Origin: Phoronis australis
Taxonomy: Eukaryota > Animalia > Phoronida
DNA: 64,000 nt
Assembly (NCBI GenBank): GCA_002633005.1
Contig: NMRA01000582.1
Coordinates: 38,610 to 102,609 of the forward strand
Direction of reading: 5' to 3'
A program made the translations under genes and the position numbers. The notes under the pieces were generated by a model that was not told the DNA's origin, searched no databases, and worked only from the letters and a program-made list of their open reading frames with translations. Below are positions 1 through 64,000 of the stretch, one piece after another (the first letter of the stretch is position 1; each line of letters starts with the position of its first letter).

Positions 1-940
1 TTAAATCTAGGTACACCAGGGATGGGCTTGTTGTAATTTAAAAGTTTTGTTAGCTACAGGGTGAAACTAACGCATGGTGAGGCTCTTGGATAATTCAAAG
101 GTAGTTTAATGTCATGTAGGACCCTAGAAAATTGTTCAGCTTTGGCTAACTTCAGAACATCACGTCTTGGAAATGCCTGGTTGGATTCATCTAGTTTTCA
201 ACTACTTTGCTGTGTACACCATTCTCCAAAACGCTGTTGTTTTTAAGTAGTTTCATTTTTCCATGAGGGGCTGTCAAAACCAATACATTTATGATTTCCA
301 TTTTAAGTTGCATAAAACGTTAAAGGAAGTGATGTTTTAGAAAACTTTGAAATCTCACGTTGAACATTCTTATCAGTTAAATTGGATTGTGTGATATGGT
401 ACGGTTGTTTACCTATCAATGTACCTCTCTTTTTGCTACATTTTATTGAAACGACGTGCTCGCGCAAACACAATTGTTAACAGATTGGCAAAAAGTCAAA
501 AATAAAACTTTACAGACTTTTTACTTTGAAAAATACACACTTTTACTCGGTTAAAATCTATAGTTTCTCAATATTTTGCTAAACGCACAGTCGTTGATAA
601 GGTCACACGTGCCTTGATATTTAGTTTGTTATGCTTACAACAGAAATTGTATCCTTCTTCACAAACAGTAGCTACACATGGCTCTTTCCTCGCCACTGAC
701 TCTAGTCACAAGATAACATTGACAGTTTCCTTGATAATTGAGGCATCCTGCTTGTTGCCCATTCACTGTGGTGCTAAGCTGAGTGTGCTGAATTATCCAC
801 AGAGATTGAAGAGACATCTGGTGACCAGTGGGTAATATGAGGACAGGCAGGCAGCCATGATCTGAATATTCAATTGACCTCGAAATTCAGGCCACAAAGT
901 ATTGTTGATTGTTTCACATCCTGTTACTTGACATAAGACC

Positions 941-1212
941 TGGGACCTGTTTCATGAAAAGTGACTTTTGGTCAGGAATTTGGCCTCAACCTCCACACAA
1001 CTATTTCTGTAAAATAAGTTAATCTCACTTGGGCGAATGTACAAAGTTTGGGAATATGCACATGACGTGAAGTTACAAAGATATTTTTTATAAATTGTTT
1101 CTAGACTGTGATGCACTCATAATTACTTGGCCTGAACATCTTTTTCAGCAATTGTTAAATGGGAGCGTAAGAACAAATTTCTGTCTTAACTCACTTTCAT
1201 GAAAGAGGCCCA
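941..1212. mobile_element. MITE-like element
   Basis: Imperfect terminal inverted repeats tgggacctgtttcatgaaaagtga / tcactttcatgaaagaggccca. Confidence 0.55.
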
Positions 1213-1231
1213 GTGAGGAAGAGCGTAACAT

Positions 1232-1608
1232 CGTTCACATGCACTACAATACCGGAAATAATTCCAGCATATATTTCAGTGTTATCTTACTAGGAATTAT
1301 TTAACTATCGAGATGCTAAAGTGACAGAACCCAGAGTCGTTTAGTTTTGCTGGAATTTATTCCCGAAATTTTGTAGCGTTTGTTTTACAATGTTATCGGT
1401 CACAACTCATGACGATGGAAAGAATGAATTCAATTAACTCCGTTCTCAGAGTGAGGGTAGTTAACTTGAAAGGCTACCTGTAGGATGAAACCTCAACTTG
1501 ACGGAATTCCAAGTTATTTGGGTACATGGAAAGTTAGTTGACTCCAAATAATTCCTGCAAAAAAGGGGTTCTTGTAAATACTACTGAAATTCTGAAGTAC
1601 ATGGGAAC
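1232..1608. mobile_element. Degenerate MITE-like element
   Basis: cgttcacatgcact ... agtacatgggaacg imperfect inverted ends. Confidence 0.4.
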
Positions 1609-2700
1609 GTATCAAGTGGGTTTTACTCGTAAGTTGTCGGTTTCAAATAAAAAGCTACGAGTAGACTTTTATGAAATTTTCAGTACAGATTGAGAACGTA
1701 GACCTTTCATTGGGAGTTAACGTTTGCAGACCTTTCATTGGGAGTTTTGCTATGACTTTTTGTATTGTGGCTGTTAAACAGTTTGAATGCCTTGTGAGTG
1801 CTTAAGCTGTTTTTACGGGGGGGGGAGGGGAACAGCTGTCACAGTGCGAGTTGTCACGACGCGACTTGCTCCACTTAGTCACTTAGTCGCATTTACACAC
1901 CAGATTGCTAGCTGGACCAGCATGAATCATTTATGTGAAGACTGTCTGCGCATGTTTGCCTAAACAGTAGCGAACATCCAAACCACATGGAATGCTAGCG
2001 AATCGTCCGTATATACAGTATTGCACAAGCGTAACAGGGCTGATCCTCCTGCCCCAGTTTGTGTTGAAACTGGGGCAACTGATCGAGTGCAACTCGCTCA
2101 ACCGGAGTCAAGAAAGGCCGCTGCAGTGTCAACGTGCTCCGCATCAGTTGTGTTTGCACACACACTTGCGCTCGATCAGCCATTCCTTGTTAGCTTCTCC
2201 GTGACAACTGTCTGTCATGTAAATGCAGCTTTAGTTTTGTCACTTCTCTTGATGGCAGGGTTGATAATTACATTAATGATTTCCCCCAACAGATGTCAGT
2301 ATAAATAACCACTTCATCTTCTTCCAAGGATCCCACACCTATGACTGACACTCAGTGGCCATTTCCCATAATTCACTGTACAGGTTACTTCTGCATGTTG
2401 TTCATAAAAGGTTCAATGGCAGTGCTAGTGCATTGCTGGTTATGGATATATTTAAAGGAAAGAAAGTCAACATGTGAATTCACAATCCACCTTTCTAAAG
2501 GCACTGTTTGCTTTACTATTCACTATGTTCACAGAAATGCATTTTGTGTTTAAAAAAAACAATAATTGCTACAACCAGACAAAAAGTAAGGCAGAACTGG
2601 GGCATTGTGGGTAAATTGTATGGTTTTCATTGTTGTACTTCTTGATTTTGGGACGAGGCTGTTAAATTTTATACAAAATCTTTTCGCTTTTGCTTTTTAG

Positions 2701-2805
2701 GAGGAAAGGAAGAAATTTGAGAAACAAACAAGAAACTATTGTCAGTCTGTGGAGAAACACCTTGCACTGAAAACCTCAAAAGTTTCCGACAACAGCTTAC
2801 AAGAG
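2701..2805 (+). CDS. Graf: Graf exon, BAR domain ([35 protein letters not shown])
   Basis: ttttag acceptor, gtaagg donor, 105 nt, phase 0-0; resembles the GRAF BAR segment. Confidence 0.93.
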
Positions 2806-5800
2806 GTAAGGTACACGGTACTAATAAGTAAGGTACAGGGTACTAAATAGTGCTTCTTCTTTTTGTGTGGTGGTAAATAGACAAACTTCTTATCTTGACT
2901 GTGATGTTACTGTTATTATTATTATTGTTGTTGTTCTTATTAGAAAAAAATTTAATACCAACAAGTGCTGTCTGCTGATCTATCTTGAAAAATAGTCAGT
3001 TGGATTCTATTTTTAGGACCATCATGAAATCTGATGATGGCATTTGAAAGCTGTTCTGCACTTTCACAATGGATCTCAGCACAGTCTTATTCCTTTACTG
3101 CTGCTGGTTTTGTTGTTGTCATAATGAGTCACTGTAAGGAATTGTATGACGCAGCAGCGCAGCCTTTTACTGCATCACAGATCAAAACTGATAAACTGAA
3201 TGTTTTCTTGAATTTCCCGTATTAACTTTCTTGTGGGTGTCATCAAAGTTCACCTTGTGTTATCTTGTCTGTAGGGCAGCTGTTGCGTGACCTTCGTTTC
3301 CTTCTCTCACTGTGTGGACTAACTTATTATGGGACAGGGTTATCTCCTAAGTAACAAAATCGGAGTAACCACACATGGAGCTGATACAAACCAGTCTGAC
3401 ATCAAAAAACTTTTAATTTGGACAACTTAACTTTTATTAACTTGGTCGTGACAGTTCTTTCTTCCTTAAGTCGGCACAAACTCACTTGACAGTGTGGTTC
3501 ATTTTGTGCGCTTAGTGTGACTTTGAGCATTATTGAAACAACCTCCAATTTGAGTTAGGAACGAGTCAAGACCAGTTATGTAGTGGTAAATCCTGTAAAT
3601 CAAAAGTTAAATTTCTTTGACGGAATGTAACTTTAGCTATGATGGCAAGTTCAGCCCAGTTTGTACCTGTGTATCATTAATTACTTGTAGTCTGATGCTC
3701 AGTTAGACATGGAGAGACGACAGTTCCACCACGCATCCATGCACTACGTCCTCTGTCTGCAGGAAGTGCAAGAACGCAAGAAGTTTGAGTTTGTGGAAAC
3801 TGTAAGTTAAGTTTATGCATTAGATTGTGCAGTCATCTTACATATGATTTACCAATAATATCGTGTTACTCAACATCAAGTAATGCCAGCGTGACCACCT
3901 CCAATACAAGCTGTAATGAGACCTTCAGTATCATGGACCAGTCCAGAAATGAGCCATGTGCCTTGGTCTGAGCCCCAGGTTTTAAACGGAGTACTTGCCC
4001 TGTGACATCATCACTCGCCATTGTGGATTTTAATCACGAAGCTATGGTGATGAACGGGGTCTTAATCTTTGCGTAGTTGTGTTGGTATTTAAACTCCATT
4101 TGCTGGTCGCAGCAAAGTATTCATTCACTGGCTGAACCTAATACCAGTGTTTCCGATACGTGGCGCATCAAGCTTTCGAAGATCATTGGCTGAACCTAAT
4201 ATCACTGTTTCCGTTACGTGGCACAATAAGTTTTCTAGGATCATTGGCTGAACCCAATACTACCGTTTCTGATACATGACACATCAAGTATTCTAAGATC
4301 ATTACTAAAATTACCTTCAGAACTGTTTCTACAAACCTAGTTATCGCCGCTACCAATAACAGTTTGCACCAGTGTCGTAGAACTACAACATTCTGAATTA
4401 AATACCTTCATGACAATGACATCACTGCTGTAGGGTGAACTACTCCGGTCAGGTTCATGTTATGCATGTGAACTACTCCATGTAGGGTCTGGTTCATGTT
4501 ATGAATGTGAAGTACTCCATGTAGGGTCTGGTTCATGTTATGAATGGAATGTGATTTACTCCATGTAGGGTCAGGTTCATGTTATGAATGTGAACTACTC
4601 CATGTAGGGTCAGGTTCATGTTATGAATGTGAAGTACTCCATGTAGGGTTAGGTTCATGTTATGAATGTGAACTACTCCATGTAGGGTCAGGTTCATGTT
4701 ATGAATGTGAAGTACTCCATGTAGGGTCAGGTTCATGTTATGAATGTGAACTACTCCATGTAGGGTCAGGTTCATGTTATGAATGTGAACTACTCCATGT
4801 AGGCTCAGGTTCATGTTATGCATTTGAAAGTATGCTAACTATTAATTGACTGTAACTCAGTTTGTTGGATAAGTGTGTTTTGAGTTTTTTTTTCACCCTA
4901 GACTAACAAAACACTCCGATTCTTAGTCATTCTGTATGTCAACAACAGGTTTTGAATAAATCAACTTGATTGTTACCCAAGTTAGAAATGGTTACAACTT
5001 TAAAGCTGTCAATGGGTTTTTACTTTGGACTATAACTCAGTAAGTGATTAAAGTAAGTTGCATATGACTGTGCACGTGTCTGGCATTAGGCTTGTTCCCC
5101 GTTCAACCACTAGATGGAGTTACTGTTGAATGACTTTGGAGATCTGGTGATAGTGTTTGTAGCAACCCCACGAAGACGTAGCATGTAAAATTCAGTTAAG
5201 AAGTCCAGTCCGTTCAAATGGCCAACTTTATGGAACGAATACTGGAGCTAGTTATGTTAGATTACACTAGAGGGCAGTCATCCTTGGAAGAAGGAGATGC
5301 GCTAGACGCGTTGTTTGCGGTATTATTAATTCTCCCTCTTTCAATAGTTTGATATGTGTACAAAAACTATCCCTCAAGAATATCTTCTCATTGCCTGCTT
5401 ACTACTTGCATGTGTCTGCTTTTCACACTTCATTTTAAGTGCCATCGACACAAAGTCTCACCCTAGAAGAAGTTACTCCTAGAATGAGTTGTCACTAGGT
5501 GTGAACGCTATTTAAACTTGTCTAGTGCAACTTGCCCAACTTGTGACAACTTACTCCACTTTATCGAGGTAGGGTAATTTGTTCTAGGGTAATGTGCGCC
5601 TCTTCTATTCAATGTGTGGCCACAAACTGGGGCAAGGCGGAAGTAAATATCAGCTGTGGTAACGTATAGACGGATATTCTTTTGGGCCTCATATTGGTGT
5701 TAGATGTTCAATGTCACTCACAGAGCTACAGCTTCCGCCTTTGTGTGACTGTGTGTGACTGTGTGACTGTGTGAGTGTGAGTGTGTCGGGATGCTCCATT

Positions 5801-8800
5801 TAAAAGTGGGATAAGTTGTGCTAGTGCAGGTTGTTCTAGGGTAGGCTGTGTGTGGTGAGACTGTTGTTGCCAATGATATTTAGGCTTAATAAATCTTGAA
5901 GTAAATACTATGGCATGAGTCCTGTCTCAGTGTGGTAACCACGGTAACAGGTGTGACTAATGTTGTGTAGGGGATCTGGCTTATTGCCTCACTTAGTTAT
6001 CTAAGGACTATTTAGGATCATTGCATACCCTGGAGTTAATGAGCTTTTAAAACAAGCTGACGGTATTTATACCAGGTTTATCTCTGTTATTTATGTACTA
6101 AATGAAAGATCATAAGAGAGGCCGGAAATTTATTTTAGGTTGGCAAATATTGTAGGATCAATTTCCTAAGTCATTGTTTGATATCCTGTCAGTTATGAAA
6201 AATGATTGGTTCCTGTGTGTCCTTATGCCTTTGTTTGTTATTCTGCACCATCTAGGACACCTCGGATAGTTGTATAGCCTCAAATTTCTCCGTGTATTTG
6301 TGGCATATCAGCGCATGTGCAAACGTCAATTAAAACAGCATATTTGGTGAAGAGATGGTTGGAAATTGGGACTACAGCCTAGCAGGTCTCAAGAGACATT
6401 GGCCTCGTCATTCTTAAACCTTAGTCTACCTTTTATTGAAGCCAATCCTGTTATCAAAAAGGTGTCCTGGTGCATTTGATGGTATTCTCCATTTTGAGAA
6501 CCACGTGATTTTTTATGATTGAAGTTGGCACATGTGCAGATGTGAAACACTCCCGAGTGGCAATTTTACTTTGACCTACCATTTCGTAAATAGTTGAATC
6601 CATTTTTGTTTTGCTATCTTTTGAGCCAGCGTTCATTTTTAAAGACCAACTAATTTTAATTAGTAGCCTTTTTCCAATATAGCAGCGACATAGTGAAATA
6701 TGCTTTATTGCTAGATGGCATGGTGGACAACATTCAGCGCCACCTACAATCCACTCCTATGATTTGGATAGAGATTTAAAGCAATGGAGTTTCACATTGT
6801 TTTTTAATAAATTCTTTGCCATCTCCTTTCAGTCAAATTATCATAGTTGTTCTTTGGGATATTCCAATGATTCACCCTTAGAGTCCAGCTTTGCAAAATG
6901 TCTGTGAATAAGAGAAATTGTGGTTTGTTTTGTTCAAAATTTTGAAATTAGGTCACTTATGCATGCTCTCATGTTGGATGTTTGTCATTCAAGCTTCCAT
7001 GCTAGTTGATTCTGTTCACAATAGGTGGCAGTCACTGATGAAATCATTTATCACTTCCTCATCAGCTCTTCTTCATTCATATTCATTGTTCGATTATAAT
7101 GTTCAGCCATCTATTCTGTGACTATTGATTTCTGTGTGTTGATATATTTTTGTTTTCATCACAATGTGTACATTATACATTAGTACAACTAAGCTTGTGA
7201 CAGTTTACCAAGGTATTGCAAGGGAAGGTCTCTCGCGTTTACACGTTAATGTCAGTATAGAGGTCTGAACATGGAATTTTACAAAATGCTTTAAAATTTA
7301 TGGTTTGTTGTTGCAAAAATGTGGCTTTTGTGTTAATTAGTTAGAATTAAAAGCTTTGTCATTAAACATCATCTTGACTATATAGTAGCCAAATGAATTG
7401 TGGGAGAAAGCTAATAAATGATATTTTATGTTTATTTTATACCACAGTATAAAGCTAATAAATGATATTTTATGTTTATTTTATACCACAGTATATTCTG
7501 TTAATTGCTAATAGGTGTTGATGATTACAATTATCGATTGTAGTGTCCTTCAAGTTGTATGAATAATTAAAAGTAAGCTGTAGACCTTGCATGAGTCACT
7601 GTCAATGGAGGTCTGATGTGCAGCTCTTGTATGCTAGAGTGACCAGGCCAACATGACTGACTAAGATTGATTCACTCTGTGTGACGGAAGCAATCTTTAT
7701 GAAATCTTACAAGACGACGGCGTAGGGCACGAAGCAGGCGTAGAGAAAGTAGGAATTGACCGAGTACATCTCTCTCAGCGTGTTCTACTATCCGTCTGCT
7801 TCCAAACATCTAGTATTTAGCCACAAGTAGCTGTGTCGAGGCATGCCTGAGTATGTAGCATGGACAGACTCTAAAAATATCTTAAAATGAAATTCTGCTC
7901 CCCAAAATATTGTGTATAGCAAGGTGATGCTATGTTGTCTATTGCTATTCAGAGACTGCTGACGGATTGGTTGTTTGTGCCTATTTTGTTTCTCGTACAT
8001 TCACTGATGTGGTACACAAACTGCTGTCTTATTATCTGGATTCATGAACAATGATTAATTGGTAAAATTATACATTTGAATTTCATGGGTATAGCTTAGT
8101 CCAGTAGAGTGTTGTGACCGTTCTCCTGTATATCACTGTTGTACAGGAGCTGTGTCTCATTTCTGGGTGTAGTATTTACAAAGAACAGCTGTTGAATTTA
8201 GAGGCGTGTGGCCCGCCTCATGAGACAGTCCCAAATTGGGACTCGGCAATGCACCTCAAGTTTTCACTGCATTTGCAGACTTGTGCAAACGCTAATGGAA
8301 CTTGCAAACGTTATTTTATATTGATCATTCGATTTTTAGCTTTTAGTTGGTCCCCCCATAGGCAGCATGACTATAATTTCTGTTGAATTCTGAATATTAC
8401 CTGAAAACAGAACAGTATCCCTTCAAAAGCGTGCCAGTGTCCCTTCAAAAGGGTGCCATTTCCTACAAAATTCCCAACAACTGGATGCCTTTTCCAACTT
8501 GATTGCCTGCAAAAAAATTAACATTTGGAGTTTAAAATGACAAAACGGTTCATTTCTCAACTACAAAACCTATAGAAGGATTATGAATGTTTCCATGAAT
8601 CTCAACGAAACGGTTACAAGATGGTGGACGTGTTTCTGTTGCAAAACTCTTACAAAGAATGACCTTTACATGGAAGTTCCCTATAATTGGGTCCCTTTTT
8701 TCAAGTCCACTCTCTAAATGGGTGGATATTCTAATTTTGTATCTTCACCACCCCCAACTGCACCCCCTCCAACTTCCCTTAAAAATATCGCTGGGTACAC

Positions 8801-11800
8801 CCCCAGGTCTTTGGTGCTGTGTTTTAGGCTCTGGGCACAAGGGTTGATCTGTAGCCTTGCATACAAAGTGCATATAATGGTTCTCATAGTATGAGCAGAC
8901 TACTAGTACATAGTGGTCCATCCACTGAGCTGTTCCTGCGGTCCGTTTTAGTGCATTGCTATTGGAAACAATGTGCGCTATCATTTCCTGTTCTAATCTG
9001 CCGTCACAAGCATTCGGTCACAAGGGACAGCTGTTTTTAGTTTCCATTCCAACGATGACTGTTCCCCCCACCCTGGGGAATGCTGAATGATTACAACAGT
9101 TGATGCAGGTTACAGGCCTTCTGCAACTTTTCACTGAGTGCAGCATTTTTTCTCTGTTTGACCTGGCTTTAATGTGGCAATAATCTGTAACCAAACTGAT
9201 TTTCTTCTTAAATCACTAAGTTCGCACTTAAATGTAATATTGTAATAGTCTTAATATCATTAATGACATATTCATATTGATTTTTATTCCCTGTCTTTTT
9301 ATTTTCATTAGCTACATTGCCATTGACATGTAGTGTCTCTCAGCGTCAGAAGTACCGTAATGAATAAAGCTAGCATCGCACTGTACCGCATAATCGCATA
9401 TTGTTCACTCTCAAAGCCAAAGGAGGTTAATGTCTTATGTGGCGTTGACCCAACTCTTATCACATGGCACTATCTCGGTGCAAAGTGTCACCCATTATTG
9501 AGGTAGTGGAAGCTGTCATCTTGTTCTGTGTTAACTGCCAAAGTATTGTCGAGGCTGAAATACTCCTCCGTTCTGCGCCTGTGCCAACTTAGTCATTGCA
9601 TAATTATGGAGCCTGCACTTGCCAAGTGGCTCTAAATCACACCCTCTTGCACAGTTTCTGAGCAGGCTGTGTATCTGGTCGCTGGTGCTCATCATTACTT
9701 ATCCATATCACTTTATTCCAGACCAAAGTTGTCATGTGAACACAGCATTATAAGTCAGCCCAAAATGAAAGTGGATATTGCTTACTAGTGTGTATGTCCG
9801 ATTTCTCATGTTGAAAGAACGTAGGTTAATGATGGAAGCTTTTGTGTTGTGATAAGGTGTTACCCTCCCCCCCTGAATGCCGTGACATGCATTAAGCATA
9901 GGGGTTTCCCCCTGGAATTTTGAACCACTACCTTCACATCTTTGCCACCCTATTTAAAATTTGAGCAACTTTTATAGGACTTTTTGAGTAACTATGCTCA
10001 GATTTTGAGCAACTGTGCCCTCATCTAAGCAACTGCGCTCACATTTTGAGCCACCTTTCTCATTTTAATGGGCATAACAGTAAAAATATGGTCGTTTTTA
10101 GCAAAATGTTTCCATGGTCTCTAACAAGAAATATTTCTCAAACTAGTGCCTTGGTGTGCATTTCTGGATTTGCATGCTTCATTAATACCTTAGGTATTTG
10201 TTGTTCGTGTTTAACCAAGAAAAAATATTTATTGAACCAAATGTGTATGCCTTTTCAAGTCAACACTTAGTATGTACAAATATTGAAATGCAATAAGGGA
10301 TTTTTAGATTGCATTAAAAAAATGGCTATGACCTTTAATTGTATGTTGTACCTCTCAGCCCACATCACACAAAATTGTGGTTTCAGGTAATTTTTCAGTA
10401 GCACAGCTCTACTAAATGAAGAAAATCCCTGTGTGCAAGGTTTTGAAGATGAAAAATTGATTGCCACTTGGCCAACTCAGCAGCTATTTAAATATTATTA
10501 GTAGCTGGGGTTGTTAATATTCATTAAATATTCAATACACCTTAGTATATAAGACCCTTGTTTCATACGTTGTGTACATACTGTCTTTGAAAACCGATTG
10601 CATCGAATGACGCGACTATGGTATACCAAGGGAATTCTTGACTCGTTAGTGCCTCGTTACTGAGCTCACTTGTATTGTATGTTGATGACTGTGTGCGGTA
10701 TTGATCTGATGCTGTTGAAGACAGGATCCTGCTGACCATTACAGCCTTGGTCATATGTGTTACGCACACTTTGGTGTGCATATGCATTCTTTAGGTGGAG
10801 TAATAGTGTAGTTTGCATTATGGAAAGTCTCTGAGACTTTTATCTTTTATTGTGTTGTGCAAATTTAAGCTCATAGGTTGAAGTGAGCTTTGATTGCTGG
10901 AATAGGTGAGAAATCGTTGTGTTATCTTGGTAAATTTATGTTGATAATTTCTGCAGGAAAATTAATCGGGTTTAGTATTCAATGTAGTCATTAGATGAAT
11001 TTATATTTAAAGGGCACCTGTGATATTGTATTCAACCCAACTACACTTTTCAAGGAGATAAATTAGTTAAAGAAGCTTAGAGATGTCTTTGTGTGGATAA
11101 GAAAATTGAACAAGTAGTTAGAATGATTGCCTATCAGCTCCAAAGACATGCCTAAAATTGTGTACCAGAATTTAACCCCTTTTTAATGTGTGCATGACTG
11201 AGAGTGAGAGTGACGGGGTTATGTAATGAGATCTAGGTGATGGGTGCAAGGTGTTTTGAGAGTTCACCTTAATTCTGACAGATTCCGAATATCTAGTGTA
11301 GAACTACTGTTACTATTAGTCGAGTCAGAATAACAATAACTTTAGCCTGAAATTATGTGATAACCTTGTTCGTCGTTGAGGACAGTATCTATGAACAGTC
11401 AGCTTACGGGTGCTAAAACACGTTGGCGTTCTCCCTATCATGTATTCATACATGGTGCTGCACTGTTCTGGAAAAGTTCTGGAAATCTTGAGCCGTGTTC
11501 GAAAACACGAGTTTTCTCTGCTTTACAAGTTGCTGACATGGTGCTACGTAGTGGTGCTCATTTTTTTTTCTTTTGCTGGTAAACTGATAATGGTGTTCTC
11601 AGGAAGAAAAATTAATGTGCTAATTATAGTTGTTTCTGTGATTAGCAGAAAGGATGGTTAGGACATGAAAACTCGATGCAGAAATTTGCACTGTGTTTCG
11701 TTTTTTACAAATGGAGAAATTTGCAATGTCTTTTGTTTTGTTCCTGTACATAATTACCTAATATTAATTTGCTTGAGGCGATGCTCATAACCATTGCGTT

Positions 11801-14800
11801 CAAAATTGTGACATTTGAATACGATAAAGTTTCTTTAATTTAGAACACAATATGGTGAAGCAGTAAATTTTTTTTATCAAAATTATCAACAAGAGTAAAC
11901 TAAAAGATAATTTTACTTGATGATTGGAAAACTTCATATAGTACAGCTATCGTCAACATACACAAGATGAAATTTTGAACGTTTTTGGCAGTAGAGTGAG
12001 TGTTTGAAAAATCAAGGAAATGATACTACTGGCTATTATTATCATTCAAATTTAACGAAATGTTACAATGCTTCAGCATTGCCAATGCGTATGACAGACC
12101 TTATTACCACTCGCTTTTTTTACCGTTTCAGATCCTTCGTTTCATGTATGGTTGGTTCTTATTTTATCACCAAGGTAAGTAACATCTGAGCTTGTTGTCA
12201 TTTCCTCTGTGGTTCTAGTGCCTCCTGAGGCACAGTTCATTTAGTGCCTCGAAGGAGGCGTGTTCTATTTAGTGCCCAATGTGAAGACACCTCCTCTTCC
12301 TAATTGACAGGTGGGTGTGTCCATTTAGATGTGCAGTCGGTGATCGCCTTTTTGATGAACAACAAAAACAAATGTTGTATTTTGCTTAAAAAACCTCAAG
12401 TTCCGTATTACCTACTCACAGGATTTAGTTTAATTCAGTTAATATTAGTTCATTACTGACCACAACTTAACAGTAATGTTGTATTTCAGTTGTGAGGCAC
12501 TCAGTCCTGACATATTTCTGGCACTGAACAATTAACACTCTTAAGTGCCTCCGTCCACAATATCTGGTCTCCACCCAAATCTGAGTGCATCCCTGTTTTT
12601 GACTGACCACAGAAAAAAGTCCTTAAGCACCACACCAAGAGTATATGCAAAAATCAGTGTGCTTCCATTTACTTAGCCAGACCACAATCCTAACAACCTC
12701 TGGCCAACCGCCACATTGATTTTTTTCTTGCCGTGTTTGTACGTGCGTGTGCGCCAGCGTGCATGTGTGTTTACACAAGTCATTTGAAAGCCTGCGTTTA
12801 CCAACATCTCATGTTGACACTGTTCGTTAGTATCTCGTCAGTGTCTTGTCTATATATCATCATTACACTTGACACACATACTGTCTTCTTAGCCTCTTGT
12901 CATCGCCTTGCAGCCATCAAGATCACAATCAAAAAGATGACGTCTTTCCGTAAATTATTCCATGTCAATGACCAGCATTTCCAGTGTACCTAACTGCAAT
13001 AGATATCAGAAAACAAAAACAAAACGCGGCCAACTCCTCGTACTTTGTGTAAGCCTTGCTGCTTTCATTATATTATTATACAAGTTTTTTATGTCGATGG
13101 AAAATATTTATTGCAACGAAGTGCAATGCACCTGATGTGTCTTAGGAAAGAAGTAGATAGTTCCATAGAGTTTAAACTGCTTGTTCCCGTGGGAGTGTTT
13201 CGAGGGGTCTACATTTGGAGGATTACTCTTTTATTTTCAGTTTTCATTTGATGCATTGATAAAATTTTGATTTTTGTGCACCTGGCGACAACTAAGCCTC
13301 ATAGTACAGAGATTTTGTTATAAAAATGCATATTTTCCTTAACTGCACGCGATCTTGGTATTCGAGTTCTGTCTGTCACATGACATGGTGATTTCATGTT
13401 TATTTAACTCTCGTGTTAAAAAACATCGGTGAAATTGATTGGCACTCTGAAATGCCTCATGGTGTCATTATGACCGTTCAGTATACAAAATTGATTAGCT
13501 GCAAGCCCACAAGTCATCCCCATCTGTTTATAATCAATTCTACACTATTATCAATGTACAGGTAACGGTTATTACCTGGAAATTAAACTGATTACCAAAG
13601 GTATGATAATGGGTCAAGTCCCTGTGTTTGAGAGTCGTAGTCATGTAAACAGTACATCACATTATGTGAAATTGTCCCTTTAAAAACGAGCAATATCAAG
13701 AAAGACCATTGCTCATTTTAGAGCTACGTGTTTGCATGTTTCTTGCTATGCTATTTTATACCAGGAACTAAACGACAATGCTATTTGAACATCATCTACG
13801 CTAAACAAAGTGCAGTTGTATTCTCTCACAGCTTGTAAATGTGAAAGCAAAAATATCTGAAAGTAGTTGACCTTTTGCACTGATCATGTACCTTGGGGGC
13901 CTGCATCATGCTGTGTTTTTCCCCAACACCATGTCGCGATACTTACTGGATACGTTTGATTGATTTGTAGCATATCGTTTTGGAGACAAAACTCGTTCTT
14001 AAAACCATTTGGCAATTGTCAACCTCACTTCACTGGTTTATGTTGTGTTTCTAACTAATTTGGCAAGGCAATCACAGAGATAAGGAATTGCGTGCAAGTT
14101 CCACTTTACAGGATCATAGACAAATATCCAAATTTGGTTGAATTCCGGATATCATATCTCAGAGATGGCTTACTGCATTCATAATAAACATTTAGTTATT
14201 ATGCTCTACGCAGTGTTCTCCAAAGTGCTGATAGGGTTTTTCTTTAAATGTTCCAGTTTGTCATGAGGGGCTATCAAACATCAAAATTTTAAATTTGCAT
14301 GAAACGAAATGATACGTTAGAAAACTGTAGCAGGGTTTTGAGATCTCACGTTGGACATTTAGTCAACATATCGAATAAATATTAATTATGCTCTCAGTAC
14401 TTATGTTTTACAATCACTTTACCTTAATTTTCACTAAGAAGACATGGCCATGTGACCCAATTGTTAAAAGATTAGTAAAAAGTCAAAATTAGAATAAATT
14501 CGACAGGCCATCTACTTTCATAAAATCTACCAGTACACTATTGTTTTGTAGACATATGGCGAAATACGCAGACCTGACAATACAGTTCTACATAACCTTA
14601 AAGTGTTTTAAAAATGACCCGAAAATTTATAATATTTCCTTAATATCGTTACTGGTTAGCCTATGCTATTTAGCTGCCTATAAAGCTTGAGAGCTTGTAG
14701 GCTAATGGAAATGCGGAAAATTAGTATTGTTGGTTAGCACTTATGACTAATAGGTCATGTTGCCTGACATTTATGTCAAGCCCATGCTTAGCCAGAAAGA

Positions 14801-17800
14801 GGACTCCAACTTAAGACTCAACCTTTCCCTCAGACGCTGAATGCAATACGAATGTGTAGAACTCATTCAAAACTGTTCAGGATTATTTCATGATTATTAA
14901 GTCTGAGATATGTTCTCTAGAGGTAAAGATATCGACCTAAATCTGTGCTAAGCCGGAGCCAAAGGCTCGTTCTGTTAGCGGCAATGTGGCAATATAGAAA
15001 CCCAGAGTCACAGAATTTAACTTGACATGTTAAGTGCAGGAAGTACTTGCATTGTGTACTAACTAGAACCAGATGACATGCTCAGTTCATGACTCAGTAA
15101 TGTTGTAACAGAAATAGTAATAGTTATATTTTAAAAAGAAAATATTAAGTCAGTTTTTTATAACGATCTAATATCAATTACTGACTTTCACCAATGTCAG
15201 TATGTTCGAGTTCACTGACTTACTGGTGATGCAGTGTTCAAGATAGTGGCTTGTGAACAGGAGGATCCCATGATTGAATGACGTTGCCATAGCAGCAGTC
15301 AGTATGGAGAATTATTTACTCCGCAATATGAGCTTATAACTTCATGATCTGTCCAAGTCATATACGAATTAGAATTATTACAAATTCTTTGATACTTCTG
15401 TCCTCTGATTGGCTGAAACAGGGTTCAACAACTTGTAGCACAATATTCGTGTGAAGCTTCACTTTTCATTCATGCCATCTGCATATCAGATGTCGCTGTT
15501 TGAGATCTGACCAGTAAGAAACCATACACCCTGACCAAGAAGTAAGCTGACAATGTCAGTTCATTAAGGCAGGAAAGAACAAGCGAATCTAATTAGAGAC
15601 AAAAAAACAGAGGAAAGAAGTGTCAGTGATCATGGAATATATCTAATAAAGGCCGTTCTCTCAGGTGTATCAGGTCACACTGACCTATCTAATATAGGCC
15701 GTTCTCTCAGGTGTATCAGGTCACACTGACCTATCTAATATAGGCCGTTCTCTCAGGTGTATCAGGTCACACTGACCTATCTAATATAGGCCGTTCTCTC
15801 AGGTGTATCAGGTCACACTGACCTCGGGAGAGTAACAGTGACTTTGTTTCCCCAGTGTTTACTACCTTATGTCATCCCCTGTATCAGTACGTATATTGTC
15901 AGAATGTGCAGTGCTAGACAATGTTCTTTTCCATTTTGTTATTGTGCACTTAGTTCATTCTACCAGTTTTAATTCTATGCAAAATTAAATGTGGTTGTTT
16001 TTGTGTGCTATCATTTGATATCAATCCAAAGTTTCATGGCTACATCCTGGAGACTGAAGGTCATACAGTACACACTTACCTTTAGTTAGTTCATGTTTGT
16101 TGAGCTACCGTACTGTGAATGTGTCAGTGATGCAGTTTTTGGTTTACAACCTGCTGACATAGCATCTAGTTTCATTGCAAAGCAGCTGTTTGGTTTGTGT
16201 AGGGTATTATTGACAAGTCTCTGTTTAGCCAAATGTCTACAAAATTAGATTTAGTCACTAAAATAATGTGTGAATATGTATGTATGTATGTATATATATA
16301 TTCGTAAATTTTAGCAAAAAGAAAGGTTCATTGATAACAAAACAATGGTATCTGAAAGATGTTCCAGATGATCTCTCAAAAGCATTTTTGTTGTGTGGGA
16401 TTTAAGAACTTTTTCATGAAAATCATAAAAGTCCTATTTTTGATTACCTCTCGTGCAAAAGTGAACATTTTGACGAGAATTCCTCGCAGCCTTTTGAAGA
16501 ACAGCGCCTTAAGCAATAGTATCCAAAAGTTTCATTTGAATCCAGTCGGCCATTTCTGAGATGTGGTGTTCTGAAGTTAACTAAATTCGGACGTTTTTCG
16601 TGGGTCCTAGCATAACCTTAATTGGATTTGTTCTGAGAATATGTTTTCAGAATTGTAGAAGTTTCTGAAGCAAAACTTGTTATTGAAGATTTTATAAGTA
16701 GAAACTGCTTTTTTCATTTTTCATACTAATTGACAGAGCTTCCTTCCATGGTAGTCCACCGCAGGGTTCCCGCATCATTTGCTATTCTACATTGATTTTG
16801 TTCTGTCAAGTACGGCCTTTCTGTTGAATACCGTGTATTTAGTAATGAAGGGCTCGCCAATGGTTACCATAGAGTTCCGTCAGTTTATAAGCTTCAATAA
16901 ACACGAGCTCTCTGGGACTGTCACCAGGATATTTTATGGTGAAACTGTGTAAAACTATTAACAATCAATATCTTGCTTATCTGAGGTCATTAGCCTTTAA
17001 ACCCTTTGCAGTAAAGTGAGAACCTATTACAATTTCAAACGTGTATTGTACAATTCATGCATTTCACCAAGGTCAATATGTAGTTTTTCAGACCTCAAAA
17101 AGTGGCAAAGACCGGGGCGAAGTCAAGACCAATATCAATTTTTTTAGTCTGAAAACTGCGTAGGGATTTAGACTGTAAGTCAATAGTTGTTTAGTACACG
17201 ATTGCCAATTGAAAATGATGAACTAAATTCAAAGTGAAGTGTTTTTATTCCTAAAATAAAGTTCCTATTATTATAACAACACAGAATTTGTAGAGTAAAT
17301 ATTGCAACAACAAAACATTTTATCGATCGATAAGAGGATTTTAAAATGCTAAAAGGAAATCCTGTACTGAATATTTTTTGTGACTTCACCTAAGGTCAAC
17401 ATAAATAGTCTTCTAGTTATCTAGGACCTTATCAACAAGTCATGCCTTTAGTCAAATATCTACAAAACTGGAAATGAAGTCTGCTAAATGGAAATCCTGC
17501 AGACATTGGTTTTGAACTTAATGCCAATCTGCCTTTAAAAAGAAAAGGAAAAAGAAAAAAAAAACAATGGTATCAATAATTTGACAAAATTTCACTTGAT
17601 ATAAATGTTACAGTTTTTTAAAAATGTAGTTTCGATTTCGTTTGTTGTAATTTTTGAGTTTTTTTCATGCGAATTATAGAAGTCGTATGTTTTTATTCTC
17701 GCTCATGTTAAGGTGGAACATCTTGAAAACAATTCATCACAGTTTGTGNTTGTGCACTTCGTTCATTCTACCATTTTTAATTCTATGCAAAATTAAATGT

Positions 17801-20800
17801 GGTAGTTTTTGTGTGCTATCATTTGATATCATTCCAAAGTTTCATGGCTATACCCTGGAGACTGAAGGCCATACAGTACACACTTAAGTTAGTACATGTA
17901 TGTTGAGTTACGTACTGTGAAAGTGTCAGTGATGCAGTTTTTGGTTTACAACCTGCTGACATAGCACCTAGTTTCATTGCAAAGCAGCTGTTTGGTTTAT
18001 GTAGGGTATTATTGACAAGTCTCTGTTTAGCCAAATGTCTACAAAATTAGATTTAGTCTCTAAAATAATGTGTAAATATGACTATGTATGTATGTATATT
18101 CGTAAATTTTAGCAAAAAGAAAGGTACATTGATAACAAATCAATGGTATCTGAAAGATGTTCCAGATGATCTCTCAAAAGCATTTTTGTTGTGTGGGTTT
18201 TAAGAACTTTTTCATGAAAATTATAAAAGTCCTATTTTTGATTACGTCTCGTGCAAAAGTGAAACATTTTGACGAGAATTCCTCTGCAGCCTTTTGAAGA
18301 ACAGCGCCTTAAGCAATAGTATCCAAAAGTTTCATTTGAATCCAATCAGCCATTTCTGAGATGTGGTGTTCTGAAGTTAACTAAATTCGGACGTTTTTTG
18401 TGGGTCATAGCATAACCCTAATTGGATTTGTTCTGAGAATATGTTTTCAGAATTGTAGAAGTTTCTGAAGCAAAACTTGTTATTGAAGATTTTATAAGTA
18501 GAAACTGCTTTTTTCATTTTTCATACTGATTGACAGAGCTTCCTGCCATGGTAGTCCACCTCAGGGTTCCCGCATCATTTGCTGTTCTACATTGATTTTG
18601 TTCTGTCAAGTACAGCCTTTCTGTTGAATACCGTGTATTTAGTAATGAAGGGCTCGCCAATGGTTACCATAGAGTTCCATCAGTTTATAAGCTTCAATAA
18701 ACATGAGCTCTCTGGGACTGTCACCAGGATATTTTATGGTGAAACTGTGTAAAACTATTAACAATCAATATCTTGCTTATCTGAGGTCATTAGCCTTTAA
18801 ACCCTTTGCAGTAAGGTGAGAACCTATTACAATTTCAAACGTGTATTGTACAATTCATGCATTTCACCAAGGTCAATACGTAGTTTTTCAGACCTCAAAA
18901 AGTGGCAAAGACCGGGGCGAAGTCAAGACCAATATCAATTTTTTTAGTCTGAAAACTGCGTAGGGATTTAGACTGTAAGTCAATAGTTGTTTAGTACACG
19001 ATTGCCAATTGAAAATGATGAACTAAATTCAAAGTGAAGTGTTTTTATTCCTAAAATAAAGTTCCTATTATTATAACAACACAGAATTTGTAGAGTAAAT
19101 ATTGCAACAACAAAACATTTTATCGATCGATAAGAGGATTTTAAAATGCTAAAAGGAAATCCTGTACTGAATATTTTTTGTGACTTCACCTAAGGTCAAC
19201 ATAAATAGTCTTCTAGTTATCTAGGACCTTATCAACAAGTCATGCCTTTAGTCAAATATCTACAAAACTGGAAATGAAGTCTGCTAAATGGAAATCCTGC
19301 AGACATTGGTTTTGAACTTAATGCCAATCTGCCTTTAAAAAGAAAAGGAAAAAGAAAAAAAAAACAATGGTATCAATAATTTGACAAAATTTCACTTGAT
19401 ATAAATGTTACAGTTTTTTAAAAATGTAGTTTCGATTTCGTTTGTTGTAATTTTTGAGTTTTTTTCATGCGAATTATAGAAGTCGTATGTTTTTATTCTC
19501 GCTCATGTTAAGGTGGAACATCTTGAAAACAATTCATCACAGTTTGTGTTGGAGGAGAGTGCATGAAACGTAGTATGTGTGTTTTGAAGGAGAGAGCATG
19601 AAACGTAGTGTGTGTGTTTTGGAGGAGAGTGCATGAAACGTTGTGTGTGTGTTTTGAAGGAGAGGGCATGAATGTAGTATGTGAAAGTTTCATATGAATC
19701 CAATGTGACATATTTGAAGTATGATGTCTTGAAGTTGGCAAAATTTGGACATGATGAAGTTGTGTGACGAATACCCACTGTGGCTTGCGGACTAAAAAAT
19801 TCCAGCATTGAGTTGCGATGGGATCTTTAGTACTTAAAAACATTTTAGAAGCAATTGGAGGAGTGTTATTACAACATCGGTCAATATGAATATTTATCAA
19901 CTCCGTAATATTGACCGCTAGGGAGTTCAAAAGTTCATAATCTGTCGGCAACATATAACTGGAGACAGTAAAGTCATGTCTTAGTAAGACTCCATGTGTA
20001 CATGTACATAGCTATGATTGGTTGTTTGAGTTTCAAACAATTTGATATCGCAGTTCCATTATACCTGGTACCACATCTGTTACTACACTTTAAACATTTT
20101 CTAAAACTAAATCATTGCCATAATCAAGTGAATCAGTAATCAACATTATCGATTTCATAGTTACGAATGTTTCCCGTTTTTGTGTTTTATTTATGGAAAT
20201 CAGTGGTGTCCTCACACAGATGCACACACAGGTCTCACACTGCGGACAGTAGACAGAATCAGATGACCGCTAATTTTTGTCCAAGAGTAAACTCCCCTGT
20301 GCCTTAGTCCAACCAGCACAGTCACTTGCACTGCTTAGTTGTCTGTGAACATCATGGTATGTGTCGGATGATTAGTGTTTTATCATCAAGTCCTGTTGAG
20401 ACTTGAACTTGTCTCTCTTATCCTATTGATTTCTCCGCGTTTTCTCAGTCGCTATTTTTCTGTTGAGATCCCGTGTTTTATTCTGCACTTGTGTTATTGT
20501 AGCTGCACAATGGCCGACTGTTGGATAGTTGTTGAGAATGATAAGTGTTTAGGGAGATGTAAGTGAAACAGGAGTGTGGTGCTGTGGTGACGTTACATGT
20601 TGTTGAAGGGCGTGGCACTGTCTTTTGGTGCCTTGGGAATGAGCAAGTTTTCTGAAGCTACTTCACATACAGTAGATTCTTGTGCCAAGACATGCTGTGT
20701 ACAAATATTTTGGTTTTAAATTACTGTATTGTTGCTGCATGTTAAATTAATTTCCTTGTTGTGTTACGGACAAGCTGGAAAGGAATCATACTAAAATATA

Positions 20801-23800
20801 TCGGCATTCCAAATAGCATACAATAGTCCTGAGAGACATGGTTAACAGCCATCGTTACCAGTCTGTGAATGCTTATGGAAAGTCTATAATATCTAAACAA
20901 AATTCATACAGCTTGATATGTATCACTCATCTTAATTCATTGATCTACAGAATCATCTCTGAATAACTGCTACCTGTGTGTTTTTGTGCCTCATGCAACT
21001 GAAATGTTAATATATCCTGCTATGTGTAAGACGTGTGACTGAATAATGTTCTTCTGCAGGTCATGAAGTCTCTGAGGAGTACAACCCTTGCGTGACCGAC
21101 CTACAGCTTAGAATACAGAAGGTAAGTTAGATGTAGAGCCATTCTTGACGTCCATGTTGCCAGCTTGGCTGAGCATAACATACGCTGGTGAACTACTGAA
21201 GTGATAACACTGATGTAGTGTTCTTGGTCTTCAGTCTATAATGTTGGCCTTCTGTTTAGGACACAAAATGGACACAACGGTGGGATTTCTTTTTGTCGAA
21301 TCTCCTAAGAAAAATAAAAGTTAGGAAAGTTCATTTCCATTTCCATGGTTTGTACTGTTTGGGTGTCATGTAAAATTTAGCATTTTGAGCATTTGTTGAC
21401 ATGCAAGTAAGCTATTGAATTAGACGAATTTATCATCTGTTTTTATCCTAGATTGAAGAATCTTTGTCATAAGTTGGCCTCATTGGTTTTTTCTATTGCA
21501 TTGTGGTCCTTCAGTATTGACAGTGCCATCTAACAACGTGACAGAAAAAAACATACAAAACATAAGTCTTCATTATGAAGCAGAACTAGATCTTTGGAGG
21601 GGTCTTCGTCAGTTACACTTTCCCAACAACAGTTGGGTCTCTGGAAAAATTCTGGATGTTTAAATCATCCATAAGTGGCCCAAAATGCTTTCCAGAATTG
21701 CTGAAATGTAAATGAGAAACTTTCACTGCTGAAATCATAACTTGTAGTAATTAAAATTTCTTATTGTCTAATCACCTGTTACATCTTCTCATCCACCATT
21801 TCCGATAGTGAAATATCTCTCGACCAAATAAATGGTAATGAAAAAATTCAAAACTTACAACTTTTGTAGGACTCACTGACCAGTTGTTGATATAAGTAAT
21901 GCACACGTAGATTCATCTGCTGGCCTTACTCTACATCAGGTGCACCACCGAGTCTGCATTGCGTGTCTTGTTCACTTATATAAGTGCACCGCTTTCTGTG
22001 TCTTATTCACTTAAGTGCAAGATTCACTTTTGCATGAAACGCATAGTCTGAATTCTGATGCAAGTCGCGTTGTCCACTATTGCTGTATTTAGTCTGCTTG
22101 TTGTGCTGTTGACTGCACACCTTTGGCATGGCGCAAACTTACATGGCTCAACTATACGTGTGGCCGAAATCTGACACGGCACAAATTAACACCTGTTTTT
22201 GAGGTAGTGCAAATGGTGTCACCAACGCCTTGTTCTGTGTAAACTCGCCTTCGAGATGAATAGTTACATGAAAATCTGATTTCAATCATGTCTTAGCTGC
22301 TCTATCTGTACTACTTAGCTATCTGTTTGTGGTAATGTGTTGCTGCAGCGTGTTTTTTATCCATCACTGACCCTTACCACAATTTCTGAGTTTGCCTCGG
22401 GAATAGTCGGTGATACTTATAATTTCCGCTGTGTCAGTTTGCGCTGAGTCACAAGGTTATTTTTGAACGTAGCATCTTTAGTGTTAACAGGGCCTCCATT
22501 TTGATAGAAAGGTATTTGTAATGATTATGGTGGCGCGAGTATGGAATCGATGATAATAATGGTAATTACAACCATAATAATAATAATAACAGTCATGCTA
22601 GTGAGCCTATTGATGTTGTGACAAGTACTTGCTGTGATTTTTGGAGCGAAGATACAGAAAATTTCCTTCATTTTGTGCGCAGAACAAAATTTATCATTTT
22701 CCTGAAAATTCCATGTCGTGATTGTGCGTTTGAAACAAACAAGTTTCTAATTTCTAAGTCCCAGTTCTCTTGCTCATCTGGCAACAGTTTTATCTCAGGT
22801 ATTCTAACCATTATTAAGTTAAATTTTAAATTTGATTTTTTGTTTAGATAAAGATTACAATTCATGGGCAATGTCTTCAGGGAACCCAAACAGTGTATTG
22901 TTGATCCGTGGGAGAGTCACTCATTCCTGTGAGGCTGTTTGAATAACCTTGTTCACTTCTCCCTAATCACCTTAGTTATCAATTAACTTTCTTAATCTCT
23001 TTGGTATGAGAGTGAGACCATTTGATCATTCAAGGGGATGTGTAAGATTTTGAGAAGGGACTGAGGCTGCTTGTTCGTAATCAGTTATGAATGTAAAGTG
23101 TTAGGTGTAGAGCTTAGAAGTTGTCTTTGATTGTGACGGCTTGGTAGTTTGTGATCACGCTATTTGCCATAACACAGGCCGCTTGCGCTGCAACTGAAGA
23201 CAACAAACAAATATCACCGTCCATGTCTGTACAATGCTTCTATTGTTGAGTACAATCACTATGGTGGGTGCACATGTTCAGATATGTCACAAAGTATCAG
23301 TATGGAGTCGAAGTACTGTTTATGTCTAAATGTCTTTTACCCCTTCTCATATCAGCTCATCATCCATTAGAAACAGGTTGAAAGAGGGAGAACAACAGAG
23401 AACAAACCATTAAGGGCTGTGTTGAAACGCATTTACAAGTAGGATATAACTTTTACGCAGCAGGCGTTGCTAAACTAATGTCATTGTGCACTTTCTGAGT
23501 TGCTCTTTCTTGGTTTACAACTTGTAGAGTAGAGTTATGGGGTTCTTATGTGAAATAATGGTGGCTAGTCACTTGAGATTAACGGTGGTGCCATCTAGCT
23601 GATGTGGGAATAGTTAACTGTCTGCTTATGAATGACTGTCAAACTTGAGATACAGTAAAAGCCCAATGGATGAAGGCGTTGTTTGAAGTGGATAGGTGTA
23701 CATTTAAAGCTTGTACTCTTTTCAGCTAGAAGGCATTTGTCATCAGCACCATCTAATTAGTTTCTATTACTTTGCTTAGGGACCGCAGTCTCCAAACTTT

Positions 23801-26800
23801 ACTCGAGACTCAACTTGAAAATTGACCAAAAATACTCAAAGCAAGGCACGCGATTCGTCAATTTTCAAATCGAATCACGAGTAAAGTTTGGTGGTCAAAG
23901 GTGCAGATCTCCACTATCTTTTGAAGTGCCATTTATTTATTTTTTACTTGCTAGCATTACGTGAGATTTGTTCAGTCTCTTTTGCAGATTGCTTGACAGT
24001 TTCTATTCTTTTCATGTTTTGCCAATCATGAGTTATTACCTGTTCTGTTAGTCTTGTCATTTTGTTTCTCGCTTGCACCTCTTTTCCTTTTGCAGCTCCG
24101 GGAAAATTTTGTTAATTTCCGATGGGAGGGCGAGAAATTGATGAACAAAATACTCTCAGTACGCTGCCAGGTATAGGCTGACTCCGCGTGCATGCCGTCT
24201 GCCACTGTTTAAACTTGTCATGCATTCCATTGAAAAAGCTCAGTTTTGTTCGATGAAGATTGGCCAATGCCATGCTTGAAAGTAATTTTGACACAAAAAA
24301 TTGGTGACACTGGTCGTAACGCGACTGACTGAACCAACCACCACTGCCACATACCTGAGTATGAATTCAAAGTTTTTAACGAAAGCGCTTCGTCATGTGG
24401 GAATATTATGTGATGCTGCATGACTGTCTATTAAACTGGTGATGTTTTCTGTAGTGTCCATGAACACTATTTTTCACTTCGAAATGAACCTGGCAAATGA
24501 TCAATTGTTTTGATTATAGGACCATTGAATACTATCTAATGATCTAATGATACAATATCTCAATAATTTATAAGCCTCTGCAGTGCTTACTATTTTTTAT
24601 GACACAAGAGATTTGTCAGTTATCAGCCTCCGCTACTTTTTTTGTATCGTGCACACAGGTTCATGATGCTCTTAAATATATGATTAAAAGGGTGTTCTTT
24701 GGGGAACTTGGCTATGATATGCATGTTGCTGTGGTTATGTAGGACCCTCGAAAAATGGCCAAGTTTGACAAACTTTGGAACAACGTATCTCAGAAATGGC
24801 TGATTGGATTCACGTGAATCTGTCAGATACCGGGCTTTATGCACTGTTCTCAAATGTACCGTGTGGAATTATTTTTTTAAATTTCCATTTTTGCGTGAGC
24901 AGTATCATAAAATGGGAATTTGATGATAACTTTGAAAAATGTAACACCTGTTTTGAGATTTCATCTTGAATATTTATAATATATGGAACAAAATTTGGTC
25001 TTCTTATCTATATTGTTGTTTTTGAATGTACCTTTTTTGGTAAACTTTACTAAAAAGACATGGTCATGTGACCCAATTAATAACAGATTGATATAAAACC
25101 AAAAATCAGTTTCTGCATGCTTTCTACATTCAGAAAATATGTACTTTTAAATCTATAGTTCTGTATATATATGACTAAATACACTGACAAGGTCCTACAT
25201 AACCTTATAGAAGTTCAAAGGATGATAACAATGTGGTTTTATGTAAACAAAATATACTTAATGGTTTTCACAGTTTCCCCAATGCCAAGGTCAATCTACA
25301 AATCACAAACCTCGAACTAAAAAAATGAAGCCAACAGTGGTGTGTTTTCTTGTTGAAGAGATCAATGATTCCGTTGTTCCTTATAGTCCACCTTATAGTC
25401 CACCTTATAGTCCACCTTATAGTCCACGGTGTTATCTTGTGCAATTGGCTACGCTACCTCGTCATTTCCGAAAACTAAGAATGGCTTCCACCTCAAGTCA
25501 TGTGGCTTTAAAAACAAAATTAGGTCAAATACTTCTGCTGCTTGGTCGCAATGTTTCATCTTACGTTTGTCTAATTTATAACAAGCATGCCTGATTGTTT
25601 AGTATTTTGCTTTTTTGTTGTATCCAGTACAATCGCATGTTTTGTTTTACCAAACATTTATGTTTTAAAGCTTCTCTCATGCTAACGTAGCTCTAGTTCC
25701 ATAGGAACGTCGATGTAATTTCAAATGGCAAAATGGCTTCGATAGTTAGCGGACACCAAAGTTATCTCTGTTTGATCTATGAGTCATCAAAGTTATTACA
25801 AGGTGGCTATCCAAAAATGTTATGCAGGGTGTATTTTTAATTTGAAGTATTGCCTGTATGTTCAGATAATAAATGAATTGAAGTGCATATAGTGACTATT
25901 GGTGAATATTTGAAAAAATGTGAAACAATTGTCAGCTTCATCTGTTGATAACTTCGATGACACCGAAATTACCCGTTCACTCGCTGCTGTGTTATCCACC
26001 TGCTTTAACTCCAAAGTTAAGTTGTGCTGGTAACCCCAGTCCATGACTGAAGTTAACCATTCACATCGACTGAAACTCCCCAAAACATGTATGTGTCGAC
26101 GTTTATATGGAAGACCATTTAGTCCAAAGTGCATGTTTAACGAGTAGTCATTGGTGCTTAGTCACGCTGAAGACTTCTAACAGCTACAGTAGATTTACAC
26201 CTTCCCTAAGTACTGCAACTGCTGCAACTGTAAACGCATGTCTACACCCTCAAATGGAGGTACTCATCACAAATTGAAGTAAAAATATAAAGTAAAGATA
26301 TTTACTGTTTTAGTGGTGTTATCATTGAAATATTTTTCATCATTTTCCTTTAAATTTTAAGTTTTGTGTGGAATAGTTGAGATTGACGTAATTTTTGCAA
26401 TAATTAGGTATCCTGTCTTTTAATTTTCAATGGTTCTTATTTACGATCATCTCCTTGCATAATTAATTAATGGGGGTTCTCTCACGGTGTTTTCAAAGTC
26501 AAATCATTGTCTATAATTTAGAACCACATAATGTAGGTGATGGAGAAAGTGAACATTGACGTGTGGTACATCGAGTCTAAAGTCTTGTCTACACACAGCT
26601 TACCTTAGAATAACTTGCAGTAGTGCAACTTAGCCCACTTTTAAGTGGAGCATCCAACTGCACATTTCGGATAACTAGGGTAAGGCGAAGTTGTCGCTCT
26701 GTGCACGACAATGGACGTCTAATGCAAATACGACACGCAAAAGAACACCCGTCTATATGTGACTGCAGTTGCCAATTACTCACGCCTTGCCCCAGGTTTG

Positions 26801-29800
26801 CAGCCACGCAGTGATTAGAAGTGGCGCAAGTTACCTCACCTCGATGATGTGGAGTAAGTTGTCACAAGTGGGGTTAGTTGTGCTAGTTTTAGTTGTGTCC
26901 AGACAGCATTCAAACCTAGCAACAACTCATTCAAGGAGGAAGTTATTCTAGAGTAAGTCTGTGTGCAGACTTCACGTATACCGTTGTTGCACTGGATTTT
27001 AATCTTTGTGGAGATAAACATGTATTGTTGCATCTGCTATTCTTGGGCAGTTGATGTGATAGTAAAATAGTGTTATTTCCGTCTGCACATTATGGCTTTA
27101 CTATCGCCATCCTGTCACTTTCCAAAAAGCTGGAGTTTAATGTGGCCACAATTCTGAAGAGAAATTCTAGCAAGATAGATTGTCTTGTTTATTTAATACA
27201 TATTGATTTTTCTGGGGGCAATGTCTACACACATGTTAATGGCCACCTAAGGGTTATGTTGAAGAAGATTACATGTAACCAGCTCTAATTCTCTCTCTTT
27301 CTCATGCGTACAATAAATTCTCTAATTTCAGTCAGACAGAGCCGATCAAATAACCATTTCTTTAGTAAAAGGCTAACTGTATAAGATTCGCAATTTGGGA
27401 CAGTCTAATGAATTTGAGACATGGCAAATTATTCAAAAAAATGAATTTTCATTCTGAAATCTGGGACAAGGGTGATTCATTATCGTATTTCTCAAATTCT
27501 GTATTCAATCTACAGAGTGGGTAATTTTGTCGTCTTTCCAATGTTTCTTAACTTTAGGACAACAAATATTGTGCAAACCATGCTGAGAATTAATCGAAAC
27601 TTCATTAATTTTTATTTTGTGGATAACTTTTGCCAAAAGGAAATTCCACCTGTCTGTCATATTGTGTGAAATCACGTAACAGGTCTTTAAACTAAGGTGT
27701 AGAGGGATCGCATGTTTTTGAACTGGATACAGTGTGGCAGGATAGTGTAAATTTGATTTCATGCAAATTTTCAACAAAAATAAATAGGAAGTAAACTTTA
27801 TTTCGTCATTTTTGTAACTGATATTCTACGTCTGCCATCAACAAACACGCAATGAAATTAGTGCAAAACACTACAGTGGGCTTTAGAAAAAGAAAGCTGT
27901 GAATTTAGGCGGTTATTTATGTTCGAATCTGAGGAGTTACCGTAATGTGGTGTACACAGCAAAAGTTGTATGCTCTGTGCGTCTCATTAATTTTAAGGGT
28001 ATGGGCGTTATGTGTCGGCTTTCATTGGAAAAATGTTGTGATTCCAAACTATGATTGTGTCACAAGATGGAGTAGTACAAAAAGTATGTGTTTCTAGTGG
28101 AACTTCCTACACATATACAGTACATGTGGAATGTAACTAGGTAATACTGTTTCCTAGTCATGACATTCAATTCCCCTTGCAGCAAAAGTGACTGGTAATG
28201 ACTCATTGCAGCAAAACACTAAATATGGATTAGCGTTTCCATTTCAGTAACTTGTCCTCATTCAGTTATGAGGGACTGTCACAAAATGATGAAGTCTACT
28301 TGTATCTATTGCCATCATGACGTAATTCTGTTCATTTTTCAATTACTTTTAGTATGTATTCCGTATGGAAAATTTTCTCAGTAAAGATTGGTGTCAAAAT
28401 GTTATTTTTCAACGAGTCTATTGTGACTGCGCGTATCAAGGCTGCAAGGGCGATCTGTTGCGGTAAAAATTTACTGTGAAATAGTTTTGTAATTAAAGCT
28501 GAAATTGATTTTTTGTTTCTGACCATTGGAGCGCAACATTCTTTACTCTCTTCATATGTGTTCAGTATCATAAACTGCGCAGAACGTTCAAACGATTCTT
28601 GAAACGGGTCTCTTTCTAGTTCATAAAAATCAAGACTTTTCAATATTTGTGCATTCCAAAATTGCTCATATGCACATCTTCCAAAATCAAAGGCATCCAA
28701 AGATAAGTCATTAATTATCATTATCATTATCATGATTCAGTTATGTTGTTTCAGTTAACTGATCTGTTGTAGCATTAGAATGTATGAAATAGGGAATTTA
28801 CGTTGCGTATACTTAGTTAGGGAAACAGTCTTACACAGAAATTCCTGCAGTGCACTTGTGGTTGCTTTTCTTGTTCTAAAACTTACTTTGTGTGCAGCTT
28901 TTATTAAGAACTTGTTGTATTTTGCAGACTCGTGACAACTTTGATGTCACGCGAGAGGAGTCCGAGCACCTAATGAATAAAATACTGGAGGTGCGTGGCA
29001 CGGTAATGGTAGTTTTGTTTATTTAACCTCGGTCACGACTGTGTCCTCCATGTTACTACCCAGAGACTCAATGTTTAACCACCCAAAGATACGGGGAAAA
29101 TATGTTTTGGAAGACATTGTGTTGGGAAATAAGTCCATATTAGAATGAATATTAATTATGAACTGTAATAGCGGTGTGACTGAGACACCAAGGGGAAATC
29201 ATGGTTTTCTTTTGTCAAGTAGTTACTGAAGAATTTGAGATGGGTCTGAAAGCTCTCACTTTTCAAATATTTTGACACTGTTTCTCGTTGACTACTTTTC
29301 TAATCCATTTTCAGCACTGAAAAAGTTTTGGTTGCTCATCCCGCTGTCCTCAAAACTTGCAAAAGTTGTTTGTCAAACCCAGAGTACACCAAGGTGCTAT
29401 CGGCTCACTTTCTTCCAAAAACGTTGAACTTCATCAAGACCACAACAGTGATCTTGGCTTGTTCTTTGAACTAAAGGCTCATTACTGCTCGAGACCACGC
29501 CCAGCATTTCCGTTGACCTGTCGTGTAGAACTAACTTTTTGATCCTGGTTTCCAGCAGTAAAGACTTCCAATCTCATTGATGAATAATTAGAGGCTAATT
29601 TTACGATCTTACAATAATTTATGCAAATTCATAGTTATTTTTAGCCTAAGGTTGATTCATAGAAACTTTAATTGGTGCCTTGTGTCAGAGTTTGGTTGCA
29701 TTCTATTGAAAGTAATCTACAAAGAAACTTAATACTCAAGGTGTCACTATACTATGATTATGTTTTAGTTGCGCCCCCTGTGTGTTCTTCTTGTTTTAAT

Positions 29801-32800
29801 GTCTGAACAACATAATTCAGCACTGCAAATTAATATGTGCGATGATCCTTTATATAATTTCAGCGTCTTGATAAATGTAACCTCACTGCCAAAATATAAC
29901 CTGCATATTTTCTTAAACCCAACGCTCAGATTAAATCAAAAGTTTTATTTTTCTCAATTTCTTGTCTGTCGTTTGCTGCTTGCAGTTATTCTTTTGTTCA
30001 TTTCTCACCTTCAGAAGCCTCAAGACGCTCCAGTTAACAAAAGGGTTACCAGAGAAGGATATTTGTTTCTCCAAGAAAAAAGTAAGTAGTAAGTGAAGGT
30101 AAAAAGTAATTTAAGAGGCTGAAAACCGTCCTTACATCACAAAAAATCACCTTAGACTGCTTTTTGTTATGAAATTGTGTAATAGTTATACTGTTGATGA
30201 TAGGAGAACTTCATAAGAATTGACAGTTAGTTATAGCTTGAGACCAGGCTTCATATATGTTGTCATGTGATGGCGTGTCATTTTATGCGCCAAACACGGT
30301 CTCGGGGAGTGACTAACCCTCAGTTCTTTGCAAATCAAGAAATCATGTCTCACCCGAGTAAGGAACAAGTTGAGACCAATTTTACTGCGATAAGTTGTTT
30401 AAATAAATTGTTTGCTTCTTGGAGGGAATTCAAGTTTACGGACATTTTAAAAGGTGGAGCAATCACTTTTGATGTCAGGTTTAGTAAAGATACAGATATT
30501 TAATTACCTTCCTCATGCTAATTACTATTACCTGTCTTGTATCTACGATCCTTTGAGCAGTAGAAAGTGATATAAATGACGTACCAAAGGACCAGCATCT
30601 TGGTTTTCCATTCACTTCCATTGAGGAAATGTGGTGTCCTACTCCCTATTAAATACAGTCTACCAGGTCGTTGTTTGCTCAGTGGAAGTGAATTTTGAAT
30701 TGCAGATGTTTTCCTAATGACAAGAGTGGTTGATGTTGATTTTCAGACGGTCGGTCTACTGTAGCACCCCCTAGGGGCAATTTTGTTTTATTTCTTGCAT
30801 TCTGTGTCTCATCATTTCTTTGATTTCTAATATGGCTGTACGTGGTTTGTTGTCAGAGGCCTTGACGACAACATGGAGCAAGTATTACTGCGAGTACAAG
30901 AAAGAAAAGAAGAGTTTCTCCATGGTGGCCTACAATCAAGCCAGCGGAAGTAAAGTGGTAATGCCAGAGCCGTCGACGCTCAGTTCTTGTGTCAGGTAGG
31001 TGTATCGTGGTGATGAACACCTGTATGGTAAAATGATGCACCTTGTTCATTCTTGATCACTTTTATAGTGATGTCCTATTATCTAGTAAAAAAATTTGAT
31101 GTGGTGTCATCATGCGATGACTTGGAAGTCACACACAGCGCTCTCTATTGCCAACTTCTTGAAAAGACATTTATATGGCAGATTAACATTTCTAATTTTA
31201 CGTGACTTGCTTGTGGACTGAGTGGAGCTAGTTAACTGCCTGAGTAGTCATTTCTTTGTCACAAACTTGATTTGTTTTTGTTTGACCTTTTGGTTGTATA
31301 TGGATGTTATTTGTTATTTGTTGGGCAAGAATGCTAATATACACATTTGTGTTGGAATAATATGAACGGATTGAAACAAATCTTTTTTAAATTCATATTC
31401 GCATGAGTTGTTCTAAATTTTTACTATTGTATCATTGTAAACCATTTGCTTTGAATTATTGGCCCATTATGTATTATACCATGTCTGCAGTATTGTCTGT
31501 TCTTTCTTTCAGGCGTGCATCAGACTCGATCGACAAGCGGTTTTGTTTTGACATCACACTACAAGACAAGCCAGGCACTCTAACACTTCAGGCTCTCTCC
31601 GAGGATGACCGTAGACTCTGGCTGGACGCCATGGACGGCAAGGAACCGGTAAGGTCGAAGGTCACAGGCTGGACATCATGATCTGATTGGTTGTTTCTAC
31701 TAGCAACTGTTCACATGGCAGATGTGATCCTACGGAGCTGACAATGGATGATGACAAGATTCTGACTAATCTGACTACTGCTGTGCCCCCTAGTGCCAAT
31801 TTTAGTCATTTCGACTGTATCTTCTGAGTTAATTGGTGTATTTTTTCAAAAATTTTGCAGACAGGTTTCTGTTATGGAGTTTATGATCATTTCCATTTTT
31901 GGACAGATTCAACATATTCTGCGCCACCTGGTGGCCATTTTTATCATTTGCCTCTGTACCAGCCAAGCTACTCAAAACATTATGAAAATTAGGAGTCGTG
32001 TTCTTCCTGACAAGAGCACGACTGACATGGATTTTCAACACCCTAGTGGCTGTATCTCTTAAACCCCTAATAAGATTGTTTGGAAATAGGCAAGTGTATT
32101 GCTATTAACTTGACAACAGATGGGCGGATCTGACTACCATTGTGCCACCTATTGGCAATTTGTTTTTTCACATTTGCTTCTGTAATTTTGGAGCACTTGA
32201 TAAATTTTCATGCATAGTTTTGTATTAGGGAGATGACTAACACCTTCTCAGTTTCGGATGGGTTCAACATATTCTGCACCATCTAGTGGCCATTTTTATG
32301 ATACCAGTAAACACCCCTAGAAGCATACAATTTGCGTTGTAGTTGTAGGCTCATTTCAATGCTCTGTCTTGCTCTTGTTACTTTTACCAGTGTACATTTG
32401 ACAGAAATGTCACATTTATGAATGTATGAACAGGAATGCTCTTAAGTCATTCTGATGCTTATCATGTCTCTTATGGTGATTTTTAAGTCATTCTGATGCT
32501 TATCATATCTCTTATGGTGATTTTTTTTCTGTCCAATCATTAATGATTATAGCTCAGGATTTCACTTTGCATTTTGCAAATCTGGAACTCATGGGAGTTC
32601 TACTGTGTTTCATTTGTATTTTTGTACTCAACCACCCACGTGTGTAGTCACCTTGGCTACCGCCTTGTGCCTTCCATGTCTATCACTTAGGAACATAAAT
32701 AGCGCAGACTCCACTTGGGTGTATCGTGTAATTTGTAGTTCTTTTCTCTGCATTTCTCCACAGATTTATCAGGAGACACAGCCTCAACCAGAACGTGAAT

Positions 32801-35800
32801 ACACAGGTATTGTATGAGTGCATGCTGCCTGTTGCGGGGTGAAGAGTGCTGCTTTATCTTAAGTCATACTCTTCAAGATTGAAGCGAGTATGATTTAAAT
32901 GTTAGTCAACTATTCGAATGAAGCGTTTTGACTGAAACTGGGAGGTCATCCTTGGTTTGACTTCAGGTGTACTCTTATGGTTAAAACTTGTTTGTCAGGT
33001 GACTTGTGAACTTTCAATCCGCCACCAGCAAAATTAGGTGTTCACTCGTGTCTTTATGGTAACTGTATACATGTACCATAAATTGTATTTGATTCATCTA
33101 GACTCTACAGTGGTACCTCAGTTATAACTCTACAGTTCACTCACTAGTGTTTAAGGTTACTGACATGAGACTATGAATGGCAATTACTATCACATGATAT
33201 GGTAGAAAAGTTGAAAAATTTTTGTTCTGTCAAATTTGTGTTGCTAAAAGTAAATGTTTGGAAATCCAACTTCTACAATATCTAGGCAATATTGTTTGTA
33301 AACTATTCAGGTTTCAAAAATGAAAAATAACTGTTTCGGTAATTTTTATGCAAAATAAGGGAACTGAGGTGCATGTGTATTTGCTAGAGTAGTGGACTTG
33401 TTACTAACAACTGGCCGGTCATTTGTTGATCTAGGTCTGCTGGATGAGGTGGGCTTCAACTTTGTGACTCTGTGCATTACTAGCATTGAGAAGCGGGGTT
33501 TATCTGACCAGGGGCTCTACAGGGTGGTCGGTGTGAGTTCAAAAGTCAACAAGCTGACCACCATGGGCTTAGGTATGTATTCTATCGCAATTACTTTGAG
33601 TAATCATTGTGCTGGATTCTGTTTATTGTAAATATATATCATGTACCGAGAGAGTGCTGTCATAGTGACCTTGAGAACTAACTGACTTGAGAGGGCGTGT
33701 ATTGTGCGACAAACTTTGGATGCCACATCAATTGCCACTGCTTTATTAATGTTTTACGTGAACCATGTTGTAGACCGGCGGAAAGCCGAGAAGTTGGACC
33801 TTGATAAAGATGGAGAATGGGAGGTGAAGACCATAACTAGTGCACTCAAGACTTATTTCAGGTACAGACAGTCTGATGTATGTGTGGCAACCGTGCAATT
33901 TTTGTCTGTCCTATAATATCGGTAGAGTTGAGTGTAATGAAGACTACATAGCGAACGTGCTTGATAAGCTGTTATGTATGTACACTCATGTCGAACCTTG
34001 ACCTATATTTTGCCCTTGTTAAGCTGTCATTGTTGGTTTTTTAACTGAAATGCTCTGGAGTTTATAAACTTAAACACGCTTATCCAATCTTGAATTATTG
34101 CTGAATGAACTGGCTACTCAAGTTGCAGGCGATGCGTATATGCATCAATTTTGAATCTGCAGTTTTAGTGTTGACCAAATACAATTAAGTCTGAAGGGTT
34201 GTCTTGAGTCAATGATGGTTTCAGTGCTCTTGGTTGGTAATGGAGATAGAACCCTATCATGGTAAGGAATTGTATGGGACGAATATTATGAATGAAATAC
34301 TTAATGCAATTTTCATTTTTAGTCAGCTGAACAGGGCGAAATGCAGCACTGCTTAACCAAGATGGTCTCAAGCAATTTGTTATTGATGAAATTTGCTTTT
34401 ATATAAGCATTTTAGGAAATTGGAAAGTTTTGAATTCAGTTTCATGAAAATGTGAGGTCACGGATGTGATTTATTGAGAACCTTTGATGATTATGAAATG
34501 TGAAAAGGTGTCACTTGTTAAATCATAAATTGTGAAATTTTTACCTTTTCTGACAAGTTTTTGTTTCCTAGAGTCAAGAGACAATGTTAAATAGACAATT
34601 TTTGCTTCTATTTTTTAATGTTTTATCTCTGTCTTGCCACAGGACCTTACCTGAGCCACTTATGACGTTCAGTTTTCATGACCAGTTTATCGAGGCAGCC
34701 AGTGAGTACAAATAGTTTGACTAACAACTGTCCATGAGGATGAATAAAACATGGTCTGGCTAACTGTCACTGAGAACTTGTAATAGCTGATTTATTTGTC
34801 AAACATATAAGTACCAGGTGCTTTTGACCTTTTTGGATGTGTCAGAGATTTGAAATATGCACGTAGTCATTAATTCTTTTGTTGAACCATTGACTAAAGA
34901 AATGTTACCTTATTGTATGTTTTTTGGAATTTTTTACCCACTATGAGAGTTTTTAGCAAAAACATCCAGTGTTGGCGATATAGCAAAAGATGGTCACACC
35001 ATAAGCATTTATTTGATAAGGTGACGTGAACATTTCATCAAGTTAGTGAAAGTATCCCTTTCTAGCAAGAAGGATCTTAGTCAGATGAAATCAAAGGAAT
35101 TTTAACTGAGTTTGTCCATTTTTTAAATCTAGAATAGATACATGATACAGTTGATGGCTGTAGTGATTAACAGTACTATAAATTAGTGGTGTCCGAAATT
35201 TAGAAATGCGTTGTTTGCAAGTTTCTGTGCTCTCAATTTTCACAAATGGTGAGATTGTCCTAAATGTTAAAGATTGTACTCCATGTGACAGTTGCACATC
35301 AATTATTTGCAGTGTGGCTAATTTTGCTTCTTTGACTGCCGTAGAATTGTCAGAGAAAGAGAACAGAATCCAAGCCATACACAGTTTGCTGTATCAACTG
35401 CCCAGCTCCAACTTTAGGATGCTTGAAGTTTTGGTCAAACATCTACACAAGTAAGTAGGATGGCTGTCCATGTATTAATGTTGGTGTTTAAGTTAGAACA
35501 AGGTATTACAGCCTGACATCTTGTGATTGAAGTCATTTTGAAAGATCTATTATGATTTGGGAGTATCCCATGTGCTAAGTGCTGAAATGTTTTGAGATGT
35601 TCGTGCACTGAATAAACATGGCAGCTGAAAGGAGGATCCCAAGGTCCTTGTCTTCACATTTTTGGGATGCTCTTGGTGTGAAAGTCACATCTGTGAGGAA
35701 TGACTTCAGGTACACTGTCGTGGAACACACCTGTACAGTAGTGACTTTCAGTCTCATGATGTATTTAGATGTCGACAGTTTGAAAAGGCCATTGTTTCTG

Positions 35801-38800
35801 TTATGAGCTGCCATGTTGATTTTTTTAATCTTTGTGTATAGTGAATTGTGGGTGAATTTTTAACTTAAAAATATCATGGCTAAACAATCGTCGTGATTTC
35901 CTTCAGTTACATGTTCCCAATTTTGCATCGGACGTCACATTTGTCTGTTCCAGTGTGGCCAGTAACAGTCAACAGAACTTGATGACGGTGGCCAATATTG
36001 GGGTGTGCTTTGGCCCCACCCTGCTGAGACCACAGGAAGAGACTATGGCAGCCATTATGAACATCAAGTTCTGTAACATCATTGTAGAGATTATGATTGA
36101 TAATTATGACAAGGTAACGCCATGTTCTGCATTGGTTCTGGGTAGATTGATAATGAACGTAATTGGCAGTGGATGAAGCTTTTACATTATATTCGCTTAG
36201 GTTTTGTAGGACCCTATAAAATGGCCAAATTTGGCAGACTTTAGAACATCATACCTGACAAATGGCTTGTCAGATTTATATGAAACTTTCAGGTACTGTG
36301 CTTTGTGCGCTGTTCTCAGAAACGTTATTAGGAATTGTTTTGAAATGTTCCCTTTTTGCATGTGGGTCTGTCAGAAAAAGGATTTTTACGATTTTCATGA
36401 AAAATCTTTAAAATCTCATAATTAAAAACAAAATGATATTTCAGAATACTGCAACCTTGAATATTTATATTAAATAAAATTCAATCGTGTTTTGATACCA
36501 TTGTTTTGTTATCCATTATTTTATTTTTTGATAAATTTTACATAAAAGACACGGTCACGTGACCCAATTTATAACAGATTGGTAGAAAGTCATTCCATGT
36601 CAGCTTCTGATGACATTAATTTGGCTCATAATTTTTTGTTTCATAAGACACGGCCATTTTTATTGGATGAGGTGATTGAATGAGTTTTCTACTCGCAGCT
36701 ATTTAAATGTCCACCAGATGTCAACGCTAACAGCAAGCTGCAAGTTGTCGGACCAGTGGAGATTGATCTCAAATTCTCTGCCAACTCTGTGCCTGTCGAC
36801 AGGGGAGACAATATCCCATCGGAGCCGTCCAGGGAGGATAACTATGCCAAGCATGGTAGTGGTGGCAGTGACAGCCTGGACAGGGGAGACAATTCGAGCA
36901 CGCCTACTCCTAATTCGTCAGCGACCTCGACACCGAGTCTCAATAACAGTACCCCGAAGTCACCTCGTCAAACTTACGCTGAGGCACGTGCCAAGCTGAG
37001 GCCTTCGACCATCTACAATCCAAGTTCTTCGGGAGGAACCGGTGAGTACACTATGTCATCACTGAAGAGTGACATCTTTGAAGCCCTTTGACTTTGATAA
37101 CTTTCCAAATAACTCTCTGGTTTTCGCTTCAATACGTGGTTGAACTTAATGACGCCCTACTTTTTAAGCATTGCACATTTTCCTGGATCCGTTGTCATTA
37201 ATTGGGATTCTTTTGTATGTGGATGCAATGGTGTCAAAAGAGTCAGTAGCAGTTTCCACTGACTGCAACTACCTGACTGCTTAGAGCGCACTCTTGTGGC
37301 CTGGGTGTGACTTAAACGTTACAGAGAGGTGGTAGATATAGCATCTTTTTGGTTGCCACAGTATTGCATCAGTGCATTGGGTTTTTGTTATCTTGACTTT
37401 AGTTGAGAACAGTGAATTGTTTTTATAATGATGAATGGATAGAAACATCAGGTATTTTGAGATCTCGTTCAGCCTTCAACTTAAAAAAGCTGTATTTTGC
37501 CCCTGTTTAGCTGTCAGTGTTGTATCACTAACCAAAGTGTTTTGTGTTTTAATAACGTCACCACGCTCACTCAATCTAGAATTATTTCAAAGGCAACTCA
37601 AGTCATAGGCAACGCGTACATGCGCCATTTTCGAATCCGCAATTTTCGGGCTGGCGAGTCCCATAAACTCTTAAACATTTAGTTGAGTCACTGATTTGGT
37701 AACGAGAACAGAATCCTGTTATGATAAGAAATATTATGAGACCAATTTTGAGAGAGAAGGCGTGTTAAACAGGGCAAAATGCTGCTTTAAATATGCACTG
37801 TGTATGTACGATGTACATTATGCATCGCTGTGCTGAAATGAATTAAAGTATCACTCTGGTATAGGTTCATGGTCTTGTAATTAGGGAGCTTCAGAAACAG
37901 GGCTAGGCTTATACTTGGGTGAGCTGACGTGGGGCATTTGTGCCCATGGGGTTGTATCACACACACTGACCCACATGACATGCATGTGATGAGCACTCGC
38001 TGTCGGGATGTGTTTTTCTAGACAGTTTGGTGCCCACCTGCCTTTATGCAGGGTACTCACGGTAGAGGTTGTCTGTTCAAAACGAACTAACGGGTAAAGG
38101 GGGGGGTGGGATTGTATTGACTAGGTGGCTGCATACATTAGAAAAATTGGGGTTTGGCTTATATTTGCATTAAAGGGCTTGCATGCCATTGTGAAGATAA
38201 TCCAAGATTGGAAGTGGAGCTTATACCCGGGGGTGGGCTTATACCCGGGGGTGGGCTTATGCCCGGGGGTGGGCTTATGCCTGGGGGTTGGCTTAGCCAG
38301 GGATGGGCTTACATTGTCGGTAAAATTTACACTGGGGATGGGCTTTTTACCAGAGCGAATACGGTACGTTGTGGAAAAATTATGTTTTTCCTGACTGGAA
38401 AATTTGGAGATTTTGATGTCTAAAGCTGTCGTGTTAATACTATTTACAAATTGCTTGATAAGTGGTTTCCCCGTCCCTCTCTGTAGGCTATAGTCCCAGG
38501 TATAGTTACACAGGTAAGTCTATAAACGCCAGTTCTCTGTTGGCAGATACAGTTGTTTGTGTTGTTGATGTGATCCTTCTGCCCACAGACGCTTACTGAT
38601 CTAATGTAACCAGAGCGTAGACAGACACTGGCTCATATAGTAAGGCTTTCTAAGCTTAGAGCACATTGCGACAGAACGTTAGGATCTTAGTTTGTCAAAT
38701 TTCTCTTCAATAATGAATTGTTTACTTCATTGAGTAGGACAGTGTAGACTATACATCTGTCATCAACCAACAGAGGGCGTTCTGTTACATTTCTCATTCA

Positions 38801-41800
38801 CCACAAACAATGAGAGCCAATCACGTGACATTGGTGACTCGTGGTGCCATCTAACAGCTTAAGCAGGTACTTGAGCTTAGCGACAGGAGATACGCATTAC
38901 TCGCACACTTTTGGTGGCGTTGCAAAAATGGTTGTTATGCATTGTTCTGTAGGACACGTCTCGTTTTAGCATAAATTTTATCACTAGAAACGGGTAAAGT
39001 GCGCGTGTTCCAATCATGCAGAACCATTGTAGTTCGGACACAGCTCCTCGTTTTCAAGCATAATGGCAAACTCATGCAAGTAGTGAGCAGAGGCAGACTT
39101 CATGTTTGATGATGCTGGAATGGAATAATGGTCAACCTTTCAAAGGCTGTAGTGTTTGTTATTCAGAATACAGACATAGTAGCTTTTGAAATGTGACTGA
39201 AGGACAGTGTATAAGCTAAGCTTCTTAAACAGTTACAGACACACTTTTGCCATCATCTAGATATGCCTCTAAAACTGTTGAAGTTGAGTCTGCGCTCTGG
39301 ACACAGGATGCTTATGTGTGCAGTGTTCATTGATGTCACCATTAGATCTATCACCTGCAGTTTCAGAGTATTTGATGTGTTGTGATCACCTAGCTCAGTA
39401 TCAGCTCAACGTCGTTGTACACAAAGTTGATGTTCAAAATTGGTTCCCCAGCCTCACCAGTGTTGTATTCAACATTGTTGTATTCAACAGTGTTGGGCCG
39501 AATAGCTGGCGCTTTTTGTTACTATTAATATGGATGGGTCTCTTTTCGCTTTGTCTGTTGTTAACTTTTGTTTTTCTTTGTCAGTATCTGATACTGTCAA
39601 GTGTGCGTTGATGCACAGTTTGTTTGAGCGTTTTTCACGTGACATAGCAAGGCATTGTTATGCCAGTCATGAATCGGGATTAGTGCGGGATTTGGAATTA
39701 TGCTTCGTTTCTCTTGCTGTTGCTTTTGCATTTATCATTCTTATTTCATTTGAATTCCACGGCAGTTTGAGAGTGATGACCACTCTCTGTTCTCGTTGGG
39801 TTATTGTTCTAGGTCACCAAGTACCTTCTGTATAATTTTGAACTCTTAGTTATTTTACTGTTGTAGTATTTTCCTTTATTTTGTGTGCTCCATCATTGTG
39901 CTTCTGTACACATTACTGTAGTATTTTCTTGTTTAGACATCTGAAGGTCATTTAATTTTTAAGGTAAATGTCTACCTTTGTTACCAACAGGGCTTGGAAT
40001 TTTCCGCGGAAACGCGGATTTCCGCTTTTTTCAAATGTTCTTTCCGCGCATTTTATAATATTTCAGCGTAAAAAAATCGCATTTGATATAAAATTTCCGC
40101 GGCAAATTCCTTTCTTACCGCGGCGTTGCAGACGACGTTCACCTCGAAAAGCGGAAGTTGATCTTTATGTTTCTGAGGAACGTAAAATGTCAACATTGCC
40201 AGGGCATCTGGGATAGCGTGGTGGGATTTTCAATGGCGTCTCGTGTTACTGTAAACCGCGGCGACAAATACTAGGGCTCTGTAGCTAAAAATGTGTGGAT
40301 TGGGAGTCGACGGGCGACCTAAAAGGACGCAGACGCATGCTACTGATGGTGGTAACGTTTTTTTTTTTTAGTCCTCCATGTCGCGGGGCAAAAGGTTCAC
40401 AAAATCACATCGACCATTTCAAGGCTGGGTAGCGCGCATGATTTGGGCCGTAAAAGTTTCCACGTTTTTTGTCATTGGTCATTCCAAGCCCTGTACCAAG
40501 GATGAAATTTTTTGAATAACTTGTTTTTAAGCAGTTGTTAAGTCGTAAAAACACATTCATGTGATTACAAACATCTACGCATTGCTCTTGTCCACATAAA
40601 ATTCTATGATCATCAAGGATTTGAAGAGTTTACTTTTAAAAAAGTTATTCAAAGAAATTTTACCCTTGGTTACATAGATAACCTTATAGCTTGGAATTTT
40701 CATACATTATTAGATGGAGCAATTATTCATAGGGGTTGTCTGTAAAAAGTGATTCGTTTACATAAATTAAGAAAATATGATGCATAAGACAGCAATGTTG
40801 AATACATGAATGTTTTAAATTTTAGGATAGATAGTTTAAAAAAAGATGAGCCATTTAAAAATATAATTTAGATGAGTTGCTACGTGCTTTCATTTCAGTT
40901 CAGCTGTTTAATGTTTTCCAGCAACTAAGCGCTGACTTTTATGTGGTTGAACATAAGTACCATGTAATGAAGTGTGACAAAACTGAGCCTGTATTGACCG
41001 TGAAGTTCTTTATATTTGCCAGGCGAGGGCTTTAGTACTAGTAACAGTAGCAGCTCTGAGTCGCTGAACTCACGGACATCTTCCAACATGACCACGTCTA
41101 TGCCAAGTTACGTGCTCCAGTCGACACCAAGGACAGATGAAGTAATCACACGGCGGACACCAGTCAGACAGAAAAATGTTATAGGTAATGGCCACGCTGG
41201 TAGTACTGGCTGTAGTGGTGGTAATGGTCACTAATTTAGGACGGTGGACTAGTGAAGTTATACTTTTCCATTTTTCATATACTTTAGATAATGTAGTACC
41301 AAATAAATGTCTTTACCATGTTCAAGTTCTATACTTTAGCTACTATCAAGCGATGGTTTGAAAATATGCGGCCATTCAGAACAATGTTAGTTTTTAAAAA
41401 ATGGAAAAGACCAATTTTGGCCGTTATTCTTGTCCAAAATTAGTGACCCATTGCTGTAATCACTGTCACTCAAGCATATAGCTTCAGTTATAGTATTGCG
41501 TATAGCAAATTTAAATTTAGATTCAATTTAATTTTAATTTTAATTTAGCAGTGCAATTAGTGTTTTATGTCTAGCTTTACTTTGGTCGTATTGTCTGATT
41601 GAGGCTGCCATCTCACCGGTAAGTACTGGCAACAGCCTTGCCTTTGTGTAAGAATTTGTAAACTTTTAATTGTCAGTTTTTTATTTGTTCTTTGTTATTT
41701 AATCTTTCATTCTGAAAGTTTGCATGTCTATTCATTTATTTTTGATGCTCAAGTTGAAACACATGAAATGTACTTAGTTATTGAAGAATAAGTACTATAT

Positions 41801-44800
41801 ACTTCTATACGTTGAAAATTGATGTTAAAAAGTTATTTCTTTAAACATTGACAATGGGCGACTTGATGCTCACTAGGTGGCGCTGCTGAAAAAAGTGCCC
41901 TCTGTTGAACATTGGAAGAGATTGGCGACAGACAGCAGTACATTGGCATGTTCCATGTGCTCACCAGAAGGTGTTCACTACAGTTGCCTTTCTTGCACTA
42001 GTAACACCTCGCTGACTTGGAGCTCCCATCACCTTAACCATGAAGTTGATAAAATTATGTTTTTGTTCTAGCAAATCGAGTAACTGCCTACAATCAACAC
42101 TTGGCGAAAAAGGACTGGAAACCTGATCGTGCATCAGAGCCAGTGGTCTACCAGAACCTTGGTGGTAGTCTGCCTAAAACTGGCAGCGATGGCAATATGT
42201 ACCAGAACATTGGACCAGGCTATCTCATGTACGTATACTGACAATGTCGTGCTTGTAGTGGATCATGGGTAGGGAAACGTGCTGGTCGGCAAACTCATAA
42301 ATAATGTGCATAATTGCAGCTCTAGTCATCATAAGACCCATGAGTGTAGTGTTAATATGGGATTGTATTGTTTTTTAAGTCTCGTCTTTAAATTCAGATG
42401 TTCAACAGTAGTGTTTTGGGATCTGACCACATATTTTTTTCTGTGGTCCATATGGTTCACAAGTACTGACCACTGGGTTTAGAGATCTGACCAGGATATT
42501 TATGAGACTTTCTACTTGACTGTTTCCCTACCCTGTTGCTATAACACCTAAACATTGTTGCACTATAGAAAACAACCTGTAAGCATATCTATGGATACAC
42601 TGCATTAGGCCATATTGGGTGATGTTTCAATGGTCATGGTTGGAGACATGTTTGGGAATACTTAATTTATTCATTATACTGTTTATCACATGATATGGCT
42701 TGATGAATATTGATGCAGAGACTTAGTTATTGGACAACAAAGCATTCTGAAAACAAACTCCATCTTATGGTCTTGTCCAAGTACTTCGTAGAACCTCTTT
42801 TAAGGAAAAGTACTTGATGAAAACAGGGCGACTTGACTTTTGTAAAACCTCTTGATCCTATACTGGTCCATACGTTAATGCTGGTTTTACATCTAGTAAG
42901 ATACATGCATACGAGTTGAAACAGGAAACTAGCTGCTTAGCTGTAACACTAACATACATAGTTAAATGGTAAGAACAAATAGGTGAACTGCTTAGCTGTA
43001 ACACTAACATACATAGTTAAATGGTAAGAACAAATAGGTGAACAATTCAAGAGTGTCATGTCCTTTACAATGAACTGAGAAGTTTAAGATGAATAGTTTA
43101 ACAATGCATGCTCCCTCCCACATAGTGCTAATACTAACATTGGTTACAATGTGCTCTAAATTGCTCTAATTACTAAGTATTGTAATTAGTTTCAAAATTG
43201 AACTTTGCGCCAGCACGTGATTTGTAATATCCATATCCTGCTCATTGATTTGGAAAATATTTCAAACATTGGAGTAGCGACGAAGCATTGTTTTTATAAT
43301 GAAATTTCTGTTTGCTTATTCGTGGTAGATTTCAGCATGTGTGGAAAACTGATTTAACAAGGTTTGTGCTTGCCAGCTTTATTTAATTCCCTGTTTTGTT
43401 TGATTGTCTGTGTTGCTGTGATGCTGAGGTTTTGACAAAAATTCCAGTGAAAACACTTGCAGTCTTGGTTGAAATATGGATTTTTTGGAAATATCTGATG
43501 GTTTAAATTCAGACATCTACTGGGAAAAAATTTAAGATAAGTAGTTGCAGTGTTCCTGGATAATAACTTCATTACGACATTTAGGTTTGTAGTTAAACAG
43601 TACATTGTTAGGTATGCGAAATTGTAACTTGACTACGCCGTTTTAGTTCTAGTGATTCTAACAACGACAACAGCACGACACAACCCGAGAAGGACGCCTC
43701 TCTCCCCAAACCTAACCAAACTCGTGCCAAACCCACTGTCCCTCTGAAACCCAAAAACAGCCTCAGACTGGGAGCTCCGTTTCAAGCTCTCAAAAAACGG
43801 ATACCAAATGAATCTGTGTAAGACTTGTACAGCTGTTGTGACATTTGCGTTGGTTCACCCTGCTTTGCTAGAGCCTTGATTTGTTTTGTCTCCCGCTTCG
43901 TATAATTTATACATTTACGCTTTTTTCCCTTGCACGATATCGTTAAATGCCTGTTGGCAAAGCAAAAGTATTCAGTGCCACCTATTGACAATTTAATTTC
44001 TCATATATATTTATCCATAGTGCCCAATTAGTGTCGTTTCTTTAATTTTTTTCATCGGTGATCGCATTCACTTGCTTTGTCAGCATGTTGCTTAACTTTT
44101 TTTACCAATTTTTGTTTTTGGATTGTGATATTTGTTTTCTGTTGATGCTTGCATTTGATGATATGTATGCTGCAGTGGGACCAACTGGTTATCCAGTCCC
44201 CAACACTGCACAGGCTCTGTGGTGGAATGTAGGAAGCCATTATGCGAATCCAAACATTGATCATGATGTTAGAAATAACTCTGTAAAGCATTTTTATTTG
44301 TCGTTGAATGTTTTTTAAATGTTCATATTTTGGTTTTTGCGTAAAATATGGGGGTCACCTAATTACTTTTTCTGTTACAGCCCCCTAAACAGAGACACCT
44401 TTGGCAAAAATGTGAAATTTGCAACAATTACTGAAAAGCCATTGCATATTAAACGAATGATTCAAATGTTTTTGAAAATGGAATAATTTCATTGCTCCCT
44501 TGAATGTTTTTATTGCATCCCAACGGGGTAATTTTGCTCTGGAGATGGTCGACAAGTGGTTGCCGTTTATGTGCTCTTTTCTCCGAAGCGTTAAACATCA
44601 CTGCTGTTTTTGAATATGGCAATCCTTACAGTCACAGCTTTGTCGTTACATGAAGCTGGCAAGTTACTTCACGTTCATACAGACTACCAAATTAAATGCC
44701 ACTTTGTGGACAAACATCAGGTATTAATTCTTCAAAGAAAAACATGTTCCTTGCAACACACTTGTATTATTGCCAGTTTACTTGATAACATTTCTGGTAC

Positions 44801-47800
44801 AAATAGAAACATGCGACCGTGTCGAGTAAAACAATGACAAAACATTCAAATGCTGTGTAAGACCAGGGGTTTGTTTCATGAAAGTGAACGAAGACTAAAG
44901 ACAGAAATGTGCTGTTAGTATCCCACTTCAAAGTTGTTGAAAAAGGTTTAATTAAGTAAATTATCAACACATCACATTCTAGAAATAATGTACTGAAATT
45001 ATCTCAATAACTTAACAGTTTTATGTGTGGAAGCAGTTTTACAAAGTATGGTTCTTTGCCTTGGCAAGTACCGCATTTATAAACAAAGATTAAAGTGCAA
45101 ATATCCCTGCCTTGCAATGTTTAAAAAGGAAGTTGTGTTGTACATTTCCACTGAACAATATATATATGTAAACAAAATGAAATATGGTGAATTTATAGAG
45201 TGCTGGCAAGGTCTTGATCTTGTTTGCTTATTCTGAATGAATCATAGCCTCTTGTTTTTTTTCTCCAATGTCAAATTACCTTTGTACATATCAGCACTGT
45301 AAGTTAACACCTTCAACTGTTCCTTTATCAAAACAAAAAAGTTATTGCATCGTGAAATTGTGTGATCTGTACCGTACCTATTATATTGAATAAAAAAAAA
45401 ATTTTTAAAGTTTTATGTGTTGTGTAATCTCATAGAGTTTGAACTTTTGCACAGAAATAGTTGTGCGGAGCCTAAGATCTAATTTCTCACTTTTAAGTCA
45501 CTAAATGAAACGGACCCCAGCTTATTTTCTGCTAAATAGTTCAAAAGATTTTGCCACAATAACTTGGTTCTCACCACAAGTCCACCATTCTCAACAGACC
45601 GTGAACACTAATTGATACTGTATAAAGCATTTACTTATGATACTTTGTTAGTAGCATGTGATCATAATAATAATAAAGTGCACATCACTCACGCTTTAGT
45701 CAAGATCATACTGCATGGCTTAGTACTGAGCCATCACGATTATACTGCATGGCGTATTGAGCCATCACCGCCAGGGATTAATGCCATCGACCTTTACTTG
45801 AAACTGGACTCAAGTTACCAATTGCGTGTCAAACCTCAAGACACAAGCCAAGCGTCATGGTCTTAAGCGTTAGAAATTTGTATCACTTATTTCAGTTATT
45901 TTTAGCCAGTCATATTTGTTGTATTTGAGTCAAATATATATCGGATGTTTTGAATATATGGTGAGTTTAGTTTAATGTCGCTGACTTTACACCGTGCTCT
46001 ATAGACTGCATCCAGTCCATTGCTTGCTTCAGCGCCTGGATTCACCTACACAAAGTTCTAATGGGCACTGGCAATATTCCCTTGACCTAATTAGCGACAT
46101 TCTCTTGACCTAATTAGCGATATCCCGTGACCTAATTAGCGATATTCCCTCGACTTAATTAGCGATATTCCCTTGAGCTAAATACTTCTGCTACTCAGCG
46201 TTTCGTTTGTTTTAGTTAATTATCATTAGTTTAGTTTTTCTAGTGTGCTAGTATGGTGAGATAGCTTTCAATACTTCTTTACAATTGTTTAACAGTGACT
46301 TTGAGCCTCAATGTGAAGTGAATGTTGTGCTTCTTGTTGTCTTTATTACTTCCATGTTGTGAACAGTCATCACAGCTGCTGAGATGTGAACAATGACCGT
46401 AGTTGCATTGTAAGCCTCTGCAGACTCCTAAAAGGTGGCGCTTTAGTCATGCATTCTGATGATACCCACTTTTTTGTATGCATCATGTTAATGTTAAGTC
46501 ATGTGTATGCTTTCAGGAGTTCTTCCACCAGCAGTCTTTCCAGTGTGTCCAACAGCACACCCAGGAGGTAAGTCTAGGCACGGGAGTACCTCCACTGACT
46601 GCGTTAACGGGAGGTGCTGCCAGGAAGAATCACTTTTTGCTAGTGCAGGGGTTTATTGTAGCCAAAACAACCATGGTAGGATGCATGTTGTCCCTAATCA
46701 CTATGGGAGGGTCGCATGACAGTGACAGCCACAGGGATTCCGATGGCTTGGAAACACAAAGTATTGCCAAATGGTAGGAATGTGGAAGAAAAGACTTACC
46801 ATTGAGTACTTCTTTCAAATCTTTAGCTGTATAACTTATTTAAAAGATAGGTCAAACAACCCATAGGGTCCTAGGTCTGCGACAGGTGTTAGATATTGGC
46901 ATATGTACTTCACATCGACTCCACAACACTTGAAGCCCTTTATAAGAATAAGTTCTAAACTGTTCGACTATTTCTAGAAGTGGTTTGCTGATGTCTTGTA
47001 ATTTTTTGTTGAATTTTTATACTCTGTTTTTTAATTATGACGACCTTTACTGCCAGGAATAATCCATTNNNNNNNNNNNNNNNNNNNNNNNNNNNNNNNN
47101 NNNNNNNNNNNNNNNNNNNNNNNNNNNNNNNNNNNNNNNNNNNNNNNNNNNNNNNNNNNNNNNNNNNNNNNNNNNNNNNNNNNNNNNNNNNNNNNNNNNN
47201 NNNNNNNNNNNNNNNNNNNNNNNNNNNNNNNNNNNNNNNNNNNNNNNNNNNNNNNNNNNNNNNNNNNNNNNNNNNNNNNNNNNNNNNNNNNNNNNNNNNN
47301 NNNNNNNNNNNNNNNNNNNNNNNNNNNNNNNNNNNNNNNNNNNNNNNNNNNNNNNNNNNNNNNNNNNNNNNNNNNNNNNNNNNNNNNNNNNNNNNNNNNN
47401 NNNNNNNNNNNNNNNNNNNNNNNNNNNNNNNNNNNNNNNNNNNNNNNNNNNNNNNNNNNNNNNNNNNNNNNNNNNNNNNNNNNNNNNNNNNNNNNNNNNN
47501 NNNNNNNNNNNNNNNNNNNNNNNNNNNNNNNNNNNNNNNNNNNNNNNNNNNNNNNNNNNNNNNNNNNNNNNNNNNNNNNNNNNNNNNNNNNNNNNNNNNN
47601 NNNNNNNNNNNNNNNNNNNNNNNNNNNNNNNNNNNNNNNNNNNNNNNNNNNNNNNNNNNNNNNNNNNNNNNNNNNNNNNNGTAATTTTGCTCTGGAGATG
47701 GTCGACAAGTGGTTGCCGTTTATGTGCTCTTTTCTCCTAAGCGTTAAACATCACTGCTGTTTTTGAATATGGCAATCCTTACAGTCACAGCTTTGTCGTT

Positions 47801-50800
47801 ACATGAAGCTGGCAAGTTACTTCACGTTCATACAGACTACCAAATTAAATGCCACTTTGTGGACAAACATCAGGTATTGATTCTTCAAAGAAAAACATGT
47901 TCCTTGCAACACACTTGTATTATTCACAGTTTACTTGATAACATTTCTGGTACAAATAGAAACATACGACCGTGTCGAGTAAAACAATGCCAAAACATTC
48001 AAATGCTGTGTAAGACCAGGGGTTTGTTTCATGAAAGTGAATGAAGACTAAAGACAGAAATGTGCTGTTTGGCTTCCACTTCAAAGTGGTTGAAAAAGGT
48101 TTAATTTTATTAAGTAAATTATCAACACATCACACTCTAGAAATAATTTACAGAAATTATCTCAGTAACTAACAGTTTTATATGTGGAAGCAGTTTTACA
48201 AAGTATGGTTCTTTGCTTCGGCAAGTACCACATTTATAAACAAAAATTAAAGTGCAAATATCCCTGCTTTGCAATGTTTAAAAGGGAAGTTGTGTTGTAC
48301 ATTTCCACTGAACGGTATGGCAACGTCTTGATCTTGTTTGCTTATTCTGAATGAATCATAGCCTCTACTTGTTTTTTTTTTCTCCAATGTCAAATTACCT
48401 TTGTACATATCAGCACTGTAAGTTAACGCCTTTAACTGTTTCTTTATCAAAACAAAAAAGTTCTTGCATCGTGTAATGGTGTGATCTGTACCATATATTG
48501 AATAAAAAAAAATTTTAAAAGTTTTATGTGTTGTGTAATCTCATAGAGTTTGAACTTTTGCACAAGTGAGATGATTTTTCAGAAATAGTTGTGCGGAACC
48601 TAAGATCCAATTTCTCACTTTTAAGTCCCTGTGTGAAACAGAACCCAGCTTATTTTCTGCTAAATAGTTCAAAAGATTTTGCCACAATAACTTTGTTCTC
48701 ACCACAAGTCCACCATTGTCAACAGACCGTGAACACTAATTGATATTGTATAAAGCATTTACTTATGATAGTTTTGTTAGTAGCTTGTGATCATAGTAGT
48801 AATAAAGTGCACATCACACACGACGCTTTAGTCAAGATCATACTGTGTGGCTTAGTATTGAGCCATCACGATCATACTGTGTGGCTTAGTATTGAGCCAT
48901 CATGATCATACTGTATGGCTTAGTATTGAGCCATCACGATCATACTGTATGGCTTAGTATTGAGCCATCACGATCATACTGTATGGCTTAGTATTGAGCC
49001 ATCACGATCATACTGTATGGCTTAGTATTGAGCCATCACGATCATACTGTATGGCTTAGTATTGAGCCATCACGATCTTACTGCATGGCTTAGTATTGAG
49101 CCATCACGATCATACTGTATGGCTTAGTATTGAGCCATCACGATCATACTGCATGGTGTATTGAGCCATCACCGCCAGGGATTAATGCCATCAATTTTTA
49201 CTTGAAACTGGACTCAAGTTACCAATTGCGTGTCAAACCTCAAGACACAAGCCAAGCGTCATGGTCTTAAGCATTAAAAATTTGTATCACTTATTTCAGT
49301 CATTTTTAGCCAGTCATATTTGTTGTATTTGAGTCAAATATATCTCGGATGTTTTGAATATATGGTGAGTTCAGTTTAATGTCGCTGACTTTACACCGTG
49401 CTCTATAGACTGCATCCAGTCCATTGCTTGCTTCAGCGCCTGGATTCACGTACACAAAGATCTAATAGGCACTGGCAATATTCCCTTAACCTAATTAGCG
49501 ACATTCCCGTGACCTAATTAGCGATATTCCGTAGACTTAATTAGTGATATTCCCTTGAGCTAAATACTTCTGCTACTCAGCGTTTCATTTGTTTTAGTTA
49601 ATTATCATTAGTTTAGTTTTTCTAGTGTGCTAGTATGGTGCGATAGCTTTCAATACTTCTTTACAATTGTTTAACAGTGACTTTGCGCCTCAATGTGAAG
49701 TGAATGTTGTGCTTCTTGTTGTCTTATTACTTCCATGTTGTGAAGGGTCATCACAGCTGCTGAGATGTGAACAATGACCATAGTTGCATTGTAAGCCTCT
49801 GCAGACTCCTAAAAGGTGGCGCTTTTGTCATGCATTCTGATGATACCCACTTTTTTGTATGCATCATGTTGATGTTATGTCATGTGTATGCTTTCAGGAG
49901 TTCTTCCACCAGCAGTCTTTCCAGTGTGTCCAACAGCACACCCAGGAGGTAAGTCTAGGCGCGGGAGTACCTCCACTGACTGCGTTAACGGGAGGTGCTG
50001 CCAGGAAGAATCACTTTTTGCTAGTGCAGGGGTTTATTGTGGCCAAAACAACCATGATAGGATGCATGTTGTCCCTAATCGCTATGGGAGGGTCGCATGA
50101 CAGTGACAGCCAAAGGGATTCCGATGGCTTGGAAACACTAAGTATTGCCAAATGGTAGGAATGTGGAAGAAAAGACTTACCATTGAGTACTTCTTTCAAA
50201 TCTTCAGCTGTATAACTTATTTAAAAGCTAGGTCAAACAACCCATAGGGTCCTAGGTCTGCGACAGGTGTTAGAAATTGGCGTATGTACTTCACATCGAC
50301 TCCACAACACTTGAAGCCCTTTATAAGAATAAGTTCTAAACTGTTCGACTATTTCTAGAAGTGGTTTGCTGATGTCTTGTAATTTTTTGTTGAATTTTTA
50401 TACTCTGTTTTTTAATTATGACGACCTTTACTGCCAGGAATAATCCATTGTACTTTTTGCGTTCTGTTACAGGAAGGTTATGACATTATATGCATGTGAA
50501 GCTGAAAATGACTCGGAACTGTCGTTTGAGCCGAATGAAATCGTACACAATGGTAAGTAATTTGACCTTTTGACGATTTTGGTTTGGGCAAAGTAAGTAG
50601 TAGAAATCCCAGCACAATTGTTAAGAGTCCATTTTGATTAAGTTCTATTCATCATATCACCACAAACAGGGTCACAAATAACAAAATCAACTCAACCAAA
50701 ACTCACCTGTGAAGCAGCCAGGCAAAGCTATCCCAAAAGGGTGAGCTCAATGGACCCCACTTTGCCATTCAGTGAAGCCCTAGCATTCAGATCAACAATG

Positions 50801-52731
50801 TCAAGTCTCTCCTTAAAGGCGAAGGCAACATTTTTTAATGTCATTTTTAGCAAAAATAAGGTGCGTTGATTATCCCAGACATATTTTTCACTTATTTACT
50901 GCTTTTCTTAATTTAATGAATTACTTGTCCTCTACTCCGGAAGTGACATTTTGGGAGTTAGGAATTTCGCTCCAACTTCTTTTCATATAGTCTGACTGTG
51001 AGAGCAGTCGAGTCAGTCATTGTTCAGTTCCCGGAATTGCACGCAATGGGGTACGTTCGGAGGCACGGGTGACAGCAGATGAAGTGCCTCCAGTCAGTGT
51101 ATATAGTGGCCACAGCTCGCGAGGCTTCTCGCTTCAAAAATGCACTTCCCCGGGGTTGGCGACGGGGCATTGCCGGGAATCGACGACGGTATGGTACCCT
51201 TCTTCAGGCTTTGTTTCGCATAGACCTTCATCAATTCAGCGTACATATCTCTGTCGTAATCTGACCGCAGGAAATGCTTGCCACACACTCGGTAACCTTC
51301 CACTGCTTCGTACGTTGCATGGACGGGTAGCGCTGCGTTTTTCACGAACAAGCTAGCCAAGTATGGCGAAGTGTGTCATCCTTCAGAAAGCGATGCAAGG
51401 TACCCAAAGCGCGTGTGAAACGATAATGAGTACATCCCAGCACGCAGCAACAGCTTGGCATGTTGACTGACTTGTAAACAAAAGCAAACAAGCACCGAAC
51501 TTATCACAACCGAGGTAGAACAATGACTGACTCAACAGCTCTCACAGTCAGACTATAATGAAAAGAAATTGGCGCTAAACTCTTGCCTCCCAAAACGTCA
51601 CTTCCGGAGTAGAGGACAAGAAATAAATCAAATTACGAAAAGCTGTAATTAAGTGAAACATGCGTCTGGGATAATCAACGAACCTTATTTTTGTTAAAAG
51701 TGACATGAAAAAAGGTTACCTTCGCCTTTAATAGCCAATCTGAATCCATTTACATCGTTGTGAAGAATTGTATTATTAACATAACCTTTTACATGGCCTG
51801 TTACCATGGGATGACTACAGAGGGCACTGCTGTCACTGATGTATGTATGGAAATACAGAATGTTAACAATTGTGCTGGGTAATGTAACCTATTTGAACCA
51901 TATTTTCATGGTGTTGAAGTACATTCAAACAAAACCAGGTTTTTAAGAAGTGCGCATCAATTAATGGTAGTTAATCACGTGTGTTGTTTAGCCTTATTAG
52001 AAACTTGGCCTATTAAACAGTACTATGTACTTCCTCAATAGATTTGTACAATTCCTTCTGTCGTCAAGAGGTCCATTTATCAGAGAATTTGATATAAGCT
52101 CTTAGTGTGTGTAGTAATCGTATCTGAACAGCAGTCCACAAGCACCTAGACTATCTTTGGCACCTGTGTGGACTGTGTACTAACAGTGTACGGACATTGG
52201 TCTCACTCAGTCTATCCATACTGTGTGAACTACTGTGCAAATGATGCATTTGGCTATGTGTAGTGATGCATTAGATTTGGCCAAGTATAGTTGACTGTTT
52301 GGTGAAGTGTTAATGGTATGTCTCATGTTTGAAGGTACCACCATGAACAACACAACCACAGACATAAGCCCTGTGAATATGTCCTCATTGATAGGTGAAA
52401 CTGTGTGCTTTATATGCATGATACAATAAGCTAGTCTCCTTTGTGTATCACAAACTAACAGCAAAAGCATACTACTGGACAGTGACCTTATGAACCCATT
52501 GTCAAGCAGTGATTACTTGCAGTTGTTGATGGTGTTTCGAGTCAAAGTTCATTCGCGCAGATGGCAGTCTCTTGTGACATCAGGTGCGACGTGACTTGGC
52601 TGTGCAACGTCTTGTGTAATATCCTTGTTCCCATTGCAGTTCGTCCGTCTAAAGAACCTGGATGGCTTGAAGGTACTTACAAGGGGCGCCAGGGACTGAT
52701 ACCTGAGAACTACGTCAAGTATATAGACTAG
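2701..52731 (+). CDS. Graf: GRAF-family Rho GTPase-activating protein (BAR-PH-RhoGAP-SH3), multi-exon, 5' exons outside the window; ARHGAP26/ARHGAP10/ARHGAP42/OPHN1 family
   Basis: About 20 GT-AG exons join in frame and give recognisable BAR ([13 protein letters not shown]), PH ([28 protein letters not shown]), RhoGAP (GLYRVVG arginine finger, [27 protein letters not shown]) and SH3 ([27 protein letters not shown]) segments in GRAF order. Confidence 0.96.
3691..3801 (+). CDS. Graf: Graf exon, BAR domain ([37 protein letters not shown])
   Basis: ttgtag acceptor, gtaagt donor, 111 nt, phase 0-0; conserved QEVQERKxFEFVE motif. Confidence 0.95.
4128..4302. repeat. Diverged tandem repeat, about 58 bp x 3
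   Basis: tggctgaaccYaata recurs near 4129, 4187 and 4244. Confidence 0.8.
4437..4821. repeat. 39-bp minisatellite, about 10 copies
   Basis: Unit gaatgtgaactactccatgtagggtcaggttcatgttat; explains the 13-aa periodic ORFs on both strands. Confidence 0.95.
5455..5861. mobile_element. MITE-like element, inverted relative of 26587-26970
   Basis: gtctcacc / ggtgagac ends; 5785-5855 is the reverse complement of about 26590-26660 with scattered mismatches. Confidence 0.65.
12132..12174 (+). CDS. Graf: Graf exon, BAR domain ([15 protein letters not shown])
   Basis: tttcag acceptor, gtaagt donor, 43 nt, phase 0-1; matches the GRAF FYHxG motif. Confidence 0.92.
15640..15824. repeat. 46-bp minisatellite x 4
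   Basis: Unit tatctaatataggccgttctctcaggtgtatcaggtcacactgacc. Confidence 0.95.
15941..19548. repeat. About 1.8-kb direct duplication (15941-17748 and 17750-19548) joined at a single n; probable assembly or haplotype artefact
   Basis: Near-identical copies offset by about 1800; identical 69-aa ORFs at 17180 and 18980; n at 17749 is exactly at the junction. Confidence 0.9.
19545..19683. repeat. About 36-bp tandem repeat x 4
   Basis: gtgtgttttgRaggagagNgcatgaaacgtagt units. Confidence 0.85.
20510..20558 (+). CDS. Graf: Candidate alternative first coding exon of Graf ([16 protein letters not shown])
   Basis: ATG in acaATGG context, open for 16 codons + 1 nt, strong gtaagt donor; phase 1 fits exon 21060; TCAGTC initiator-like motif at 20445-20450. 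Confidence 0.45.
21060..21121 (+). CDS. Graf: Graf exon, BAR domain ([20 protein letters not shown])
   Basis: ttctgcag acceptor, gtaagt donor, 62 nt, phase 1-0. Confidence 0.9.
24096..24170 (+). CDS. Graf: Graf putative mutually exclusive exon A, end of BAR ([25 protein letters not shown])
   Basis: Long polypyrimidine tract ending ttttgcag, cag|gtatag donor, 75 nt, phase 0-0; same length as and homologous to exon 28928-29002. Confidence 0.8.
24733..25204. mobile_element. About 470-bp MITE family with relatives near 113-600, 14130-14600, 16300-16620 (inverted; duplicate near 18100-18420) and 36200-36590
   Basis: Perfect 14-bp inverted ends ggttatgtaggacc / ggtcctacataacc; shared internal blocks (atctcagaaatggct, gtgacccaatt..aacagattg); some copies end in aaccttaa. 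Confidence 0.75.
25379..25426. repeat. 12-bp tandem repeat (ccttatagtcca) x 4
   Basis: Read directly; gives the PPYS repeat in the ORF track. Confidence 0.9.
26587..26970. mobile_element. MITE-like element
   Basis: About 30-bp inverted ends gtctacacacagcttaccttagaataactt / aagttattctagagtaagtctgtgtgcagac. Confidence 0.72.
28928..29002 (+). CDS. Graf: Graf putative mutually exclusive exon B, end of BAR ([25 protein letters not shown])
   Basis: tttgcag acceptor, gtaatg donor, 75 nt, phase 0-0; TRxxFxxTRxExExLM is the usual GRAF pattern; a second in-frame donor (gag|gtgcgt) is possible after 28990. Confidence 0.9.
30015..30081 (+). CDS. Graf: Graf exon, start of PH ([22 protein letters not shown])
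   Basis: ccttcag acceptor, gtaagt donor, phase 0-1. Confidence 0.93.
30857..30995 (+). CDS. Graf: Graf exon, PH ([47 protein letters not shown])
   Basis: tgtcag acceptor, gtaggt donor, phase 1-2; TWxKYYC motif. Confidence 0.93.
31513..31648 (+). CDS. Graf: Graf exon, PH ([45 protein letters not shown])
   Basis: ctttcag acceptor, gtaagg donor, phase 2-0; hallmark GRAF PH sequence. Confidence 0.96.
31760..32300 (-). repeat. Dispersed repeat with internal subrepeats and CTCF-like motifs; inverted relative of 60840-61720
   Basis: attctgcgccacctggtggccattttta (31916) is close to the reverse complement of taaaaatggccaccagatggcgcagaat (60837); the motif recurs at 32271. Confidence 0.7.
32764..32806 (+). 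CDS. Graf: Graf exon, PH-GAP linker ([15 protein letters not shown])
   Basis: ctccacag acceptor, gtattg donor, 43 nt, phase 0-1. Confidence 0.88.
33435..33572 (+). CDS. Graf: Graf exon, RhoGAP with arginine finger ([45 protein letters not shown])
   Basis: ctag acceptor, gtatgt donor, phase 1-1; GLYR motif. Confidence 0.96.
33774..33861 (+). CDS. Graf: Graf exon, RhoGAP ([30 protein letters not shown])
   Basis: ttgtag acceptor, gtacag donor, phase 1-2; [12 protein letters not shown] motif. Confidence 0.95.
34643..34701 (+). CDS. Graf: Graf exon, RhoGAP ([19 protein letters not shown])
   Basis: ccacag acceptor, gtgagt donor, phase 2-1. Confidence 0.94.
35345..35450 (+). CDS. Graf: Graf exon, RhoGAP ([35 protein letters not shown])
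   Basis: ccgtag acceptor, gtaagt donor, phase 1-2. Confidence 0.94.
35954..36113 (+). CDS. Graf: Graf exon, end of RhoGAP ([53 protein letters not shown])
   Basis: ttccag acceptor, gtaacg donor, phase 2-0. Confidence 0.96.
36699..37041 (+). CDS. Graf: Graf exon, Ser/Pro-rich region after the GAP domain ([13 protein letters not shown]...[10 protein letters not shown])
   Basis: ctcgcag acceptor, gtgagt donor, 343 nt open frame, phase 0-1. Confidence 0.9.
38217..38367. repeat. 18-bp tandem repeat (gggcttatRcccgggggt) x 4 in a probable MITE end
   Basis: Direct repeats followed by a ...gaatacggta terminus. Confidence 0.75.
38487..38513 (+). CDS. Graf: Putative 27-nt Graf microexon (GYSPRYSYT)
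   Basis: tttccccgtccctctctgtag acceptor, cag|gtaagt consensus donor, symmetric phase 1-1, no stop. Confidence 0.7.
39988..40493. mobile_element. Non-autonomous hAT-like DNA transposon
   Basis: Perfect 13-bp TIR cagggcttggaat / attccaagccctg, flanked on both sides by taccaa; CpG-rich interior. Confidence 0.82.
41023..41184 (+). CDS. Graf: Graf exon, Ser-rich linker ([18 protein letters not shown]...RQKNVI)
   Basis: ttgccag acceptor, gtaatg donor, 162 nt, phase 1-1. Confidence 0.85.
42072..42228 (+). CDS. Graf: Graf exon, linker with two YQN motifs ([52 protein letters not shown])
   Basis: ttctag acceptor, gtacgt donor, phase 1-2, open frame; phase fits both downstream exon choices. Confidence 0.82.
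42932..43043. repeat. About 55-bp exact tandem duplication; similar local duplications at 7408-7493 and 32442-32525
   Basis: ctgcttagctgtaacactaacatacatagttaaatggtaagaacaaataggtgaac occurs twice. Confidence 0.9.
43647..43821 (+). CDS. Graf: Putative alternative terminal exon of Graf, SH3-less isoform ([57 protein letters not shown])
   Basis: ttttag acceptor (second in-frame AG 6 nt downstream), phase 2 fits exon 42072-42228, 57 open codons then TAA; coding-like composition against AT-rich flanks; AATAAA plus GT-rich element at about 45389. Confidence 0.68.
45389..45394 (+). terminator. Candidate polyadenylation signal for the SH3-less isoform (duplicate at about 48501)
   Basis: AATAAA followed by GT-rich gttttatgtgttgtgt. 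Confidence 0.4.
46517..46567 (+). CDS. Graf: Graf exon before SH3 ([17 protein letters not shown]), copy 1
   Basis: tttcag acceptor, gtaagt donor, 51 nt, phase 2-2; lies inside the block duplicated across the N gap. Confidence 0.8.
47069..47680. other. Assembly gap (N run)
   Basis: 612 n characters. Confidence 1.
48836..49170. repeat. 34-bp minisatellite, about 10 copies (about 2 copies in the duplicate at 45704-45768)
   Basis: Unit gatcatactgtatggcttagtattgagccatcac. Confidence 0.95.
49898..49948 (+). CDS. Graf: Graf exon before SH3, copy 2 (identical to 46517-46567; probably the other haplotype)
   Basis: Same sequence and splice sites as copy 1. Confidence 0.75.
50473..50552 (+). CDS. 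Graf: Graf exon, SH3 N-terminal half ([27 protein letters not shown])
   Basis: ttacag acceptor, gtaagt donor, phase 2-1; GRAF-type LYACxAExxSELSF. Confidence 0.95.
50817..51727 (-). mobile_element. Non-autonomous Kolobok-like DNA transposon with long TIRs and a THAP remnant
   Basis: ttaa|aggcgaagg ... ccttcgcct|ttaa; about 210-bp imperfect TIRs; THAP-like coding remnant on the - strand. Confidence 0.85.
51177..51461 (-). pseudogene. Frameshifted THAP zinc-finger domain
   Basis: [36 protein letters not shown] from the ATG at 51461, then a frame change to ...[23 protein letters not shown]...LKKGTIPS; C2CH, W, HF and AVP-like THAP signature. Confidence 0.82.
52640..52731 (+). CDS. Graf: Graf last exon, SH3 C-terminal half ([30 protein letters not shown])
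   Basis: ttgcag acceptor, phase 1, EPGWLEG and GLIPENYV motifs, TAG stop at 52729-52731. Confidence 0.96.
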
Positions 52732-52821
52732 CTGTTCACACTAGTCCATCAAGTGCTGATTTTACATGTCACTAATGAAGTAACAACTGTACATGGATTT
52801 ATTATTTGCTCGGGCTTGGGT

Positions 52822-53437
52822 AGACTGGAGTGGTGACCCATTCAGTTGTTATTGGGGTACTGCCAATAACCAAGTACAGACTGGAGTGGTGACCCATTGA
52901 GTTGTTATTGGGGTACTGCCAATAACCAAGTACAGACTGGAGTGGTGACCCATTCAGTTGTTATTGGGGTACTGCCAATAACCAAGTACAGACTGGAGTG
53001 GTGACCCATTCAGTTGTTATTGGGGTACTGCCAATAACCAAGTACAGACTGGAGTGGTGACCCATTCAGTTGTTATTGGGGTACTGCCAATAACCAAGTA
53101 CAGACTGGAGTGGTGACCCATTCAGTTGTTATTGGGGTACTGCCAATAACCAAGTACAGACTGGAGTGGTGACCCATTCAGTTGTTATTGGGGTACTGCC
53201 AATAACCAAGTACAGACTGGAGTGGTGACCCATTCAGTTGTTATTGGGGTGCTGCCAATAACCAAGTACAGACTGGAGTGGTGACGCATTCAGTTGTTAT
53301 TGGGGTACTGCCAATAACCAAGTACAGACTGGAGTGGTGACCCATTCAGTTGTTATTGGGGTACTGCCAATAACCAAGTACAGACTGGAGTGGTGACCCA
53401 TTCAGTTGTTAGTGGGGTACTGCCAGTAACCAAGTAT
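52822..53437. repeat. 56-bp minisatellite x 11 just 3' of the Graf stop codon
   Basis: Unit agactggagtggtgacccattcagttgttattggggtactgccaataaccaagtac; period checked at 52822, 52878, 52934. Confidence 0.97.
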
Positions 53438-55250
53438 ACAAGGGTGGGCTGCTAACTGACATGGGCAGCGCACTATAGGGGGCACTTTTTTCAGTGCTAC
53501 GCCGCATGTGGTCTATAGGCGGTGCACCACAGGGGAGCTGAGGGGGCTGTAGTTCCCCACTTTTTTCAGTGTTGCGCCGCGCATGGCTGAGGGTCCATTT
53601 TAGAGCAAACAATTCTTAATGGGGTCCAATTTTTTCAAATGTTTCAAGTAAACATAATGCTGGTTAGAGACCCATGCACCCTGTGACAATTGATGGCAGA
53701 CATATTTGGAAGGAAGGCCCTACAGTAGGGAGAGGCAAATCTTGCACAAAGTAGACCTCGGATATTTAGCAGCCCTCCCTTGTATTAGACTGGTTCCCTG
53801 GTATGGACAATTAGTGTTGACAACAGTGCCCTGCTCCTGTGCAATGTGGATAGTTGCTGAGGTACTGTGTATGCTACTCCACCATTTGGTGCATTAATGA
53901 ACTATGCACCTTTGGGTGGCATCAGGTATCTTGATATGATTGCAGAATTGATATTCTGAGTTGGCTTCCTGTTATAATATGGTGTAAATAGTACATGCTG
54001 GGATATGAGTTGATGTACCAGTGGTACATATATTGATGTTAAAGTTGGCCTTCTCTACTGCTTTGGTAATGAACTCCTTTATTTTGCAGATATATTTGTT
54101 TAATTTACACACTTTCAACATAATGTATTGTTAGGACACTTCAGATATGTGTTTAGTACATTGATTAGTTTTAGTGAAATTGTGTGTACGCGAACCTGTA
54201 CTGGCATTGGGAAATTGAGTGAGAATGTACAGAGCAGTCGGTAGTAGTCACGTTTTAGTTTGCTTCGCAATAAAAAACATTAAATAACTGTAGTGCAGCA
54301 GTCATTTGCCACATTTACAGAATTCCAAGTGTCAGTAGTACATGCGTTAGTGAGCCTGTTTGAAAAGATTTTGTAACAAAAAATATTCACGGTCGCAAAT
54401 TACAAATGAGGTGTGCCTCTACGTTTAATCAAAAAGCCTCTCACCAATTATTGTATATTGAATTGAATCATCTACACATCTGCTCATTGTGTAGCAACAA
54501 AGGTGAACAGAAATGAGGGCGCAGTTCACAACATGATATTGGAATTTAGTCCGCATGTACATGCAATTTTGCTGGAACTTTTATGTTGGAGTGTGCTACG
54601 CAGGATGAAGAATCACTGTACTAACAGTGATTCAAATTTCTGTGTAGTAATTTTATTTTCAGTTGAACTGGCAGGTTAATAACGCGTTTATTGCGGAGCC
54701 ACAGTTATACTGATTTGTACTTAGTTTTTGTACTATAAAATTACACAATGCAATGCTATATTGGCTCTAAGAGACGCTGTATAGGAAAATTGTGTCTATT
54801 TTTATGTGTACGTCATTAAGAATTGTGCTGAAATGTTGGGAAGTTATGTTAGTTAAAACCATTTGCAAGAAGTTGTATAAGTTGGCTTGTATTTACACAA
54901 AATGTATATTTACAGTACGTAACAGGCTAAACAATCATTGTTTTCAATTTTAGCTATTCAAAAGGGGTATATATGACATACATCAATTCGATAAATGCTA
55001 TATAAGATAAGATTATTGATCTGATGCTTGTAAACAACTTGCAGTTGTGGTAATCTGTTCTTATGATTAACTTAAGAACCTTGTAGTGTTTTGTACCTTG
55101 AACCTCGTTCATATTTAATACGTTCATAGCATATTTTCAACAAATTTTGGGACGCTTATCTAAACAACATTTTGGGAGTCTAGAGGGCAAGGTGAATATT
55201 TTGACATGTTTAGACAGAGTCACTGGACAGTGTAGTGCCAATATAAATAT

Positions 55251-55269
55251 AATAAATTTGTAATTTATT
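55251..55269. terminator. Candidate opposed poly(A) signals of the convergent genes
   Basis: AATAAA on + at 55251 and TTTATT (AATAAA on -) at 55264; composition switches from T/G-rich to A/C-rich here. Confidence 0.4.
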
Positions 55270-56654
55270 CTCAGCTTGTAAATGAAGCAACCTTATGTCT
55301 CCTGTTTTCAGTTGGTATTTACAAATATACTAGTCACAGCAATAAATACATAAAATACCCTCAACTGTCTTCCCTAGAACAAAATTATAACAAAATAAAT
55401 TCTCAAGATATGAATAACAACACCATCTAGTGGCAACATTGATGTGGGATGGTATTTCTGTGCATTTAACACTATACAATTATGGACCAATCCCGAGTGT
55501 CGTCAAGTCATGTGGACTGAGGAAAAGAAATGCTTCCCTGGCCAAGGACAACACTGCACTCCCTTGATTTTATTACATGACTACCGATGCTTTCCTGTTC
55601 ATCTCTCAATTTGATTAGCTGGTTCTTGCCTGCTTTGCAGTACTGACATCCTCTGCTCACTTGTATGTCGGGGTTTGTGCTTTCTACAGCATATGACTGG
55701 TCAGATTGTGACTAGCGACATCTGACCTCTGGGGACATCAACGAAAGGTGATAATTCACAGCCAGGTTGGTCAGTGTTATCAAAGGTATATCGGAAGCAA
55801 TCAATTTGCATTTTAGCCAATCAGAGGAAAGAAGTATCAGAGGTCATGTACTAAATAATACAAAACAACCATGTACTTTCAGCTTGTTCAGGGAACTAAA
55901 GCAGTACAAGACAGCACCAACATTACTGTAGTAGGACAGTAAACTGCACAGCAGCGACACCACTGTACAACAGTACACACTACACACATGAGAGCAGTGA
56001 CACCACTGTATAACAGTACACACTACATACATGTCATTTTTGCCACACTAGCTGCACTGTCCCCAAAACATACTCCAGCCAGTTTGTGAAAGGTCCCATT
56101 AACTAAAATCATGCTGCTAAGTCACTGCTGAAGCCACAGTTCTAAGTGTACTCTCGTACAGCAGCTTGCAGTTAGGCTCAAGAAAATCGACTGAGCAACT
56201 ATAATTATGGCGAAATTTCACGAGTTTAAGACACGACACAGTCGAAAAAGGTAATTCGTTTTTTATAAAAAATAAGTAGCAATAATTTACCATAGCCAAC
56301 ATCAGACAATGTTATGAAAACATTTTCTCTCGGCACAACGTCTGGGGTGCATGTTTTACACAGCCAGTGTGACAGTAAATTGCACTTTTAACTTAAACAC
56401 ATTTTCACACACGTGCTAGTAGCTCTTCAGTACCACTCTTAGCATTTAAATGAAAATCTTGTTAAAGTTCACCTAAATGTTTACAAACTGGATCTTCAAA
56501 CTCTCAGATAAATGTTCTTGACTGCACTTGATTCAATTGGCCGGCTCAACTGGCTACGATAACCGATTGGTTTGTAGCTGGAAGTCACCAATGAGAACCT
56601 ATTGCATGCCTTAACCAGTCGAACTGACAGAGCTAATTAAACGTATCCCATGTT

Positions 56655-56788
56655 TCACTCCATGATGTCATTCAAAAACAGCGCCCTCTTCTGGACACTG
56701 TCTTCGCCATATTTCTCCACAAGGAAGTCATAACTGTCCTCATCATTAAGAAGTAGGTCGTCATCCTCTGGCATCCAGCCATTCTCAC
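56655..56788 (-). CDS. TERF2IP: RAP1-like last exon (GENGWMPEDDDLLLNDEDSYDFLVEKYGEDSVQKRALFLNDIME*)
   Basis: ctacacag acceptor on the - strand, phase 1, TGA at 56657-56655; RCT signature. Confidence 0.88.
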
Positions 56789-59700
56789 CTGTGTAGTGAT
56801 AACACCTGAGCAATAGGGACGAGGCACAACAAAGGGCAACTCTGGAGTGACAGATTTGTATTCAAGATATATTTCAGGCCCTAGGTTCTAACCTTTGCAG
56901 TCGGAATAGAACTTTTGACACTTTCCATGTTACTTTTGCGCAAACTCAAGATAAGAGTCTGTGGTCAAGCATACTATGACTTATGCCTACAATGTACTAC
57001 TCAATTTTCACACATGATGACCCTTTGACTGGAGCTACCAACTTGAGTAATAATGAGGAGTAACTTGAAATCTCGAGTAAAAACTACAGATTTTGAGTAA
57101 CAACTTGCAATTTCAAGTTCAGACTCGAACTATTAGGTATGCCTTGATGCCGAGGTCGTCAACTGGAAATTAGCATTAGACAGTTATCCATGTAAGCCAC
57201 AGGCAATAAGCTTTCAGAAAATAATATGTAAATTTTGTCAACATAAATTCTATAGTTTTGTAGACATTAAGATGAATGCACAGGCGTCTTGATAAGGTTC
57301 TACAGAACTATAAAAAGATACCAAACCCGGTGATTGTCTATAGACAGATATCAACGACTCTTGCTCCTTTGACATGTAACTGCTCTGGAACATTCATCAC
57401 TCTACACAAGTTAGAGCAAGTTTGCAAATTTGTTACAGATTCTGCTAAATTGGCCAGCGTGACAAACACTGCAGGCAAGTTATACAGCAACATTAAGAGA
57501 GCACCCAACAAGAATTGAAGGATATATTTTATGACATAGTGTGCGTTTCTAGTTGAATACCAATCTTCTTACTCAAGTCAGACACCAAAGGTACATTTAC
57601 CAGGTGATAGAGCGCGGAATAGATGAATTCACCAAAACAGGGTATAGAATCTTTTTGAATGATTCCAATAATAACCCAACAGTTGACTTGAGCCCATCTC
57701 ATAAAATGGGACGGCAATTTTCTTTCTACAACAGTCACAGAAGTGTTGTTCTCACAGGGACCATACAATAATGCTTTTCCATGAAAATTGTGAAAATTTA
57801 TTGAAATACTGTACAGGGAAACAAGTTCTTCATTTAGTTCGAATTGATCATTATTGTCAGCAGGTGACACTATATTGAGATGGTTCAAGCCAACTGTCCA
57901 ATGATGTCAATAACGGCATGAGATATCACTATACCTTGACAATTTTTTCCATATTTTATCCATTGAATGGCATCCTTAACTGAACCAGAGTGCATCATAA
58001 GACACGCGAAAAAGGCCCTAGGCCTTAGGCCGACTTTCTTGGAGCATTTCTGAAAATGAGGACAATTGAGCAATTTTTAAAACACAACTGTGTTCAACCG
58101 TTATATGATACATTGATATTAAGCACACCCAGGTGTTGTGCATGCCTCAGCCATTCAGGACTTCAACATTAAATATGCCAGCGTTTCAAATGCAGGTTAA
58201 TACTGGCAAAGAATTGCACAGTTACCACACACTTGATACCTCAAAACATGCTCCACTTAGCGTTACGAATTCACCGAGAATGGCAGAAGGCTTTAAAATG
58301 GAATTTGCAGGGTAATTACTTATCTCCATGATTGCTTACACAAATTAGTTAAAAACACAACGTAGGTTGAAAGTTGCCCAATGTTTTTAAGAATGAGTTT
58401 TGTAGCGGAAATGATCCGACTGCAAATCACTGTACCGTGTCCAGTAAGTATCGTGACCTGGTGTTGGGGAATAACACTACATGATGCAGGCTATGTGAGC
58501 CTCCAAGGTTCGTCATTAATGCAAAGGTCACCTATTTGCAAAGTTTTTTGTTTTCACATTTACAAGTTGTCTATGAGTACAACTGCACTTTGTTTTACAC
58601 AGATTATGTTCAAATAGCGGTGTCGTTTAGTTCCTGCTATACATTACTATAGTTAGGAACATACAATTACATGTTTAAAAATAAAACACAAGTTGGGTTC
58701 ATCTCTGTGACTTTGGAATTGCTGCCAAGGAGTAGCTGATGAGGACACTTTGTAAATGAATTCAGAAAGAGATAAGGAATACCAAAATTGTATTGGAGAA
58801 ATGTCTCAGACGAGTCTCGATGAATATTGACTGTTCGATAATGCACCTGAATATTTTGTATCTCATACTGAAAACCTTTTTTCCAGACATGCTCAATTCA
58901 GTTTGTCAACAACGGTAGAACTAAACGTTCACAAAGGGTGTGTGTGTATGTATGCGTGTGATGTGACTTGGGGACTAAGTGTGGTATGTGTGTGTGTGTG
59001 TTGTGACTTGGGGTCTAAGTGTGGTGTGTGTGTGTGTTGTGACTTGGGGTCTAAGTGTGATATGTGTGTGTGTGTGTTGTGACTTGGGGNTGTGTTGTGA
59101 CTTGGGGTCTAAGTGTGGTATGTGTGTGTGTGTTGTGACTTGGGGTCTAAGTGTGGTATGTGTGTGTGTGTTGTGACTTGGGGTCTACGTGGTGTTGAAA
59201 AAAGTTATAGTACCGGGTAGACAGCCATTGCACTAGTCTAGTCCAGTGCTTTGCGGGTAGAAAAGAAACATTAAAACACATTACAGACAACAAGAACAGA
59301 CAACAGAAATACAAAATTTATGAGTGGTGACACCTCTAATTAAAATGTCGCCAATAAAAACATTACAAGCAAAAATGAACAACGAATGTCTCACACTAAA
59401 ATTCATTTTCAAAACCAGTGAATTTGAAAGGAAACTGGGATTACAGTTTATCAGCAATTTCAAAACAGACGAGACTATTTCGTAAATTATAAATCTTCAA
59501 AATCATGGTACCGGGATTTTTCACAGATAAGCCCCAGCCGACGAAAGGCCAATGGGCGTTTATTTGGTGTCACAACTTCTGGTGCCAAGTGTCTAGATAG
59601 TGGGACGTTTATTCCAAGAATTTCCTTACTAAGCCCACTCAATATCAACTTTTAGCCACACATTCAGTTTTGTGGAGCATTTATTATTTATAAAAATGAA

Positions 59701-62700
59701 CGAAGAGATGGCGAACTGTGTATTTATTAAAATTAAAAAGCAGTTTCATGCAAAAAAATCGCTGTTATTTTCATATCAGCCTAGACTATGATGTTCCGTT
59801 TACACGCCACCCCCCCTCCTCTCTAAATGAAACACCTGAACGTTTTCACTTTCTGAACACACACCCATGGGCTTATCTACGGTAAATCTCAGTAATACCT
59901 TCACAAGGGATAATGCACTCTTACTGAAAGGTTTCCATGTCCCAACATAACACTGTTCAATGGTGAGCAGTTAAACTATGATTAGACAAACTTTACCTGT
60001 AAAAAGTGGAGATCCTCTTCAACTGATGTCGTCTCCTCCTCGTCATTACGGTGCGCCTCCACTGTAAACACAGAAAATGTAGCATGCACCATTAACGCTA
60101 TAGACAGGGAGACACCTTACACTACATAAGGACTAAGCACTTGGACAAACAAGGTAGCTGCCACAACATGAGAGAAATAGAATTGAAAAGGGTGAAATGT
60201 AAAAATTCTTCAGTTATAGACGAAAAGAATCATCACTATCTAGAATTGTCATTTTCACTAACAAATGCAGTACATTACTGCAAATCTTTCACTATTACCA
60301 AACGTTGTTTGAAAATAGACGTTAAGAAGCAGAATAATTTGGGAGACCTTGCAAATAAAAGTGATGTAAAGCACAACAGTGTTTTCTGCTAAACAGTCTT
60401 TGAAAATTACTACAAATTTCTCAGCTTTAAGAACAAACCTTTCACCCACTTTGCAGCCACATCAAGCCCTAAATCATGGAATCCGTAATCGGATCAATTT
60501 AAATATGAGAAATTTTCTGATTTCAGTTCAAGAGATGATTAATTTAAAACAACAATTAACAAACCATCCCTATAAAACCTTTTGCCAATGTCTTCACCAT
60601 ACATAAAACTAAGTGTACCCAGGTAATACAGGAATTATGCATGAGGTACTGTTAGACAAGCTGACAGATGAGCGACACAGGCATGTAGTTATCATGTCAA
60701 TCAAATTTGTTGATCAAAACAATATGCTACTTTTAGTTAAATATTTCGATTGACAATACAAGAACAATGCAAATGTTGAAATGAGCCCACAACTACACTG
60801 CAAACAGTATGCTTCCCTGTGTGTTCATTTGTATAATAAAAATGGCCACCAGATGGCGCAGAATACCCCGAACCTGCCTGAAAAAGGGATGGCATCATCA
60901 TCTCCATAATAGGAAACTATTTTCCAAATATCATAAAAATCCATGAGGGAATTCCAAAGACATAGAAGTAAACGTTAAAATTAAAATGGCCACTAGCAGG
61001 CACACTGGTAGTCCAAACCATCCATAAGATGTCATCGGCTCTCAAGTTCACTGGAATACACTTGCCAAATTTACAAATATCTTACGAGGGGTTTAGAAAA
61101 TAGTCGCAGGCGCAAAAATGCCACAAGGGAGCGCCACACTTATCAGACTTGTCTGAAAATCAGTGTCAGTCAAGCTCTTGTCAATAGGATCACACCTTCC
61201 AATTTTCATAATGATCCTCTGAGAGGTTTTCCGGATAAAGTTGACACAGAATATGTCGAATCCATCCGAAATTTGAAAGCCAGTGTTGTATTCATAATAG
61301 AAACTTATTCGCCTCATTTCCCAAAAAATATGAAGGATTCAGAGCCAAGTGTTAACATTTGAAATTTTCACAAGCAAACACAGCGGCAGTCAGAACTGTC
61401 CAAAAGTCATGCTCATCCGGTGCTCCATCCATAGGATAACACACAAATTTCACAAAGGTCTTGCAAAGAGCTAAGGTTATACAGTCACAAATGCAAAAGA
61501 AAATTGCCACTCAGGGTGCCGCAGTATTCAGACCATCTGAAAATTAATGGAATAATGGTCCTCTACCTTTCGTGAAAATTCGTCAAGGAACTCCAAAGCG
61601 GCAAACTTAAACAACTAAAATAGCCACTAGGGGGCGCAGTGGTCTCTGGATCAGTCTGAAACTTATCATCATCCGTCATCCACTTCATGGAAACACACCT
61701 GCCAAATCTCATTGAGATCATGCAAGGGTTTAGCAGTAGACACCCAGAATGTCCTCGGAATTAGCATATCAATGAAAATTATTTATGTTATAGTCTTCAA
61801 AACCCCTTCTTCTAGACTGTGCTAATGGCTCACAAAACGCTCATATATAATGGCCAAGCGCTTCTTATCACCAACCATTGGGCATCTTGAAGCTAATTTC
61901 ATCAGATGACGACGATAGATTGCGCTTCCTTTTTCCCGTCAGACCAGGTGTGCCGCCCTGAAGCAAACTTTGAGAGACATTCCCATCGTCACTATCTTCC
62001 TCACTTTCTGTACTCTGAGAATCAAACGTCACTTCCTGCTCAGCTGCTTGCCTCCTTCTTCTTCTTCTGGCTACAATTGATGACAGAAGAGTTAACTTAG
62101 GCATTACAAGAGAGAGTGAAACACAGCACTCTCAACAGGTGTCGCTGTGCTAATGTCAACATTAACAGGAGGCAATGAAATACCCATGGCAAAAAACATC
62201 ATGCAACTGCGGTGATGCATGACTTCCGGGTATGACGTACAGTCGCATAATGCCTCTTTTAAGTCATTTGCCTCTTGGCTGAACAGTTTGGACGCAAGGC
62301 TGTCATGAACTGCAGTCCTGGCTCCTGGCAAATTTTCTGCACAACTGCTAGAAAGTACACTAGTTGAAAATTTAAGACCAGTACAGTATCTGACAAAGTC
62401 AACTTCAAGGCTTGTTCATTCTCGTGGCATAAGTGTTTTGTAGCATGAATGTTTTGTTTTTACAATTAAAAAATAAACCGCTTTGAGTTGTGAACTATTT
62501 TAAGTTATTTCTTCAAGCAATGATGTCCTCTAAAGGCAAATCCAAACATTATTTCCATGGCAACAATTCATGGTCAACGATGATTGGTTTATTATTTCAA
62601 GGACACCGTGTTTAACAGTGATCGATTTGACGACCTGCAGGTCGCCAATGTGACCTCAGATTGTGCTTCGCAACATGGGATAAATCCCAAGTCGCCATGA

Positions 62701-63935
62701 AGTCAGCTCTGCGAATATCAAAATCAGACAAAAATTCCCCCGCAATTTATTTCAAAGTTTGTGTTGACTTCCAAACATAGAATTACTAAACAGTTTTCCT
62801 AGATTCAATACCTTTGGTTCACAATTGTTCTGCATATTTCAAGAACAGACAGCACACATCAAACACAATAGGAGATAAACAGACAAAGTCTAATTGTTTG
62901 GCAAAAATTGTGCAAGATCGGTGAAACACGAGCCTCCAGTGTATATGATCACCTGCATTCTATCTTCGTTGGCAGGAGAAACTGAGTTTGAACGGTTCAC
63001 ATTTCTTACGAGGAGAAATTGAAGAGGTATATAGGTGTTTTTGAACGGTGTGCGGCATGAGCTCTGGACGATTTTGGCGTCAGTTTTGGCAACCTCAGAT
63101 TTCATTTGGCAACCTCAGATTTTCGCCAAGACACCAGATGCGACATGGCATAAAGCTAGGTGTCTGTTTAAGTTCTAAACTTTACTCCAAACAGGCCTTA
63201 ATCAACAAAAGATAGTTGTGTCCCAACTTACACAACTGAGGTGGATAAATGACTGGTAGAACATAATCATTTACAGCACTGACTATGTGAGTAGGGGGAT
63301 CATAGAAGACTAATATATTTTACACAACTGAGGAGGGAAAAATTGAACACTACCACTTATACAGTACATTATTATTTACACGACTAAAGTGGGCAGAGGA
63401 TATGATAGAACATTACCAATCATTGTCTGCTCTCTATTGCTTTCTTCACAGCCTCGTGATGAACTTTTTGGGCTCACAGATGGCGCTGCACATGACCTCA
63501 ATCGGTGTTGAGACATAGAAGTCTGCGAGTTCTCACTAGGAAGTGCTTCATTATTTTTCAAACACTTCAACAGTAATCCAGGTTTTGAGCTACTGGTAAT
63601 AGTCTTCAGTCCAGCTGAATAGGCACATTTTTCTCCCTCCAAATCTGTCGACTTTTGCTTTATAGCCTTAAATGGGCTTCTAGCGGCAGTTTTAGATCTC
63701 ACATTCCTAGATGGCGAATTGTCAGAGTCACTGGCGAACCTGCCGTTACTGGTTCGCGCTTTCCGAGCCGATTTGTTTCGAGAGTCGTTGGGTTCTTGCA
63801 GAATCTCAATTTTATTACCTGCTTGAGTGTATAAATTTCGTTTCCTAGGAGACCCATTTCCCGTGGAAGATGAGCGACAAGTTTCATTCTCAGCGCTCAA
63901 TGTTTTCTGTAACTCAATGTCTTCAGGTTCAGCAT
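56655..63935 (-). CDS. TERF2IP: Probable telomeric RAP1 (TRF2-interacting protein), 3' part, multi-exon, 5' end outside the window
   Basis: Spliced C-terminus EEDLHFLQKCSKKVGLRPRAFFACLMMHSGSVKDAIQWIKYGKNCQGENGWMPEDDDLLLNDEDSYDFLVEKYGEDSVQKRALFL fits the Rap1 RCT pattern (xSG, WxxxDDxxL, LVxKxGxxxVxxRxxF); BRCT and Myb domains are not in the window. Confidence 0.8.
57935..58049 (-). CDS. TERF2IP: RAP1-like exon (KCSKKVGLRPRAFFACLMMHSGSVKDAIQWIKYGKNCQ)
   Basis: cattttcag acceptor, gtatag donor, 115 nt, phase 0-1. Confidence 0.86.
58963..59192. repeat. Compound minisatellite gtgacttggggtctaagtgtggta(tg)n, about 6-7 copies, with an internal n
   Basis: Read directly. Confidence 0.9.
59509..59894. 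mobile_element. TA-flanked MITE (Tc1/mariner-like)
   Basis: Imperfect TIRs taccgggatttttcacagataagccc / gggcttatctacggtaaatctcagta. Confidence 0.6.
59997..60061 (-). CDS. TERF2IP: RAP1-like exon (EAHRNDEEETTSVEEDLHFLQ)
   Basis: tgtttacag acceptor, cag|gtaaag donor, 65 nt, phase 1-0. Confidence 0.82.
60840..61720 (+). repeat. Dispersed repeat with subrepeats and CTCF-like motifs
   Basis: gccacYagRKggcgc-like motifs at 60843, 60987, 61119, 61505 and 61621; related to 31760-32300. Confidence 0.7.
61876..62070 (-). CDS. TERF2IP: RAP1-like exon, charged linker with NLS-like runs (ARRRRRRQAAEQ...GKRKRNLSSSSDEISFKMPN)
   Basis: aattgtag acceptor, weaker gttggt donor, 195 nt, phase 1-1; acidic and basic low-complexity coding sequence. 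Confidence 0.68.
63417..63935 (-). CDS. TERF2IP: RAP1-like large Ser/Lys/Arg-rich exon (DAEPEDIELQKTL...SNREQTMI)
   Basis: ctcacag acceptor, gtaatg donor, 519 nt, phase 1-1, inside the 201-aa ORF; assigned to this gene by phase and adjacency. Confidence 0.72.
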
Positions 63936-64000
63936 CTGTGAGTGAGACATATTGCTTCACATGCAGCGACGTGAACAACACATGAATGTAACTATGACAA

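What the first reader, a model, noticed from the sequence alone, without database searches (positions are those of the whole stretch)
24096..29002. Hidden pair of duplicated, probably mutually exclusive exons at the BAR-PH junction of Graf
Seen: two exons 4.8 kb apart, both exactly 75 nt and phase 0-0 with good splice sites, encoding [25 protein letters not shown] and [25 protein letters not shown]. They share 14 of 25 residues without gaps, but their codons differ at several synonymous sites and I see no homology in the flanking introns. That argues for an old exon duplication kept by selection rather than an assembly repeat. Known: GRAF/OPHN1 proteins have one copy of this helix, and the BAR(-PH) module binds and tubulates membranes and autoinhibits the GAP domain. 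Inference: the exons are used alternately, changing the charge and hydrophobicity of the helix (DVTREESEH versus VNFRWEGEK) and so tuning dimer geometry, membrane binding or autoinhibition. I do not know of a described mutually exclusive exon pair at this position in the family. Neither exon appears in the ORF track in this frame.
Basis: partly seen in the sequence, partly recalled or inferred. Interest (0 to 1): 0.85.

Follow-up and report, generated by a model that had tools for sequence, protein, structure and literature searches.

The report
Spare swappable helix exon in GRAF
An invertebrate's gene for GRAF, a membrane-shaping enzyme that switches off Rho signalling, carries two old copies of one small exon, one used routinely and one seen spliced in only rarely, and likely swaps them to change the outer helix that is predicted to keep the enzyme switched off.

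Summary
A lophotrochozoan GRAF/ARHGAP26 gene has two 75-nt, phase 0-0, AG/GT-bounded exons with 14 of 25 residues and 44 of 75 bases identical and unrelated flanks. Neutral decay of copy A since duplication is rejected (simulated P about 0.002). RNA: copy B is the major exon (29 reads join the upstream exon to B, skipping A). Copy A is spliced at both ends in 2 reads of one run, perhaps one molecule. Its partner exons were not displayed, so mutual exclusivity is likely but unproven, and nothing in the sequence enforces it. The exon encodes the distal half of BAR-PH linker helix alpha4, on the convex (non-membrane) face by homology to APPL1. Both copies keep E245, modelled to hold the GAP arginine finger, but A turns the surrounding surface from net -2 to +2. 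No such pair was found in human or fly catalogues or in 13 isoform sets of other animals; no close relative was available. The scan noted similar BAR-exon pairs in endophilin and PICK1 elsewhere (unchecked). Verdict: new member of a known kind.

The parts
21060..21121 (+). Upstream constitutive exon (proximal half of helix alpha4), donor AAG|gtaagt
   Evidence: tblastn; in-frame translation; joint 21121>28928
24096..24170 (+). Exon A: derived, minor duplicate of the distal alpha4 exon (net charge +2; keeps E245-equivalent at its residue 11)
   Evidence: 2 reads of run X2 fit 24094-24170 and run on unlike
24171..28927 (+). 4,757-nt GT-AG intron between the copies; in-frame stop (GTA TAG) right after donor A; repeat remnants; no pairing element above shuffles
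28928..29002 (+). Exon B: ancestral-type, major copy (net charge -2)
   Evidence: (11+12+6 reads in, 5+6+9 reads out)
28988..28996 (+). Candidate internal alternative donor GAG|GTGCGT in exon B that would drop the last 4 residues (inferred; weakened to TCA|GTACGC at 24156-24164 in A)
   Evidence: 7 of 9 consensus match; same 2-4 residue tail is optional in Daphnia, Haliotis, Acanthaster and Maniola isoforms; use here not seen in the shown joints
30015..30081 (+). Downstream constitutive exon (BAR-PH linker and first PH strand)
   Evidence: 29002>30015; 30081>30857
2701..52731 (+). Host gene: GRAF/ARHGAP26 orthologue, BAR residue ~129 to SH3 and stop; its first exons lie upstream of the window

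Best explanation
This GRAF/ARHGAP26 gene holds two diverged copies of one 75-nt exon, of which B is spliced in routinely and A rarely, and it likely uses them one at a time to swap the distal half of BAR-PH helix alpha4, which is predicted to retune the outer surface on which the RhoGAP domain is held inactive. Shown: the duplication, its age, selection on A's reading frame, B as the major exon, A spliced at both ends. Inferred from homology: the exon is the outer (convex-face) helix that packs on the partner subunit and leads into the PH domain. Both copies keep the buried stripe (F5, L15, M16, I19) and the Glu equal to GRAF E245. A makes the buried face bulkier (T1L, T8F, with S12G one turn away) and replaces exposed acids (D6V, E10W, E21S, H14K; net -2 to +2 per subunit). 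The most likely effect is looser or altered docking of the GAP domain, or a new partner site, in the cells that choose A. Exclusivity is probably set by trans-acting splicing regulators and by folding constraint, not by a built-in lock, so some leak is expected.
For: Sequence. Selection: pS 0.70 vs pN 0.33; if A had drifted neutrally to 31+/-1 differences, mean identity would be about 9 of 25 and P(>=14 identical and no stop) about 0.002 in each of 3 settings, before counting intact splice sites and no indel. Shared positions are the more family-conserved ones (0.59 vs 0.44, Mann-Whitney p=0.03, 96 distinct segments from 211 hits). The ancestral exon is 75 nt in 3 of 7 intron-containing loci from other animals, 72 nt in 3 near-identical loci, and longer in 1. 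A has a strong acceptor (15 of 17 pyrimidines) and a donor as good as B's (6 of 9). RNA: 29 reads and one contig join 21121>28928 and skip A. In run X2, 2 of 3 reads laid on 23961-24410 cover exactly 24094-24170 (the first 2 letters are the AG shared with the upstream exon's end) and run on unlike for 20 or more letters. Structure: helix 212-256 in the AlphaFold model of homologue P0006; alignment to APPL1 alpha4, around D243-L254; alpha4 lies on the convex side against the partner's alpha3 and gives over 40% of the buried dimer surface (PMC1933402, passages). A GRAF3 docking model puts GAP on the convex face with the arginine finger paired to E245 (PMC7226614, passages); E245 is exon residue 11.
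Against: A rests on 2 reads, possibly one fragment, in 1 of 3 raw runs; X4 and contig set X1 gave 0 and X3's pair ran unspliced through A's donor. A's partner exons were not seen. No enforcing mechanism was found: long intron, both exons multiples of 3, both GT-AG, and 7 of 8 flank pairings were no better than shuffles, the eighth reaching 2 of 40 uncorrected. A breaks three well-conserved family positions (T1 71%, T8 75%, E21 62%) and scores 16.8 bits on a family helix profile, below the homologues' 5th percentile of 19.9 (B 37.6). No relative with A was found, but no close relative of any kind was found either. The E245 contact is a docking model, not a structure, and E is present in only 63 of 96 segments. 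I did not model either isoform.
Confidence: 0.6

Rival explanations
1. A was once a selected alternative exon but is now a decaying pseudo-exon that leaks into a few percent of transcripts.
For: 2 of 31 reads (95% interval 1-21%), seen in 1 of 3 runs; residues rare in the family at 9 positions (5% or fewer of the segments); low profile score. The simulation excludes drift since duplication, not a recent loss of function.
Against: No stop, no indel, ancestral length, strong acceptor and intact donor; the changes sort by helix face, which suggests selection. No variant was listed in A, but depth was only 1-2.
Confidence: 0.17
2. A is an optional cassette spliced in front of B, lengthening alpha4 by 25 residues and pushing the PH domain away from the BAR tip.
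For: A+B keeps the frame, so no decay filter applies, and no lock was found. The one X1 contig over the junction stops exactly 30 nt into B, which could mark a second path entering B. This linker takes optional inserts of 10-26 residues in Haliotis.
Against: Equal length, equal phase and residue-for-residue homology fit substitution; the Haliotis inserts are not helix copies and lie after the helix. The contig end is equally explained by unspliced RNA or a polymorphism. No homologue among 338 proteins carries two adjacent copies of the helix (the single double hit, P0223, repeats a longer block 142 residues apart).
Confidence: 0.13
3. A serves mainly as an alternative last exon: reading through its donor meets a stop two codons on, giving a BAR-only protein that would act on full-length GRAF in trans.
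For: GTA TAG follows the donor and an ATTAAA lies at 24430. Reads ran from A into, or lay just behind, the following intron in X3 and X2, and none lay in the 130 nt upstream of A. Human OPHN1 has a BAR-only splice form made by another route (PMC3956665, section 16).
Against: Both spliced A reads stop at the donor, 24170. Scattered sense-strand intron reads of the same depth (0.2-1) occur elsewhere in these introns.
Confidence: 0.07
4. Assembly artefact: two alleles or a collapsed repeat placed in tandem.
For: The window has such duplications beside N gaps.
Against: Those are 89-97% identical over more than 1 kb; A and B are 59% identical over 75 nt with unrelated flanks and no gap nearby. Reads 95-100% alike cover A and its downstream intron.
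Confidence: 0.01

Closest known systems
Homologous mutually exclusive exons / tandem duplicated exon substitutions (human catalogues PMC8373072, PMC5740500; fly list in PMC9741552)
   Same: Two adjacent homologous exons of equal length and phase coding one structural element; one major and one minor exon (a section heading of PMC5740500 states this pattern; seen in passages).
   Different: No ARHGAP, OPHN1 or GRAF row in the searched supplements (positive controls found). Exclusivity and regulation are not yet shown here.
Vertebrate GRAF1/ARHGAP26 and OPHN1 splice variants
   Same: Same family and domain order; isoforms are known.
   Different: GRAF1a/b/c differ in the unstructured region before SH3 (PMC4215711, passages). 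OPHN1 variants skip exons 9-10 after the BAR domain (PMC3956665, section 16). Neither swaps a helix copy.
Optional tail and inserts at the GRAF BAR-PH linker in Daphnia, Haliotis, Acanthaster and Maniola RefSeq isoforms
   Same: The 3' end of this very exon varies between isoforms in 4 of 13 isoform sets.
   Different: Those change linker length; in 0 of 13 sets do the first 21 residues (the helix) come in two versions.
APPL1 BAR-PH helix alpha4 (PDB 2Q13) and GRAF-family BAR autoinhibition
   Same: The exon aligns to distal alpha4; GRAF BAR-PH binds and inhibits its GAP (PMC7226614, passages; Eberth 2009 seen only as a citation there).
   Different: No solved GRAF BAR-PH structure was among the PDB hits; known relief of inhibition in GRAF3 is by phosphorylation, not splicing.

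Membership tests
Tandem duplicated exon pair | Two adjacent homologous exons, same frame and similar length | tested here: met
   75/75 nt, phase 0-0, 14 of 25 residues, score 54 vs background maximum 24
Validated mutually exclusive exons (criteria of PMC5740500) | Junction reads that include B and bridge A | tested here: met
   21121>28928: 11, 12 and 6 reads in 3 of 3 raw runs plus one contig
Validated mutually exclusive exons (criteria of PMC5740500) | Junction reads that include A and bridge B (24170>30015) | tested here: inconclusive
   2 reads leave A at 24170 but the partner exon was not displayed; not among the 15 of 46 joints shown
Validated mutually exclusive exons (criteria of PMC5740500) | No reads joining A to B | tested here: inconclusive
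   Not among the shown joints, but 31 were hidden and A depth is about 2
Validated mutually exclusive exons | Regulated (tissue or stage) choice of the minor exon | not testable with these tools
   Three raw runs of one study, tissue not given, 18-19% of each read
Validated mutually exclusive exons | Both copies conserved in related species | tested here: inconclusive
   No close relative in the collections searched; single copy in all 7 intron-containing loci of distant animals that hold the exon
MXE enforced by steric clash, frameshift/NMD or U2/U12 mismatch | Very short intron, lengths not divisible by 3, or mixed splice-site classes | tested here: not met
   4,757-nt intron; 75+75 nt; both GT-AG with U2-type donors
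MXE enforced by competing RNA pairing (docking/selector) | Conserved competing complementary intron elements | tested here: inconclusive
   8 flank pairings near the exons at shuffle level, best 2 of 40; 120 weak inverted pairs, none convincing; no Rfam match; conservation untestable
GRAF/ARHGAP26 family | BAR-PH-RhoGAP-SH3 order and orthology | tested here: met
   Pfam PH, RhoGAP, SH3; BAR exons by tblastn to GRAF homologues; best PDB hit GRAF GAP 1F7C, E 1.7e-21; 43-63% identity to 27 homologues

The most novel reading that the evidence does not exclude
A splice-operated switch on RhoGAP autoinhibition: the minor exon rebuilds the convex-face docking helix around the conserved E245 contact, giving a de-repressed or re-targeted GRAF and lopsided A/B dimers in chosen cells. 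Together with the scan's endophilin and PICK1 cases, it would make BAR scaffolds a repeated, convergent target of exon duplication in invertebrates.
Probability: 0.22. Interest if true: 0.68.

Novelty: new member of a known kind. Interest (0 to 1): 0.42.

Why it matters
The structural basis of GRAF/oligophrenin autoinhibition rests on a docking model. A natural pair of isoforms that differ at 11 residues of the modelled docking helix, with the central Glu kept, is a ready-made test of that model. It also adds a family, and possibly a domain class, to the list of convergent tandem-exon swaps, and it is the kind of short exon that gene models miss. The splicing mode itself is well known and the event seems confined to one lineage, which caps the interest.

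Tried and rejected
No whole genome was held for the window, so no genome-wide checks. The run search listed no indexed holder on record as RNA; I take this as no evidence either way, and the raw runs were laid instead. Protein search with exon A plus 15 upstream in-frame codons found no candidate; search with a PH exon found no hit, so the database lacks close relatives and the blank is uninformative. Metagenome scan with the A/B alignment: 180 pattern matches, none confirmed. PDB search with exon B alone gave one chance hit. RNA pairing, inverted repeats and Rfam gave nothing above background. dN/dS alone (0.44/2.04, near saturation) was judged too weak and replaced by simulation. The supplement search of PMC7954323 missed its positive control SNAP25 and is discarded. 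PMC8067379 (fly Graf) has no text on isoforms or exons. The AlphaFold monomer of a homologue has pTM 0.35 and its BAR-PH arrangement does not superpose on APPL1 (rmsd about 40 A); I used only its secondary structure. No complex prediction was run, as it could not compare the two isoforms. Paper searches for a described pair; two searches returned 0 papers, one search returned 2 with unrelated titles (listing only). Subscription papers, including the original fly MXE survey (recalled), and bioRxiv supplements were not searchable.
Full report
Observation. They share 14 of 25 residues and 44 of 75 bases; 7 of the 14 shared residues use different codons. A scores 54 against B where the best of the other 127,844 frames in the window scores 24. 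Flanks are unrelated (30 of 98 and 27 of 98 ungapped). There is no third copy.

Host gene and organism. Pfam, PDB and tblastn identify a GRAF/ARHGAP26 orthologue, BAR-PH-RhoGAP-SH3, from 2701 to 52731, with its first exons outside the window. With B, the exons from 2701 to 36113 read as one open frame. In a 28-row tree the protein falls in a 9-row group with Owenia and molluscs (99/98), so the animal is a lophotrochozoan; the nearest sequence is 64% identical, so no close relative was at hand.

Is A under selection? pS is 0.70 and pN 0.33, but dS is near saturation and B's own constraint inflates the contrast. I therefore simulated A drifting neutrally while B stayed constrained, keeping runs with 31+/-1 differences: mean identity about 9 of 25; P(at least 14 identical and no stop) 0.0017-0.0023 in three settings; rough further factors of about 0.15-0.18 for intact splice dinucleotides and 0.02-0.17 for no indel. 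Positions shared by A and B are more conserved in the family than those that differ (0.59 vs 0.44, p=0.03; 96 distinct segments from 211 hits). Against this, A departs from the family at T1, T8 and E21 and scores 16.8 bits on a helix profile (B 37.6; homologue 5th percentile 19.9). A is the derived copy. The simulation excludes drift since duplication, not a recent loss of function.

RNA. Four runs were offered: one contig set and three raw stranded runs of one study, of which 18-19% was read. The joint 21121>28928, which skips A, has 11, 12 and 6 reads and one contig; 29002>30015 has 5, 6 and 9 (15 of 46 joints shown). On 23961-24410, X2 gave 3 reads, X3 2, X4 0, X1 0. Two X2 reads lie only partly on the stretch and run on unlike. 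Depth is 2.0 in all five 15-nt bins of A; the bin before holds 4 letters, which fits 2 reads times the AG that also ends the upstream exon; the bin after holds 13 letters, all accounted for by the third, intronic read if it is 151 long. My reading is that both reads are spliced at both ends of A. They are one first and one second mate by my inference and may be one molecule. Their other letters were under the display limit, so I cannot say whether A joins 30015 or B. The X3 pair (24099-24289) crosses A's donor unspliced. A is thus 2 of 31 reads (95% interval 1-21%); the two counts are not of quite the same kind.

What the exon encodes. In the AlphaFold model of homologue P0006 a helix runs from 212 to 256 and the exon's last four residues start the loop to PH. 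GRAF aligns to APPL1 BAR-PH at E about 2e-18, with the exon on distal alpha4, give or take one residue. In APPL1, alpha4 packs on the partner's alpha3 on the convex side, supplies over 40% of the buried dimer surface, and its D243, M247, I251 and L254 contact the partner's N-terminus (PMC1933402, passages). A GRAF3 docking model places the GAP domain on the convex face and pairs the arginine finger with E245 (PMC7226614, passages). In full-length vertebrate GRAF sequences the exon starts at residue 235, so E245 is exon residue 11, a Glu in both copies. On a helical wheel, positions 1, 5, 8, 12, 15, 16, 19 form the hydrophobic face: A keeps F5, L15, M16, I19 and changes T1L, T8F, S12G. The opposite face changes D6V, E10W, H14K, E21S; net charge goes from -2 to +2. 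Inference: A would still fold into the dimer but show a less acidic, more hydrophobic outer surface beside the modelled GAP contact. Direct membrane binding is on the concave face according to the same paper, so it is the less likely target.

How one exon is chosen. The known built-in locks (PMC6071210 and PMC5740500, passages) do not apply: the intron is 4,757 nt, both exons are multiples of three, both are GT-AG. Flank pairing was at shuffle level in 7 of 8 tests and 2 of 40 in the eighth; inverted repeats and Rfam added nothing. I infer choice by trans factors, with B as default, although A has the stronger pyrimidine tract (15 vs 10 of 17), which hints that A is actively repressed. This step is untested.

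Other animals. In 13 isoform sets (68 proteins, 67 matched; Daphnia 15 of 23 members listed) the first 21 residues never come in two versions, while in 4 of 13 the exon's last 2-4 residues are optional and Haliotis adds linker inserts. Of 26 metagenome loci, 11 hold the exon, 7 with introns; each has one copy, 75 nt in three, 72 nt in three near-identical loci, longer in one. So 75 nt is the ancestral-type length, this junction is an old site of splice variation, and the duplication looks lineage-restricted. Annotated isoform sets miss minor exons, so absence is weak evidence.

Literature. No ARHGAP, OPHN1 or GRAF row in the supplements of PMC8373072 (controls), none for ARHGAP26, ARHGAP10, ARHGAP42 or OPHN1 in 10 files of PMC5740500, no Graf in the tables of PMC9741552. 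Known GRAF1 and OPHN1 variants lie elsewhere. Full-text searches listed no description of this pair; I read listings only, except for the papers named. The scan's notes list BAR-exon pairs in sea-squirt endophilin and an invertebrate PICK1; I did not check them. Look-ups by sequence and place found nothing.

Verdict. A real, old, selected tandem exon duplicate with direct but thin evidence that the hidden copy is spliced. It works most like a homologous mutually exclusive pair (0.6); formal membership awaits A-to-30015 reads and the absence of A-to-B reads. New member of a known kind; interest 0.42.

Noticed in passing
window 28988-28996 (exon B) and 24156-24164 (exon A): Internal donor-like site 12 nt before the exon end, strong in B (GAG|GTGCGT), weak in A. 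The same tail is optional in arthropod, mollusc and echinoderm GRAF isoforms, and locus L025 has the identical site. The 29002>30015 joint has 20 reads against 29 and 38 for its neighbours (Poisson P about 0.008), as expected if some transcripts use it.
   Followed up: partly
window 15932-19548 and 44528-50449: Tandem duplications of 1.8 kb (97%) and about 2.5 kb (89-95%) meeting at a single N (17749) and at a 612-N gap (47069-47680): probably uncollapsed alleles in the assembly.
   Followed up: partly
window 52822-53436: About 11 near-identical (98%) head-to-tail copies of a 56-nt unit just after the GRAF stop codon, in the likely 3' UTR.
   Followed up: no
window 23792-23891: 38-nt, 87% inverted repeat with a 24-nt loop, about 205 nt upstream of A's acceptor; reads of both strands with many differences pile here, so probably a small transposon relic.
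   Followed up: partly
window 41019-41231 and about 43650-43820: Ser/Pro-rich open frames between GAP and SH3 that look like further, possibly optional, exons, in the region where vertebrate GRAF1a/b/c differ.
   Followed up: no
window 28926-28955: The X1 contig over the 21121>28928 joint ends exactly 30 nt into B, as an assembly graph would if a second path enters B (unspliced RNA, exon A, or a polymorphism).
   Followed up: no
window 56675-63999, minus strand: Open frames of 71, 87 and 207 residues (56675-56887, 61871-62131, 63379-63999) suggest a neighbouring gene facing GRAF tail to tail; no Pfam match for the three.
   Followed up: partly
protein P0223: Repeats the helix and PH start 142 residues apart, probably a gene-model or assembly duplication, not an exon pair like this one.
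   Followed up: partly
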